Shown piece after piece: positions 1 to 24,000 of a stretch of DNA of 24,000 nucleotides. Positions within the stretch are counted from its first letter, which is position 1, and every line of letters starts with the position of its first letter. The DNA comes from Zhenhengia yiwuensis. GTDB lineage: Bacteria > Bacillota > Clostridia > Lachnospirales > Cellulosilyticaceae. The position numbers and the translations under genes are program-made. The stretch is from positions 62,401 through 86,400 of the forward strand of contig NZ_JACRSY010000017.1 in NCBI RefSeq assembly GCF_014384995.1. Direction: 5' to 3'. The notes under the pieces were generated by a model. The model worked only from the letters and a program-made list of their open reading frames with translations. It ran no database searches and was not told where the DNA came from.

Positions 1-40
1 CTACTGTAATATTCATTTTTCAAAGTCCCCCTTTGTATTT

Positions 41-61
41 ACACCTAACCTATTTAGGTGT
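41..61. promoter_or_regulatory. Palindrome ACACCTAA-N5-TTAGGTGT, candidate operator upstream of a leftward gene that appears to start at ~16 and leave the window
   Basis: Perfect 8-bp inverted repeat at 41-48 / 54-61. It lies just upstream (minus sense) of an AGGGGGA RBS plus ATG at 16..14. Confidence 0.3.
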
Positions 62-130
62 TATACTATTTGCGAATTAATTTACTTAAGCGCCCTTATT
101 CTGATTGCCGTCAGTTGGGTGCTTTTTTGT

Positions 131-355
131 TCATATAAGTTCTTCTGGTTGAACGTTTTGTTCTTGGATTGAGCAAAAAAATAACTCATCTACTGTTATT
201 CCGAACAAATCTGCCATCCTTTTAGCTAGATTAAACCCAGGCCTTCTAGCTCCACGTTCTATCATAGAAACATAGTCTTGATGTATTCCCAACTGATCTG
301 CTAGCTCTTGCTTTTTCATGTTAGCCTTTGTTCGGTAATATTTCAGGTTATTCAT
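131..355 (-). CDS. XRE-family helix-turn-helix transcriptional regulator, Cro/CI-type, 74 aa
   Basis: HTH_3-like pattern KKQELADQLGIHQDYVSMIERGARRPGFNLAKRMADLFGITVDELF. RBS GGAAGGAGA lies upstream of the ATG. Divergent from a second XRE gene. Confidence 0.85.
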   Translation of the reverse strand: MNNLKYYRTKANMKKQELADQLGIHQDYVSMIERGARRPGFNLAKRMADLFGITVDELFFCSIQEQNVQPEELI

Positions 356-397
356 TATTCACCATCTCCTTCCCGATTATTTTGTACTACATTTTTA

Positions 398-426
398 ATT
401 CTAGTGAATAAATTGTTCTTAGTCAA
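398..426 (-). promoter_or_regulatory. Sigma-A-type promoter for the 131..355 gene
   Basis: On the minus strand: TTGACT (426..421), 17 nt, TAGAAT (403..398). The operator-like GAACAATTT repeat sits in the spacer. Confidence 0.55.
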
Positions 427-475
427 TACTTTTTCGAACAATTTATTTTATATTATTGCAAATTTCGAACAATAT
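410..475. promoter_or_regulatory. Three operator-like repeats GAACAAT(T/A)T in the divergent intergenic region
   Basis: AAATTGTTC at 410-418 (inverted orientation), GAACAATTT at 436-444, GAACAATAT at 467-475. The latter two are embedded in TTCGAACAAT. One site overlaps each promoter spacer and one lies between the two -35 boxes. Confidence 0.45.
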
Positions 476-483
476 GTTATAAT
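456..483 (+). promoter_or_regulatory. Sigma-A-type promoter for the 506..889 gene
   Basis: TTGCAA (456-461), 16 nt, TATAAT (478-483), then RBS AAGAGGTGA and ATG at 506. Confidence 0.5.
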
Positions 484-505
484 TCTTTATAAGAGGTGAT
501 AGAAC

Positions 506-889
506 ATGGCATTCGGTGATAGATTAAAATCACTACGATTAGAAAAGGGTATCTCCCAAAGAGAGCTAGGGGATTTAATTGGTATCTCCGATAGGGTTGT
601 GGGATATTATGAAGCAAATGATAGGTTTCCCAAAGATGAGTTAATATTAAAAAAGATTGCTGATTATTTTAATGTTTCAATGGATGATTTATTAGATAGA
701 GATAATAATGTAAAAAAATTACCTTATGAAAAATTTATGGATACAGTAAAAGTACATTTTATGGGGGCTTCACCTGAAGATCAGGCAGCTATTTTTAATG
801 ATATAACAGAAATATATTTTGAGAGTAAGCAAATTAATAAAGAGAAATTTAATCCTTATAAGAATAAAGATAATAAGAATAACCTCTAA
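506..889 (+). CDS. XRE-family HTH transcriptional regulator, ImmR/CI-like repressor candidate, 127 aa
   Basis: N-terminal HTH_3 pattern LKSLRLEKGISQRELGDLIGISDRVVGYYEANDRFPKDE...IADYFNVSMDDLL. Followed on the same strand by an ImmA-like peptidase. Confidence 0.85.
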   Translation: MAFGDRLKSLRLEKGISQRELGDLIGISDRVVGYYEANDRFPKDELILKKIADYFNVSMDDLLDRDNNVKKLPYEKFMDTVKVHFMGASPEDQAAIFNDITEIYFESKQINKEKFNPYKNKDNKNNL

Positions 890-1056
890 ATACATACTTC
901 AAATACATTTTCCTATTCATTTAAAAGATTAAATAGCATAGAACAATCCAAACTTACACCAGTTCACCAATGAAATATACATAGTTCATAAAAGGAACAT
1001 GTCTCACATTATATGTGATGGAAGTATGATACTGATCTACAGGGGGAATTTTCTAA

Positions 1057-1503
1057 ATGAATATAGCATTACGTGTAAAAAATTTAATTAAACGACATGA
1101 GACACGCGACCCATTTAGAATTGCAAAGGATTTAGGGATTATTATCAAATACAGGCCTTATACAGAAACTAAAGGCTATTTTTTGAAAGTAAATACCAAC
1201 AAGTTTATTATAATCAATTCAAACTTAAGTGATTTAGAAAAACTGTTGGTATGCAGCCACGAGCTTGGACATGCTATTTTACATTCCAATAATAAATATG
1301 CTCTAACCTATGAAAAGGGGCTAGCAATGGTTCAGGATTTTACACTATTTCCTGTTAACTCAATTTATGAAAATCAAGCTAATAAATTTGCTGCCGAGCT
1401 TCTTATGGATTCAGAGTTTTTTGACAGTATATTTTCCAAACATACTGACTTAGATCCCAAGATTTATGAAGCTTTAATGAGATTAAGACATACTAGAATT
1501 TAA
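1057..1503 (+). CDS. ImmA/IrrE-family zinc metallopeptidase, 148 aa
   Basis: HExxH motif in CSHELGHAILH and downstream ENQANKFAAELLM, the typical ImmA/IrrE signature. RBS AGGGGGA. Located downstream of an XRE repressor. Confidence 0.8.
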   Translation: MNIALRVKNLIKRHETRDPFRIAKDLGIIIKYRPYTETKGYFLKVNTNKFIIINSNLSDLEKLLVCSHELGHAILHSNNKYALTYEKGLAMVQDFTLFPVNSIYENQANKFAAELLMDSEFFDSIFSKHTDLDPKIYEALMRLRHTRI

Positions 1504-1518
1504 TTACATAACAGAAAA

Positions 1519-1568
1519 GCAGGTCATTACTAACAGTTTATACTATCCGTTGCTATGACCTGCTTTTT
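1519..1568. terminator. Rho-independent terminator, probably bidirectional
   Basis: GCAGGTCAT (1519-1527) pairs with ATGACCTGC (1555-1563), followed by TTTTT on the plus strand. The minus-strand reading gives the same stem followed by TTTTCTGTT. It sits between convergent reading frames. Confidence 0.6.
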
Positions 1569-1570
1569 AT

Positions 1571-1887
1571 TTACTTTTTATTATTCTTAAATACATTTAT
1601 TAAACTTATATTGTTCTGCTTTATGTTAACTCTCTCATGCGTCTCATACTTATCTTCTGCTATTGTACGCTGAAGATGTGGTTTGTTATCAAAAGTAGCA
1701 AAAATAAAGATAGTATATAGGAATAACCAGGCAATACCATTTTCTAACGTACTTATTGGATTTATTCTAATAGCTATTACAAAAAATGCTGTTACCCCAC
1801 AAAAAGCTAATATATTAGCCTTTATCCATGCACCTACTATAAATAATAGCTCTTTTATACATTAACAACTCTAATAAATGTTCTCAT
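1571..1887 (-). pseudogene. Possible frameshifted small membrane-protein gene
   Basis: RBS GGGTGAT plus ATG at 1887 opens a 10-codon frame (MRTFIRVVNV*). A ~90-codon hydrophobic frame without an ATG (..LFIVGAWIKANILAFCGVTAFFVIAI..FLYTIFIFATF..KNNKK*) continues in another frame and ends at 1571, next to the shared terminator. Confidence 0.3.
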
Positions 1888-1950
1888 ATCAATCACCCAT
1901 TTAAGTATTTTACTAAACTGCTCCTCTAATGGATAATTTTATACATTTCC

Positions 1951-2283
1951 TTATAGCTTACCCTTATTGATCTTCAACAATAACTTAGCTGCTTCATGTA
2001 GCTCTGGGTTAACCCCTTCTACTTTTTTTGCTTTAATCACATCCGATATGTCCGTAGATTTATACGCCTCACCATTCTTCCTACAACCTGTAGCATTTAC
2101 TTCTTTTAAAACAGCTTCTACCTTGCCTATTTGTAAATACCTTTTGCAGATAAGCTCTTCTAATCCTGTTTCTGGTGTGGCTCCTAATACTGCAAGGCCT
2201 TGTGCCTTTTCTAACTTTTCCAGTATAACTTGTACTTTTTCCAGCTCTTTCTGGTATTTTATGATTGCTTCTTTAATATTCAT
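1951..2283 (-). CDS. Hypothetical protein, 110 aa, helical and charged
   Basis: Strong RBS GGGGAGGAG 8 nt before the ATG, its own promoter, and a clean ORF. I recognised no motif. Confidence 0.7.
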   Translation of the reverse strand: MNIKEAIIKYQKELEKVQVILEKLEKAQGLAVLGATPETGLEELICKRYLQIGKVEAVLKEVNATGCRKNGEAYKSTDISDVIKAKKVEGVNPELHEAAKLLLKINKGKL

Positions 2284-2325
2284 AATCCACGCTCCTCCCC
2301 TAAGTAGCTGACATGTATAGATTTA

Positions 2326-2354
2326 ATTATACAGCAATCTAGTTTTTCTAACAA
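2326..2354 (-). promoter_or_regulatory. Sigma-A-type promoter for the 1951..2283 gene
   Basis: On the minus strand: TTGTTA (2354..2349), 17 nt, TATAAT (2331..2326). Confidence 0.4.
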
Positions 2355-2399
2355 TAAGAGTATTCGGATAAATACATACTCGATTATGTGTAAATACAA

Positions 2400-2450
2400 A
2401 GAACCCACTTATCTCCCATACCTTTTGGGTATTTTTAATAAGTAGGTTCT
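2400..2450 (-). terminator. Long hairpin, candidate terminator ending the long minus-strand cargo operon
   Basis: AGAACCCACTTAT (2400-2412) pairs with ATAAGTAGGTTCT (2438-2450) with one mismatch, and an inner ATACC/GGTAT stem is present. T-rich tract on the minus-strand 3' side (TTTGTATTT). Confidence 0.45.
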
Positions 2451-2622
2451 CATCACGTAAAACTTTACCGTTGCATATAGTGATCAGTTATATGAAACTT
2501 ACCGCTTAATTGGCTGATTCATAACATGAGCTTAAATTGTGTTTAAATTGTCACGTACCAGGTATGGCTACAAAAGTGTTAAATTTTGTTTGCTATTCTT
2601 CTACACCTATGTTTTCTAAATT

Positions 2623-3267
2623 TTATGCACCTATAGTTTCTACCCATAGCATTGCTGAAAATAAACTATGGATTAGTTCATAGAATATTTCTGACTCTGC
2701 TTCTTCTTCAAATAAGTCTGCTCTTCTTATTTTAGAAATAACAATCCAATCCTTTTTGTTATAGTTGATAACTTCCTTACCATAATGTTCTATAAATGAT
2801 TGTTGTCTATTTAATTTTTCTTCTTTATTTCCTTTTAATCCTTTATATAATCTACAAATGGCCCCAGCACCAGCCATATTAGATATATTTTTAAGAAGAT
2901 AAATATACTCCCCATCTTTTATTGCTTGAGATAACTCCAATTGAAAACAAAAGTCATGAAACTTAGTTGAACCTAATGTAATATGTGCATCTCGTAATCG
3001 AGTACTATATCCCCATTCGCCTACATTTAAAAATGCATTATATCCTTTTCCATTATAACTCAACACCTCAAAGCCATCTTCATCATTCAACAAATAAATT
3101 TCTTTCATCCTATATGGTTCATGGTGTTCAGTGTCAACTGTCTCACTTACATTACAAGCGAAAAATTTGAATTTGCCTATTTCTAGTTCAATATTTCTAC
3201 CTAGGGGACAAGTTTCTAATATTTCTACAATTCTATTTGCTTCTTTTTGTTCGATAAGCTCTAGCAT
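2623..3267 (-). CDS. Hypothetical protein, 214 aa (cargo gene 3)
   Basis: RBS AAGGAGA before the ATG at 3267. Preceded by hairpin-repeat copy A. No recognisable catalytic motif. Confidence 0.75.
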   Translation of the reverse strand: MLELIEQKEANRIVEILETCPLGRNIELEIGKFKFFACNVSETVDTEHHEPYRMKEIYLLNDEDGFEVLSYNGKGYNAFLNVGEWGYSTRLRDAHITLGSTKFHDFCFQLELSQAIKDGEYIYLLKNISNMAGAGAICRLYKGLKGNKEEKLNRQQSFIEHYGKEVINYNKKDWIVISKIRRADLFEEEAESEIFYELIHSLFSAMLWVETIGA

Positions 3268-3300
3268 ACGTAAATCTCCTTTTTCTATATTCTTTAAGGG

Positions 3301-3366
3301 AAATAACCCAACACAACCACACCGTCTAACTTCATTCTAGTTATCTACGTGGTCATGTCAGGCTTA
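3301..3366 (-). repeat. Cassette-junction hairpin repeat, copy A (most degenerate)
   Basis: AAATAACCCAACACAACCACACCGTCTAACTTCATTCTAGTTATCTACGTGGTCATGTCAGGCTTA aligns nearly base-for-base with 4758-4836 and 6685-6764. Confidence 0.75.
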
Positions 3367-3497
3367 TATCTCTATCCCCTTTAATACTTCTTTCAAGTTA
3401 ATCATTTCACCCTTACTAAGTGTAACACACTTACCCATCTTGGCATGTTCTGGCGCCTATTCATGTATATCGTACTTTAGTTCCTTATCATTCTACG
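3364..3497 (-). pseudogene. Decayed 3' fragment of a PC4/YdbC-like small gene
   Basis: The minus-strand frame reads NDKELKYDIHE*APEHAKMGKCVTLSKGEMINLKEVLKGIEI* with in-frame stops. Roughly 140 nt is homologous to 5048-5185. The KYDIREW..KM.KG..LS pattern recalls bacterial PC4-like (YdbC) proteins. Confidence 0.5.
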
Positions 3498-3505
3498 AAA
3501 TAAGA

Positions 3506-4720
3506 TTAGTTAGTTCTTCTAGCTCTCTTAGCTGCTTTATATCTTTCTTCATCATAGAGATTAAAAATAAGATGATAAACTGTCATTAACTCACCATTTT
3601 CAGGCATTATATGTTTACTTACAAAAACCTCCTGATTGTCTATTTCTGTTCTACTAATATATACTGGTGCAAAATCTTCACTCTTATCTTTTAGAATAGT
3701 AAGTTTTTCCATAATATAATCACTTGCGTTCCTATATGGTTTATTACGATTAATAGAAAGGGTTATCCCAAATTTAAAATTAGGATTTAGATACCCCATA
3801 AGCTGATAATATTGGTCTACGAATTTTTCTATGTACTTATTTTCAATAACACAAAAGTCTTCCAATTGACCTTCATACATCCTATAGATATACAAATCTG
3901 TTTCTCCCAGTTTCTTAGCTGAACGCCCCATTGTAAACTCTCGGGCAATTTGCATATTAAACTTTAGATTTAATGGTCTTATTATCGTGTCATGAAATGT
4001 AGCAGTAACTTGAACCTCATCATATTGTTGGAAATCTACTACTCTCTTTTGGAACTGCTTAAGTGCTTCTAAAATTTCTTCTACTATTCCTTGAGCCTCA
4101 TTAATTGGGTGGTAAGCTTTAAAATGTTGTAGGTATATTTCTCTAATATCACACTCCATTAAATCAAAAAAATCTTCTAGATTATCATAATGGTAAACCA
4201 TTTTAGCCAATAGAGGGTTTTCTATATAAAGAAGTGTCATTCTATTAACTTCATCTGGTAGAAAATCTAAATCTTCAAATATTATTCCTACATATTCATT
4301 GAAATCTTCTATTGTATTAATCACATATGCCTTTGTTTGATCCTCACAAGAATTTGATATATTTATGCTATTCCTCAACTCATCACTTAACGGGAAACAT
4401 ATCAACTCTTCATCTTCATCATGAGCTTCAATCCACCACCTTAAAATATTAAATAGTAAAAATTCATAGTTTGGGTTGATGTAATTTCTAACTACTCTCG
4501 AGTTAATAAGCTCATATAATTCATAAATACTATTTCTACACTTATCAGGTTCTCTTTCATATCTATCTCTTGTAAAAAGGAACGCTATTTCAAAATATGG
4601 ATCATCTTGCATAATGTCAATAAGTACTTCTATAACCCCTCTTATATTATCATTAATAAATTCCATTATCTGGTTACCTATTTTTTTGTCCTCTTCATTC
4701 CACAACTGTACATTAATCAT
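3506..4720 (-). CDS. Hypothetical protein, 404 aa, acidic helical N-terminal region plus C-terminal PD-(D/E)xK-like nuclease signature (cargo gene 2)
   Basis: I prefer the internal ATG at 4720 (MINVQLW..) because it has RBS GAGGAGA. The track ORF start at 4774 lies inside the hairpin repeat. C-terminal motifs are GETDLYIY (D), CVIENKY (ExK) and QLMGY (QxxxY). Confidence 0.8.
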   Translation of the reverse strand: MINVQLWNEEDKKIGNQIMEFINDNIRGVIEVLIDIMQDDPYFEIAFLFTRDRYEREPDKCRNSIYELYELINSRVVRNYINPNYEFLLFNILRWWIEAHDEDEELICFPLSDELRNSINISNSCEDQTKAYVINTIEDFNEYVGIIFEDLDFLPDEVNRMTLLYIENPLLAKMVYHYDNLEDFFDLMECDIREIYLQHFKAYHPINEAQGIVEEILEALKQFQKRVVDFQQYDEVQVTATFHDTIIRPLNLKFNMQIAREFTMGRSAKKLGETDLYIYRMYEGQLEDFCVIENKYIEKFVDQYYQLMGYLNPNFKFGITLSINRNKPYRNASDYIMEKLTILKDKSEDFAPVYISRTEIDNQEVFVSKHIMPENGELMTVYHLIFNLYDEERYKAAKRARRTN

Positions 4721-4757
4721 AAGTTTTATCTCCTCGTAAAAATAATTGGATAAACAT

Positions 4758-4836
4758 AAAAAAGCCCAACACAAGCATACCTTCTAACTTCATTATAGTT
4801 ATCTACGTAGTCATGTTGGGCTTCTTGTTATAAATT
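4758..4836 (-). repeat. Cassette-junction hairpin repeat, copy B
   Basis: Outer stem AAGCCCAACA (4762-4771) / TGTTGGGCTT (4814-4823), followed by TTTTTT on the minus strand. Homology with copy C continues 9 nt into the upstream CDS (stop plus N-L codons). Confidence 0.8.
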
Positions 4837-5019
4837 TTTCAATATAAGTAGCATTATAGATAGTACAGTTATACCACCCCATGTCATTGATAAGCTTATT
4901 ATACCTACCTTTTTAAATCTTTTATATGATACTGAATCTTTTCCTGATGTTTCTGCTTCTAACTTTAAAGACGTTAGATACAAAACAGTTCCTATCAATG
5001 CAAAAACTATTATATTCAT
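4828..5019 (-). CDS. Small membrane protein, 63 aa, two predicted TM helices
   Basis: Strong RBS GAGGAGGA. Two hydrophobic stretches (IIVFALIGTVLYL and GGITVLSIMLLIL) are separated by a charged loop. Confidence 0.65.
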   Translation of the reverse strand: MNIIVFALIGTVLYLTSLKLEAETSGKDSVSYKRFKKVGIISLSMTWGGITVLSIMLLILKNL

Positions 5020-5064
5020 GTAACTATTCCTCCTCTTTCTTCTATTTCTATATCTCTATTCCAT

Positions 5065-5250
5065 TTAAGACATCTTTAATCTCATTACTTCATTTTTACT
5101 AAGTCTAACACCCCTGGCCATCTTGGCATGTTCTGGTACCCATTCGCGTATATCGTACTTAAGCTCTTTATCATTCACACTAAGTGCATGGATCAGAGTT
5201 ATGTCTCTATTTAACATTAGATGCGGATTCTTTATTATCTTTTCGCCCAT
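5065..5250 (-). pseudogene. Truncated PC4/YdbC-like gene remnant (61-codon ORF)
   Basis: ..SVNDKELKYDIREWVPEHAKMARGVRLSKNEVMRLK.. is homologous to fragment 3364-3497. Its 5' part overlaps the end of the 487-aa CDS by 44 nt. Compared with copy A, its C-terminus looks shifted by 1 nt (out-of-frame KDVLNGIEI* against copy A's KEVLKGIEI*). Confidence 0.45.
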
Positions 5251-6670
5251 CTATTAGTACTATTGCATTGTTTTCGTCAATCTTTAAATCATGTAAAATC
5301 TTATTCACACGCGCTAACTCTGAATCAGTAAAATATAATATAACTTTAATTGTTTTAGCTGTTCCTCCATTTGCCTTATTGTAAACATCCAGTTGCTTTG
5401 CTAAGTTTTGTTTCAATTTACTATTACTTGCAAGTTTAAATTCTATTAAGGTTTGATCCTTTTTGCCTTGTGACGCTTTAAAATCAACAGGTCCTCTTCC
5501 GTTATTAACCTCAGCATTCATATCAGAATCAGAACTAAACCATGTAAGCTTGTATAGAATTTGAAAATCATGTTCTCGCTTAATAGGCTGTCCATCTATA
5601 TAAAATATTTTATATCCATCCATATCTTCAATAACCCTTTTAAGATACATCACACGCTCTAGTGCTTCCTCAAAGCTATCCTGTCTTACATCATAAAATG
5701 GCGTTTGAGTTGCCATCATTTCTACAAATATCTTATAGTTATTCACCAGAAGCTCATTACAAAAACTAACCTTTTCATTGCTAATATTTGATGCCATTTC
5801 TTTTTCTCGCTCTTTTTCACGAATATAATAGTCAATAATTTCTGGCAACTGCTGTACTAATCTCTGATATACCTCTTGGCGCTCCTTTTTCTTCATGCCT
5901 TTTTTTAATTCCTGTAACAAATAATTATTGATTTGTCCTCGGAGAGCAATATTATCAATTGACTCTACCAAAAGTTCAATTTTACTATACATGTCATTAC
6001 TATTTATAAATGTATCGTCTCTCGTCAACAGATCCTTTGGGGTTAATATAACATAACTATTTTTAAACTTAGGCAGTGTGTAAATTTCACCCTCCCAAAC
6101 CTCAAAATCGTAATTAAATCTTGACTTACTTACATTAAATTGTCCTAACAAGTTTTTATCAATATGTTTTAACGCAAACTCCTGCGTATATCTCAGCAAA
6201 AATGCTTTAATGAGATTAGTTGTAAAGTCACTGATGTTATCTCGTCCTACTCCTGAACCAATCAGACAAAGTTTTTCTAAATGGCTCTCTTCTGTAATGT
6301 TTTCTTCTCCAAATTTCCCAAATAACGATACTAAATTATTATCTAATGATTTTGCAAATTTCATTCCTAGGCCCGAGCCTTTGTTCCCTACCTCCGAAAA
6401 ACCAAGCCAATTTTGCTCCACCTCTTTAAAGGTATACCATGCCCTTAACAATCCTTCCGTAACTATCCCCTTACTTGATTTATCTTTAAGAAATATTAAA
6501 TACCTTATTATTTCTTTATGTAACTGCTTATATTCATTTTTCTTACTGTTAAAAAGTAAAAACGGATCAATAAAGAGTGGCAAATCTGCAACTAAGGAAA
6601 TATTGAAGGCACCGTACTCTTCAAGTGCTTGCTCTCTGACATTAAAAAAATCACAAAAATAAGTATTCAT
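5207..6670 (-). CDS. Hypothetical protein, 487 aa, with C-terminal PD-(D/E)xK (RecB/Cas4-like) nuclease signature (cargo gene 1)
   Basis: RBS AGGAAGGGA directly after hairpin-repeat copy C. C-terminal motifs are REHDFQILY, GRGPVDFKAS (D), LIEFKLAS (ExK) and QLDVY (QxxxY). I did not recognise the N-terminal ~380 aa. Confidence 0.85.
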   Translation of the reverse strand: MNTYFCDFFNVREQALEEYGAFNISLVADLPLFIDPFLLFNSKKNEYKQLHKEIIRYLIFLKDKSSKGIVTEGLLRAWYTFKEVEQNWLGFSEVGNKGSGLGMKFAKSLDNNLVSLFGKFGEENITEESHLEKLCLIGSGVGRDNISDFTTNLIKAFLLRYTQEFALKHIDKNLLGQFNVSKSRFNYDFEVWEGEIYTLPKFKNSYVILTPKDLLTRDDTFINSNDMYSKIELLVESIDNIALRGQINNYLLQELKKGMKKKERQEVYQRLVQQLPEIIDYYIREKEREKEMASNISNEKVSFCNELLVNNYKIFVEMMATQTPFYDVRQDSFEEALERVMYLKRVIEDMDGYKIFYIDGQPIKREHDFQILYKLTWFSSDSDMNAEVNNGRGPVDFKASQGKKDQTLIEFKLASNSKLKQNLAKQLDVYNKANGGTAKTIKVILYFTDSELARVNKILHDLKIDENNAIVLIDGRKDNKESASNVK

Positions 6671-6684
6671 AAATATCCCTTCCT

Positions 6685-6764
6685 AAAATAAGCCCAGCAC
6701 AACCACACCTTCAAACTTCATTCTAGTTATCTACGTGGTCATGTTGGGCTTCTTGTTATAAATT
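6685..6764 (-). repeat. Cassette-junction hairpin repeat, copy C
   Basis: Outer stem AAGCCCAGCA (6690-6699) / TGTTGGGCTT (6742-6751), extendable to ~17 bp imperfect (..ACCAC/GTGGT..). The repeat overlaps the last 3 codons of the DUF45 gene. Confidence 0.8.
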
Positions 6765-7469
6765 CATATTAATTCCGTTATTTTTTAACCATTCTTTTCG
6801 CACTTCATAGTCTGGCATAATACTTCCTAGTAAATCCCAGAAGGCTTTTGAATGATCTTTATGATACATGTGGCAGAGCTCATGGACAATGATGTAGTCT
6901 AGTGCATGTGCTTTTGCCATGACACAGCGCCAGTTGAATAAGAGCTCATTGTTAATTGTGCAGCTTCCCCAGCGCTTTTTCTGTTCTTTGATTTTCACTG
7001 TCGTAGGCTTTTTGTCAAAGAAGGCTTGGTAATATTTGAGCCGTTCTTCAATTTGTTCTTTGGTTTTCGCTCTGTACCAATCTTCCATAGTTGCTTTTAT
7101 GAGGAGTTCATCTTTTACTGGTACAGTGACATAGAATTTGCCTCTATAAAGCTTTGTGGATGCTTTTCCTACTGTTTCATCGACTACGATTTGCATGGCA
7201 TAGTTACGCCCTAAGTATACAAAGGCTTCACCATTAACGAATTCTCTAGTAATCTTTTGAGCCTGCATATTTCTAAATGTAAACATCTTTTGTATAAGCC
7301 AACTAGCTTTTTGTTTAACCTTCTGTTTAATGACTTCTTCGGTTGTTCCTATAGGTGCTGTTACTACAATTTTACTTGGTGGCTCTATAGCCATTTCCAT
7401 TGTTTTTCTTTCAGAGTAGGTCACTTCAAAAGTTAAGGCTGTTGTCCCATATTGTAGTGTCAATTCCAT
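6756..7469 (-). CDS. DUF45/YgjP-like (M48/WLM-type) zinc metallohydrolase, 237 aa
   Basis: HExxH in IIVHELCHMYHKDH near the C-terminus. The size and the position just downstream of hsdR are typical of YgjP-like proteins linked to Type I R-M operons. Confidence 0.85.
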   Translation of the reverse strand: MELTLQYGTTALTFEVTYSERKTMEMAIEPPSKIVVTAPIGTTEEVIKQKVKQKASWLIQKMFTFRNMQAQKITREFVNGEAFVYLGRNYAMQIVVDETVGKASTKLYRGKFYVTVPVKDELLIKATMEDWYRAKTKEQIEERLKYYQAFFDKKPTTVKIKEQKKRWGSCTINNELLFNWRCVMAKAHALDYIIVHELCHMYHKDHSKAFWDLLGSIMPDYEVRKEWLKNNGINMNL

Positions 7470-7479
7470 CTTATCGCCT

Positions 7480-10400
7480 CTATTCTAATTCTTTGAAGTG
7501 GGTTTTAGCCAGGTTAAGAAGTGGCTGAATCATCTGGTTAATAATCGGTAACTTCTTGATTGTCTTCATATGATTTTTAATAAGCATCATCTTGATTGCT
7601 CTTTCAATGTCATTTGCTTTTGTAGGATTTGTTACCCAATCAATAAGGTAATGATCTTTAACTACTTGTTTGACATCTTTAGCAATACTCTTTGATAACT
7701 CAATGATATCATTGGAGATATAAACTTCTCCCGAATCCTTAACAACCCCTTCTACACTCTCTTCTTCTAGCAAATACTTTTTCACTACTTCAAAGAATGC
7801 AAACTCTTTTTCATCCAGTCCTAGTGTCTCTGAATGTGACTTTGTACCTTCCATGACTTCTTTTTCAATGAATTCTTCTAACTGTTTCTTACGTTTTACC
7901 CAGTCATGTTCTGTATCATTTAAGAGTTTTTGAAGTTTCTCTAGCAAACTGGTATAAAACACAGGGTTATCATCCATTCTTACTGCAATAGCATGTTTTA
8001 CAGCATGTTCCATAGCTGATGCTTGAGATTCATCTGAATGCATGGTATTAATCTTCATTTTAAAGTCATCTTCAAAGAGAGTAATTGGTGCAATCCACTG
8101 TTGCACACCTAAAGACTTCAGATGTTTTTCAATAATCTCCTTAACCTTTTCTCCACAATCACTAATATCTAAGTTCTGTTCTGGTGTATACTTTGCTTTT
8201 GCAGCCACACGAATATAACTTAGCCATTTCACATCATTGAGAATATCTGCCCCTACATGTGCTGGTAGAAGTGCTTCAACTATACCTTGAAAGGTTTTAT
8301 AACCTATTTCAAACTCAGCTCGCTTATCTTCTGGCTCAATCACTTTGATAAGTTCATCTAAGTTGTTAGGATCTACACCTCTAAACATATTCATGACTGC
8401 TTCACGATAAGAAAGCATTTCTTTGTACAGGTCATCTATAGATTGCATTGGTTTTCCAAGTTCTTCTTTGTCAAAGATGGCTAAAGCTTCTTCCAGATAG
8501 TTGGAAATACCGTAGTAATCTACGACATAGCCACATTGCTTGATGATTTTGTTCTTCTCTATGGTCCCATTTTCTAATTGCTTTTGGATTTCTTGCGTAT
8601 TGGTACGGTTTACCCTTGCTATAGCTTGTAGTAAGTTATGTTCTTTGAGTGGTCTATCTAAATACATGACTTGTTCAATAGGTGCATCGAATCCTGTAAG
8701 TAGCATATCTTTTACAATTAAAAAACATAACTTATCTTTGTCTATTGGCTGTTTGAAATGTTTAATGATTTCTTCTTGTTCAGCCTTTGTGGTAAAGTGT
8801 TCCTTCAAGTGTGGAGGATCATTGTTATCTCCTGAGAAGATGACTCTTACTTCTAGCTCTTCACCAATAATGTCTTTCATATGTTTCTTAAGAGCTCTTT
8901 CATAACGTACACAAGCTTCTCTACTAATACAAACTATTTGAGCCTTAAAGCCATTAGGCATAATGTTATCTCTATAGTGTACTAACATATCTTTAGCAAT
9001 ATCTTCGATGCGGACTTCTGCTTCTGCAATAGCTTTGTTGGTTGCATACTTCTGTTTAATGGCTTCTTTTTCTTCATCTGTTCTATCACTGAACATCTGA
9101 TCAAAGAGTTCATCTAAGCTTTTACCTTCTAGTTGAAGGGCTGGCTTTCTACCTTCATATACAATTTTAACTGTTGCCCCATCTTGTACAGCTTCTTCAA
9201 TACCATATTTATCGATGTAGCCACCAAATGTTCTAGGTGTAGACTTATCTTCTTTATCAATAGGTGTTCCTGTAAAACCTACAAATACTGCATTAGGTAG
9301 TGCGACTCTCATATTGCCTGCTGTATCTTTATATTGGCTACGGTGTGCTTCATCTGTTAGAACAATGACATTCGGTGTAGTCGTTAATACCTCATAAGGT
9401 TTCACAAACTTCTTCTTAACCTTCTTGCCATTTTCAATGACTTCACGTTCTTCTGTCTCACTTTCAAACTTCTGAATAGTCGTCATGATAATTTGAGCTT
9501 TAGCAGCTGATAAAAGCTCTTTCATCTTCACAATTTTATCAGCACGAACTGGCTCTGTTATTTTACAGAGGTTCTTGTAGAAGGTTGCAAAGATTTGTTT
9601 ATCGAGGTCAATACGGTCTGTTACAACCACTATGGTTGAATCCATAAGCCCTTCCATACGTCTAAGCTTTCTTGCTAGGAATACCATTGTCAGTGATTTA
9701 CCACTTCCTTGTGTATGCCATACGACCCCACCACGTCCAATAGAGTTTTTCCCTTTTACCATACGGTCTATTGCCTTATTAACAGCTCTAAACTGCTGGT
9801 AGCGACAGACCTTCTTAATAATACGACCATCATCAGGCTCAAAAAGTAGGAAGTTACGCATCAAGTCAATCAGGTTATGCTTTTCTAGCATGCCTTGAAT
9901 AAAGATATTTTGAGGACTGTTCTCTACATCTTCAATATCTTTCTTTTTGAATGGATAAGGATCTTTCCACTCTACATAGTGATTGTATTGTGAGCTAATA
10001 GTCCCGACATAAGCATGGTATTTATTTAAAATACCTGTAAAGAAGTTGGTATAAAATAGATGTGGTGCACCTTCTCCAAGTGCTTCATCTCGAATATTCA
10101 TATAACGGCAAAGCTGTTCATAACCTTGCTTCTTCCCTACACTGACCTTATTTTGTTTTTCTAAGAAAGGTGATTTACACTCTAAGACTACCACGGGTAT
10201 ACCATTAACAAATACCACAATATCCGGGAAGATACTTTTACCACTCAGTGTCTGAACTTCAAATTGACGCACGACTAGGAAATCATTGTTCAGTGGTTCA
10301 TCCCAGTCAATAAAATGTACTGTATGTTTTTTCTTTAAGCCACTACCATCTAAGTCTTGTTCTACTGTATAAGTAAGGTTCACCATGTCATCATAAAGCT

Positions 10401-10671
10401 TCTCATTAATCTCAAGTAGGCTACTACCCAAATGGTCTGCTGTTTGCAGGTAACGGATTGTTCTCTGTAAATTTCCCTGGCTTATCCAAGGGTTTAAACG
10501 TCGTAAAGCCACTTCTAAATGCTTACTAAGTACCACTTCTCTTAAGGATTCACGTTCCCCTTGTTCAGGTCTTAGCTCTTTACCATGAATATAGGTATAT
10601 CCTAGTATCTCTTTCATATAGTCTACAGCTGGTGCTTCAACTAAGGTTTCTTCATTTCCCAAATAGGACAT
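7480..10671 (-). CDS. hsdR: Type I restriction endonuclease subunit R
   Basis: N-terminal nuclease motif PDIVVFVNGIPVVVLECK, helicase Walker A HTQGSGKSLTM, DEAH box VLTDEAHRSQ, and ~1060 aa length. I prefer the start at 10671 (MSYLGNEE) with RBS GGGGGTGA over the upstream ATG at 10689. Confidence 0.95.
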   Translation of the reverse strand: MSYLGNEETLVEAPAVDYMKEILGYTYIHGKELRPEQGERESLREVVLSKHLEVALRRLNPWISQGNLQRTIRYLQTADHLGSSLLEINEKLYDDMVNLTYTVEQDLDGSGLKKKHTVHFIDWDEPLNNDFLVVRQFEVQTLSGKSIFPDIVVFVNGIPVVVLECKSPFLEKQNKVSVGKKQGYEQLCRYMNIRDEALGEGAPHLFYTNFFTGILNKYHAYVGTISSQYNHYVEWKDPYPFKKKDIEDVENSPQNIFIQGMLEKHNLIDLMRNFLLFEPDDGRIIKKVCRYQQFRAVNKAIDRMVKGKNSIGRGGVVWHTQGSGKSLTMVFLARKLRRMEGLMDSTIVVVTDRIDLDKQIFATFYKNLCKITEPVRADKIVKMKELLSAAKAQIIMTTIQKFESETEEREVIENGKKVKKKFVKPYEVLTTTPNVIVLTDEAHRSQYKDTAGNMRVALPNAVFVGFTGTPIDKEDKSTPRTFGGYIDKYGIEEAVQDGATVKIVYEGRKPALQLEGKSLDELFDQMFSDRTDEEKEAIKQKYATNKAIAEAEVRIEDIAKDMLVHYRDNIMPNGFKAQIVCISREACVRYERALKKHMKDIIGEELEVRVIFSGDNNDPPHLKEHFTTKAEQEEIIKHFKQPIDKDKLCFLIVKDMLLTGFDAPIEQVMYLDRPLKEHNLLQAIARVNRTNTQEIQKQLENGTIEKNKIIKQCGYVVDYYGISNYLEEALAIFDKEELGKPMQSIDDLYKEMLSYREAVMNMFRGVDPNNLDELIKVIEPEDKRAEFEIGYKTFQGIVEALLPAHVGADILNDVKWLSYIRVAAKAKYTPEQNLDISDCGEKVKEIIEKHLKSLGVQQWIAPITLFEDDFKMKINTMHSDESQASAMEHAVKHAIAVRMDDNPVFYTSLLEKLQKLLNDTEHDWVKRKKQLEEFIEKEVMEGTKSHSETLGLDEKEFAFFEVVKKYLLEEESVEGVVKDSGEVYISNDIIELSKSIAKDVKQVVKDHYLIDWVTNPTKANDIERAIKMMLIKNHMKTIKKLPIINQMIQPLLNLAKTHFKELE

Positions 10672-10694
10672 TCTTTCACCCCCATTCAAACTGA

Positions 10695-11936
10695 TTATTT
10701 ATCTGTGGTAACTCTTATCTTTCCTGTTAGAAGTTGTTGCATAAGGCCTTTTTTTAATTCTGTTATTATTTCTTTTTTCTTATAATAACTCTGTAATTTT
10801 TCATCTATCGTATATAAAACATTTACAATTTTTTCTTGTTCTTCTCTAGTTGGTATAAATACTTTAAAGTTTTTAATAATTTCTTGACTAATGTTAGGCT
10901 GTGCTCCCCCAGCGCCTAGCTCAATTAACTTGTCTTTATTAAACTCTAAAGTATAGTACAGATATTCATAATTAACTTTTTCCTCATTACAAATAATACT
11001 ACAACATGCTTGGTTAGTAGTAACTTCTGTTTTATTAATACTTAATTTACCTATTGTTGCACCGTACATAGCTATAATTACTGCATTTACTGGAACTATT
11101 TTTGCAGATGAATTCCTTACGGCCTCTTGTGTTATTTTTTCTTCTGTATCATAAATATATTTATTTGATAGCTCTCCTGTTTTTAGCCATGGAATATTAC
11201 CATTTAAATAATACTCTTTGTTTTTTCTACTAGGTGTTCCCCCACTAGTAGTATTAGCTACTTCTCTAATCAGCTTCACTTCCCACTCTTTAGGAATAAT
11301 ACCTATTTCTGTTTCTTTGAACTCTGTATTCCCTATACCTTTTGTGAGAAGTTGTTGCATCAGACCTTTTTTAAGCTCCTTTGTTTTTTCAATGAGTTGG
11401 TCTACATTGTCAATTTGTTCATCTACAGTTGATAGGATATCAGCTATTTTTTGCTGTTCTTGGAGTGGTGGGTAATATAATGGTAGGTTTTTGAAAACAT
11501 TGTAACTAATTTGCTTCCCATCTCTTATCCCAATAACAGAACTACTTAAACTATCAATAAACTTCTTACTTTTGAATAAATACTTATAATAATTAGAATG
11601 TATATTTATTTTGTTATTCAATATCGTATACGCTGGACTTACTATTCCCCTTATTCCTGAGTACTCTAATCCCCCCTGAAAAGAACGAAGGCTTATAATA
11701 AAGTTACCTTTTTCAACTAATTTATAGCTTTCAATACTTTTATCTGAAGTTTTAATATCTATACCACACTCATCTCTATACATTGTTCCTCTATCTTGAG
11801 TTACTGCAAGTATAGGTTCTTTGGGGTAACCTTTTAATGCCACATTTTCAAACACTTCTCCTGCTTTCTTTATATCCCACTCATTAGGAATAAGTCCTAA
11901 TTCTGTATTTTTGAAGCCATCCTTTACAGTCTTCAT
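10695..11936 (-). CDS. hsdS: Type I R-M specificity subunit S with two target-recognition domains
   Basis: Two TRDs, each followed by a conserved spacer repeat LKKGLMQQLLT (central and C-terminal), plus central PPLQEQQKIADILS. I prefer the start at 11936 (MKTVKDG) with RBS AGGAGGA. The upstream ATG at 11963 lies inside the hsdM 3' end. Confidence 0.9.
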   Translation of the reverse strand: MKTVKDGFKNTELGLIPNEWDIKKAGEVFENVALKGYPKEPILAVTQDRGTMYRDECGIDIKTSDKSIESYKLVEKGNFIISLRSFQGGLEYSGIRGIVSPAYTILNNKINIHSNYYKYLFKSKKFIDSLSSSVIGIRDGKQISYNVFKNLPLYYPPLQEQQKIADILSTVDEQIDNVDQLIEKTKELKKGLMQQLLTKGIGNTEFKETEIGIIPKEWEVKLIREVANTTSGGTPSRKNKEYYLNGNIPWLKTGELSNKYIYDTEEKITQEAVRNSSAKIVPVNAVIIAMYGATIGKLSINKTEVTTNQACCSIICNEEKVNYEYLYYTLEFNKDKLIELGAGGAQPNISQEIIKNFKVFIPTREEQEKIVNVLYTIDEKLQSYYKKKEIITELKKGLMQQLLTGKIRVTTDK

Positions 11937-11949
11937 ACTTATTCCTCCT

Positions 11950-13467
11950 TTATATAATGTCAAATCCTAATTCCTTAAGGTAGCCATTTAGTCTTTGTTG
12001 TGTATTTTTTTCTCTTTCACTAAGTTGCTTAATTTCTTTAATTACATCATTAATATTTACTTGCTCTTCTTCCTCACTTGTATCAACATAACGCGATATA
12101 TTAAGGTTGTACTCGTTATCTTCTAGCTGTGAAATCGATACTACTTTAGAATATTTATCTATATCTTCATATTTTTCAAAGGTGGATATTATCTTAGCTA
12201 TATCTTCTTCTCGTAATACATTTTTAGTTTTCTCTTTACTAAACTCATTGCTAGCATCTATGAATAAGACTTTTTCTTTACGTTCTATAGGTTTATTCTT
12301 ATTCAGTACGATAATAGCTGCTGGAATGCTTGTGCCATAAAAGACATTTTGTGGAATACCAATAATAGCTTCTACTAGGTCATCTTTTAAGAATCCTGTA
12401 CGGATCTTTGCCTCAGCACCACCTCTAAAGAGTACACCATGAGGTACTACTGTAGCCATTTTACCTTTTGCATTTAGGCTTGTTACCATATGAGATACGA
12501 ATGCCAGATCACCATAGCTTTTTGGTGGAATACCATAAGGGAAGCGGTGAAAGGCATCACTTGCAGCTTCTTCAGCTCCCCAGTTTTTAAGTGAGAATGG
12601 TGGGTTTGCTAATACCTTATCAAAAGCTTTTAGTACACCACCTTCTGTATGCATTGGTGTACGGATCGTATCCCCTTTTTGGATATCCGCACCTTTAGCA
12701 CCATGGAATAGCATATTCATCTTACAAATAGCCCAAGTTGATAGGTTAATCTCTTGACCAAATAGTGAAATATTCTTGTGATTGCCACCATGTTTTTTGA
12801 TGTATTCTAAACTTTGAATAAGCATACCACCAGAACCACATGTTGGGTCATAGATACGGTCGCCCTCTACTGGTTTTAAGATACCTACCATTGTTTTAAC
12901 TACTTCTGTTGGTGTATAGAATTCTCCACCTTTAGCTCCGCCATCATCAGCAAACTTTTTGATTAAATATTGGTAAGCATCACCTAACATATCTTCTGAT
13001 TCTAGGTTACTATTTGCTAGTTTCATGCTGCTAAATAGGATTAACATTTGTGATAGCTTTTTATCCGATACACGTTCCTTGTCATTGTAGTTAGTTGTTG
13101 TAAGTACACCAATAAGCTCACTATTTCTAGGCTCGTCCTCTAGTGCTTTAAACGCCTTGTCTAGTGCTGGTCCAATGTTTAGTGATAAATCCTTTAGCTT
13201 AGCCCATCTAGCCGCTTCTGGTACATAGAAGGTCTCATATAAAGAGGCATCATTAAGTAACTCTGTGATCGTTTCATCATCAAGCCCTTGCTCTTTAAAT
13301 TCGGCTTCGTGCTTTGCTTTTTCTTCATCAAATTCATCATTAAGACGCTTTAAGAAAAGCATACCAAAGATATAGTCCTTGTATTGAGCTGCATTAAGCT
13401 CACCTCTTAATATATCTGCACATTCCCATAGCTTTGACTCTAGTTCTTGTAGTGTTAGTAGTACCAT
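11950..13467 (-). CDS. hsdM: Type I R-M N6-adenine DNA methyltransferase subunit M
   Basis: HsdM N-terminal pattern [29 protein letters not shown] motif [11 protein letters not shown], catalytic motif IV NPPF. RBS TTGGAGG. A possible extended -10 (TGATAAAAT) lies at 13512..13504. Confidence 0.95.
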
Positions 13468-13608
13468 GTTTCAGCCTCCAATTTTTCGCATAGTATTAGT
13501 ACTATTTTATCACTTTTTGTCGTAGTTTTATAGTTAAACATTGTTTTTTACATTAAAATAAGGCCTAGCCTAACTAAGCCTTTAAACAATATTCTTTGTC
13601 CCTAACTT

Positions 13609-13995
13609 TTATCCAAATAATTTTTCTATTAAAAACATCCCCACCGTTAGTAAGGGCATACATAGTAAACCTTGTATCTTTCCTGATGTATATATATCTT
13701 TATTTTCGATAAGAGCAGCATATGCAATTCCAAACAATACTAGGATTATTGGATAAAATAATTCATCAACAATAGGGAACGCTGACATTTGCATGCTTTT
13801 ATTTATAAATAGAACCGTAGTTCCATATGATATTATGCTTAAGATCCCCCATATAAATCTTGCCAAATTGTCACTTTCAACAAATTCCCCTTTATTTACT
13901 TCATAAACAATACTTACAAAATATTTAATGGTCATTAGCACCGGTAAGAGTATAATAATATAGTAGAGTAATTTTAAAGCTATAGTTATATCCAT
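13609..13995 (-). CDS. Integral membrane protein, 128 aa, about 4 TM helices
   Basis: RBS GGGGGGA and strongly hydrophobic segments throughout. No functional motif. Confidence 0.6.
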   Translation of the reverse strand: MDITIALKLLYYIIILLPVLMTIKYFVSIVYEVNKGEFVESDNLARFIWGILSIISYGTTVLFINKSMQMSAFPIVDELFYPIILVLFGIAYAALIENKDIYTSGKIQGLLCMPLLTVGMFLIEKLFG

Positions 13996-14275
13996 AACTT
14001 ATCCCCCCTTCACTATTATCTATATTCTAGCTTGTACAAATTATTCGTTAAATAAATGTATAAACTCTTACACAAATCTTCTTACCCTTAGTAACCAACT
14101 ATCTCAGTGTCTTGTCTAATCTTCTAATTGTTCCTCCACTTCTATCATCTATAACTTTTCACACAACCTATTCAAAATCTACACAACTCTTTCCCTTAGT
14201 ATTTTTTCATCATATCCCTTGCTATTAACTCTTTACAGAGCTAACATGTAGTACTACCTGAAAGAAGGTATTATA

Positions 14276-14650
14276 ATGCGTCAAAGACCTTTACTAAGTG
14301 TGACCATTCTGTATGAGACACCACTAGATCCAAATCTCTGCAAGAAATTACTTGCATATTTTAAGCCTTATGAACACTCTACTCCCATCGAGATTAAGGG
14401 TATTCATTCTGTAAGTAAAATTATACGCATTCCTAGAGCATCATGGAATCCAGCCTTTGATACTGAATTTACTTACCTTATACGAACTCCCAATCAACTC
14501 TATGACATACTTCTTAAGCTGATTGATCTTGCGTTAAAGCTTCTTAATGAAATTGGATATCATGATATAGCTGATACGCTTACGATTCTTGTCCCTTTTG
14601 CTCCAAACGATGACCTCTCCTACACTTTCAAGTGGAAACTTCTCTACTAA
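14276..14650 (+). CDS. Hypothetical protein, 124 aa
   Basis: The only plausible plus-strand ORF here. RBS GAAAGAAGG, followed by a hairpin at 14655-14692. Confidence 0.55.
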   Translation: MRQRPLLSVTILYETPLDPNLCKKLLAYFKPYEHSTPIEIKGIHSVSKIIRIPRASWNPAFDTEFTYLIRTPNQLYDILLKLIDLALKLLNEIGYHDIADTLTILVPFAPNDDLSYTFKWKLLY

Positions 14651-14654
14651 GCAC

Positions 14655-14932
14655 TTAGACTACTTATCACTTTTAAATGGTAAGTAGTCTAAATCTTTGT
14701 CACTCTTTCAAAATCAATTCATTTCAATCCCTAAAACCCTTATGTATCAAGGCTTGATATACATTTACGCAAATATCTGATTTACGCGCTTTTGTGTACC
14801 CCCATAGTCTTTGGGAACATCAAAATATGTTCCCTCACACGTATTAACACACTAAAAAAGGCTAGAGCAAATTGCTCTAAGCATTGGTATTACTTACTTT
14901 TCTTTAACTAGGTATGCAATCGTCTCAACGTG
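14655..14932. repeat. Direct repeat copy 1: diverged duplicate of the rlmD 3' end plus its downstream region
   Basis: Hairpin TTAGACTACTTA/TAAGTAGTCTAA (14655-14692) matches 17414-17447. Block 14763-14932 (TTTACGCAAATATCTGATTT..GTGTACCCCC..GGCTAGAGCAAATTGCTCTA..TTTCTTTAACTAGGTATGCAATCGTCTCAACGTG) aligns with 17746-17917. Confidence 0.8.
14894..14932 (-). pseudogene. Orphan 3' remnant of rlmD (last 12 codons plus stop)
   Basis: The minus strand reads CAC GTT GAG ACG ATT GCA TAC CTA GTT AAA GAA AAG TAA = HVETIAYLVKEK*, against HVETIAYLVKEN* at the end of the intact gene. Homology stops abruptly at 14932/14933. Confidence 0.8.
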
Positions 14933-14977
14933 TAATAGCTAGTCTAAACTACAAGTATATTAATACTTCTTTCTTAT

Positions 14978-15844
14978 TTAATATCTTATTTTAAAATCCA
15001 TTTCTTCTACATTTTCTTTTAACCTATTTATATCATATTCCATAGAATTTATATCTCTTCCAATAGAACTTATTTCTCGTTCAATAGAATCTATGTCATT
15101 TTGAAGTATATAATTATGTTCTTCTTGATCTGATATCTTACCTCTTAGTCTACTGATATCTGATTCTACATAATATATTCTATCTTCGAACTCAGTTTTC
15201 ATTTCATCTATCTGTCTTTCTAAATAATCATAATTATCTTGTATGATTAACAATTCACGTGTAACCCTATCTATCTCATTGCCATCATTATCTACATATA
15301 GTTTTTCTGCTTTATTTCCACACTCTCTACATGTAGGTATTTTCTCACTTTTTAACAGCTCAAAAATATTGTTTTTACAGCTGCATACCTCTTTTAGTGA
15401 AACATAGTCATCACATTTAATATCTCGAATATCACTTCCACACTCTAGGCACTTAACTTTAGGTGTTTTATACGTACTATCTATAACAAAAAATCTACTT
15501 TCGCACTGTTCACATTTTACTGTATTAAGTAAGTGTTCTCTTTCCTCTTCTGTAATTTCATTTCCTTTATCATCTATGGCTATCCATTCTATTTCTTGAT
15601 TGCATTTACCACATTTTATTTTCTTAATAGTTATCTTGTCTAAATTATCAATTTTACTTATTTTAAATGATCCATCTAAACAATTACAATGTTTTTTCAG
15701 ACCTCTATACTCTTTAGGTTTAACCGTGATCTTGACCTCATTACATTTTTGGCAAACAAATTTTATAAATCCTTTTTCTTCTTCTTTTAAAAACTTAACC
15801 TCATGACATACATCACAACTAAAAGTAGTTACCATCTTATTCAT
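14978..15844 (-). CDS. Multi-zinc-ribbon plus coiled-coil protein, 288 aa
   Basis: Four Cys pairs-of-pairs: CxxC-16-CxxC, CxC-22-CxxC, CxxC-17-CxxC, CxC-15-CxxC. This forms an internal two-fold duplication, each half ending in D(D/N)(K/D)GNEI..E.LL. The C-terminal ~90 aa is a heptad-like charged repeat (DISRLRGKISD..DIDSIEREISSIGRDINSMEYDINRLKENVEEM). Confidence 0.8.
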   Translation of the reverse strand: MNKMVTTFSCDVCHEVKFLKEEEKGFIKFVCQKCNEVKITVKPKEYRGLKKHCNCLDGSFKISKIDNLDKITIKKIKCGKCNQEIEWIAIDDKGNEITEEEREHLLNTVKCEQCESRFFVIDSTYKTPKVKCLECGSDIRDIKCDDYVSLKEVCSCKNNIFELLKSEKIPTCRECGNKAEKLYVDNDGNEIDRVTRELLIIQDNYDYLERQIDEMKTEFEDRIYYVESDISRLRGKISDQEEHNYILQNDIDSIEREISSIGRDINSMEYDINRLKENVEEMDFKIRY

Positions 15845-15861
15845 GCACTCCCCCTAATCTT

Positions 15862-16218
15862 TTATTCATACTCTATTTTTTTTACATATAAATAAGGCAC
15901 TTCTTTTAATCCATAATAGCGATCTTCCTCCTCTTGTGAAAAATGATATCTACATTTCATTACCTCATACACTTTGCAACTTGCTGTTTCTTTAATTAAA
16001 TGCTCATTATTTGTTTGTTTTAAGAAGTCAACAAACTCCGGTGTAGTCTGATGTAAATACTTAATTTCAGCAGTGTATCCCTCTGAAGCATATACCTCTA
16101 GCTCCATCTCATGTAATCCATTAATGATTTCATTTCTTAACGTGTTAATTTGTCTCTTTACTACTACTTCTTCACATTTAAGTCTGTAATATTCCTCTAA
16201 GGTTTTGACATCGAACAT
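15862..16218 (-). CDS. Hypothetical protein, 118 aa
   Basis: RBS AGGAGAG. The stop lies 17 nt before the start of the zinc-ribbon gene, suggesting co-transcription. No motif recognised. Confidence 0.7.
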   Translation of the reverse strand: MFDVKTLEEYYRLKCEEVVVKRQINTLRNEIINGLHEMELEVYASEGYTAEIKYLHQTTPEFVDFLKQTNNEHLIKETASCKVYEVMKCRYHFSQEEEDRYYGLKEVPYLYVKKIEYE

Positions 16219-16306
16219 ATTATTCTCTCCTACAATGGATTATCAATCCATTTATATGAATTGTTGGCCTGTCATTATTACAACTTTTATATTAACCCTC
16301 TAATAG

Positions 16307-17290
16307 TTATTCATGCCTTCTTTCTGCATCCTTTGCACTATAATGAGTATCTTTTCTTTTTTTCTCTCCATTCACTACTTCAATATTACTCCTGCGTTTC
16401 ATCTCTTCTTGCACCTGTTCAAATACCTCAATAGGAATGATAGGTTCATGTGCCTCTTCCATAATAAATTGGTCTTGCTGCCCACGGTTGACTTTTTGTC
16501 TATTATTTGGAAACCCTGTAGTATATGTTTTACCTACCCGTACATTACCCATGTATTTTTCGTTCGTAAGCATGGTTTGAATGGTGCGTTTAGACCATCT
16601 CTCTTTGCCTGTAGGCGAATTGATATTCTTATCAGCTAACTCTTCCATAATCATATCTACACTATACCCACTTAGGTATAACTCAAAGATTTGCCTTACT
16701 ACAATCGCTTGCTCTTCATAAATCATTAGCTCTCCATCTTGGTTTTTTTTATATCCAAAGCATTTGCGTGTATAAAGCTTTGATCTTCCAGATTTAAATC
16801 CACTTTTAAATCCCCATTTGATCGCTTCACTTAATCCCTCACTTTCTGCTTGTGCGAATGCAGCGTGCACTGACATTATGAGCTCTGTTTCAGCATCACT
16901 TGTACTAATATTTTCCTGCTCAAAGCGTACCTCAACACCTAACCATTTTAGTTTAGTAACTGTCTCTAGTAAATCAACAGTATTTCTGCTAAATCGACTA
17001 ATTGACTTGACCAAAATGATATCAAATAGATTCTCATAACTATCAAGCATCATCTTATGAAATCCTGGACGAAAAGTATTCCTTCCGGTATCTTGATCCT
17101 CATAGACTCCATACAAAGTCCACTGAGAGTTGCATTTAACGACTTGCTCCAGACCATACTTCTGGGCTTTTAAACTTTCTTCTTGTATATCGCTTAGTGT
17201 ACTTACACGGCAGTAGATTGCCACTCTTTTATCATTTCTTACTGTGGGTGGCCTAACCTCTACATTACGTCTTCTATTGTTTTCCATCAT
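16307..17290 (-). CDS. Serine recombinase (resolvase catalytic domain plus recombinase domain), 327 aa, lacking the zinc-ribbon/coiled-coil domain of large serine recombinases
   Basis: Catalytic-serine motif VAIYCRVSTLSD, SISRFSRN motif, and recombinase-domain patterns (YTRKCFGYKK, SPTGKERWSKRTIQTMLTNEKYMG, HEPIIPIEVFEQVQ). The ORF stops at ..THYSAKDAERRHE*, about where the Zn-ribbon domain normally starts. Confidence 0.9.
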   Translation of the reverse strand: MMENNRRRNVEVRPPTVRNDKRVAIYCRVSTLSDIQEESLKAQKYGLEQVVKCNSQWTLYGVYEDQDTGRNTFRPGFHKMMLDSYENLFDIILVKSISRFSRNTVDLLETVTKLKWLGVEVRFEQENISTSDAETELIMSVHAAFAQAESEGLSEAIKWGFKSGFKSGRSKLYTRKCFGYKKNQDGELMIYEEQAIVVRQIFELYLSGYSVDMIMEELADKNINSPTGKERWSKRTIQTMLTNEKYMGNVRVGKTYTTGFPNNRQKVNRGQQDQFIMEEAHEPIIPIEVFEQVQEEMKRRSNIEVVNGEKKRKDTHYSAKDAERRHE

Positions 17291-17413
17291 AAGACCTCAT
17301 CATTTGTATTTTGACTAACTATCTTTTAAGTATTGCCACTTACCCAATACCTAGTCAAAATTTTCAACATGACGGCTACCTTTACAATTCGGTGAGATAA
17401 GTTAATGTTGCAA

Positions 17414-17917
17414 TTAGGCTACTTAACTAAGTAATAAGTAGTCTAAAACTGCATTTCCGTTTCAACTGCTCTTTTTCCCATTGTATGAATAACATATTTC
17501 ACCTTTTATTTTGTATTCTTAAGTTTATTTATAATTATATTAATGCATAAAAACGGACATCAAACTCGTTCATCACAATGTATCACATCACATACCTGAC
17601 ACCTTTAAAGCCTTTTATTTACAAGCTTTTCCCTAGCTTTCACTTGTGTTACAGTTCTGATATTCCCCCTTCGCTAAGTAGCTTTATAATAGGCTGCCAT
17701 AAGTTCCTTTTATCTCAATTCTAAGTTTTAATACATCTATATAAACTTTTACGCAAATATCCCTGATTTCGTTTATTAGTGTACCCCCCTATCCATGTAG
17801 GAACATATTTTTACCCAATTCCTCCCCAAAAACACATACAAAAAGGCTAGAGCAAATTGCTCTAGCCCTTGGTATTCCTTAGTTTTCTTTAACTAGGTAT
17901 GCGATTGTCTCAACGTG
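17414..17917. repeat. Direct repeat copy 2: rlmD 3' end plus downstream region, contiguous with the intact gene
   Basis: Hairpin TTAGGCTACTTA/TAAGTAGTCTAA (17414-17447) and block 17746-17917 match copy 1. About 300 nt between the two blocks (17448-17745) has no counterpart in the ~70-nt spacer of copy 1. Confidence 0.8.
17845..17867 (-). terminator. Rho-independent terminator of rlmD
   Basis: GGCTAGAGC-AAATT-GCTCTAGCC perfect stem, followed on the minus strand by TTTTTG. A slightly damaged duplicate lies at 14860-14882. Confidence 0.7.
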
Positions 17918-19246
17918 ATGTGTATGAGGGAACATATCTACGCAGCATACTTTCTCTACTTTATAACCAGATTGTTCGAATACTGGAAGGTCTCTTGCAA
18001 GGCTTGTTGGTTTACATGAAATGTAGAGAAGTTCTTTAGCATCAAAACCAATAATTTTATCTATTGCTTTTGGATGAATTCCTTCACGTGGTGGATCAAG
18101 TACGATAAGTTCTGGTTTCACGTGGAAGTTTTCTACTTCCTTAAGAACATCTCCTGCTACAAAGTGGCAGTTTGTAAGATCATTAAGTTTAGCATTTTCT
18201 TTAGCTTTTTCTACTGCTTCTTCTACAATTTCAATACCGTATACTTCTTTTGCTTTGGTTGCCATAATTTGTGCAATGGTACCTGTACCTGAATAAAGGT
18301 CAAATACTACTTTACTTGTGATATCTTGTGGCATATCAAGTGCTGTCTTATAAAGAAGTTCTGCACCTTTTGTATTAGTTTGAAAGAATGAGTAAGGAGA
18401 AATATTGAATTGAAGTCCTAAAATTGTTTCTGTAAAGGCATCTTTACCATAAAGTACTCTCGTAGAGTCTGGTTTAACAGCATCTGCAAGTGTATCAGAA
18501 TACGTATGAAGGATCCCTGCAATTTTGCCTTTTGTTCCTAAGTCTACAAGGTAGTTAGCAAGCTCTGTAAAGTCAAAGTCTCTTTGTGTCGTTGTAACGA
18601 TATTAATCAGAAGGTCTCCTGTTGTTTCAGAACGTCTTACAATAAGGTAGCGTAAGAAGCCTTCATGGATTTTCTTTTTATAGAATGATAGATTGAAAGA
18701 CTGTGCATAGCGTAATACAAATCTTAAAATCATATTAAAGTCTTCATCTACAATTTTGCAGCCATCTACTGTAATAATATCAAATGTACTATTTTTGCGG
18801 TGCATACCTAGTGTCATTGGGCCGTCTTTGCAGGCATCTCCAAAGGAGAATTCCATTTTGTTACGGTAAGCCCATTCAGATGGACTACCTAAAATCCCCA
18901 TATCTTCATATCCTGTAACACCAGCATTTTGAAGAAGTGTTTGAACTTGTTCATGTTTATGTTCAAGCTGATTTTCATAGCTTAAATGCTGCATAGCACA
19001 GCCACCACATAGACCAAAATATTCACATGAAGGTTTTACAAAATGAGCAGGGTTTTCAAGATGCTCTAGAGCACGTCCCTCCCATGTCCCTTTTCTTTTA
19101 CGTTGTAATCTTACGCGTACTTTCTGACCTGGAAATGTATCAGGTACTATAACAGGAATACGCTCTTCTTCTATATACATAATTCCTTTGTTAGGAAATT
19201 TTACTTTTTCAATTAGACCGTCGATAATTTCATTCTTTTTAGCCAT
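17879..19246 (-). CDS. rlmD: 23S rRNA (uracil-C5)-methyltransferase, RumA/RlmD (TrmA) family, 455 aa
   Basis: N-terminal TRAM-like region, Fe-S cysteines CEYFGLCGGCAMQH, SAM motif DLYSGTGTI, DPPREG, and catalytic-Cys motif YISCKP. Confidence 0.9.
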   Translation of the reverse strand: MAKKNEIIDGLIEKVKFPNKGIMYIEEERIPVIVPDTFPGQKVRVRLQRKRKGTWEGRALEHLENPAHFVKPSCEYFGLCGGCAMQHLSYENQLEHKHEQVQTLLQNAGVTGYEDMGILGSPSEWAYRNKMEFSFGDACKDGPMTLGMHRKNSTFDIITVDGCKIVDEDFNMILRFVLRYAQSFNLSFYKKKIHEGFLRYLIVRRSETTGDLLINIVTTTQRDFDFTELANYLVDLGTKGKIAGILHTYSDTLADAVKPDSTRVLYGKDAFTETILGLQFNISPYSFFQTNTKGAELLYKTALDMPQDITSKVVFDLYSGTGTIAQIMATKAKEVYGIEIVEEAVEKAKENAKLNDLTNCHFVAGDVLKEVENFHVKPELIVLDPPREGIHPKAIDKIIGFDAKELLYISCKPTSLARDLPVFEQSGYKVEKVCCVDMFPHTHHVETIAYLVKEN

Positions 19247-19350
19247 AAAGACTCCTTTGCATATATTTAGTTTAATAAATTGACTTTTTTATTGTTACAC
19301 ATTGCATTAGGATTTTCAAGTAGTTTCAGATAGACCATGAATGAATATAT

Positions 19351-19381
19351 AAAAAAGCTAGACATATGCCTAGCTTTTTTA
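19351..19381. terminator. Bidirectional rho-independent terminator
   Basis: AAAAAAGCTAG-ACATATGC-CTAGCTTTTTT lies immediately after the stop of the 107-aa gene in the minus direction. Confidence 0.65.
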
Positions 19382-19705
19382 CTATGCTTCTTGATGCAGA
19401 AGCGCATTTATTGTTTCTAAAATCTCAAACTCAAGCACACTATTAAAACCTTCCTCTTTGAGTGTCTTAAGTTGTTCTAACACACTATGGAGCTGCATAA
19501 AGTAATTCCATTCCCATTTTCCTTCTTCATAGGCCTTGAGCACTTCTTTTTTCTCTTCCCTAGCCTGTGCTACTGTTATCTCACCTTTTGCATATTGCAT
19601 ATATAATCCTCTAGAGGCAATATAGTAGGACTGTTCATAGGAAGCAAGCCCTTTAGGCATCTCTAAACCTTTTTTCGCAATTTTATCTAATTCTTTAACC
19701 GTCAT
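19382..19705 (-). CDS. Hypothetical protein, 107 aa, helical
   Basis: Clean ORF 18 nt downstream of the preceding gene, followed by a strong terminator. Confidence 0.65.
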   Translation of the reverse strand: MTVKELDKIAKKGLEMPKGLASYEQSYYIASRGLYMQYAKGEITVAQAREEKKEVLKAYEEGKWEWNYFMQLHSVLEQLKTLKEEGFNSVLEFEILETINALLHQEA

Positions 19706-19723
19706 AGTATCCTCTCATTCTCC

Positions 19724-20587
19724 TTAAGGATTTCTACTTTTAGTATAACAAAAAGGATATATTTTTTGAAGTTTTACTTTATAGGCTATTCCTTCCTTTA
19801 AGTTGAATGGCCATTCTAGTATTACAGTATTTGTAATTTCAATTTCTTCTTTGCAGGCCCTTTTTTTAATATCTTCCATAGCCTGGTGAGCACCTTGAAC
19901 AACGCCTGCCCTATCTAATCGACCTAATTCATAACCCATAATCACATTTTTTCTCGTAGCATTTAAAACTGTTTGGTTAAACTTTTCTACTACGCCATCA
20001 TTCATCATGGCAATAGCATGACGTACTTCATACTCTTCTTGCTGAATGGTTTGTAAAATGATACTCCAAATCCATTCTAGCATAGAGATAAGTTGGCTAT
20101 GGACACCTATTACAATGGCGTAATCAAAACTATTCTTTTCTATAGGAATGGCATGATAGATTGTCTTTCGATAAAGATGCTCAAGTACTTCTAATACCAC
20201 TTCTACTAAGCAGTTACACTTTATGTGAATACCCTTTTCCCTCACTTCATCTACTAAATAAGCAGCATATTGTCTATAATCTTCATCCGTTATGCCCACA
20301 AAATCTATAACTCTTGTATGAATATTTTTAGAATCGCCCAAGTTATAGCGATAGATAGCAGCTTGCATAGCGTTTTCATCTTGGTCTAATAAAGTAATAG
20401 ATTGAAAGTGACTGCTTAACCTTTCAAGATCTAAGTCATTGCATCTTCCTGCACCCCAAATAGCTAGACTTTGATTTGACAAAGTATGGGTGATAATATA
20501 ATCTGTTAGATCTTTTCTATAGTCTGTCCACTCTGTAAATGCATTGTCCATAACTTGGAGTGTTCGTAATTGATCATATAAATTCAT
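19724..20587 (-). CDS. Hypothetical protein, 287 aa, possibly Rossmann-fold/SAM-methyltransferase-like
   Basis: LAIWGAGRCNDLDL (GxGxxxD-like), then ITLLDQD (acidic end of beta-2), then DYAIVIGV. The fold assignment is tentative. Confidence 0.6.
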   Translation of the reverse strand: MNLYDQLRTLQVMDNAFTEWTDYRKDLTDYIITHTLSNQSLAIWGAGRCNDLDLERLSSHFQSITLLDQDENAMQAAIYRYNLGDSKNIHTRVIDFVGITDEDYRQYAAYLVDEVREKGIHIKCNCLVEVVLEVLEHLYRKTIYHAIPIEKNSFDYAIVIGVHSQLISMLEWIWSIILQTIQQEEYEVRHAIAMMNDGVVEKFNQTVLNATRKNVIMGYELGRLDRAGVVQGAHQAMEDIKKRACKEEIEITNTVILEWPFNLKEGIAYKVKLQKIYPFCYTKSRNP

Positions 20588-20666
20588 GTTTATAAAGCTC
20601 CTTGCTGTGGGATACTTTTAGATTAGTACCTCTTCTAAGTATAGCACAGGTTTAAGGAAAATAGGA

Positions 20667-21371
20667 CTAGAAGGTAAAAATCCATGCTTTTGGTATATAC
20701 TGTTCTATAATATGTTGATTTAAATTAAACCAGCTCATACATTTATCTAGTATAATCGCATCACTTGAAACAACACCAGGTAATTGCTCTAATACCCTAT
20801 CTACCTCACTCAGTACGGATACTGTGATTTGGGTAGGATAAGACTTGGCAAGCTCCATAATAAGCACTTTTAATCGCCCTGAATTAGATACAGGCTGGTC
20901 TAAATAAATCTTTGCTTCTTTTACGTGTAGGTTTCTGAGAGTCTGTAATATCAGTTTAATAGCTTGTTCTGTCTGAGTAATAATGCCATATGTCCCCCGT
21001 AAGCCTGCTAAATCTCTTAGTGTACCATCCATTCCTTTTATGAGGAGGGACCGAGATAAAGCGACTTCTAATGTAATGATTGTATTAAAGCCATCTATAT
21101 GCAGACAAGATGGAAGCAGCTTAGATGAAAGTTCCTTTTCTTTTCGTTTTTGTAGCTGCCAAGATGCCGAAGTCATTCTAACAAGTGCTAGACGCTGACG
21201 CTCAGATAATAAATAATGATTTCCTATAAAAGTCGAGGCCGATTTAATAGGATAATTTCTATTCACGAGATAATATAACTCTTCACTTGCCTGTTCTAAT
21301 GTATCTACCCATTGATTCCCAAATTCTATTTCATCTTTCACTACAAAACCACGTCTTACATTTTTACTCAT
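20667..21371 (-). CDS. Hypothetical protein, 234 aa, DUF434-like N-terminus with a possible PIN/NYN-like C-terminal domain
   Basis: ELYYLVNRNYPIKSASTFIGNHYLLSERQRLALVR resembles my memory of the DUF434 signature. IDGFNTIITLE..DGTLRDLAG resembles the associated C-terminal domain. Not verified. Confidence 0.6.
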   Translation of the reverse strand: MSKNVRRGFVVKDEIEFGNQWVDTLEQASEELYYLVNRNYPIKSASTFIGNHYLLSERQRLALVRMTSASWQLQKRKEKELSSKLLPSCLHIDGFNTIITLEVALSRSLLIKGMDGTLRDLAGLRGTYGIITQTEQAIKLILQTLRNLHVKEAKIYLDQPVSNSGRLKVLIMELAKSYPTQITVSVLSEVDRVLEQLPGVVSSDAIILDKCMSWFNLNQHIIEQYIPKAWIFTF

Positions 21372-21937
21372 TTAGCTCAATCCTTCTTTAGCTCTACTCT
21401 TATTATTAGAGACTAGTTTGCCATACTCTTATATACATTATCCATATAGATCTCTATTCACTTCTAATCATATGCCTAATGTACGAATCCCCCTAAAAGA
21501 ATTGGGGTGTTGAATAGGCTGGTGAATTGCTTGACCATTCATAGAATAAACTTTATAAGCTTTTTTATCTAATCGTTTTAGCGTAAAATAATAGGATATA
21601 CTGCTTAGCAGATGCTTTATAGCCTTATGGACTTTCTTCGATTTTTCTTCTATATTTCATTAGGTTTTCAGAGTAATATTTTGTATATCCACACTTTTAG
21701 GGGTTCTTTGCCTTTCTAATACATACAGCTCATGTATTCTATTTCTTTCCTTGTTCTTGTATGATTTAGTATTCCTATGTAGGGAGTATTTATGGGTATA
21801 ATCTCCTTTCTTAGCATAAAAAATACTCCTAGTAAAGTTTTTACTAAGAGCATCGTTTATTATTTGATTTATGAAATAACTATTCATTTGTTGAGTTTAA
21901 GACTATAACTGATAGGCTACTCGATAAAGTGGAATTT

Positions 21938-22450
21938 TTACAAATCAATATCCACTTTATATTCATCCTCTATTAAAATATAATTACAGTCATACTTTTT
22001 ACACATCTGCAAATTTTCCACATTTTCTTCAATCATTGATTCTATTGTACAATATGAATCATCAAGTCGACTTTCAATAGTATTCGCATATTTTTTGATA
22101 GCTGAAAAATGCTTTTCAATATACTCCTTAGTCATAACGAGACAATAAGACTGAATCTCTTTTAGATACTCATTATCAAAATCATTTTTCCAGTCGAAAG
22201 GAATATACACGCCTTCGACCACAAGGTTTTGTTGATTTTCAATTGCTGTTTTGATAATTTCTTTAACAATAGGCCACAGATAAGACACAAGTTCTTCGTC
22301 ATCCTCTGGTGTTAATTGGGTATTACCACTTCTAATAAGTCCCATTTTTAAGTGGTCAATAGATAGGTATGTGATGTTGTATTTTTCTAATATTTTTTGT
22401 GCTAATACAGTTTTCCCTGTATGAGAAGCACCCATAATTAAAATAATCAT
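21938..22450 (-). CDS. P-loop NTPase / small kinase-like protein, 170 aa
   Basis: Walker A at the N-terminus: IILIMGASHTGKTVLA. The size is typical of nucleotide/2-phosphoglycerate-kinase-like ATPases. Confidence 0.75.
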   Translation of the reverse strand: MIILIMGASHTGKTVLAQKILEKYNITYLSIDHLKMGLIRSGNTQLTPEDDEELVSYLWPIVKEIIKTAIENQQNLVVEGVYIPFDWKNDFDNEYLKEIQSYCLVMTKEYIEKHFSAIKKYANTIESRLDDSYCTIESMIEENVENLQMCKKYDCNYILIEDEYKVDIDL

Positions 22451-22454
22451 TGTT

Positions 22455-22901
22455 TTATTTCTCCATAAGATAATTTGTCAATAAAACGCCTTTTCTCTCT
22501 ACATGCTGTTCCTTAATAACTTTATATCCTCTTTTTTCAAAGAAAGATTTTGCCGTGATAGAAGCGTATGTGGTAATTGTGACTTTATTAGCTGCATGTT
22601 CCAATTCATTACAAATTGCAGTTGCAATCCCTCTGTTCTGGTAATCTTTATGAACATATAGTCGATCTAAATATCCCATCTTATCTATATCTCCAAAGCC
22701 GACTATAATATTATCTTCAACTGCAACAACTGTAAAATGTTCTAATAAGGACTTGTTCCATTCTTTTAAATTCACACTACCTGTTGCCCATGCATTCAAT
22801 TGTTCCTCTGTATAATCTTTTGCATTAACTGAATGAACAGTATCATAAAATAATTCTGTTAAATATTTGCAATCTGTTTCTTCATACTCTCTGATAATCA
22901 T
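22455..22901 (-). CDS. GNAT-family N-acetyltransferase, 148 aa
   Basis: Acetyl-CoA motif A: LYVHKDYQNRGIATAICNELE. I prefer the start at 22901 (MIIREYEE) with RBS AAGGAGG over 22919. Confidence 0.85.
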   Translation of the reverse strand: MIIREYEETDCKYLTELFYDTVHSVNAKDYTEEQLNAWATGSVNLKEWNKSLLEHFTVVAVEDNIIVGFGDIDKMGYLDRLYVHKDYQNRGIATAICNELEHAANKVTITTYASITAKSFFEKRGYKVIKEQHVERKGVLLTNYLMEK

Positions 22902-23035
22902 TTTCTTACCTCCTTTCAAACTCTACTTTATAGATCTATAAAATATCCACTTTGCAATCTACAATTTAGTATATTATAACAAATTAATCTTTTATTTACA
23001 CCTCAATTTAAATACTTACACTCAATACAATATCC

Positions 23036-23275
23036 TCAATTGCATCCAATATTCCTTCTAGCACTAGCAACACCCTGAGTTCCAATTTCATGCCCTAATC
23101 GTTCTTCTAAGGTTTGTTCAAATCCTTGTATTGGCATAATATTAGCCCACATTTGCTTTACCATATGCTCTTGTAGAATTGTTTGTCCTATAGAGTTAGT
23201 CGTTTCTGTGTAGGCTATAAATGTTATTCCTTTATTTAGTTTCCCTGCATCAAAGCGGATTATATCACCTACTTT
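23036..23275 (-). pseudogene. Start-less 79-codon gene fragment of unknown family
   Basis: Open frame KVGDIIRFDAGKLNKGITFIAYTETTNSIGQTILQEHMVKQMW..RRNIGCN* is bounded upstream by TAG, with no plausible start or RBS. Confidence 0.35.
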
Positions 23276-23398
23276 CTAAGCTTATTACTAATTAATGTAC
23301 TAATCTTAAAATAACCTAGTCATGCGTTAAGCTCATCCGAACTGGTGCAATAAGATATTTATCATGCTCCCCCTGTGTTAGAGTGATGACACAAGGTG

Positions 23399-23542
23399 TT
23401 AAAAGTGATCTAAAGCCTCTTTAACCCCATCATCCACGCCAAAATCATTAAGCCCATTCACCTTATACGCTTCATTTCCTTTTACAATTAGCTCATCCAA
23501 AGTTAATTCATATGATTCAGCTAACTGGCGTATTAACTTACT
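23399..23542 (-). pseudogene. Start-less 47-codon fragment, possibly the tail of an HTH protein
   Basis: SKLIRQLAESYELTLDELIVKGNEAYKVNGLNDFGVDDGVKEALDHF* is preceded by an in-frame TAA. A stop-riddled frame starting MKLSLEKRAF* lies at ~23817 downward. Confidence 0.3.
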
Positions 23543-23856
23543 TTACACATTGTAGCTAGTATCTTTAAGTACTTTCTGTTACCTCTCTTGTAGCAATTTC
23601 TTTATTCGAATCAGTTTGTAAAACTCATAGTTCATTTAATATGGATGTTTGATTTTACTTATCGTTTGTTGATGGATCTCTTTCATTACGGGCATCAATA
23701 CTCTAGCTTCTTCTTATGTTTGAATTGAGTATCAATCTGATTCACTTCATCTGTATAACCATTAATTTTATCTAGCTCATCTTTTTAGAAGGCTCGTTTT
23801 TCTAGTGATAATTTCATTTAAGTATTCTTTCTAGCTTAATTTTGAGTGGCGAATTG

Positions 23857-24000
23857 TCAAGTTAAGTGCAACACCTTTTCGTAATATACTTCATAGGGTG
23901 TTTTCCAGTTTAAGCATTTACGAGGTCGTTTATTTAACTCTAATACTTTTTCTTGAATGACATTATCGGGAGTATCTGTTATATCCATACTTTTAGGAAA
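23857..24000 (-). mobile_element. C-terminal 47 codons of an IS30-family transposase, cut by the window edge
   Basis: The minus frame reads FPKSMDITDTPDNVIQEKVLELNKRPRKCLNWKTPYEVYYEKVLHLT*. LNxRPRKxLxxKTPxEV is the characteristic IS30-family C-terminal motif. Confidence 0.6.

Follow-up and report, generated by a model that had tools for sequence, protein, structure and literature searches.

A homologous intercistronic hairpin in an integrase-proximal defence hotspot of Zhenhengia yiwuensis prophages

Genes and repeats at the locus

The window, i.e., the whole 24,000-nt stretch of Zhenhengia yiwuensis DNA that was analyzed, contains a co-directional array in which a Type I restriction-modification (R-M) operon is followed by three cargo genes separated by repeats (Table 1). 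Pairwise comparison of the 487-, 404-, and 214-aa proteins found no significant similarity, in agreement with the initial annotation of this DNA, which had called them mutually unrelated. Judged by its family matches, the 487-aa protein is a candidate defence protein, and family searches with the 404-aa and 214-aa proteins returned no matches. Two cargo genes had also been described as followed by fragments of one small gene. These fragments are PC4/YdbC-like and share 80% identity over 129 nt (5176-5049 vs. 3493-3365).

Table 1. Features of the window, with positions counted from its first nucleotide.
Feature	Position	Strand	Remarks
Conserved prophage framework	506..2283	.	110-aa gene, ImmA-like peptidase, HTH repressor
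HTH repressor	506-889	+	Conserved framework
ImmA-like peptidase	1057-1503	+	Conserved framework
110-aa gene	1951-2283	-	Conserved framework; identical protein beside varied cargo
Second, unrelated long hairpin and U-tract	2398..2460	-	Right edge of variable region, just upstream of 110-aa gene
Cargo gene 3, 214 aa	2623..3267	-	No known family (family searches)
Hairpin copy A	3292..3378	-	Flanked by ydbC-like remnant and 214-aa gene
Second ydbC-like 3' remnant	3365..3508	-	In-frame stops; stop codon of 404-aa gene at its start
Cargo gene 2, 404 aa	3506..4720	-	No known family; module present or absent among related prophages
Hairpin copy B	4750..4836	-	Flanked by 63-aa membrane gene and 404-aa gene
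63-aa predicted membrane protein	4828..5019	-	ORF with GGAGG RBS
PC4/YdbC-like gene, 3'-half remnant	5049..5176	-	Within 61-aa ORF 5065-5250; Pfam PC4 5.7e-4
Cargo gene 1, 487 aa	5207..6670	-	PADLOC PDC-M36A 1.2e-19; DUF8370/DUF8371 (precomputed Pfam); phrog_30194
Hairpin copy C	6678..6764	-	Between DUF45/YgjP-like gene and 487-aa gene
YgjP-like (DUF45) metallopeptidase gene	6756..7469	-	End of Type I R-M operon; Pfam PF01863, 1.3e-57
Type I R-M operon	7480..13467	-	First hotspot slot
hsdR	7480-10689	-	Type I R-M operon
hsdS	10695-11963	-	Type I R-M operon
hsdM	11950-13467	-	Type I R-M operon
Serine recombinase (Resolvase and Recombinase domains)	16307..17290	-	Putative prophage integrase; hotspot left edge
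rumA 3' end and terminator (att region)	17741..17917	-	Second copy at 14757-14932

The three reported copies of one repeat were recovered by a repeat search of the window as a single three-copy family, an element of ~70-80 nt with 76-91% ungapped identity (aligned 79-nt units at 3300-3378, 4758-4836, and 6686-6764), and local blastn gave 86-91% pairwise identity across 65-81 nt. All three copies lie in the sense orientation of the array. A 31-nt core has three exact matches in the window and none in 100 dinucleotide-preserving shuffles, even with three mismatches allowed. Copy C scores 92.8 bits against the covariance model. Copies B and C have in common the 16 nt upstream of the stem, AATTTATAACAAGA, and because of this the unrelated DUF45 and 63-aa genes both end in N-L-stop, as had been noticed earlier. 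The gene for the 63-aa protein sits between ydbC remnant and hairpin only in module 1; at copies A and K, the remnant abuts the hairpin directly. Two details required correction. A U-tract had been assigned to copies B and C alone, but a U-rich tail is found in all three, and a ribosome-binding site (RBS) placed 15-40 nt past each copy holds for B (~26 nt from the stem) and A (~23 nt) but not for C (~6 nt).

Prophage setting and distribution of the hairpin

The array corresponds to the accessory (defence) hotspot, next to the integrase, in a family of Z. yiwuensis (Lachnospiraceae) prophages that are inserted at the rumA 3' end; exact protein matches identified Z. yiwuensis as the host. The position of the serine recombinase is likewise filled in three relatives (L001, L025, and L075), and the element is present as viral contigs in IMG/VR. 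At the other end, identical 110-aa, ImmA-like, and repressor proteins adjoin at least 13 different cargo sets, among them Type I, III, and IIG R-M, AbiH, SMODS, McrBC, PD-T4-3, and DUF3800. Homology with other cargo types begins at 2466-2523, and in L032 the hairpin found here at this right edge is duplicated with an Endonuclease_NS_2 module in between. The initial annotation had proposed a hotspot of swapped, probably defence cassettes behind hsdR-DUF45. The hotspot and its varying content of accessory, largely defence modules are supported, but the slot is defined by the integrase and the immunity module and is not a property of hsdR-DUF45.

Among the prophages compared, we found 13 distinct copies of the hairpin in 11 contexts with seven cargo types. 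In every cargo type, one copy closely follows a restriction system unrelated to those of the other types, either directly or after a small DUF45 gene or ydbC remnant, and the neighbours on both sides are otherwise unrelated. There are one to three copies per prophage, always in one orientation, and all 13 are intergenic within the hotspot; the loci searched had none elsewhere, neither in the prophage replication regions nor in that part of the window which belongs to the host. The covariance model had no match in ~113 kb of DNA from the host flanks and from other mobile elements, so that in the DNA sampled the repeat does not behave as a generic genome-wide REP-like element. Scans with W/D-type cores, which for GTDB and JGI did not extend to the E/G/I type and which included no complete Zhenhengia genome, gave no match in GTDB species representatives (exact matches), IMG/VR, or JGI metagenomes. 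The gene content between repeats is not a fixed set; it differs among relatives, and the 404-aa module is missing in two of them (L020 and L021).

Structure, origin, and recombination of the hairpin

Each of copies A-C folds into a long hairpin, as had been claimed, at -25 to -32 kcal/mol (z -4.0 to -4.8), with none of 200 shuffles as stable; the sense strand of copy C folds at -25.9 kcal/mol (z -4.2). The predicted structure spans 63-66 nt and has a lower stem of 16-19 bp with tandem U.G/G.U pairs, an asymmetric internal loop, and an apical stem of 5-6 bp, followed by a U-tract. In the alignment, 91.9% of cells are paired, compared with 34-47% when partners are slid, and compensatory double changes occur at three pairs. 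The covariation score of 0.172 (0.138 in shuffles) was reached by none of 500 shuffles, with the signal carried by only two or three diverged lineages in an alignment fitted to the model. The architecture is preserved in the diverged copies F and K, although their apical stems differ, and copies D and E tolerate loop indels. For all 13 copies, the sense fold is more stable than the antisense fold.

These predictions suggest that the repeat acts at the RNA level and, on the transcribed strand, terminates or attenuates transcription between cistrons. Features of rho-independent terminators are present, namely, a hairpin with a G+C-rich base (GCCC/GGGC), an immediate U-tract (6-8 T in the 10-nt tail of all copies), and an upstream stop codon ~8-130 nt before the hairpin (about 8-10 nt in B, C, and D). 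The size is atypical, since a span of 63-66 nt with an apical sub-hairpin exceeds the usual stem of up to ~12-15 bp with a short loop, and a simple consensus terminator scan did not report the hairpin. Also, the RBS of the next gene lies only 3-10 nt past the U-tract in copies C, F, and G. This leaves no room for a separate promoter and therefore implies partial termination or a transcription start within the hairpin, which counts against the terminator view. The earlier contrast between recombination junctions and ordinary terminators appears to be a false choice, as these borders have the anatomy of a transcribed-strand terminator/attenuator, one that probably goes back to the final part of a PC4/YdbC-like gene.

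The ydbC remnants stand before copies A, B, F, G, and K, and L085 carries an intact 75-aa PC4 gene with the hairpin directly after it. These observations suggest an origin of the hairpin in a small, since decayed PC4/YdbC-like phage gene, of which it would have formed the 3' end.

Comparisons of related prophages support the gain, loss, and exchange of modules at the hairpin or beside it. L020 and L021, which come from two metagenome samples and two assemblers, are 99.2-99.8% identical to the window but lack exactly the 404-aa module and have one chimeric repeat (63aa-chimera-214 vs. 63aa-B-404-ydbC'-A-214 in the window). The left part of the chimera is B-type and the right part A-type, with the switch within ACATGAC in the 5' arm. 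Copy B is itself a mosaic; its leftmost 27 nt are exactly those of copy C, and its private substitutions all lie to the right of ACATGAC. Homologous recombination between copies accounts for the way in which the 404-aa module was lost or gained and one chimera remained, and likewise for private features that copies in one genome have in common, such as the N-L-stop ends. Furthermore, L082 and L085 have 2 kb in common that end at most 2 nt from the end of the hairpin model. Right breakpoints fall at the U-tract, and left breakpoints fall at 0, -16, about -45, and about -130 nt. This scatter over ~130 nt favours homologous and illegitimate recombination and disfavours a fixed site. The swapping is most likely due to ordinary homologous recombination and not to an integron-like enzyme. 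Only one clean recombinant was found, however, and its crossover took place in a 7-nt identity block although blocks of 12 and 13 nt were on offer, which counts against homology. A targeted mechanism could likewise produce the sharp right breakpoints, which recur in several independent contexts.

As a whole, we consider it probable, with considerable room for doubt, that a ydbC-derived terminator/attenuator hairpin marks the module borders and that its copies recombine by homology. The history would have started with the 3' end of a small PC4/YdbC-like gene in the accessory region that the serine integrase and the immunity module enclose. Cargo upstream would have been replaced repeatedly, with joins at various points within or just past the ydbC gene, and incoming genes would have been placed immediately after the U-tract; by these two processes, the ydbC remnant plus hairpin would be left as the only sequence common to otherwise unrelated defence modules. 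In a genome with several copies, these would then recombine by homology through host or phage recombination functions.

Alternative explanations and known systems

The adjacency of hairpin and RBS, as in copy C, where no separate promoter fits, also suits two other RNA-level readings. The hairpin in the copies of the window may additionally be a sigma-A promoter with its -35 in the 5' arm and its -10 in the apical loop, such that read-through ends at the hairpin and a new transcript for the next cargo gene starts inside it. Copy A has CTGACA-16 nt-TAGAAT (10 of 12 matches), its two private changes improve the -35 and retain wobble pairs, and the -10 reads TATAAT, a perfect match, in copy B and TAGAAT in C, H, and J. 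The promoter-early stem-loops (PeSLs) of T4-like phages (Arbiol et al., 2010, PMC2839356; Comeau et al., 2014, PMC4122927) have exactly such an arrangement (PMC2839356). However, the -10-like hexamer is split by one-nucleotide insertions in D, E, G, and I and missing in F and K, the -35 matches at only three of six positions in most copies, and promoter-like matches in this AT-rich region (53) do not exceed the 56 expected from shuffles; we regard this composite role as rather unlikely. It is unlikely as well that the hairpin serves in RNA processing or stability as a substrate of RNase III or a similar enzyme, which would cut the cargo cistrons apart so that the upstream mRNA keeps a hairpin that protects its 3' end. 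The early-mRNA processing sites of T7 and SP82 are a precedent of this type. The predicted near-coaxial duplex of ~22 bp with an asymmetric internal loop, the sense-specific structure, the conserved tandem G.U pairs, and the location between co-directional cistrons with an adjacent RBS that requires read-through all fit such a substrate, but the U-tract conserved in every copy is explained by termination and not by cleavage.

At the DNA level, an isolated homology island amid unrelated flanks in many contexts, with sharp right breakpoints, may instead point to an integron-like or other hairpin-recognizing site at which a dedicated recombinase excises and inserts cassettes. The stem ends fit the attC R''/R' consensus (RYYYAAC...GTTRRRY) in B, D, E, F, G, and J, an agreement noticed post hoc with an estimated chance of ~2% for one hairpin family, and, with the site read in inverted orientation, the AA^C position falls within the crossover interval ACATGAC. 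Against this, Pfam scans of the ORFs in the window found neither IntI nor a tyrosine recombinase but only the serine integrase, which has its own att region, and no fetched hotspot of the family encodes a Phage_integrase domain. The initial annotation was thus correct that no integron integrase is present, but the window is not free of recombinases. Its analogy to attC-bounded cassettes fails, since the predicted stems run unbroken for 16-19 bp, with neither extrahelical bases nor an unpaired central spacer, and the crossover is in the 5' arm, wrong for the canonical orientation, rather than at G^TT of R' at the ORF-distal end. The boxes of A (GCCTGAC), C (GCTGGGC), and K (AAT/ATT) are off consensus with the AAC/GTT triplet broken, and copy I (R'' GTCCAAC) departs in the RYYY part with AAC/GTT kept. 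Gene remnants litter the region, the left breakpoints are spread, and the G.U pairs favour RNA over DNA structure, and a site-specific system is very improbable. If the hairpin nevertheless were a dedicated recombination site, read as folded single-stranded or cruciform DNA by a phage or host enzyme, which we hold to be very doubtful, the integrase-proximal region would be a defence-gene cassette platform and a Firmicute functional analogue of the integron; modules would travel as circles with one hairpin each, and the U-tract breakpoints and attC-like stem ends would be footprints of the reaction. A REP/MITE-like element that inserts itself into intergenic sites is scarcely credible. The inverted-repeat-like arms, the discrete unit of ~66-80 nt, and the unrelated flanks resemble one, but the few co-oriented copies are confined to the hotspot and had no counterpart in the other DNA scanned, they have no target-site duplications, and no empty site with both flanks joined was found. 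Moreover, the hairpin is continuous with the ydbC remnant and therefore shares descent with its flank.

Compared with known systems, the hairpin array resembles integron attC/CALIN arrays in its co-directional, mostly promoterless cargo ORFs parted by imperfect palindromes that are similar within an array, and, judged post hoc, in the stem ends of most copies, which fit RYYYAAC/GTTRRRY. It differs in the recombinase and structural features given above and in its variable left borders with gene remnants. Hardly any integrons are known from Firmicutes. Intercistronic REP/hairpin stabilizers and the RNase III sites of T7 and SP82 likewise place repeated hairpins of one orientation between the cistrons of a transcript, but REPs occur genome-wide, the RNase III sites lack a conserved U-tract, and neither has a link to gene-content variation. 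Like phage morons and prophage defence hotspots, the locus holds accessory and defence genes between integrase and immunity module, hypervariable between conserved flanks. Comparable hotspots are those of P2/P4 and the integrase-repressor slot of lactococcal, streptococcal, and mycobacterial temperate phages. Unlike in known prophage hotspots, one homologous hairpin recurs here at internal borders across cargo types. Small units set apart by terminators, here predicted, are likewise a feature of hotspot islands subdivided in this way (bioRxiv 10.1101/2024.10.15.618418).

The PeSL cassettes are the closest known analogue. PeSLs consist of a strong sigma-70 early promoter and a short G/C stem-loop, number about 50 per lytic T4-type genome in Gram-negative hosts, and have themselves been likened to integrons (PMC2839356, PMC4122927). 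In common with them, the hairpin is an intergenic motif confined to a hyperplastic, accessory-gene-rich region (13 of 13 copies), forms homology islands between unrelated genes, and has a stem-loop with G-T pairs and a predicted terminator or attenuator role. Also, a gene between two copies in one phage corresponds to a single chimeric copy in a close relative, as seen between the window and L020/L021. In contrast to PeSLs, no promoter is conserved across copies, since promoter-like -35/-10 elements occur only in A, B, C, H, and J and are broken up or missing in D, E, F, G, I, and K. Furthermore, the copies form one homologous family with a much longer hairpin at one to three copies per genome, they reside in the integrase-proximal defence hotspot of a temperate Lachnospiraceae phage, and the hairpin probably goes back to a single decayed gene, as its terminator.

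Prophage setting and variable cargo

The array of the three hairpin copies (A, B, and C; Table) sits within a prophage or phage-like element. Exact protein matches of the host DUF434 protein and the 110-aa protein assign it to Zhenhengia yiwuensis (Lachnospiraceae). Right of the 110-aa gene lie genes for ImmA, an HTH repressor, a Cro-like HTH protein, a DUF2800/PDDEXK nuclease, and a sigma factor, and further right those for a ssDNA-binding protein, PolA, AntA, PemK, and a D5-type primase. Relatives of the element are listed as viral contigs in IMG/VR. The left edge has a serine recombinase and a duplicated rumA 3′ end with a terminator, the latter being the att region. Otherwise near-identical prophages have wholly different cargo in the stretch from the recombinase to the 110-aa gene. 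We found three different type I, two type III or type III-like, type IIG, and MvaI/BcnI restriction-modification (R-M) systems, as well as McrBC, AbiH, SMODS, DUF3800, PD-T4-3 with a methyl-directed nuclease, Endonuclease_NS_2, and more. This variable region is a classical integrase-immunity accessory slot, here serving as a defense hotspot. The initial annotation located the array downstream of a type I R-M operon; the array does follow this operon, but its setting is the prophage slot and is not R-M-specific.

The two copies of the rumA 3′ end (HVETIAYLVKE-stop) with terminator are 76-89% identical and bracket a module composed of the recombinase, a 118-aa ORF, and a 288-aa ORF; prophages of the L025 type have the same layout. 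The duplication may have arisen by tandem accretion, or the bracketed genes may be a small integrative module of their own next to the prophage. The recombinase is just 327 aa (Resolvase and Recombinase domains), and a zinc ribbon and a long coiled coil, normally C-terminal parts of a large serine recombinase, are encoded by the separate 288-aa ORF downstream. The integrase may be split or rearranged, and the same ORF set was found in other samples (L001 and L075). The Zhenhengia rumA 3′ end is an integration hotspot for several kinds of elements (host rumA region, loci L071-L080). Depending on the strain, it is occupied by tyrosine-integrase prophages, integrase remnants, or the serine-recombinase prophage, and in some strains by an element that carries genes for Rep_trans and for SpaA-type surface proteins. 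Near the att/recombinase region lies a third family of repeated hairpins (TTAGACTACTTAT...AAGTAGTCTAA), which occurs again in another cargo type (L026).

Table. Positions and neighbors of the hairpin copies and other features. L-numbers are loci or contigs fetched for comparison; ydbC remnants are decayed 3′ parts of a small PC4/YdbC-like gene.
Feature	Locus	Position	Left neighbor	Right neighbor
Copy C	window	6686-6764	DUF45	487 aa
Copy B	window	4758-4836	63 aa	404 aa
Copy A	window	3300-3378	ydbC remnant	214 aa
Copy H (chimera)	L020/L021		63 aa	214 aa
Copy D	L025 type		hsdR of 1117 aa	403 aa
Copy E	L049/L081		type III-like res	trypsin-like pseudogene
Copy F	L049/L081		ydbC remnant	GreA/B-like gene
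Copy G	L069		hsdR of 1028 aa + ydbC remnant	188 aa
Copy I	L059 type		1102-aa helicase-nuclease	187 aa
Copy J	L085		type IIG enzyme	HNH protein
Copy F2	L085		intact PC4 gene	GreA/B-like gene
Copy K	L082		type IIG enzyme + ydbC remnant	144 aa
404-aa module	window	4757-3366		
Second hairpin	window	2398-2460		
Second hairpin, duplicated	L032	4080-4134, 5982-6035		
Third hairpin family	window	14655-14692, ~17409-17465		
Third hairpin family	L026	182-211, 2135-2164		
rumA 3′ ends + terminator	window	14757-14932, 17741-17917		
Serine recombinase	window	16307-17290		
Recombinase and 288-aa ORF	window	14978-17290		
hsdS direct repeats, pair 1	window	10725-10772, 11343-11390		
hsdS direct repeats, pair 2	window	11274-11321, 11868-11915		
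Frameshifted 487-aa gene	L002	~7540		
Frameshifted trypsin-like gene	L049	3290-4144		
Intact trypsin-like gene	L085	12478-13599		
Similar-arm hairpin	L053	1014-1057		
Similar-arm hairpin	L058	2709-2752		

Distribution of the hairpin

A repeat search of the window recovered one 79-nt family in three copies (76-91% identical). The window contains three matches to the 31-nt core and 100 shuffles contain none, even with three mismatches permitted in the shuffles, and a long hairpin is predicted for each copy (-25 to -32 kcal/mol, z about -4 to -5). The repeats reported by the initial annotation are real. The minus strand carries every gene from hsdM through the 110-aa gene. The sense order is hsdM, hsdS, hsdR, DUF45/YgjP (PF01863, 1.3e-57), copy C, the 487-aa gene, a 61-aa PC4-like ORF, a 63-aa membrane ORF, copy B, the 404-aa gene, a PC4-like fragment, copy A, and the 214-aa gene. 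As claimed earlier, the three cargo proteins (487, 404, and 214 aa) have no mutual relationship, and two unrelated upstream ORFs both end in N-L-stop. The shared ends follow from 16 nt that B and C have in common left of the stem. We found nothing relevant in Rfam (whole window at the gathering threshold; 2400-7000 at E<=10), no match by megablast of the whole window against plasmids and phages, and none by distant blastn of 2400-7500 against phages. In one metagenome, the 487-aa gene (DUF8370/DUF8371, PDC-M36A-like) is cut to 333 aa by a 1-nt insertion. Within hsdS, two pairs of direct repeats (~80% identical, 594-618 nt apart) are the usual conserved regions around the two target-recognition domains and could serve in specificity shuffling.

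A covariance model built from the first copies was searched over all fetched loci and identified 13 distinct copies in 11 contexts and seven cargo types. The neighbors of these copies are unrelated to each other; the 403/404-aa and 187/188-aa neighbors, considered as possible relatives, are unrelated proteins of similar length. In all seven cargo types, one copy lies just downstream of a restriction gene, either directly or after a small DUF45 gene or ydbC remnant. No copies were found in the prophage replication regions, the 113 kb of host flank and other rumA-integrated elements, or the host part of the window, and six other cargo types (L026, L029, L032, L061/L088, L084/L087, and L086) lack the hairpin. 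Because the copies in the DNA searched are confined to the hotspot and spread over seven cargo types, the hairpin is an island of homology inside it, and in this DNA it is neither a genome-wide REP-like repeat nor tied to a single R-M system.

The exact cores ACGTAGATAACTANAATGAAGTT and CATGACNACGTAGATAACTANAA, patterns that do not cover the E, G, and I cores with their 1-nt loop insertion, had no matches in GTDB representatives, IMG/VR, or JGI metagenomes. An arm-based gapped pattern found only the L049 contig in IMG/VR, plus chance matches in unrelated high-GC DNA. An unrelated pair of IMG/VR viral contigs (L053 and L058) has a hairpin with arms identical to the family (ACATGACCAC...GTGGTTGTGTTG) and another apical part; this hairpin was judged a chance pattern match (covariance-model score 15 bits, E 0.74).

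Module exchange, probable origin, and predicted RNA structure

Two metagenome contigs, L020 and L021, match both flanks of the 404-aa module in the window at 99.2-99.8% identity and lack exactly that module. They were assembled from two samples by two assemblers, of which one ran at k = 141. Repeat-induced misassembly is unlikely because the longest exact A-B match is far below the assembly k-mers and the contigs have their own SNPs. Their single repeat is B-type as far as ...GCCCAACATGAC and A-type thereafter. In the window, the left 27 nt of B are the same as in C, the B-private substitutions are all right of the same ACATGAC interval, and the private changes of A are left of it. One reciprocal exchange explains the chimeric repeat, the B mosaic, and the private changes of A; it could have been a deletion or the insertion of a circle with one hairpin, and the chimera is the only clean recombinant found (n = 1). 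Private features are also common to copies within one genome (ACAAGAAGCCC...GGGCTT in B and C; GAAGAGCC in E and F). We read them as probable gene conversion between same-genome copies, which would account for the shared N-L-stop ends. A trypsin-like peptidase gene is frameshifted upstream of the ydbC remnant and copy F in L049/L081, and an intact 373-aa trypsin-like gene lies downstream of F2, the GreA/B-like gene, and a 246-aa gene in L085. If these are homologous, module order would be permuted relative to the hairpin, which excision and reinsertion of circles would produce. In all cargo types, the variable region ends on the right at a second long hairpin of unrelated sequence (GAGAACCTACTTATT...AAGTGGGTTCT and a U-tract). 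In L032 this second hairpin is duplicated on either side of an Endonuclease_NS_2 module, which is the same pattern of hairpins at module borders in a different sequence family.

The hairpin directly follows an intact 75-aa PC4/YdbC-like gene (PF02229, phrog_26484) in L085. Remnants of the ydbC 3′ part, of varied lengths and with stop codons, precede A, F, G, and K, and also B with the 63-aa gene intervening. The stop codon of the 404-aa gene is within ydbC-derived sequence, and at copy I ~45 nt homologous to the 3′ end of the hsdR next to D persist as non-coding DNA (p<0.003). Since remnant lengths vary and the joins at I and the 404-aa gene fall near the hairpin, the left breakpoints are scattered from 0 to ~130 nt upstream. 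The right breakpoints are sharp: the 2 kb common to L082 and L085 stops <=2 nt from the model end, just past the U-tract, and similarity ends ~10-15 nt beyond the stem in all contexts. Left-flank homology hints that the last codons of DUF45 may derive from the ydbC 3′ end (C-F p = 0.013, C-E p = 0.11, both uncorrected).

Several features speak for an RNA structure on the transcribed strand. In 13/13 copies the sense strand folds more stably than its complement. Tandem U.G/G.U pairs occur mid-stem, one-sided changes produce wobble pairs, and pairing holds in 91.9% of cells compared with 34-47% in slid controls. Compensatory double changes occur in three pairs, and the covariation score exceeds all 500 shuffles in an alignment that is model-fitted and draws its signal from two or three diverged lineages. 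This covariation was not significant with the first 6-10 copies and is moderate only once F2, J, and K are added. The arrangement of a lower stem, an asymmetric internal loop, and a 5-6-bp apical stem is retained in F and K with different apical sequences, and one-nucleotide indels are located in the apical loop. After every copy comes a U-rich tail in which 6-8 of 10 nt are T. The anatomy is that of an unusually long intrinsic terminator or attenuator on the transcribed strand, with predicted activity, although a simple terminator scan missed it. The next RBS is 3-10 nt past the U-tract in C, F, and G, and therefore the downstream genes would be reached by read-through or by transcription that starts inside the hairpin. 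Promoter-like -35/-10 motifs are present in A, B, C, H, and J. A loop insertion breaks the motif in D, E, G, and I, and F and K have none; an embedded promoter as the conserved function was rejected, as it is not kept across copies.

Prophage defense hotspots are well documented, and the exchange of unrelated systems inside them is mostly put down to unspecified recombination between conserved flanking genes. Here, the conserved internal anchor is a single ~70-nt, putatively regulatory hairpin rather than a gene. It persists while the neighbors on both sides change, and in a natural variant a module has been lost or gained through it. The covariance model is a practical handle for locating hotspot borders and new candidate defense genes, such as those for the 404-, 214-, 403-, 187-, and 188-aa proteins without family assignment, and the hairpin suggests simple experiments on defense-island assembly.

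Comparison with known systems

On balance, we favor the reading that the hairpin is a predicted terminator or attenuator that also serves as a homology anchor. A role in RNase III-type processing or in RNA stability, instead of attenuation, is an unlikely alternative. That the hairpin is itself a site for site-specific recombination is highly improbable. Its stem ends match RYYYAAC/GTTRRRY of integron attC in several copies, but it is not an attC member because IntI is absent, the stem lacks extrahelical bases, the crossover fell in the wrong arm, the left borders are scattered, and the G.U pairs speak for RNA. Overall, the initial observation is confirmed and its interpretation in part supported. 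The proposed swap hotspot holds in that gene content varies and modules are swapped at the repeats (L020/L021 and the differing cargo sets); the attC-like cassette mechanism is not supported. The opposition it drew between recombination junctions and terminators is a false contrast, as the hairpin has terminator/attenuator anatomy and also marks swapped modules.

Unlike REP or MITE elements, the hairpin is not dispersed in the DNA searched and lacks target duplications, and the ydbC remnant runs into it without a break. Its closest analogs are the promoter-early stem-loops (PeSLs) of T4-like phages. These intergenic motifs are conserved, lie in hyperplastic regions, combine a terminator with a promoter, and have stems that contain G-T pairs (PMC2839356, PMC4122927). 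When flanking PeSLs recombine, an ORF is lost or gained, a single chimeric copy remains, and mini-circles can form (PMC2839356, PMC4122927). The location, stem-loop, island-of-homology pattern, and chimeric-copy polymorphism are all found for the hairpin. It differs in having no conserved promoter, in being one long hairpin family probably derived from the terminator of a single gene, and in residing in a defense hotspot of a temperate Firmicute phage. A recent survey reported that terminators split phage hotspot islands into small units and did not describe homologous terminators as exchange points (bioRxiv 10.1101/2024.10.15.618418). The idea of regulatory cassettes as vehicles for modular shuffling came from lytic T4-like phages of Gram-negative hosts, and our findings extend it to defense cargo and to a temperate phage whose host is a Lachnospiraceae species from the human gut.

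Follow-up and report, generated by a model that had tools for sequence, protein, structure and literature searches.

The window (the whole 24-kb stretch of DNA that was analysed) carries, just downstream of hsdM-hsdS-hsdR-ygjP and in the same direction, a gene for a 404-aa protein whose existence is confirmed. The upstream genes encode a type I restriction-modification system together with YgjP, and the 404-aa gene is separated from hsdR by a pair of hairpin repeats and a further block of genes. The features of the gene, its flanks and its product are as follows.

3506..4720, minus strand: coding sequence of the 404-aa protein, ATG at 4720, stop codon at 3506-3508; the exact protein is on record, with ~220 homologues
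4730..4735, minus strand: GAGGAG ribosome-binding site, 9 nt 5′ of the ATG, as read from the sequence
4758..4836, minus strand: upstream hairpin repeat, one of three copies, which sets the gene apart from the block of a gene for a 487-aa protein
3392..3493, minus strand: repeat of the 3′ part of a 61-aa PC4-like ORF (a fragment), between the stop codon of the gene and the downstream hairpin
3300..3378, minus strand: downstream hairpin repeat copy, flanking the gene
4058..4720, minus strand: N-terminal domain (N-domain), residues 1-221, all-helical by prediction, net charge -29, with no family assignment
3509..4057, minus strand: C-terminal alpha/beta domain (C-domain), residues 222-404, with a putative RecB-like PD-(D/E)xK core (~235-324) and an alpha-beta-beta-beta-alpha extension
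4016..4018, minus strand: E235, candidate motif I, at the start of helix alpha-1 (235-254)
3896..3907, minus strand: G272-E-T-D275, candidate motif II (GxxD), at the start of strand beta-2 (272/276-282)
3836..3844, minus strand: E293-N-K295, candidate motif III (ExK), at the end of strand beta-3 (285-296)
3791..3805, minus strand: Q306-L-M-G-Y310, the QxxxY motif, in the helix (297-310) directly after motif III

The mechanically called open reading frame begins at a TTG at 4774 and gives 422 aa, with the same end at 3506. A sequence-only reading of this DNA had moved the start to the ATG at 4720, and the ribosome-binding site, the database protein identical to the 404-aa form (P0001) and the N-termini of the homologues all agree with that correction. 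The full-length homologues (~220) measure ~395-415 aa and share the N-terminus M-I-x-(V/I), and the 18 additional codons of the TTG form fall within the upstream hairpin repeat, in its 3′ arm and T-run.

The hairpin repeats have arms GCCCAAC ... GTTGGGC, which fold into a 15-bp stem around a conserved 26-nt loop, and extrahelical bases are not evident. An integron attC site would have R″/R′ boxes (RYYYAAC ... GTTRRRY) in an imperfect hairpin that closes the 3′ side of a cassette, and an integron would also have an IntI integrase and attI adjoining its array. The 24-kb window contains no tyrosine recombinase ORF, and its sole recombinase is a serine recombinase at 16307-17290. The T-run of the repeat suggests a terminator; the promoter and terminator consensus scan is uninformative on hairpins with such long loops. 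The exact loop pattern does not occur in the GTDB species genomes or the JGI metagenomes, and the only copy found outside the window is a half-copy at the P0003 locus.

The N-terminal part of the protein had been described from the sequence as extremely acidic and helical, and this description holds. Residues 1-221 have a pI of 4.24 and a net charge of -29, the charge over residues 1-270 is -26, and AlphaFold2 (AF2) predicts nothing but helix across residues 13-254. The acidity is kept across the family, with net charges of -17 to -29. At a mean pairwise identity of 58%, compared with 65% for the C-domain, the N-domain is the more variable of the two. The domain behaves as an independent module that also occurs with other C-domains. 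The proposed division of the protein is correct: one half is acidic and helical, the other is nuclease-like, and the boundary is at 221/222. We also note that the N-domain is rather well conserved for an arms-race sensor, a point that counts against the explanation favoured below. Since the inter-domain geometry of the full-length AF2 model is uncertain (pTM 0.50), autoinhibition by the N-domain is purely something that we infer.

The C-domain holds the segments GETDLYIY (residues 272-279), CVIENKY (290-296) and QYYQLMGY (303-310), from which the D, ExK and QxxxY motif set was first read. Conservation was counted in 68 diverse representatives of the C-domain that share 24-60% identity. E235, E261, G265, G272, E293, K295, Q306, Y310, G318 and H383 are invariant (68/68), and D275 and R393 are each present in 67 of the 68. 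The motif set is conserved among homologues down to 24% identity, which is more than a chance pattern would show, and its residues are the best-conserved positions in the 404-aa family. The AF2 model places them on an alpha(235-254), beta, beta(272-282), beta(285-296), alpha(297-310), beta(317-324) framework, so that the motifs would occupy the canonical secondary-structure positions of a predicted PD-(D/E)xK core of alpha-beta-beta-beta-alpha-beta order. RecB-family nucleases have the same motif arrangement and the same placement of QxxxY relative to motif III (PMC2475608).

Structure comparison supports this assignment weakly. Foldseek with the full-length model returned acetyl-CoA carboxylase filament matches, which are spurious long-helix matches; as they swamped the search, the C-domain was modelled alone (pLDDT 83, pTM 0.78). 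Against the PDB, the isolated domain best matches the catalytic domains of two restriction endonucleases, PaqCI (8epx_A, E 3.6e-3, probability 0.97) and then MspJI (4f0p, E 1e-2, probability 0.90). Both matches are weak, with TM-scores of 0.32-0.34, an rmsd of 6-8 Å and 9-11% identity, and the viral structure library gave nothing relevant. Taken with the motifs, a RecB-like PD-(D/E)xK fold is moderately supported for this predicted domain.

Database searches place the protein outside the curated families. It has no significant match in Pfam, NCBIfam, PADLOC or PHROGs, and precomputed Pfam annotation assigns no family to any of the 404-aa family members. Nothing above noise came from sequence and profile searches of the PDB with the 404-aa family profile, a diverse C-domain profile and the profile of the 487-aa neighbour. 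Twenty-four diverse C-domains compared with Pfam at E <= 10 gave scattered chance matches only, and a third round of word-indexed homology searching, now with the C-domain profile as query, brought in no additional annotated relatives. Sub-threshold matches were confined to relatives with other C-domains: P0140 reaches PDDEXK_9 at 1.3e-3, and the divergent “type B” relatives reach HSDR_N at 0.017. In PADLOC-DB v2 the 404-aa protein has no match at E <= 0.1, and P0116, P0140 and P0157 have none at E <= 0.01. The model of PDC-S54, a single-gene phage-defence candidate of PADLOC, does match the motif core of the C-domain in the distant family members P0233 (2e-7) and P0255 (4e-4); however, the match spans only ~60 residues, and neither the window protein nor any close relative matches the model even at E 0.1. 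Relevant literature was not found on DUF8370, PDC-M36, PDC-S54, or Roco proteins in connection with anti-phage activity.

The RecB, AddB, Cas4 and HsdR nuclease domains carry a four-motif signature that recurs in the C-domain with its order unchanged and with each motif on the corresponding predicted secondary-structure element; the HsdR of the window itself reads D..ECK..QLCRY. In contrast to RecB-family nucleases, the 404-aa protein shows no significant sequence or profile similarity to that family and has no helicase partner, and its sequence lacks the Fe-S cysteine cluster found in Cas4 and AddB. The C-domain further differs in its additional alpha-beta-beta-beta-alpha extension, which brings the conserved H383 and R393, and in being joined to an acidic helical domain of no known type. 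PaqCI and MspJI join their nuclease to DNA-recognition domains, whereas the partner domain in the 404-aa protein is strongly acidic.

The 487-aa neighbour, a DUF8370+DUF8371 protein, is cargo in the same hairpin-delimited block, and a D..ExK..QxxxY segment ends both proteins. Its residues are D396, E410-x-K412 and Q426-xxx-Y430. The order is identical in the two proteins, as the sequence-only reading had stated; the spacings, which it had called similar, are so but are unequal, the D-E distance being 18 residues against 14 in the neighbour and the K-Q distance 11 against 14. The proteins were also said to be otherwise unrelated, and BLASTP (E > 1) and hhalign (probability 0.3% for whole proteins and 0.7% for the C-termini) indeed show no detectable homology. 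The best local profile alignment has D, ExK and QxxxY in register, although it is not significant. The idea of a common nuclease in both neighbours is not supported in the form proposed; the C-terminal cores belong to different families whose profile-profile alignment is non-significant. The neighbour is itself covered by existing models, over its N-terminus by PADLOC PDC-M36A and over its full length by phrog_30194. It belongs to a very large family, DUF8370/8371, with at least 6,811 matches in many phyla, whereas the 404-aa family is small (~220-300 members) and found mostly in Clostridia.

Exchange of modules is nevertheless seen among the relatives. The natural chimera P0140 combines an N-domain that is 63% identical to that of the window protein (E 5e-107) with a DUF8371 core that is 41% identical to that of the neighbour (E 2e-11). 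In ~20 representatives, the same N-domain carries a divergent homologous nuclease-like C-domain (hhalign probability 96%, E 2.4e-9), and the K of ExK is no longer present in the divergent type B relatives. Conversely, the C-domain of the window protein terminates the LRR-Roc-COR-A-COR-B proteins P0150, P0158, P0166, P0178 and L046, the SEFIR/TIR-LRR-Roc-COR protein P0160, which at its N-terminus resembles the PADLOC defence model bSEFIR closely enough to match it, the pentapeptide-repeat protein P0173 and the TPR protein P0255. Both modules are independently mobile. Modular swapping, suggested earlier from the two neighbouring genes, thus occurs in nature, but not as a shared nuclease beneath a swapped sensor. 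The direction differs: the acidic N-domain is constant, and three different nuclease-like C-domains, one of them of DUF8371 type, are exchanged on it.

Effector displacement occurs in NTP-dependent conflict systems (PMC7159879), and its occurrence here on a retained partner domain is a likeness to those systems. The terminal position of the C-domain on LRR-Roc-COR, SEFIR/TIR-LRR-Roc-COR, pentapeptide and TPR proteins is a likeness to NTPase-switch immune proteins. Such proteins with terminal nuclease effectors include the Avs/STAND proteins. Unlike Roco and STAND receptors, the 404-aa protein has no Roc, COR, NTPase or repeat sensor and has only the C-domain in common with the Roco proteins, and the known relatives of its 220-residue acidic helical N-domain are all inside the 404-aa family.

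The genomic contexts of the homologues are variable and rich in defence or mobile-element genes, a qualitative association. They include a PLD-helicase-DUF3427 protein with NUDIX; a YobI ATPase with helicases; Vsr, Dcm and a type II NmeDI-like enzyme; a type IIG enzyme with a specificity subunit; Fic; DUF6037 with PLD; an rRNA methyltransferase; and, where a 60-kb viral contig ends, an OLD-like ATPase-nuclease. Homologues are also often situated directly after one to three large serine recombinases. No conserved partner gene was found across the contexts compared, and an obligate multi-gene system is rejected because the neighbours differ from context to context. At the closest other locus, 86% nucleotide homology is limited to window positions 4740-3498, that is, to the gene and its ribosome-binding site. 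The distribution is patchy, with 22 loci in 185,579 species genomes, mostly in Lachnospiraceae and other Clostridia, and the P0116 variant is present on at least 1,000 contigs.

We lean, with moderate confidence, towards the 404-aa protein being a single-gene candidate for conflict, defence or abortive infection, in which a sensor is joined to a nuclease; that the gene is a new, putative anti-phage gene is plausible. As we infer them, the catalytic activity, the part that the N-domain plays in regulation, the trigger and the defence phenotype would fit together as follows. The C-terminal 180 residues would form a RecB-like PD-(D/E)xK metal-dependent nuclease with E235, GxxD275, E293-x-K295 and Q306xxxY310 as its motifs. 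The N-terminal 220 residues would act as an acidic helical regulator, most likely protein-binding or DNA-mimicking and autoinhibitory, that probably holds the nuclease off until a cue derived from an invader is met. The released nuclease would then cut the DNA of the invader, or that of the cell itself in abortive infection. The gene with its ribosome-binding site may travel as a discrete unit into defence islands and the cargo regions of integrated mobile elements.

The same mobility could serve the element rather than the host. If the protein were a toxic nuclease inhibited in cis, with the N-domain as a fused antitoxin, it might stabilise its element or attack competitors. The recurrent position right after the integrase modules of integrated elements, the occurrence on a prophage-like contig, the discrete mobile gene unit and the patchy distribution all accord with such selfish addiction or inter-element competition. 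Positions after integrases are, however, also typical hotspots of defence cargo, and for this reason the two roles are not clearly separable. The fusion of the C-domain to LRR-Roc-COR and SEFIR/TIR sensors suggests triggered immunity over plasmid-style addiction, and we consider the selfish role unlikely. A more elaborate proposal is given similarly little credence. It takes the C-domain as an unrecognised RecB-like effector family common to these 400-aa proteins and LRR-Roc-COR (LRRK2-like Roco) proteins, and the acidic N-domain as a DNA-mimic autoinhibitor or decoy that phage DNA-binding or anti-restriction proteins would remove, so that the protein would guard adjacent restriction systems.

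A narrower form of guarding concerns the type I restriction system of the window itself. By a logic analogous to that of PrrC and PARIS, the N-domain would be a DNA-mimic decoy or a sensor for anti-restriction proteins of phages, and the nuclease would fire as a guard or back-up when HsdRMS is attacked. The location of the gene and its orientation relative to the hsd genes suit this idea, as do the net charge of -29 and conserved acidity of the N-domain and the homologues that adjoin the NmeDI-like, Dcm and Vsr genes or the type IIG enzyme with its specificity subunit. Yet a type I system is absent from the surroundings of most homologues, which have serine recombinases, Fic, PLD-helicase, YobI ATPase or rRNA methyltransferase genes instead. 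In the window the two hairpins and the intervening gene block stand before hsdR, and nothing points to a link, physical or regulatory. We regard this guard function as rather improbable.

It is also quite doubtful that the C-domain is not a nuclease at all, but a binding or scaffold domain or another class of enzyme in which D, ExK and QxxxY coincide by chance. Such a reading would draw on the lack of any significant sequence or profile match to nuclease families, on the low TM-scores and on the missing K of ExK in the type B relatives. Against it, five charged or polar residues, placed exactly where a four-motif nuclease signature has them, vary hardly or not at all in sequences as diverse as those counted above, the predicted topology fits, and P0140 substitutes another D..ExK..QxxxY domain for the C-domain. 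Very unlikely, finally, is an enzyme that serves the element in recombination, repair or restriction and whose N-domain reads DNA, for example an exonuclease of RecB/Cas4/YqaJ type or a type IV, modification-dependent endonuclease: the RecB-like motif set and best fold matches that are restriction enzymes, including the modification-dependent MspJI, point that way, but an N-domain of pI 4.2 that carries a net charge of -29 is ill suited to recognising DNA, no recombinase partner (RecT, Erf or SSB) is conserved alongside, the Cas4/AddB type of cysteine cluster is missing, and the same domain is a terminal module on Roco-type switch proteins.

If the preferred reading of a sensor joined to a nuclease is confirmed, a compact single-gene nuclease system that is common in gut Lachnospiraceae would join the catalogue of bacterial immunity. 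The analysis also delineates two domain families for which curated databases have no entry. The chimera with the DUF8371 core points to effector exchange on a fixed partner domain, which would be usable both for engineering and for testing these proteins. The nuclease-like domain, present at the ends of Roco proteins and in one case together with SEFIR/TIR, also offers a handle on the old question of what the bacterial, LRRK2-like Roco proteins do. Should the reading of an effector shared with Roco proteins be true, bacterial Roco GTPases would be NLR-like immune receptors that deploy a nuclease.

The minus-strand open reading frame (ORF) ending at position 3506 of the window is a real gene. 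A mechanical ORF call starts it at a TTG at 4774 (422 aa); counted from an in-frame ATG at 4720, the product has 404 aa. The sequence-only reading had moved the start to 4720, and rightly so, since the 404-aa sequence is an exact match to a called protein on record (P0001), practically all ~220 full-length homologues have lengths of 395-415 aa and an M-I-x-(V/I) start at the aligned position, a GAGGAG ribosome-binding site (4735-4730, minus strand) lies 9 nt 5' of the ATG, and the 18 additional codons of the TTG form fall inside the 3' arm and T-run of a hairpin repeat. The gene belongs to a minus-strand run of hsdM, hsdS, hsdR, a YgjP-like metallopeptidase gene and three blocks, between which lie three copies of a ~79-nt hairpin repeat:

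16307-17290, minus strand: 327-aa ORF, serine-recombinase-like by its sequence, at the upstream end of the run
6756-7469, minus strand: YgjP-like metallopeptidase gene, directly after hsdR
6686-6764: hairpin repeat
5207-6670, minus strand: 487-aa gene; block 1, with a 61-aa PC4-like ORF and a 63-aa membrane ORF
4758-4836: hairpin repeat
3506-4720, minus strand: 404-aa gene; block 2, with a fragment of the PC4-like ORF
3300-3378: hairpin repeat
2623-3267, minus strand: 214-aa orphan ORF; block 3, after the last hairpin

The 214-aa ORF has no match in Pfam, NCBIfam, PADLOC or PHROGs, and is unrelated to the DUF6037 214-aa proteins found 3' of 404-aa homologues in other genomes. The 63-aa membrane ORF (4828-5019) occurs in the first block only. 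We also note a 129-nt direct repeat of ~80% identity (3365-3493 and 5049-5176); the latter copy is the 3' part of the 61-aa ORF (5065-5250), which has a weak PC4-like (ssDNA-binding) match, and the former is a stop-interrupted fragment of the same ORF.

The 404-aa protein consists of an acidic N-domain (residues 1-221; pI 4.24, net charge -29) and a neutral C-domain (residues 222-404). The full-length AlphaFold2 model (mean pLDDT 81.7) contains only helices from 13 to 254 and is alpha/beta thereafter, in agreement with the acidic helical N-terminal part that had been described from the sequence; its pTM of 0.50 leaves the inter-domain geometry uncertain. The three nuclease-type motifs proposed earlier are present: GETDLYIY (residues 272-279), CVIENKY (290-296) and QYYQLMGY (303-310). 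Modelled alone (pLDDT 83, pTM 0.78), the C-domain comprises the following elements:

235-254: first helix, with E235 at its start
257-263: strand
272-282: second strand, with GxxD275 at its start
285-296: third strand, with E293-x-K295 at its end
297-310: helix right after the third strand, carrying Q306xxxY310
317-324: strand, followed by an alpha-beta-beta-beta-alpha extension

In an alignment of 68 representative C-domains, with identities to the window C-domain as low as 24%, E235, E261, G265, G272, E293, K295, Q306, Y310, G318 and H383 are invariant; D275, L307, R393 and A397 are conserved in 67 of the 68, and G309 and N324 in 66. A Foldseek search of the PDB with the isolated C-domain ranks two restriction enzymes first, PaqCI (E 3.6e-3, probability 0.97) and MspJI (E 1e-2, probability 0.90), with TM-scores of only 0.32-0.34. 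By its motifs the C-domain is like the RecB-family PD-(D/E)xK nucleases, for which a QxxxY motif has likewise been described in the helix after motif III (PMC2475608), and it probably adopts that fold.

The family is compact, made up of ~400-aa proteins without annotation; a word-indexed search returned 222 matches and an exhaustive HMMER search 296 representative clusters. Nothing significant was found for the protein or the family profile in Pfam, NCBIfam, PADLOC, PHROGs or the PDB. The distribution is rare and patchy: a set of 185,579 species genomes contained 22 loci, almost exclusively in Lachnospiraceae and other Clostridia. The exhaustive search shows the N-domain and C-domain to be separate evolutionary modules. 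The C-domain (residues ~205-404) occurs without the N-domain as the C-terminus of other architectures: LRR-Roc-COR-A-COR-B proteins, i.e. bacterial Roco proteins (P0150, P0158, P0166, P0178; Lachnospiraceae genome locus L046, 3256-6744), a 1304-aa protein with SEFIR/TIR and then LRR-Roc-COR (P0160), whose N-terminal SEFIR/TIR domain matches the PADLOC bSEFIR model, a pentapeptide-repeat protein (P0173), a TPR protein (P0255) and several shorter proteins. Conversely, ~20 representatives join the N-domain to a divergent "type B" C-domain, which is still homologous to the C-domain (hhalign probability 96%, E 2.4e-9) and keeps GExD and the motif III glutamate, with loss of the lysine. Mean pairwise identity is 58% for the N-domain versus 65% for the C-domain, making the former somewhat more variable, and its acidity is conserved across the family (-17 to -29).

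The 487-aa neighbour carries D396, E410-x-K412 and Q426xxxY430. Motif order is the same in the two proteins and the spacing similar, as the sequence-only reading had pointed out (D to E, 18 in the 404-aa protein versus 14; K to Q, 11 versus 14), and no other similarity was detected (BLASTP E > 1, profile-profile probability 0.3%). The further proposal of a nuclease common to both is not supported, as the best local hhalign alignment of the cores sets D, ExK and QxxxY in register but with a probability of 0.7%, i.e. without detectable homology. Modular exchange, the other part of that proposal, is directly documented by P0140, a clean chimera: its residues 6-228 share 63% identity with the window N-domain (E 5e-107), and its C-terminus, recorded as Pfam DUF8371, shares 41% identity over 66 residues with the neighbour's core (E 2e-11). 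From this architecture the two cores appear to be functionally interchangeable at the C-terminal position of the N-domain. The neighbour's family (DUF8370+DUF8371) is very large, with at least 6,811 matches in many phyla; the five motif residues are invariant among 23 aligned members. In the neighbour itself, the first 230 residues hit the PADLOC candidate PDC-M36A (1.2e-19) and the protein as a whole hits phrog_30194 (2.3e-31). HsdR of the window (7480-10689) has its own RecB-type motif set, D..ECK..QLCRY, so three gene products of this stretch share the same signature.

The hairpin repeat copies are 76-91% identical, with a 15-bp stem containing two G.U pairs on the sense strand, a conserved 26-nt loop and then a T-run; RNA folding z-scores are -4 to -5.3. 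The arms, GCCCAACA and TGTTGGGC, fit the integron attC R''/R' consensus RYYYAAC / GTTRRRY. Rfam gave no match, no integron integrase is present in the window, and the exact loop pattern was not found in GTDB genomes or JGI metagenomes; a half-copy lies in the P0003 homologue locus (L049, 3248-3297). Possible roles for the repeat are those of an attC-like recombination site, of a terminator/insulator, or of both. Each copy also contains a -10-like hexamer 16 nt after a weak -35-like C(C/T)(A/G)ACA (minus strand; 4787-4815 and 3334-3361), TATAAT in the 4758-4836 copy and TAGAAT in the other two; the repeat may thus drive transcription of the downstream block as well. Across the region, the total of promoter-like sites is not above that of shuffled sequence. 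Logan contigs identical to window 3245-6743 (L009-L013), which are independent assemblies of this sequence, end at or within the hairpin repeats, consistent with a multi-copy repeat in that genome.

The closest foreign locus resembles the window at the nucleotide level (86%) only over 4740-3498, i.e. the gene and its ribosome-binding site, which indicates that the gene travels as a discrete unit. Elsewhere, one to three large serine recombinases very often directly precede the homologues (L023-L025, L028, L032-L034, L050, L051). P0116, a very common gut variant, is 3' of a PLD-helicase-DUF3427 protein and a NUDIX protein. Other homologues follow a DUF87 ATPase, helicase and YobI ATPase and precede a Xer-like recombinase; adjoin Vsr, Dcm and an NmeDI-like enzyme; follow an rRNA/tRNA U5-methyltransferase; neighbour a type IIG enzyme within an integrase/TnpV element; adjoin Fic, or DUF6037 plus PLD; or stand at the end of a 60-kb viral contig, with an OLD-like ATPase-nuclease coming next. 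Since a serine-recombinase-like ORF also heads the run in the window, the whole stretch between ~2.6 and 17.3 kb may have come in as the cargo of an integrated element.

The gene product is most economically read as a single-polypeptide conflict or defence protein, in which the conserved acidic helical N-domain would restrain a putative RecB-like nuclease effector until an invader-derived cue releases it. We lean slightly towards this reading: the C-domain behaves like an effector on Roco, SEFIR/TIR, pentapeptide and TPR proteins, nuclease modules are swapped while the N-domain stays, the N-domain is somewhat more variable with its acidity kept, and the gene is found in defence-island and integrase-adjacent positions. 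A net charge of -29 speaks against a DNA-recognising N-domain and is compatible with protein sensing or DNA mimicry. A guard of the adjacent restriction system would suit the hsd genes of the window; no conserved partner gene stands beside family members at other loci. An addiction or inter-element competition module would share the recombinase-adjacent positions, and the occurrence of the C-domain on putative receptors points rather to defence. A recombination or restriction enzyme of the element would agree with the PaqCI and MspJI matches, and the N-domain charge speaks against it. That the C-domain is a non-nuclease domain would fit the negative results: it belongs to no curated family tested, even a diverse C-domain profile matches neither a Pfam nuclease family nor a solved nuclease, and the viral structure library gives no match (sub-threshold PDDEXK_9 and HSDR_N matches occur only in relatives with alternative C-domains). 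Motifs and predicted topology nevertheless fit the nuclease fold, and the fold search is weakly positive.

The 404-aa protein is accordingly put forward as a candidate sensor-plus-nuclease, single-gene defence system. The nearest catalogued entity is the PADLOC candidate PDC-S54, whose model has matches in distant C-domains alone, confined to their motif core. The limited set of literature searched contained no description of the family and no Roco protein in phage defence. The deployment of the C-domain resembles that of the terminal effectors of NTPase-switch immune proteins, and the principle of effector displacement has been described (PMC7159879). The link to bacterial Roco proteins is the most valuable by-product of the analysis: the nuclease-like C-domain that they share with this family, together with the SEFIR/TIR domain of P0160, suggests that bacterial LRRK2-like proteins act as immune receptors.

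Follow-up and report, generated by a model that had tools for sequence, protein, structure and literature searches.

DS-20 (working id PDX1) is the E. coli protein WP_032291790.1, which the DefensePredictor study (Science 2026, PMC13092281) lists as defensive and replicated (defensive=TRUE, replicated=TRUE), with a C-terminal PDDEXK domain at residues 333-474 as its sole annotated domain. With the gene cloned alone in MG1655, the log10 protection recorded in the screen was 1.70 against Bas3, 1.54 against SECphi27, 1.52 against T3, 1.48 against Bas1, 1.34 against Bas19, 1.26 against T7 and 1.15 against Bas11, a modest effect of about 10- to 50-fold (PMC13092281). The study reports no mechanism, trigger, catalytic mutants or DNA-cleavage assays for DS-20, and its main text does not discuss the protein; the authors' HHpred analysis gave PDDEXK for residues 333-474 with a probability of 0.97 (DpnII-MboI REase), and the nearest known defence protein was LmuA_effector_PDDEXK, at 17% coverage (PMC13092281).

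Other defence proteins share parts of this design. Shedu (SduA) is likewise one protein, in which an N-terminal regulatory part precedes a C-terminal PD-(D/E)xK nuclease; its nuclease is constant while the N-termini vary. Card1, Can2, Cdn1 and LmuA of the PDDEXK type likewise join a PD-(D/E)xK nuclease to a domain that serves as sensor or adaptor, and the CARF, SAVED and Lamassu systems use interchangeable nuclease, TIR, SIR2 and protease effectors. In PrrC and RloC, a nuclease gene is attached to a Type I restriction-modification (R-M) operon; PrrC, an anticodon nuclease of the ABC-ATPase type, occurs nearly exclusively inside Type I loci. Finally, the candidate system PDC-M36 consists of a cassette of three genes, FAM_01399>>FAM_00303>>FAM_00303, and comes from a set of PDC candidates derived from genes embedded in BREX, DISARM or Type I R-M loci (Payne et al. 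2024, bioRxiv 10.1101/2024.01.29.577857). Here, we compare with these systems a gene in a 24,000-nucleotide stretch of Zhenhengia yiwuensis DNA (the window).

The gene and its surroundings

The minus strand of the window contains, at 5207-6670, an open reading frame with an ATG start that encodes a 487-amino acid protein beginning MNTYFCDFFNVREQALEEYGAFNISLVADLPLFIDPFLLF, 100% identical to the NCBI entry 'hypothetical protein [Zhenhengia yiwuensis]' (P0001). An earlier note on this DNA had called the frame, which is real, but had not given its strand; it had also placed it behind a Type I R-M operon with a DUF45 gene on the same strand, and strong Pfam matches bear this out. The gene lies downstream of hsdM (11950-13467), hsdS (10695-11963), hsdR (7480-10689) and a gene for a YgjP-like metallopeptidase (YgjP/DUF45; 6756-7469), all on the minus strand (upstream context 6756..13467), from which it is separated by an 85-nt spacer.

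This spacer contains most of the first copy of a 79-nt direct repeat (6686..6764, minus strand), which overlaps the final YgjP codons and carries a hairpin and U-tract (-25.9 kcal/mol, z -4.0) resembling a terminator or attenuator, about 15 nt ahead of the RBS AGGAAGGGA of the gene. The second copy (4758..4836, minus strand), 91% identical to the first, follows a 63-amino acid frame (MNIIVFALIGTVLYLTS...LLILKNL; 4828..5019, minus strand) with two hydrophobic segments, and the two copies thus flank a 1,928-bp unit consisting of our gene and this small frame. A promoter for the gene alone would not fit into the spacer, and it is therefore plausible that the gene is co-transcribed with the R-M operon. 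The closest homologue is preceded by a gene for a 240-amino acid protein instead of YgjP, and a search of its surroundings found no 79-nt repeat.

Membership of the DS-20 family

Precomputed Pfam tags on P0001 identify DUF8370 (PF28123) followed by DUF8371 (PF28130), an order found also in all 120 homologues among the matches listed. Searches of a Pfam set lacking these two entries, of NCBIfam and of PDB sequences, with the protein and with a 34-sequence family profile, gave nothing usable. By BLASTP, DS-20 is 53% identical to our protein over 487/487 residues with 5 gap positions; both are 487 amino acids long, and the N-terminal module and nuclease motifs are all kept. On this homology, the Zhenhengia protein is a member of the DS-20 family, an already known and validated defence family. 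The E. coli orthologue was identified as DS-20 from the supplementary tables of PMC13092281; in main-text literature, we found no mention of PDC-M36, DUF8370, DUF8371 or accession numbers of the family. We infer the anti-phage activity of the Zhenhengia protein solely from the E. coli orthologue, which is the member that was tested. Both are single-gene proteins with a C-terminal PDDEXK domain, the E. coli member residing in a P4 satellite hotspot and the Zhenhengia member, from the Clostridia, behind a Type I R-M operon.

The PADLOC model PDC-M36A matched the first ~230 residues in each of the 34 family members examined, with E values as low as 2.9e-24, although the match to our protein covers only positions 8-226 of the 457 in the profile, and the PDC-M36 partner genes are present neither beside our gene nor across 80 family loci. 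Neither our protein nor the 34 family members gave a Pfam or PADLOC match to DUF4263/Shedu. The likeness to Shedu-type proteins that the earlier note had drawn therefore holds for the architecture but not for the family; in contrast to Shedu, the DS-20 superfamily keeps its N-terminal module constant while the output varies. That note had been unable to assign the protein to any family or named system. Profile searches place it in a described one (DUF8370 plus DUF8371, PADLOC PDC-M36A, DS-20), and the claim of novelty therefore fails. Its functional guess, in which one gene provides anti-phage defence through a regulatory N-terminal part and a nuclease tail, was right: the orthologue is defensive and the tail models as a PD-(D/E)xK domain. 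The protein was also compared with the P4-hotspot systems Crouga, Bandua, Aernus, Toga, Reve and Hailong (NAR 2026) and fits none of them.

A predicted C-terminal nuclease domain

Three regions can be distinguished in the protein: an N-terminal module at residues 1-235 (DUF8370; 5966..6670), which stays constant throughout the superfamily, a middle helical region at residues 236-340 (5651..5965) with long helices at 241-322, and a C-terminal domain of the PD-(D/E)xK nuclease fold, assigned from model and motifs, at residues 341-487 (DUF8371; 5210..5650), all encoded on the minus strand. The four ordered motifs already reported from the sequence are present in the C-terminal domain, as EHDF (366-369), GRGPVDF (391-397), LIEFK (408-412) and QLDVY (426-430), and their key residues E366, D368, G391-R392-G393, D396, E410, K412, Q426 and Y430 are invariant in an alignment of 34 sequences from many phyla, so that the motifs cannot be put down to chance. 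K480, S482 and S484 are invariant in the C-terminal tail.

The structure model of the domain (pLDDT 82.4, pTM 0.81) has the order alpha-beta-beta-beta-alpha-beta, with, in domain numbering, a1 at 41-52, b1 at 58-61, b2 at 72-75, b3 at 81-88, a2 at 94-108 and b4 at 113-121. In the model, E366 and D368 lie on alpha1, D396 (domain D71) at the start of beta2, E410-x-K412 (domain E85 and K87) in beta3, and Q426 and Y430 of the QxxxY motif on alpha2 (helix 419-433), after the ExK strand. Whether the conserved residues form a nuclease site had been left in question by the earlier note; the domain is predicted to adopt a canonical PD-(D/E)xK core, with D396, E410 and K412 at the expected places in the order of strands.

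The kinship of this core is less specific than the RecB/Cas4-like label that had been attached to it. The position of QxxxY on the helix after ExK agrees with that label, but neither profile nor structure searches do: at E<=0.1 our protein has no Pfam or NCBIfam match to RecB, Cas4 or PDDEXK_1 and none in PADLOC, where the Cas4 model was matched by 1/34 family members (E 0.093). A Foldseek search with the C-terminal domain returned mostly PD-(D/E)xK proteins at the top, the best being SfsA (prob 0.94), with none at E<1e-3, and no RecB, AddB or Cas4 entry among the 50 matches listed. Cas4 and AddB nucleases carry a four-cysteine Fe-S cluster; residues 341-487 contain zero cysteines. Effectors of the CARF/SAVED type and LmuA were among the nearest structural matches, all below significance, and the LmuA model was weakly matched by two family members.

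A conserved N-terminal module with exchangeable effectors

The N-terminal module is mostly helical with a single long beta-hairpin (175-202). More than 50 of its residues are invariant across phyla, including D29, D35, H51, E83, Q86, G98xGLG102, H130, E132, K133, G142, D144, S147 and D148, and two glycine-rich loops, G95-G102 and G140-D148, lie at helix N-termini. When the full model was compared by Foldseek with PDB and BFVD, no match fell below 1e-3 that would identify the N-terminal fold, and no search supported a CARF or SAVED assignment. Conservation of this strength is unusual for a domain that recognizes fast-evolving phage proteins, which counts against reading the module as a sensor of such proteins.

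A profile of the module (~235 amino acids) matched 2,044 clusters. Among 16 longer relatives, 15 carry appended domains: TIR (8), CHAT (3), caspase (2), SIR2 (1) and PNP (1). Longer relatives retain 89% of the positions invariant in canonical members in the N-terminal module and 80% in the middle region, but only 32% in the C-terminal domain, where D396, E387, G391 and G393 are kept in 0/16, Q426 in 1/16 and Y430 in 1/16. At the sequence level, effector swapping is thus accompanied by specific decay of the nuclease active site. The decay occurs specifically where another effector is present, which shows the nuclease to be important to canonical members, and fusion of the DUF8370 front part to other cell-killing domains points to a control module of an immune protein. 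In another 15 relatives, of 438-481 amino acids, the nuclease site is degraded, no effector is appended and the N-terminal module residues are retained. The module may therefore act by itself or with partners in trans, and a role as sensor only may be too simple.

Distribution and genomic neighbourhoods

Clustered at 90% identity, the family forms more than 6,800 clusters, and its sequences from Clostridia, Proteobacteria, Patescibacteria and an archaeal MAG share ~50% identity. Its gene occurs on plasmids; serine recombinases are found at 10/80 loci and integrases at 4/80. A tblastn search of 50,697 phage genomes found no match; PHROGs contains a full-length family, phrog_30194.

No conserved partner gene recurred in the 80 family loci. 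Type I hsdM, hsdR and hsdS were the commonest neighbour families, at 14/80 loci (~17%) that span 7 or more phyla and vary in gene order; at ~8 of these, the family gene directly abuts the last hsd gene or overlaps its stop on the same strand. Type I genes were absent within 10 kb at the other 66 loci, and embedding in Type I R-M loci is thus not obligate. Further neighbourhoods include Type IIS R-M, Type III R-M, Gabija with Thoeris, and Lamassu LmuB_C with DUF4238 and RT-PRTase; distant relatives are flanked by a Gabija-like pair and McrBC or adjoin SIR2 and GIY-YIG proteins. These contexts, R-M systems and defence islands, support an anti-phage role. A PADLOC scan of 140 immediate neighbours gave a table dominated by redundant HsdS models (5 HsdS, 6 PbeA-like). 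In E. coli, the family gene sits by itself between int and psu in P4-like satellites, a slot described as a defence hotspot in which the protein was listed as 'hypothetical' (Rousset et al. 2022). We propose that the gene lies behind R-M systems as cargo of defence islands and hotspots, not as an obligatory R-M subunit.

Proposed mechanism and alternatives

As a member of the DS-20 family, the Zhenhengia protein probably provides anti-phage immunity by itself, is encoded by a horizontally mobile gene and works as a controlled nuclease. DUF8370 and the helical middle would form a constant control part, either a sensor of infection or a switch, which keeps the C-terminal PD-(D/E)xK nuclease, the putative effector, inactive in uninfected cells; upon infection, the nuclease would be released and cut DNA. 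The outcome would be broad but modest protection, probably because infection is slowed or aborted. Sister proteins would use this control part to drive TIR, SIR2, PNP-nucleosidase, caspase or CHAT domains, and in the window the protein may serve as a second layer behind restriction. Exchangeable outputs are shared with the CARF, SAVED and Lamassu systems, but our gene is linked to neither a cyclase nor a CRISPR locus nor an LmuB/SMC partner.

The R-M neighbours could instead point to a guard in the manner of PrrC, which is silenced by the neighbouring R-M complex or monitors it, and whose nuclease fires when a phage anti-restriction factor disables restriction. Type I subunits as the commonest neighbours, the abutting or overlapping gene pairs, the close relatives behind Type IIS and Type III systems, the lack of space for an own promoter in the window and the origin of the PADLOC PDC models in embedded genes would all suit a guard. 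Nevertheless, Type I genes are missing within 10 kb at most loci, the E. coli gene stands alone in its P4 hotspot and protects when cloned alone in MG1655, and a terminator-like hairpin separates our gene from the operon. The differing types of neighbouring R-M systems make a specific protein-protein interaction unlikely and, unlike PrrC, the DS-20 family has no ATPase, carries a PD-(D/E)xK domain and is R-M-linked at a minority of loci, so that we regard a guard as improbable. Direct restriction of the Type IV kind, in which the N-terminal part binds a modified base or structure of foreign DNA and the nuclease cuts it with neither activation nor suicide, seems to us very improbable. It would explain a solitary nuclease without a methyltransferase beside R-M genes, as mrr and mcrBC adjoin R-M genes in immigration-control regions, and the protection against unrelated phage groups; the two glycine-rich loops could conceivably bind phosphates. 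But TIR, SIR2, PNP, caspase and CHAT domains do not act on DNA, which argues for an output at the level of the cell, and profile and structure searches matched no known reader of modified bases. Protection is also just 10- to 50-fold and includes T3 and T7, which to our knowledge carry no hypermodified DNA.

It is unlikely, if less so, that the N-terminal module is an enzyme or a nucleotide-dependent switch and the true engine, the C-terminal domains being accessory outputs or oligomerization modules. Near-absolute conservation of D29, D35, H51, E83, H130, E132, K133, D144 and D148, which holds in all fusions and in the 15 effector-less, nuclease-degraded relatives, speaks for such an activity, as do the two G-rich loops, while the failure of fold and profile searches to match any enzyme family and the decay of the nuclease site specifically in the presence of another effector speak against it. 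Hardly credible is a housekeeping nuclease of mobile elements, serving recombination, replication or addiction without an immune role. The linked serine recombinases and integrases, the plasmid occurrence, and a serine recombinase and HTH/ImmA pair in the island within the window would fit, but the published anti-phage phenotype of the orthologue largely refutes it, and the immune-type effector swaps, the lack of a linked recombinase at most loci and the absence from phage genomes also count against it.

As to the control part of the favoured controlled-nuclease mechanism, we tentatively suggest, at somewhat less than an even chance, that DUF8370 is an unrecognized, NTPase-free immune control module, a sensor or switch driving interchangeable death or dormancy effectors. 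Its extreme conservation would then imply detection of an invariant cue and not of a variable phage protein, and candidates would be some feature of nucleic acids, a signal derived from nucleotides or a host process that infection upsets. The invariant D29, D35, H51, E83, H130, E132, K133, D144 and D148 could form a catalytic or ligand-binding site; the outputs would be the PD-(D/E)xK nuclease, TIR, SIR2, PNP, caspase, CHAT and, as in PDC-M36, partners in trans; and DS-20 would be merely the commonest of many.

As an orthologue of a validated defence gene, our protein is not itself news. What it draws attention to is DUF8370, which would rank among the most conserved and widespread control modules of single-gene defence, with at least 6 effector types. 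DS-20, being one gene that is active in E. coli, offers a tractable model, useful for asking how a non-NTPase sensor governs nuclease, TIR, SIR2 and caspase outputs. The repeated attachment to R-M operons suggests layered defence or anti-restriction sensing as a hypothesis.

Other genes of the window

The genes downstream of ours gave no PADLOC match. A 214-amino acid gene was rejected as a partner on comparison with the 80 family loci. A downstream 422-amino acid protein with a similar D..ExK..QxxxY arrangement was considered as a paralogue or partner and rejected, with an hhalign probability of 2% and absence from 80/80 loci; it belongs to a separate orphan family with 230 matches.

The DS-20 family and its phage protection

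The ORF at 5207–6670, pointed out in the earlier note, is real; it lies on the minus strand, begins with ATG and codes for a 487-aa protein identical to a "hypothetical protein" of Zhenhengia yiwuensis at NCBI. Homologues of this target form more than 6,800 clusters. The 120 homologues listed are 485–532 aa long (mostly 485–500) and 51–86% identical to it, and genome matches include Bacillota, Proteobacteria, Acidobacteria, Chloroflexi, Planctomycetes, Bacteroidota, Nitrospirota, Patescibacteria and a Methanobrevibacter MAG. Direct Pfam and NCBIfam profile searches with the target gave no match; it carries the precomputed Pfam tags PF28123 (DUF8370) and PF28130 (DUF8371), and the latest RefSeq annotation is "DUF8370 family protein". 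Residues 5–232 match the PADLOC candidate PDC-M36A (E = 1.2e-19), as do all 34 family members checked. The PDC models of PADLOC were built on genes found inside BREX, DISARM or Type I R-M loci. The candidate PDC-M36 is a three-gene cassette, whereas the target locus is without partner genes, and the target matches the first half of the PDC-M36A model alone.

The E. coli orthologue WP_032291790.1, 53% identical to the window protein across all 487 residues, is PDX1 of system DS-20 in DefensePredictor (Science 2026, PMC13092281). It was cloned alone in MG1655 and scored as both defensive and replicated. The screen data of that study include log10 protection of 1.70 against Bas3, 1.54 against SECphi27, 1.52 against T3, 1.48 against Bas1, 1.34 against Bas19, 1.26 against T7 and 1.15 against Bas11, and scores of ≤1.0 for Bas67, Candy and lambda, all three flagged "Y". 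The authors' HHpred assigned residues 333–474 to PDDEXK (DpnII-MboI REase, probability 0.97) and left the N-terminus without annotation; the nearest known defence protein was LmuA_effector_PDDEXK, at 17% coverage. The main text contains neither a discussion of DS-20 nor mutants of it (PMC13092281).

Thus, the interpretation in the earlier note is supported in part: the anti-phage function it guessed was right, and its lack of a named family for the N-terminal region and of a named system does not hold, given the two DUF tags and the DS-20 defence family. Since that family had already been reported, the target falls in a described family, the outcome that the note itself had named as its refutation; it is a new member of this defence family, and the implied novelty was wrong.

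Of 5,426 complete E. coli genomes, 17 carry the gene; in these, a P4-like satellite located at tRNA-Leu has it between the integrase gene and psu, with no other gene in that interval (order: int, DUF8370 gene, psu, delta, sid, ..., primase; loci L098/L099, locus positions 10338–20645). This int–psu slot was defined as a P4 antiviral hotspot by Rousset et al. (2022), whose Table S1A enters the E. coli family proteins as "hypothetical".

The predicted nuclease domain

The motifs EHDF (residues 366–369), GRGPVDF (391–397), LIEFK (408–412) and QLDVY (426–430) occur in the order previously described, and E366, D368, G391, R392, G393, D396, E410, K412, Q426 and Y430 are invariant across 34 aligned homologues, which come from many phyla. 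AlphaFold models of the full-length protein (pLDDT 81, pTM 0.82) and, separately, of residues 326–487 (pLDDT 82, pTM 0.81) both show α1 (E366/D368), β1, β2 (D396 at its start), β3 (E410-x-K412), α2 (Q426, Y430) and β4, which is the canonical order. Foldseek gave no match with E < 1e-3; the best-ranked matches of the separately modelled domain, all above this value, were mostly restriction-endonuclease-fold proteins. Among them are SfsA (E = 8.6e-3, probability 0.94), VC1899, Card1, Cdn1, Can2, Nt.BspD6I, Kpn2I, a CdiA-CT toxin, XisH, BstEII, LmuA, EcoO109I, NucS, Mus81/XPF, TnsA and Avs4. These models support a predicted PD-(D/E)xK fold for the tail, and this part of the description "RecB/Cas4-like PD-(D/E)xK tail" stands. 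The RecB/Cas4 label, by contrast, is unsupported beyond the QxxxY motif, because RecB/AddB/Cas4-type profiles did not match the target, the 50 Foldseek matches listed for the separately modelled domain contain no RecB, AddB or Cas4 entry, and the C-domain (residues 341–487, DUF8371) has zero cysteines.

Past the last strand of this domain, the canonical family of ~487-aa proteins ends in an invariant ...(D)NK(P)SAS.A (K480, S482, S484; residues 480–487 in the family alignment, window 5210–5233, minus strand). This tail, which could be autoinhibitory or a degron, is missing from the effector-fused relatives described below.

A constant N-module with exchangeable effectors

A profile of the N-module (residues 1–235, DUF8370), searched against 1.84 billion cluster representatives, matched 2,044 clusters at E ≤ 1e-3, of which 264 reach E ≤ 1e-30. 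Among the best 150 of the 2,044 matches, 16 proteins are 600–860 aa long, and 15 of these have an extra C-terminal domain: TIR in eight, CHAT in three, caspase in two (one with EAD7), SIR2 in one and a PNP_UDP_1 phosphorylase in one. PADLOC TIR and caspase models back two of these calls. Outputs of this sort, namely NAD+ or nucleotide depletion and proteolysis, are typical of abortive-type immunity. DUF8371 is retained in 14/16 long relatives at 23–35% identity, with the loop EVNNGRGPVD, including D396, deleted and the active site gone. E387, G391, G393, D396 and S400 are retained in none of the 16, R392, Q426 and Y430 in one each and E410 in four; overall, the long relatives keep 89% of the canonical invariant positions in the N-module, 80% in the helical middle region (236–340) and 32% in the C-domain. 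Such selective decay is expected if the nuclease is the effector of the 487-aa form and dispensable once another effector is attached. The N-module is the constant part of the superfamily and the effectors are interchangeable.

Effector-associated domain 7 (EAD7) occupies residues 769–841 of 844, at the C-terminal end of a caspase-fused relative (P0140). EADs connect effectors with other conflict-system components, and its presence hints at a connection of some relatives to larger systems. In 15 relatives of 438–481 aa, additional to the 16 long proteins, the nuclease site is degraded and no effector is appended (P0144, P0148, P0169, P0178, P0181, P0186, P0193, P0197, P0199, P0209, P0210, P0213, P0219, P0232 and P0242). 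All 15 retain D29, D35, E83, D144 and D148; H51, H130 and E132 are each kept in 13 and K133 in 10. By analogy with the PDC-M36 cassette, they may use partners in trans; alternatively, the N-module may itself be active.

The N-module is mostly helical, with a single long β-hairpin (175–202) and two glycine-rich loops at helix N-termini (G95–G102 and G140–D148), which suggest possible phosphate binding. The module is more strongly conserved than is usual for a reader of variable phage proteins, and we therefore infer that it senses an invariant cue.

Genomic neighbourhoods

Clustering of all ORFs from 80 genomic loci revealed no universal partner gene. The top three recurrent neighbour families are Type I subunits (hsdM in 13 loci, hsdR in 13 and hsdS in 11; 14/80 loci combined); next come serine recombinases (10) and HTH proteins (9). 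Roughly 1% of random 20-kb stretches would be expected to contain a Type I system, against which the 17% linkage would be a large excess. On the same strand, the family gene is immediately adjacent to the last hsd gene, or overlaps its stop codon, in about eight loci (L043, L045, L056, L078, L081, L082, L007 and L020). These loci span at least seven phyla with differing gene orders, and the linkage therefore arose repeatedly.

An 86%-identical homologue sits behind a Type IIS R-M system, one member behind a Type III system and one beside Gabija and Thoeris; another adjoins Lamassu LmuB_C, DUF4238 and an RT-PRTase pair, and another is close to an AAA_15/AAA_21 ATPase. Distant relatives are flanked by a Gabija-like pair and McrBC or adjoin SIR2, GIY-YIG and AAA proteins. 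Nineteen plasmid records carry the gene, always annotated "hypothetical", and 0/50,697 phage genomes do. As far as we found, effector swapping and R-M linkage are not discussed in the DS-20 paper (PMC13092281); together they make the N-terminal module the interesting question of this family.

Proposed mechanism and alternatives

The target is very probably a DS-20-family defence gene. It likely encodes a stand-alone immune protein in which DUF8370 and the helical part would be the sensor or switch and the PD-(D/E)xK domain the effector, released upon infection to cut DNA; the outcome would be broad, modest and probably abortive-type protection. The R-M adjacency would then reflect defence-island or hotspot cargo, perhaps a second layer behind restriction.

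The protein could instead be a PrrC-like guard of R-M; set beside the protection given by the E. coli gene alone, this seems unlikely. Direct action as a Type IV-like restriction enzyme would suit a solitary nuclease beside R-M genes, and with the nuclease replaced in sister proteins we consider it slightly less probable still. That the N-module is itself an enzyme or switch is a minor possibility, partly compatible with the stand-alone sensor–nuclease reading; the effector-less relatives speak for it, and against it stands the decay of the nuclease site in relatives with another effector. A housekeeping nuclease of mobile elements, which the neighbouring serine recombinases and the plasmid locations would fit, is very improbable beside the DS-20 phage protection.

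The target locus and the putative island around it

Pfam confirmed the operon reported ahead of the target on the same strand: hsdM (11950–13467), hsdS (10695–11963), hsdR (7480–10689) and a YgjP/DUF45 metallopeptidase (6756–7469). YgjP and the target are separated by an 85-nt spacer, in which a strong hairpin precedes a U-tract (−25.9 kcal/mol, z = −4.0), only ~15 nt from the RBS AGGAAGGGA and ATG of the target. The target is probably expressed by read-through past this attenuating hairpin, which belongs to a 79-nt direct repeat with copies at 6686–6764 and 4758–4836 (91% identical). Both copies overlap the stop of the ORF before them and form, on the minus strand, a strong hairpin with a U-tract. 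The 1,928-bp unit bracketed by the copies comprises the target gene and, between it and the second copy, a 63-aa hydrophobic ORF (4828–5019, minus strand) with two hydrophobic segments (MNIIVFALIGTVLYLTS...WGGITVLSIMLLILKNL). Bracketed by repeats and preceded by a hairpin-bearing spacer, the target therefore looks like a discrete cassette set behind the R-M operon; the repeat pair points to insertion of a cassette or to duplication of a terminator/attenuator. Some homologues, too, have small ORFs called beside them, on varying sides (E. coli WP_071837912; L004, 9877–10050; L089, 7251–7430).

An XRE-type HTH and ImmA/IrrE (Peptidase_M78) pair (506–889 and 1057–1503, both plus strand) on one side and a serine recombinase (16307–17290, minus strand) on the other point to an integrative mobile island spanning the entire R-M/DS-20 region. 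The downstream protein at 3506–4774 (minus strand; start probably ATG 4720, MINVQ..., 404 aa) has its own D..ExK..QxxxY-like C-terminal motif (GETDLYIY...VIENKY...QYYQLMGY) and no match in Pfam, NCBIfam or PADLOC. It belongs to a small orphan family (230 matches; named members Lachnospiraceae/Clostridia) and may be another nuclease of the island. We rejected it as a relative of the target (hhalign probability 2%; absent from the 80 related loci). Further island genes encode a 288-aa protein that combines repeated zinc-ribbon-like CxxC pairs with a C-terminal coiled coil (14978–15844, minus strand) and a 214-aa protein with no family match (2623–3267, minus strand). Outside the island, a DUF434 + DUF5616 protein (20667–21371, minus strand; strong Pfam matches) is encoded among apparently housekeeping genes, a tRNA U5-methyltransferase-like gene (17879–19246) and a GNAT gene (22455–22919).

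Follow-up and report, generated by a model that had tools for sequence, protein, structure and literature searches.

A putative short serine recombinase unit inserted at an 11-bp core within the 3′ end of rlmD in Zhenhengia yiwuensis

The 24,000-nt stretch of Zhenhengia yiwuensis DNA analyzed here, which we call the window, most probably contains a self-contained integrative unit at 14933-17917 that entered rlmD by conservative site-specific insertion at a short core. The core is an 11-bp sequence, CACGTTGAGAC, that encodes the RlmD codons H-V-E-T, is 12 codons short of the rlmD stop codon and recurs with a core-to-core period of 2985 bp. We describe the duplication attributed to this unit, its boundaries, its 327-aa serine recombinase and the restriction-modification (R-M) island behind it, and compare the locus with related loci and with known mobile elements.

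Results

The duplicated rlmD 3′ end

An initial annotation of this DNA had described a diverged direct duplication of the rlmD 3′ end on either side of a 2.5-kb recombinase module, and each feature that it named was found where it had been placed (Table 1). The formal alignment of the copies that it had suggested pairs 14757-14932 with 17741-17917 over 182 columns, gaps included, as a direct repeat with 76.4% identity, with a local score of 86 that is far beyond those of 200 shuffles (12.5 +/- 1.7, maximum 19) and a BLAST E value of 4e-28 between copy 1 and copy 2. Within this repeat an ungapped core of 87 nt (14846-14932 against 17831-17917) is 89% identical. As had been reported, the copies have in common a conserved block (GGGGGTACAC...GATATTTGCGTAAA), the rlmD terminator hairpin and the end of the gene, here the last 12 codons, which read HVETIAYLVKEN (stop) in the intact gene and HVETIAYLVKEK (stop) in the orphan remnant. 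The approximately 300 nt of copy 2 said to be unmatched in copy 1 corresponds to a spacer of about 293 nt (17448-17740) in which a search for a gene remnant, including one of the 129-aa gene described below, detected none.

Other details of that description require adjustment. The supposedly shared terminator-like hairpins do exist at 14655-14692 and 17413-17447, but they have only their arms in common (TTAGACTACTTA; 94% complementary), a match that is weak by itself (E about 0.06-0.13), and related loci show them to be a recurrent dyad motif outside the duplicated segment. Homology between the copies does stop at 14932/14933, but the crossover itself probably falls somewhere inside the 11-bp core and not exactly at that point. 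Similarly, a recombinase module does lie between the copies, but the mobile unit would include copy 2 and extend from core to core.

Table 1. Positions of the recombinase unit, its junctions and the neighboring genes in the window
Feature	Position	Strand	Basis
Type I R-M genes hsdM, hsdS, hsdR; cargo of the copy-1 block	7480..13467	-	Pfam
124-aa ORF, homologue of 129-aa gene	14276..14650	+	BLASTP 28% identity, E 2e-13, to L081 129-aa protein
Dyad/hairpin S3 (TTAGACTACTTA arms), terminator-like for 124-aa ORF	14655..14692	.	inverted repeat I10; terminator scan
Copy 1, putative displaced older rlmD 3′ end: remnant codons (with core giving HVETIAYLVKEK, stop), terminator 14857-14880, conserved block	14757..14921	-	repeat comparison; terminator scan
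Distal 11-bp core CACGTTGAGAC, start of orphan rlmD remnant	14922..14932	-	window/L097 identity resumes here
P arm of unit (GTTTAGACTAGCTATTA), distal end	14933..14949	-	L081 pattern match; family-wide junction alignment
288-aa ORF, cargo: four CxxC pairs (zinc-ribbon-like), C-terminal coiled coil	14978..15844	-	translation
118-aa ORF, cargo of unit	15862..16218	-	no convincing Pfam match
327-aa serine recombinase: catalytic and recombinase domains	16307..17290	-	Pfam Resolvase 6e-30, Recombinase 2e-27
Dyad S2 (TTTTGACTAGGTAT-N-ATAGTTAGTCAAAAT), directly upstream of recombinase start codon	17308..17361	-	inverted repeat I4
Dyad S1 (TTTAGACTACTTA..TAAGTAGCCTAA)	17413..17447	.	inverted repeats I8, I19
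Unit-specific spacer	17448..17740	-	absent from copy 1; divergent 129-aa gene here in related units
Copy 2, putative unit-borne replacement arm (P′): last rlmD codons and stop, terminator hairpin 17842-17870, conserved block GGGGGGTACAC..GATATTTGCGTAAA	17741..17906	-	repeat comparison; terminator scan
Intact rlmD, 23S rRNA uracil-5-methyltransferase, 455 aa	17879..19246	-	Pfam tRNA_U5-meth_tr, E 6e-22
Proximal 11-bp core CACGTTGAGAC inside rlmD, rlmD-side junction	17907..17917	-	window equals L097 through core, differs from next base

Both boundaries of the unit lie at the core

RlmD of the window is 98% identical to that of Ca. Niameybacter stercoravium. The boundaries of the unit are seen by comparison with L097, a near-identical strain that has a different recombinase unit at the same place. 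This locus matches window positions 13975-14950 and 17737-21664 at 99.3-99.5% identity, and in a base-level alignment both break points are at the core, with divergence starting right after the rlmD core and identity returning at the remnant core. The L097 unit is 1.97 kb in size and its recombinase gene is only about 70% identical to that of the window at the DNA level. Copy 1 is 99.5-100% identical in L097 despite the different adjoining unit, while copy 2 and its L097 allele differ by about 10% even though rlmD upstream of it is identical, which argues that copy 2 travels with the unit. The last 12 rlmD codons in the window appear to be derived from the inserted unit. The L097 unit also recurs in L083 (96.8% identity over 2069 bp), where the flanks are unlike just outside of it, and the proximal core is likewise in use in L081, L083 and L107.

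At the distal end, a junction motif taken from a Clostridium locus (TTAGACTAnnTATTAC plus core; pattern TTAGACTANNTATTACAYGTTGAGAC from L081) matches window positions 14922-14947 with 0 mismatches and gave 0 matches in 100 shuffles. Distant Clostridia have kept the junction composed of P arm, core and rlmD remnant, and the order recombinase, P arm, core, RlmD C-terminal remnant is present in 22/22 non-duplicate distal junctions listed from the surveyed loci. A junction alignment further indicates that P arms differ by recombinase subfamily (TTTAGACTA.. versus AAATAGCCTAA..).

These junctions bear on the possibility that homologous recombination moved the DNA, either as a Campbell circle via the approximately 180 nt of rlmD-end homology or by an interior double crossover, with the recombinase as a passenger. 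The repeats are indeed direct and 177 nt long, the two flanking copies in L083 have almost the same sequence for about 170 nt and would permit exchange, and the conserved flanks of the window and L097 (99-100% identical) could explain how these two loci came to differ. We nevertheless consider homologous recombination unlikely given that the window copies are just 76% identical overall, that both break points occur at a single fixed 11-bp core, that a conserved 17-nt arm unrelated to rlmD adjoins this core in unrelated genera and that the association with the core is specific to short recombinases, as described below. The Campbell-type crossover that had been offered as one origin of the duplication is disfavored on these grounds.

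A serine recombinase that lacks a zinc-ribbon domain

The recombinase is composed of a PF00239 catalytic domain (E 5.9e-30), in which the nucleophilic serine is present, and a PF07508 recombinase domain that follows the alpha-E helix (residues 192-300, E 2.1e-27); a Pfam scan of the protein returned no third domain and no zinc-ribbon/coiled-coil. Length and C-terminus are kept in 25 aligned members with 45-71% identity, among which R74, D83 and S98 are invariant, R99 and R102 are at least 90% conserved, and the motif YCRVST has an invariant YCRV with S and T conserved to at least 90%. These proteins uniformly terminate in ..RK.THYS.K about 25 residues past the recombinase domain. Nearly all of the 120 homologues listed are 300-353 aa long, and a length of about 325 aa is shared by more than 100 protein clusters; since these clusters retain the length, the catalytic residues and the C-terminal motif, the 327-aa recombinase is not a pseudogene.

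SprA, Bxb1 and phiC31 are the best sequence and fold matches. The sequence alignment to SprA is limited to residues 69-297 of 545, the PHROG 95 integrase profile is covered at positions 74-364 of 651, and the AlphaFold model (pLDDT 81.7) has its best matches among large serine integrases, with about 310 of the 535 residues of SprA covered. In a sequence search, structures of resolvases aligned with nothing beyond the N-terminal domain (query residues 51-175). When compared with phages at the DNA level, the gene has matches only in five streptococcal prophages, in each case to a recombinase gene; three of these prophages are named "_rum".

A core of the rlmD type occurs near 39/93 short recombinase ORFs as compared to 5/140 recombinases of at least 420 aa, with both counts from the same scans of fetched loci, duplicates counted and the core pattern matched exactly. 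The tie to rlmD cores thus appears to be specific to the short recombinase family, and we infer that the unit's own 327-aa recombinase catalyzes integration. In large serine recombinases the zinc-ribbon and coiled coil provide outer half-site recognition, synapsis and directionality, and known large serine integrases need this domain for site recognition and synapsis. A literature search found no paper on a zinc-ribbon-less relative of large serine integrases that integrates DNA, and both the short recombinase type and recombinase-only units appear to be undescribed.

Organization of the unit and of related units

The only genes in the unit are those for the recombinase and the 118-aa and 288-aa ORFs, with no conjugation, mobilization or phage domains detected among them. 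The 118-aa ORF has no convincing Pfam match (one is far sub-threshold), no PHROG or PADLOC match, and is absent from the L097 unit. The 288-aa ORF has weak sub-threshold domain matches only and is absent from minimal units such as those of L097, L081c, L163 and L223. In the most compact arrangement this recombinase gene stands alone between two cores (L081 9698-11047, L163, L158 and L223), and its stop codon is 51-118 nt from the junction in minimal units as compared to 1375 nt in the window.

The arms of dyad S1 resemble the P arm of the unit, and in L097 and L083 both the S1 arms (TTTAGACTC) and the P arm of that unit are altered in concert. S1 may be a terminator or a site bound by the recombinase. 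Dyad S2, which is conserved in L081, L082, L106 and L115, contains a promoter-like TTGACT-18-AATACT (- strand, 17358-17329; promoter scan) and may be a promoter plus operator. Dyads upstream of the recombinase gene are candidate binding sites of the recombinase that would allow autoregulation. In L081, S1 and S2 flank the 129-aa gene.

We also weighed whether a different integrase, either a full-length serine or a tyrosine enzyme, made the junctions, with the 327-aa protein being of resolvase/invertase type or a decaying fragment that has a different role or no role. Consistent with this idea, tyrosine-integrase elements also use the rlmD hotspot (in L001 and L002 tyrosine integrases directly follow rlmD, and in other contigs such elements are placed before the same unit), no precedent was found in the literature for integration by a zinc-ribbon-less relative of large serine integrases, and S1 and S2 flanking the L081 129-aa gene could be substrates of a local reaction. 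We regard this as quite improbable, however, as minimal units hold nothing but the short recombinase between two cores, the clusters preserve its length, its catalytic residues and its C-terminal motif, P arms vary with its subfamily, and tyrosine-element joints are 9 nt upstream, a position distinct from the core. L087, L088 and L090 contain the same unit at 99.9% identity behind foreign DNA that is joined between ..ACACATCAC and GTTGAGAC. The enzyme acting at the junction may also be supplied in trans.

The R-M island behind copy 1 and tandem stacks

The block behind copy 1 encodes a type I R-M system (N6_Mtase 5e-109, Methylase_S 3e-39, SWI2_SNF2/HSDR_N), and a recombinase unit followed by type I R-M genes is also the layout of L083. 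In L081, L083 and L097 the 129-aa gene is divergent from and upstream of the recombinase (37% identity between the proteins of L083 and L081, E 8e-22); its 124-aa homologue in the window has no recombinase after it, and no recombinase is present between 14921 and the window start. The proximal att site of the R-M block is at 14922-14949. A search by motif found no second junction in the window, so the distal end of this block is either outside the window or decayed. The block could be mobile in cis or in trans. This organization agrees with the proposal that the R-M island has its rlmD-side boundary at copy 1, as copy 1 heads that block.

L081 contains a stack of four successive blocks, and L223 and L119 contain recombinase-only units in tandem. 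The recombinase unit is on the rlmD side of the cargo in 5/5 layouts, which is not predicted by simple random stacking. An old tandem duplication that was confined to the rlmD end and did not involve mobility, which would account for the divergence of the copies (76%) and for their differing inner spacer and would place the recombinase between them by chance, is barely credible given that L097 has a different unit between identical flanks, that L083 has the L097 unit in other flanks and that this layout is also present in Clostridium and in many lineages from metagenomes; both copies without a recombinase module, the arrangement that the initial annotation had named as evidence for such an origin, were not found.

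Discussion

Proposed mechanism of integration

In our model of site-specific insertion, the unit would have entered the last 12 codons of rlmD via the 11-bp core CACGTTGAGAC (His-Val-Glu-Thr) from a circular intermediate whose attachment site would consist of the P arm, the core and a P′ arm. The P′ arm would be the element-borne rlmD 3′ end together with the terminator and the next 100 nt or so downstream, giving a predicted circle junction of ..GTTTAGACTAGCTATTACACGTTGAGACAATCGCATACC.. and a predicted empty site of ..CTCATACACATCACGTTGAGACGATTGCATACCTAGTTAAAGAAAAGTAAG... Because the element brings its own rlmD 3′ end, an intact rlmD would be rebuilt on integration. The rlmD-side junction would then again resemble an empty target, and the previous 3′ end (copy 1) would be moved downstream to the far junction, right behind the P arm. 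Since the target is regenerated in this manner units could stack, with copy 1 being the head of an older block that contains the 124-aa gene, the type I R-M system and defense genes, and the locus as a whole probably represents tandem accretion at a single site. Two earlier suggestions thereby gain support. The first, a circular element that integrated site-specifically with its own rlmD-end allele, is favored by the unit swap in L097, the context of that unit in L083 and the conserved junction. The second, accretion resembling that of SCC elements, is favored by copy 1 heading the R-M block, the four blocks of L081 and the tyrosine-integrase elements placed before the same unit in other contigs.

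Comparison with known systems

Targeting of the rlmD/rumA hotspot and accretion there are already known in streptococci, in which elements with serine integrases insert into rumA (= rlmD) and build up tandem arrays (PMC4701971, PMC5053989, PMC5704250). Those with a single serine integrase include ICE_Spy2096_rumA, IME_SpnAP200_rumA, the Phi-m46.1 group and the S. suis "rum" prophages (PMC4701971, PMC5704250, PMC5053989). They share with the window the target gene, a serine recombinase, several element types at one hotspot and tandem stacks, and the S. suis rum-site elements likewise use the 3′ part of the 23S rRNA U5-methyltransferase gene. However, they carry a conjugation, mobilization or phage module that the window unit lacks, and the recombinases of the S. 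suis prophage phi-SsuSSJ27_rum are about 413 and 430 aa as compared to the 327-aa zinc-ribbon-less protein. Streptococcal ICEs and dICEs have one of their att sites within the integrase gene; on integration, rumA and int exchange their 3′ ends, which are frame-shifted in the process (PMC4701971). In contrast, the recombinase gene of the window ends well before the junction and the RlmD C-terminus is kept in frame.

Large serine recombinases (phiC31, Bxb1, A118/LI, SPbeta SprA and TP901-1) resemble the window protein in having a catalytic domain, a long alpha-E helix and a recombinase domain, but the window protein is entirely devoid of the zinc-ribbon domain and coiled-coil motif. The reaction of the window unit also appears to be a simple one at a specific site, and its short common core could be delimited to 11 bp. 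Large serine integrases recombine attP with attB at a central dinucleotide, with directionality set by a recombination directionality factor. Small serine resolvases and invertases are about 180-200 aa with a catalytic domain and a C-terminal helix-turn-helix, an identity that we reject for a 327-aa protein with a recombinase domain instead of this helix-turn-helix. Integrons utilize the tyrosine integrase IntI, attI and folded attC sites; this identity is also rejected, as the recombinase is of the serine type and each junction consists of a linear arm and a coding core and not of attC hairpins.

SCC elements of staphylococci insert at the 3′ end of rlmH (orfX) using CcrAB or CcrC, which are full-length large serine recombinases, have repeats of about 15-20 bp and form tandem composite arrays that include recombinase-less blocks. 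Entry into an rRNA methyltransferase 3′ end without inactivation, bounding direct repeats, a regenerated target and tandem arrays are features that the window has in common with SCC. The window unit is nevertheless not an SCC element, as its target is rlmD (tRNA_U5-meth_tr family) and not rlmH and its recombinase has no equivalent of the C-terminal half found in Ccr-type enzymes; it also carries about 177 nt of target-like sequence. A CIME, or cis-mobilizable element, has two flanking att sites and no recombinase of its own, and as a decayed block it adjoins an incoming element at a regenerated target. The R-M island may be a block of this kind, with its proximal att site located in the window. 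In the accretion model of ICESt1/ICESt3 (reviewed in PMC5704250) the incoming element is an ICE or IME, whereas here it would be a recombinase-only unit of 1.2-3 kb.

A possible class of half-size integrases and its significance

More tentatively, and with somewhat more doubt than confidence, we propose that "half-size" serine recombinases of approximately 300-360 aa constitute an undescribed class of autonomous integrases without a zinc-ribbon/coiled-coil module, which form 1.2-3 kb recombinase-plus-att elements at the universally conserved H-V-E-T codons of rlmD-type genes and carry a replacement gene end that regenerates the target. If so, integration and excision would be the same reaction, with the rlmD-side junction resembling an empty attB and the distal junction resembling attP. 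Such a class would allow unlimited stacking as well as reshuffling or trans-mobilization of defense islands (R-M, Abi, Gabija-like, toxins) and would be a serine-recombinase counterpart of the integron or SCC platform in Clostridia.

If a recombinase with catalytic and recombinase domains alone integrates DNA, then models of the zinc-ribbon/coiled-coil function would need revising and, if active, the protein would offer genome engineering a far more compact scaffold, for which an 11-bp core and a 17-nt arm are defined. The combination of a short recombinase, arm, CAYGTKGAGAC and RlmD C-terminal remnant provides a signature that delimits such units in genomes. As the target consists of the conserved RlmD HVET codons, the potential host range may be very broad. 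Finally, this organization suggests a route by which defense islands could be assembled and exchanged at a single conserved chromosomal site in gut Clostridia.

Duplication of the rlmD 3' end

The initial annotation had described a duplication of the rlmD 3' end, and this is borne out at window positions 14757-14932 (copy 1) and 17741-17917 (copy 2), which are 76.4% identical across 182 alignment columns, with a local score of 86 against 12.5 +/- 1.7 for 200 shuffles and a BLAST E value of 4e-28. Identity rises to 89% in the ungapped 87-nt core of the repeat. Common to both copies are the terminator hairpin, a conserved block and the final 12 rlmD codons, which encode HVETIAYLVKEN and a stop in the intact gene and HVETIAYLVKEK and a stop in the orphan; the homology stops at 14932/14933. 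A second pair of hairpins (14655-14692 and 17413-17447) had also been described as shared, and while both are present, they have only their arms in common. The 293-nt spacer of copy 2 is without counterpart in copy 1, and a candidate third, degenerate copy at 14000-14200 was rejected as not significant (BLAST E 0.38 or worse).

A GGGGG(G)TACAC...GATATTTGCGTAAA block lies 3' of the terminator in both copies (17741-17800 and 14757-14815) as well as in the comparison loci L081, L083, L097, L106 and L158; its Clostridium form is GGGGG..ATACGCA. The GGGGG...ACGCA block is restricted to replacement arms from a single subfamily (5/51 cores with the pattern as used), and an Rfam scan gave no match for it and no RNA family across the whole window. 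In the related genome UMGS1389 (L003, 19559-19604) the rlmD terminator, together with its flanking sequence, is repeated at a distance of 8.2 kb downstream of the gene, beyond ORFs the size of ABC transporters (607 and 608 aa) and without a recombinase or an rlmD coding remnant. This distant repeat may be a decayed stack. The host of the window is Niameybacter-like (Lachnospirales), with rlmD and upstream genes at 95.7% DNA identity to Ca. Niameybacter stercoravium (L001).

Features of the window in order along the rlmD strand, which is the minus strand of the window
Feature	Position	Strand	Remarks
rlmD	19246 to 17879	-	first in order, then copy 2 and dyad S1
Dyad S2			after S1; overlaps promoter-like TTGACT-18-AATACT
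Serine recombinase, 327 aa	17290 to 16307	-	
ORFs of 118 and 288 aa		-	3' of recombinase; family matches uninformative
17-nt arm GTTTAGACTAGCTATTA		-	between 288-aa ORF and copy 1
124-aa ORF			beyond copy 1 and hairpin; orientation opposite to rlmD strand
128-aa membrane-like ORF			after 124-aa ORF
hsdM, hsdS, hsdR, YgjP-like gene, further genes			beyond 128-aa ORF; one resembles PADLOC candidate PDC-M36A
79-nt element, three copies	6686-6764, 4758-4836, 3300-3378		76-100% identical
487-aa protein	5207-6670	-	PDC-M36A match, E 1.2e-19
Second repeat pair	5075-5176, 3392-3493		78%; adjoins two of the 79-nt elements
ImmA/IrrE (Peptidase_M78) gene	1057-1503	+	opposite to island genes
XRE-type HTH gene	506-889	+	opposite to island genes

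Boundaries of the recombinase unit

The exact 124-aa protein of the window is also encoded on L097 (GCA_034093515.1), a contig that shares 99.3-99.5% identity with the window on both flanks and differs in a 1.97-kb insert containing a 129-aa gene and the gene for a 328-aa recombinase (~70% DNA identity to that of the window). Base-level alignment on the rlmD side revealed identity through ...ACACATCACGTTGAGAC and difference from the next base, with copy 2 itself ~10% diverged and the sequences unalignable beyond it. On the far side they stay unalignable until the arm, which is alike yet distinct in the two (TAGCTATTA vs TCTCTTTTT), and are identical from CACGTTGAGAC onward. Copy 2 and the arm are therefore part of the insert, and copy 1 is part of the following block. 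Both insert boundaries are one 11-bp core, CACGTTGAGAC (window 17907-17917 and 14922-14932). Besides the source of GCA_034093515.1, samples that contain the locus include ERR12450663 and SRR18107511.

The L097 insert recurs at locus L083 with 96.8% identity across 2069 bp, flanked by unrelated DNA on the left and by another type I R-M and AbiH island on the right; the NCBI name of the L083 recombinase gives Zhenhengia sp. The 129-aa gene accompanies only 4/93 short recombinases and is thus accessory, and no remnant of it was detectable in the copy 2 spacer. Four successive blocks lie downstream of rlmD in L081 (Clostridium sp.), where two junctions read TT[TC]AGACTAA[CT]TATTA-CA[CT]GTTGAGAC and lead into an RlmD C-terminal remnant. 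The pattern derived from L081, TTAGACTANNTATTACAYGTTGAGAC, fits window 14922-14947 with 0 mismatches, and 0/100 shuffles match. This junction pattern was absent from IMG/VR, and a search of a phage collection returned short recombinase-gene matches only. We obtained no empty site because an exact look-up of the RlmD protein gave no match.

The ends of L099, L100, L102 and L105 inside the core were considered as population heterogeneity, a reading rejected because they are explained by an exact repeat of 35 nt within the L097-type unit; the anomalous 47 nt with which L091 begins are Nextera adapter. Over window 9118-14860 contig L098 matches at 99.98% identity, and it closes with an unrelated final 20 nt (TGGCTACCGCCACGTCTATT) where the terminator and rlmD remnant would be. 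This end may place the R-M block in another context or reflect an assembly artefact.

A half-size serine recombinase

Pfam assigns only the Resolvase and Recombinase domains to the 327-aa recombinase. Its best 120 homologues (46-100% identical) are nearly all 300-353 aa, and the shorter entries are probably partial. A 25-member alignment shows little or no variation in the nucleophile motif YCRVST and in other catalytic residues, and 25/25 members end ..RRSNIE.V.GK.KRK.THYS.K, the point at which full-length enzymes run on into the zinc ribbon. The protein aligns with residues 69-297 of SprA (SPbeta integrase, 545 aa) and with positions 74-364 of a 651-position PHROG integrase profile. Its AlphaFold model (mean pLDDT 81.7) has as best fold matches SprA, over ~310 of 535 residues, Bxb1 and a phiC31 "N-terminal plus recombinase domain" construct. 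On the basis of these domain, homologue-length, C-terminus, alignment and fold results, the enzyme is a conserved half-size relative of large serine integrases that lacks the zinc-ribbon/coiled-coil module, and not a fresh truncation.

We also considered that the 288-aa ORF, itself of zinc-ribbon/coiled-coil type, supplies the missing domain in trans. Its matches are weak coiled-coil ones only. Since no such gene occurs in the minimal units of L097, L083, L081, L163 and L223, we reject the idea that supply in trans is generally required. A pseudogene of a truncated large serine recombinase is rejected, since the length and C-terminal motif are kept in >100 homologous clusters.

Family-wide association with the rlmD core

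Metagenome and IMG/VR contigs were scanned with the recombinase alignment, recombinase ORFs were sorted by length, and the core pattern CAYGTNGARAC was sought on the recombinase's own strand. Among short ORFs (270-370 aa) the core occurs within 2 kb upstream in 23/63 (those with at least 1 kb upstream), within 5 kb downstream in 16/46 (those with at least 2.5 kb downstream) and on either side in 39/93. The corresponding counts for ORFs of at least 420 aa in the same scans are 0/127, 5/74 and 5/140, and chance expectation was estimated at ~0.03 per 8 kb. These counts are not de-replicated and, owing to exact matching, are lower bounds. The 22 listed non-duplicate distal junctions run from the recombinase through 50-4100 nt to the arm, the core and an RlmD C-terminal remnant. 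Most relatives above ~58% identity have an arm of the TTTAGACTAnCTATTA-like type, and most members of the ~45% group have one of the AAATAGCCTAA..-like type. Ahead of the proximal cores lies either a methyltransferase gene that is intact (..DMFPxTxHVET..) or another element's end. Minimal units with only a recombinase are found in L081 (9698-11047), in L158 and L163 (~2 kb each), in L223 (two 314-aa genes with a 1.2-kb period) and in L119.

Left of the proximal cores in L115, L198, L176, L175 and L172 the same core adjoins a second left-arm type, GACATCAAT-N(9-10)-CTCGTnn. This arm and the ATTGATGTC of the RlmD remnant are inverted complements and make a palindromic site; the arm is probably where another element family with the same core ends. 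At 49% identity, L111 (10001-12091) and L112 (939-3344) are the most remote of the relatives checked. Their short recombinase gene lies 76 nt from the rlmD stop in convergent orientation, an arm-like TTTAAGCTACTTACC separates the two, and the unit orientation is unlike that of the window. A core-like match with 1 mismatch within their recombinase gene is a coding coincidence (W-S-K-R codons).

Relation to known rlmD elements

Single serine integrases from streptococcal ICEs, IMEs and prophages and from Erysipelothrix prophages are well known to target the rumA/rlmD gene, and accretion there is documented (PMC4701971, PMC5704250, PMC5053989, PMC12785378). Unlike the unit described here, the known elements have the att site within the integrase gene, with exchange of the rumA and int 3' ends (PMC4701971), and carry transfer or phage modules. 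Their recombinases are also larger, being 413 and 430 aa in the inspected S. suis prophage phi-SsuSSJ27_rum. A literature search of incomplete coverage found no paper on zinc-ribbon-less recombinases of this kind or on recombinase-only units at rlmD, which is a weak negative.

Accretion of elements and defence systems at rlmD

Tyrosine integrases lie directly 3' of rlmD in L001 and L002, in the latter with an adjoining S24 repressor. In L087, L088 and L090 the unit of the window is present at 99.9% identity behind unrelated DNA, and the joint (..|ACACATCACGTTGAGAC) precedes the serine core by 9 nt. Insertion of other elements thus takes place just upstream and moves the whole stack off rlmD. 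Stacking at the rlmD end is tandem accretion, as known at the S. suis rum site and in CIME/ICE systems (PMC5053989, PMC5704250).

Defence systems recur as the block behind the recombinase unit: type I R-M in the window and L083, SacI-type R-M in L081 (which has a zeta-toxin-like gene within its first recombinase unit), LlaJI-type R-M in L106, and a Gabija-like OLD-family ATPase and UvrD helicase in L163. A tblastx comparison of window positions 1-7500 with the 80 rlmD loci returned no match and so did not place the far end of the island. Behind copy 1 the island has the look of a defence island with several systems. The neighbours of its 487-aa protein (422, 214 and 110 aa) are without family match. 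Each 79-nt element has a long internal inverted repeat (AAGCCCAACA...TGTTGGGCTT), sits between two minus-strand island genes without assigned function, and looks like a cassette-boundary or terminator repeat. An additional element may begin with the XRE-type HTH and Peptidase_M78 gene pair; a Peptidase_M78 gene occupies the equivalent place in L083, after the R-M/AbiH block. Beyond the R-M cargo, the two Clostridium loci L081 and L106 share a gene set typical of phage-like elements (Sigma70_r4, AntA/ANT, DUF2800, PDDEXK_1), and their recombinase units may lie at the edge of larger elements.

Proposed mechanism of integration

The arms of the dyads upstream of the recombinase gene resemble the P arm that abuts the distal core. 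Dyad S2 (TTTTGACTAnnTAT..N22..ATAnnTAGTCAAAA) is kept in L081, L082, L106 and L115, and in L097 and L083 the S1 arms change in step with that unit's P arm. We infer that S1 and S2 are putative recombinase binding sites for autoregulation.

We propose that the attachment site of the unit would comprise the arm, the core and the element-borne rlmD 3' end, with GTTTAGACTAGCTATTACACGTTGAGACAATCGCATACCTAG as the predicted circle junction and CCCTCATACACATCACGTTGAGACGATTGCATACCTAGTTAAAGAAAAGTAAG as the predicted empty site; the crossover is resolved to within the 11-bp core. Recombination with the core in rlmD would restore the gene, leave a junction that resembles the empty target, and place the old rlmD end behind the arm. 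Repetition of this event would stack units with the newest always adjoining rlmD, an order that could account for the rlmD-side position of the recombinase unit in 5/5 layouts seen.

Follow-up and report, generated by a model that had tools for sequence, protein, structure and literature searches.

The window, a 24,000-nucleotide stretch of the Zhenhengia yiwuensis genome, carries a gene for a short serine recombinase followed by genes for a 118-aa protein (p118) and a 288-aa protein with zinc ribbons and a coiled coil (p288). The locus raises the question of whether p288 provides in trans the module that the recombinase lacks, as an earlier note on this DNA had proposed, or whether p118 and p288 are independent cargo of a small mobile module, the alternative that it had also raised. 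The two open reading frames that it had delimited were recovered, both on the minus strand and separated by 17 nt (Table 1), and Shine-Dalgarno-like purine runs were found upstream of both. In gene orientation, the order is R1, palindrome, recombinase, p118, p288 and right-end half-palindrome. The terminator scan placed hairpins on both sides of the three-gene set (within R1 and R2, Table 1), and it identified no terminator-like site between the recombinase, p118 and p288 genes. Rfam and tRNA scans of the window yielded nothing. A DUF434 protein is also encoded in the neighbourhood, and the names of its close relatives suggest that the host belongs to the Clostridia and is Zhenhengia-like. The Pal3 palindrome is at the same time terminator-like for a 124-aa ORF (p124; 14276-14650, plus strand), which is homologous to p129, the partner of a 353-aa short recombinase in loci L001 and L094.

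Table 1. Features of the cassette and its surroundings, with positions counted from the first nucleotide of the window.
Feature	Position	Strand	Remarks and evidence
Whole cassette, 2,985 bp	14933-17917	minus	direct repeats 2985 nt apart, border core
Target gene, 455-aa rumA/rlmCD (TrmA-type) RNA m5U methyltransferase	17879-19246	minus	Pfam tRNA_U5-meth_tr, E = 6e-22
R1, left-end repeat	17741-17917	minus	methyltransferase 3' end, terminator hairpin (17842-17870) and ~100 nt
Palindrome Pal1, TTAGGCTACTTA-N9-TAAGTAGTCTAA	17414-17446		124 nt upstream of recombinase start
327-aa serine recombinase	16307-17290	minus	catalytic NTD and recombinase domain; without zinc-ribbon domain and coiled coil
p118, 118-aa orphan protein gene	15862-16218	minus	no Pfam, NCBIfam, PHROGs, PADLOC or PDB match
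p288, 288-aa protein gene	14978-15844	minus	two eight-Cys units and coiled coil
p288 unit 1, residues 3-107	15524-15838	minus	CxxC..CxxC..CxC..CxxC and DDKGNEITEEEREHLL; family-HMM envelope, half-versus-half BLASTP
p288 unit 2, residues 104-206	15227-15535	minus	CxxC..CxxC..CxC..CxxC and DNDGNEIDRVTRELLII; family-HMM envelope, AlphaFold
p288 coiled coil, residues 193-288	14981-15268	minus	~12 unbroken heptads
Right-end half-palindrome, minus strand TTTAGACTAGCTATTAC	14932-14948		abuts crossover core ACGTTGAGAC
R2, displaced copy of methyltransferase 3' end (...IAYLVKEK*) and terminator (14862-14880)	14757-14932	minus	repeat comparison, terminator scan
Palindrome Pal3, same motif as Pal1, N14 spacer	14655-14692		start of next, recombinase-less segment

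The recombinase matched two Pfam domains, PF00239 (Resolvase, E = 6e-30) and PF07508 (Recombinase, E = 2e-27), and no others. Its alignments covered residues 69-297 of the 545 of SprA, 5-290 of the 542 of CcrB and 74-364 of the 651 of phrog_95, and the protein therefore stops at the RD/ZD boundary. It ends about 30 residues past the RD, its tail (...KRKDTHYS...) is equivalent to the stretch of linker and first strand found before the first cysteines in full-length relatives, and the C-terminal ZD, with its coiled coil, is missing. The description of this enzyme in the earlier note, as a recombinase without the zinc-ribbon plus coiled-coil module, thus agrees with both its domain content and the ends of its alignments. 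Relatives with 61-93% identity are 325-353 aa long and terminate at the same place, so these recombinases form a conserved short clade and the window does not contain a one-off pseudogene. The best NCBIfam matches were CcrB and CcrC, far below the cut-off. A metagenome scan with the recombinase yielded 61 loci, nearly all of them full-length LSRs of 445-573 aa with at most 44% identity; none had a p118 or p288-family neighbour, in a set including almost no short recombinases. One candidate short recombinase, L097, was rejected, as it corresponds to an IS-disrupted, frameshifted LSR. Sister short recombinases (61% identical, of the same length and with the same target site) carry cargo other than p118 and p288, namely a 366-aa DUF6933/PRiA4_ORF3 protein or a 129-aa protein.

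The earlier note had ended the mobile module at 17413, but the repeats and border cores place its boundaries at 14933 and 17917. The methyltransferase gene has its final ~13 codons within R1, and the repeat is imperfect, about 180 nt long, with a spacing of 2985 nt; an 87-nt core of R1 is 89% identical to positions 14846-14932 in R2, and identity is about 76% over 176-182 nt. At the right end of the cassette, TTTAGACTAGCTATTAC is followed directly by the core ACGTTGAGAC, an abutting arrangement also present in L008, L011 and L017, and the cassette borders of L008, L009-L013 and L017 share a conserved junction core, A(C/T)GTTGAGA. The half-palindrome and A(C/T)GTTGA core close the L008 cassette (69% nucleotide identity, with a different methyltransferase ending adjoining), and the same combination ends the cassette in L017 and a different cassette in L011. 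The ATGTTGAGAG core directly adjoins a different left neighbour in each of L009, L010, L012 and L013. A 12-nt motif, TTAGACTAnnTA, occurs as inverted pairs (of the form TTAGACTACTTA) with spacers of 9-26 nt at the cassette head, between the left repeat and the genes, and as a single copy at each cassette right end. The Pal1 motif pair was found upstream of a short recombinase or heading a neighbouring cassette in L001, L011, L012 and L018. Pal1 was considered as a simple attP and rejected, because the spacers vary and because it is the GTTGAGA core that coincides with the moving borders. Contig L005 (2,501 nt) was likewise rejected as an excised circle: its termini do not overlap, and on the right it runs into another methyltransferase 3' remnant. 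The junction of such a circle may consist of TTTAGACTAGCTATTAC joined to ACGTTGAGACAATCGC, followed by the R1-specific variants.

The same methyltransferase gene precedes the cassette arrays in L001, L002 and L011. The window and L001 have flanks that are 98.6-98.8% identical and differ by one whole neighbouring cassette, which contains a 129-aa gene and a 353-aa short recombinase gene and recurs in L094. A 2.6-kb cassette, with genes for a 325-aa recombinase and a 366-aa DUF6933/PRiA4_ORF3 protein, distinguishes L010 from L011, which are 99.9% identical over a shared 9.2 kb. The trio of recombinase, p118 and p288 genes is conserved at 56-95% identity (L008, L017, L018 and L019). The order is kept wherever the contig suffices (L001-L005, L008, L017 and L018), and in the form of remnants in L009-L014; contig L019 has just p118 and a split p288 homologue. 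The arrays are rich in defence genes, with R-M, AlwI, AIPR and Mrr among the cargo. With its own recombinase, an att core at a gene 3' end, terminal repeats, arrays and presence or absence according to strain, the element is an integrative cassette: cassettes accrete in tandem at one att core in the rumA-type gene, and each newcomer brings a substitute gene end.

In SCC elements, ccr serine recombinases are found at the 3' end of rlmH/orfX, and these Ccr enzymes are LSRs of full length (440-560 aa). The element described here resembles SCC in that a serine-recombinase cassette has an rRNA methyltransferase gene as its target and is inserted at the 3' end, in that repeats with the target 3' end separate the members of composite tandem arrays, and in its R-M/defence-type cargo. 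However, its recombinase stops after the RD, the target is of the rumA/rlmCD type and the cassette is only 3 kb long; to our knowledge, SCC cassettes have no p118 or p288 equivalents. The rumA gene is a documented target of Firmicutes serine-recombinase elements (PMC5704250), and tandem IME/CIME arrays with decayed members are well known (PMC4701971). The streptococcal ICEs and IMEs of rumA share with this cassette the type of target, a site-specific serine recombinase and arrays including decayed elements (PMC5704250, PMC4701971). Streptococcal IMEs, however, insert within rumA, disrupting the gene, and have very short flanking repeats (PMC5704250), whereas the cassette studied here restores the gene by means of a substitute 3' end of ~180 nt and has no mobilisation genes.

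The p288 protein contains 17 cysteines, 16 of which make up eight CxxC/CxC pairs in two blocks (residues 10/13, 31/34, 53/55 and 78/81 in the first; 111/114, 132/135, 154/156 and 172/175 in the second). The halves match each other by BLASTP (E = 1e-5), including the D-x-x-GNEI...RE-x-LL motif, and the family profile described below matches them one by one, in keeping with the internal duplication that the earlier note had deduced. The C-terminal coiled coil that it had predicted is also corroborated, by the 3.5-residue hydrophobic periodicity of the last 96 residues (none of 5000 shuffles was as strong) and by a single confident AlphaFold helix over residues 193-287. The length of this helix differs among homologues by whole heptads (+7 residues in L017, -14 in P0002), and all 16 paired cysteines are kept in a 56%-identical homologue. 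The dN/dS ratios were 0.20-0.30 for p288, 0.07-0.25 for p118 (at informative divergence) and 0.14-0.22 for the recombinase, which indicates that all three cassette genes are under purifying selection. An AlphaFold model of full-length p288 built from only two sequences was poor (pLDDT 55) and was excluded from the fold search. By contrast, unit 2 modelled with a 28-sequence alignment (mean pLDDT 95, pTM 0.79) was an all-beta module with a terminal helix that runs on into the coiled coil. Foldseek found no match for this unit model at E <= 1e-3 in the PDB and BFVD; the sole resemblances were local, ~32-residue matches to TFIIB/Brf-type ribbons (32 columns to Brf, 8iue_V, with an rmsd of 1.5). 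Single p288 ribbons of ~30 aa therefore show a local likeness to the ribbons of TFIIB, Rpb9 and TFIIS, as also seen in the below-threshold Pfam Zn_Ribbon_TF matches of 6 of 28 family members and in a PDB profile match to Rpb9 (E = 0.011), but there is no global match, and those proteins contain nothing equivalent to the two-ribbon unit, the GNEID-TRELLII linker or the coiled coil.

A word-indexed search of 5.8 billion clusters returned p288 itself and one 56%-identical relative, and nothing else. Exhaustive HMMER searching of 1.84 billion representatives with a family profile built from the N-terminal 205 residues of p288 yielded 34 proteins at E <= 1e-3, among them proteins similar to just one or the other of the two halves. 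The typical member is 165-200 aa long and consists of a single eight-Cys unit, a linker (consensus Y-x-D-x-x-GNEID-x-x-TRELLII-x-D) and a coiled coil; in the family alignment (28 sequences), seven cysteine columns are invariant and the eighth is almost so. The p288 protein has the eight-Cys unit, linker and C-terminal coiled coil that define the family here. Two-unit forms have at least two independent origins (in P0013, identity between the halves is 48%), and the duplication in the p288 lineage is older than the P0001/P0002 split. Pfam, NCBIfam, PHROGs and PADLOC contained no model for the family, giving only sub-threshold generic zinc-ribbon or coiled-coil matches, and no significant PDB sequence match was obtained with a profile of the p288 unit or of p118. 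The statement in the earlier note that no described family has this architecture therefore holds for these five databases, but a rare unnamed family, with 34 representatives, does exist, and p288 is, judging from its sequence, a duplicated, mobile-element-borne member of this clostridial zinc-ribbon/coiled-coil family.

All four single-unit genes with readable surroundings, P0028 (Clostridium swellfunianum), L056 (C. magnum) and P0043 and P0047 (JGI metagenome contigs), stand alone among housekeeping genes, with no recombinase within ~7 kb; their neighbours include genes for a nitroreductase, NlpC/P60, ArgRS, HisRS, NudC and a PBP. The two-unit member P0010 lies close to a tyrosine integrase gene, and another, P0014, is preceded by a prophage holin and amidase and has two recombinase ORFs at a distance of 0.5-1.3 kb. 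Of these ORFs, one is a fragment with both ends missing; the second, a copy with 64% identity to a 551-aa LSR, lacks residues ~337-409 (the Zn ribbon), and its remainder sits in an overlapping frame. A designed pairing of P0014 with zinc-ribbon-less recombinases was considered, but the fragmentation and the overlapping frame led us to attribute the association mostly to LSR decay. No related locus was detected in GTDB genomes or IMG/VR with an alignment of p288 and its 56% relative. A degenerate GNEID..REL motif scan of GTDB gave 54 loci, with one true member (from C. magnum), and the same scan of IMG/VR gave no true member; no P0014 relatives were found in IMG/VR. Phage (tblastn) and plasmid (blastn) searches yielded no relevant match.

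Five clusters of p118 homologues were identified (64-90% identity). Those with both flanks on the contig were always located between a short recombinase gene, or its remnant, and a 288-like gene, and no p118 relatives were detected outside this cassette lineage. The protein had no match in PADLOC-DB v2. The decayed cassette of L009-L016 retains an intact p118 homologue (81% identity, dN/dS 0.18), whereas only pieces are left of its recombinase and its p288 homologue.

The module absent from the recombinase is known, in LSRs, to bind the outer half-site and to control synapsis and direction, and its coiled coil is inserted between helices of the ZD (PMC3783163). Like the LSR ZD (LI integrase, SprA), p288 combines cysteine-nucleated beta ribbons with a long coiled coil and is associated with a Resolvase plus Recombinase enzyme, but it has four zinc sites in two duplicated units rather than one, it is a separate polypeptide, and it has relatives without recombinases. 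As a partner acting in trans, p288, perhaps with p118, would bind DNA near the crossover, for instance at the 12-nt motif, as part of a split LSR or as a directionality or synapsis factor, and its coiled coil would bridge subunits as the ZD-embedded coiled coil does, by analogy rather than homology. Recombination directionality factors act on the ZD or coiled coil of an LSR to switch its direction and have no sequence signature in common. We consider such a partnership rather unlikely, although it would account for a recombinase that stops exactly at the RD/ZD boundary, for a gene order that is invariant and uninterrupted by terminators over the whole identity range, and for the joint fragmentation of the recombinase and p288 homologue in the decayed copy; the motif, with its variable spacing, would suit a flexible bridging binder, and P0014 lies 1.2 kb from the LSR copy devoid of its Zn ribbon, although the recombinases linked to it resemble pseudogene debris. 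No test supported the proposal that p288 is the missing module; no similarity in sequence, profile or fold was found. Zn_ribbon_recom (PF13408) did not match p288 at E <= 1 and matched none of 28 family members at E <= 0.01; hhalign gave probabilities of only 2-19% over 14-25 columns against a ZD profile of 14 LSR zinc-ribbon sequences (as a control, one half of the ZD sequence set against the other gave 99.8%) and 0.3% for the family profile against a single LSR C-terminus; and no LSR chain was among the top 50 Foldseek matches of the pLDDT-95 unit in the PDB, although the PDB holds SprA LSR entries (e.g. 9dxh). The coiled coil of p288 is C-terminal rather than inside a ZD, the four single-unit relatives lie away from any recombinase, and the 61%-identical short recombinases have no partner of this kind at the same att core. 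Contigs sharing a dead p288 copy at 99.9% identity differ by the presence of one neighbouring cassette, but this argument is only suggestive because other recombinases of the array, or an intact p288 elsewhere, could have acted. Co-occurrence with short recombinases, which the earlier note had put forward as a check, is found for the close homologues and fails for the four single-unit relatives; the split reading is weakened rather than refuted, since the close homologues always follow a short recombinase.

The same palindromes could serve a regulator or maintenance factor internal to the cassette, with p288 and/or p118 binding to them and controlling recombinase expression or stabilising the excised 3-kb circle, rather than acting in synapsis. 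Zinc ribbons are commonly nucleic-acid binders, the ribbons of p288 have a weak similarity to the TFIIB/Rpb9 type, and all cassette types have a palindrome located after the R1 terminator and before the start of the recombinase gene. However, cassettes with other cargo retain the motif without p288, neither an HTH nor another known operator-binding domain is present, and an unsystematic look found no palindromes near the chromosomal relatives, so we regard this role as distinctly improbable. It could also be argued that p118 and p288 are chance ORFs, or the non-functional remains of an LSR whose 3' region has decayed, given that the recombinase appears truncated and that AT-rich DNA yields many ORFs, but this is almost certainly wrong: the genes have dN/dS values of 0.07-0.30, the paired cysteines persist at 56% identity, indels span whole heptads, the family comprises 34 clusters, its unit has a confidently predicted fold, and no likeness to the C-terminal regions of LSRs was found. 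Independent cargo, the alternative raised in the earlier note, fits the evidence better than a split recombinase, and a passenger operon of p118 and p288 on a self-integrating 2,985-bp cassette is the best supported explanation, to which we would give about an even chance of being correct. The cassette moves as a unit, as indicated by its repeats, border core and whole-cassette differences between near-identical strains, the family occurs apart from recombinases, and sister recombinases carry other cargo. Nevertheless, within its own lineage the pair was never found without a short recombinase or its remnant, the location of a zinc-ribbon/coiled-coil protein beside a recombinase missing such a module is a striking coincidence, and the distant two-unit P0014 also lies beside zinc-ribbon-less LSR genes, albeit decayed in appearance. 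There is, moreover, no positive evidence for any specific function of the cargo: the matches of p288 in PADLOC-DB v2 were weak (LmuB, 5e-5; PDC-M46B, 3e-4; PDC-S64, 5e-4), and those to LmuB and PDC-M46B were mostly within the coiled coil.

On this reading, the short serine recombinase integrates the cassette within the final codons of a methyltransferase gene of the rumA/rlmCD type, the cassette supplies a replacement gene end and terminator, and cassettes stack in tandem. The p288 protein would be no detached piece of the recombinase. Its coiled coil probably forms a parallel dimer or trimer, and the oligomer would then display its zinc-ribbon units (four to six, or more) to a target that may be a protein or a nucleic acid. 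Together, p118 and p288 probably serve the cassette or the host, for example as defence or competition cargo, rather than strand exchange.

If the pair is simply cargo, it adds modestly to the known range of small integrative elements. The partnership with the recombinase is the most interesting possibility, as it would account for site recognition by an LSR derivative that has no ZD. In its full form, in which a ZD-less LSR clade active in integration uses the separate, non-homologous p288 for site recognition, synapsis or directionality within this three-gene cassette, we think it unlikely; if true, it would constitute a naturally split serine integrase, with an accessory module recruited from a host protein family. 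The recombinase is a compact (325-353 aa) LSR derivative without the domain thought to be essential for att recognition and directionality, from cassettes that vary between near-identical strains, and, if it is active alone, the minimal requirements of serine integrases would have to be revised and a much smaller enzyme for genome engineering would become available. The p288 protein has a confidently predicted fold without a structural neighbour, in an unannotated zinc-ribbon/coiled-coil family, and a 3-kb cassette that repairs its target and stacks in tandem provides a tidy model for the assembly of defence islands.

In the contigs L009–L016, the cassette formed by the short serine recombinase, the 118-aa orphan protein p118 and the zinc-ribbon/coiled-coil protein p288 was found as a decayed copy (e.g. 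L011 5785–6834), with the recombinase reduced to fragments of 81 and 54 aa, the p288 homologue reduced to 49 aa, and a 121-aa p118 homologue intact. This homologue was represented by 45 contig-index blocks, or 31 contigs according to the cluster table. An altered cassette was observed in one sample (L005 2473–2501), where it lacks the right-end half-palindrome and, 13 nt past the stop codon of p288, is joined to another methyltransferase 3' remnant, which reads ...VESVKKTL*. The start of contig L005 falls exactly within the spacer of the palindrome Pal1.

Recombinases lacking a domain were also identified at other loci. In L030 (8922–10296), a large serine recombinase that shares 64% identity with relatives of 551 aa is missing only the zinc-ribbon segment (residues ~337–409), and an overlapping 152-aa ORF continues its coiled-coil and C-terminal part. 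This gene is located 1.3 kb downstream of P0014, a distant two-unit member of the p288 family. On many human-gut contigs (metagenome loci L100–L127), three recombinase genes lie side by side as a conserved trio (547, 326 and 573 aa); the 326-aa middle gene matches from the recombinase domain onward only and lacks the catalytic N-terminal domain.

A type I restriction-modification operon adjoins the cassette in the window; in L001, a near-identical strain, another type I system occupies this place. Each of the three copies of a 79-nt repeat lies in the gap immediately upstream (on the minus strand) of a gene that has no annotation; the three genes encode 214, 422 and 487 aa. The repeat has inverted ends (AGCCCAACA...TGTTGGGCT) and yielded no match in Rfam. 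An HTH_3 repressor-like protein and an IrrE/ImmA-type peptidase constitute a regulator pair typical of mobile elements, and the variable region of the window has genes of these two types at its far end.

Features of the window surrounding the cassette
Feature	Position	Strand	Remark
HTH_3 repressor-like gene	506-889	+	
IrrE/ImmA-type M78 peptidase gene	1057-1503	+	after HTH_3 gene
79-nt repeat, three copies	3300-3378, 4758-4836, 6686-6764		76-91% identical
Type I restriction-modification operon	6756-13467	-	directly downstream of cassette
YgjP-like metallopeptidase gene	6756-7469	-	part of type I operon stretch
hsdR	7480-10689	-	
hsdS	10695-11963	-	
hsdM	11950-13467	-	
124-aa ORF	14276-14650	+	palindrome Pal3 alongside (14655-14692)

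The 124-aa ORF has a homologue (25% identity, E=5e-9) in a 129-aa gene, which in L001 and L094 forms a divergent pair with a short recombinase of 353 aa. The window lacks this recombinase partner, so the 124-aa ORF and Pal3 may represent what is left of a further cassette.
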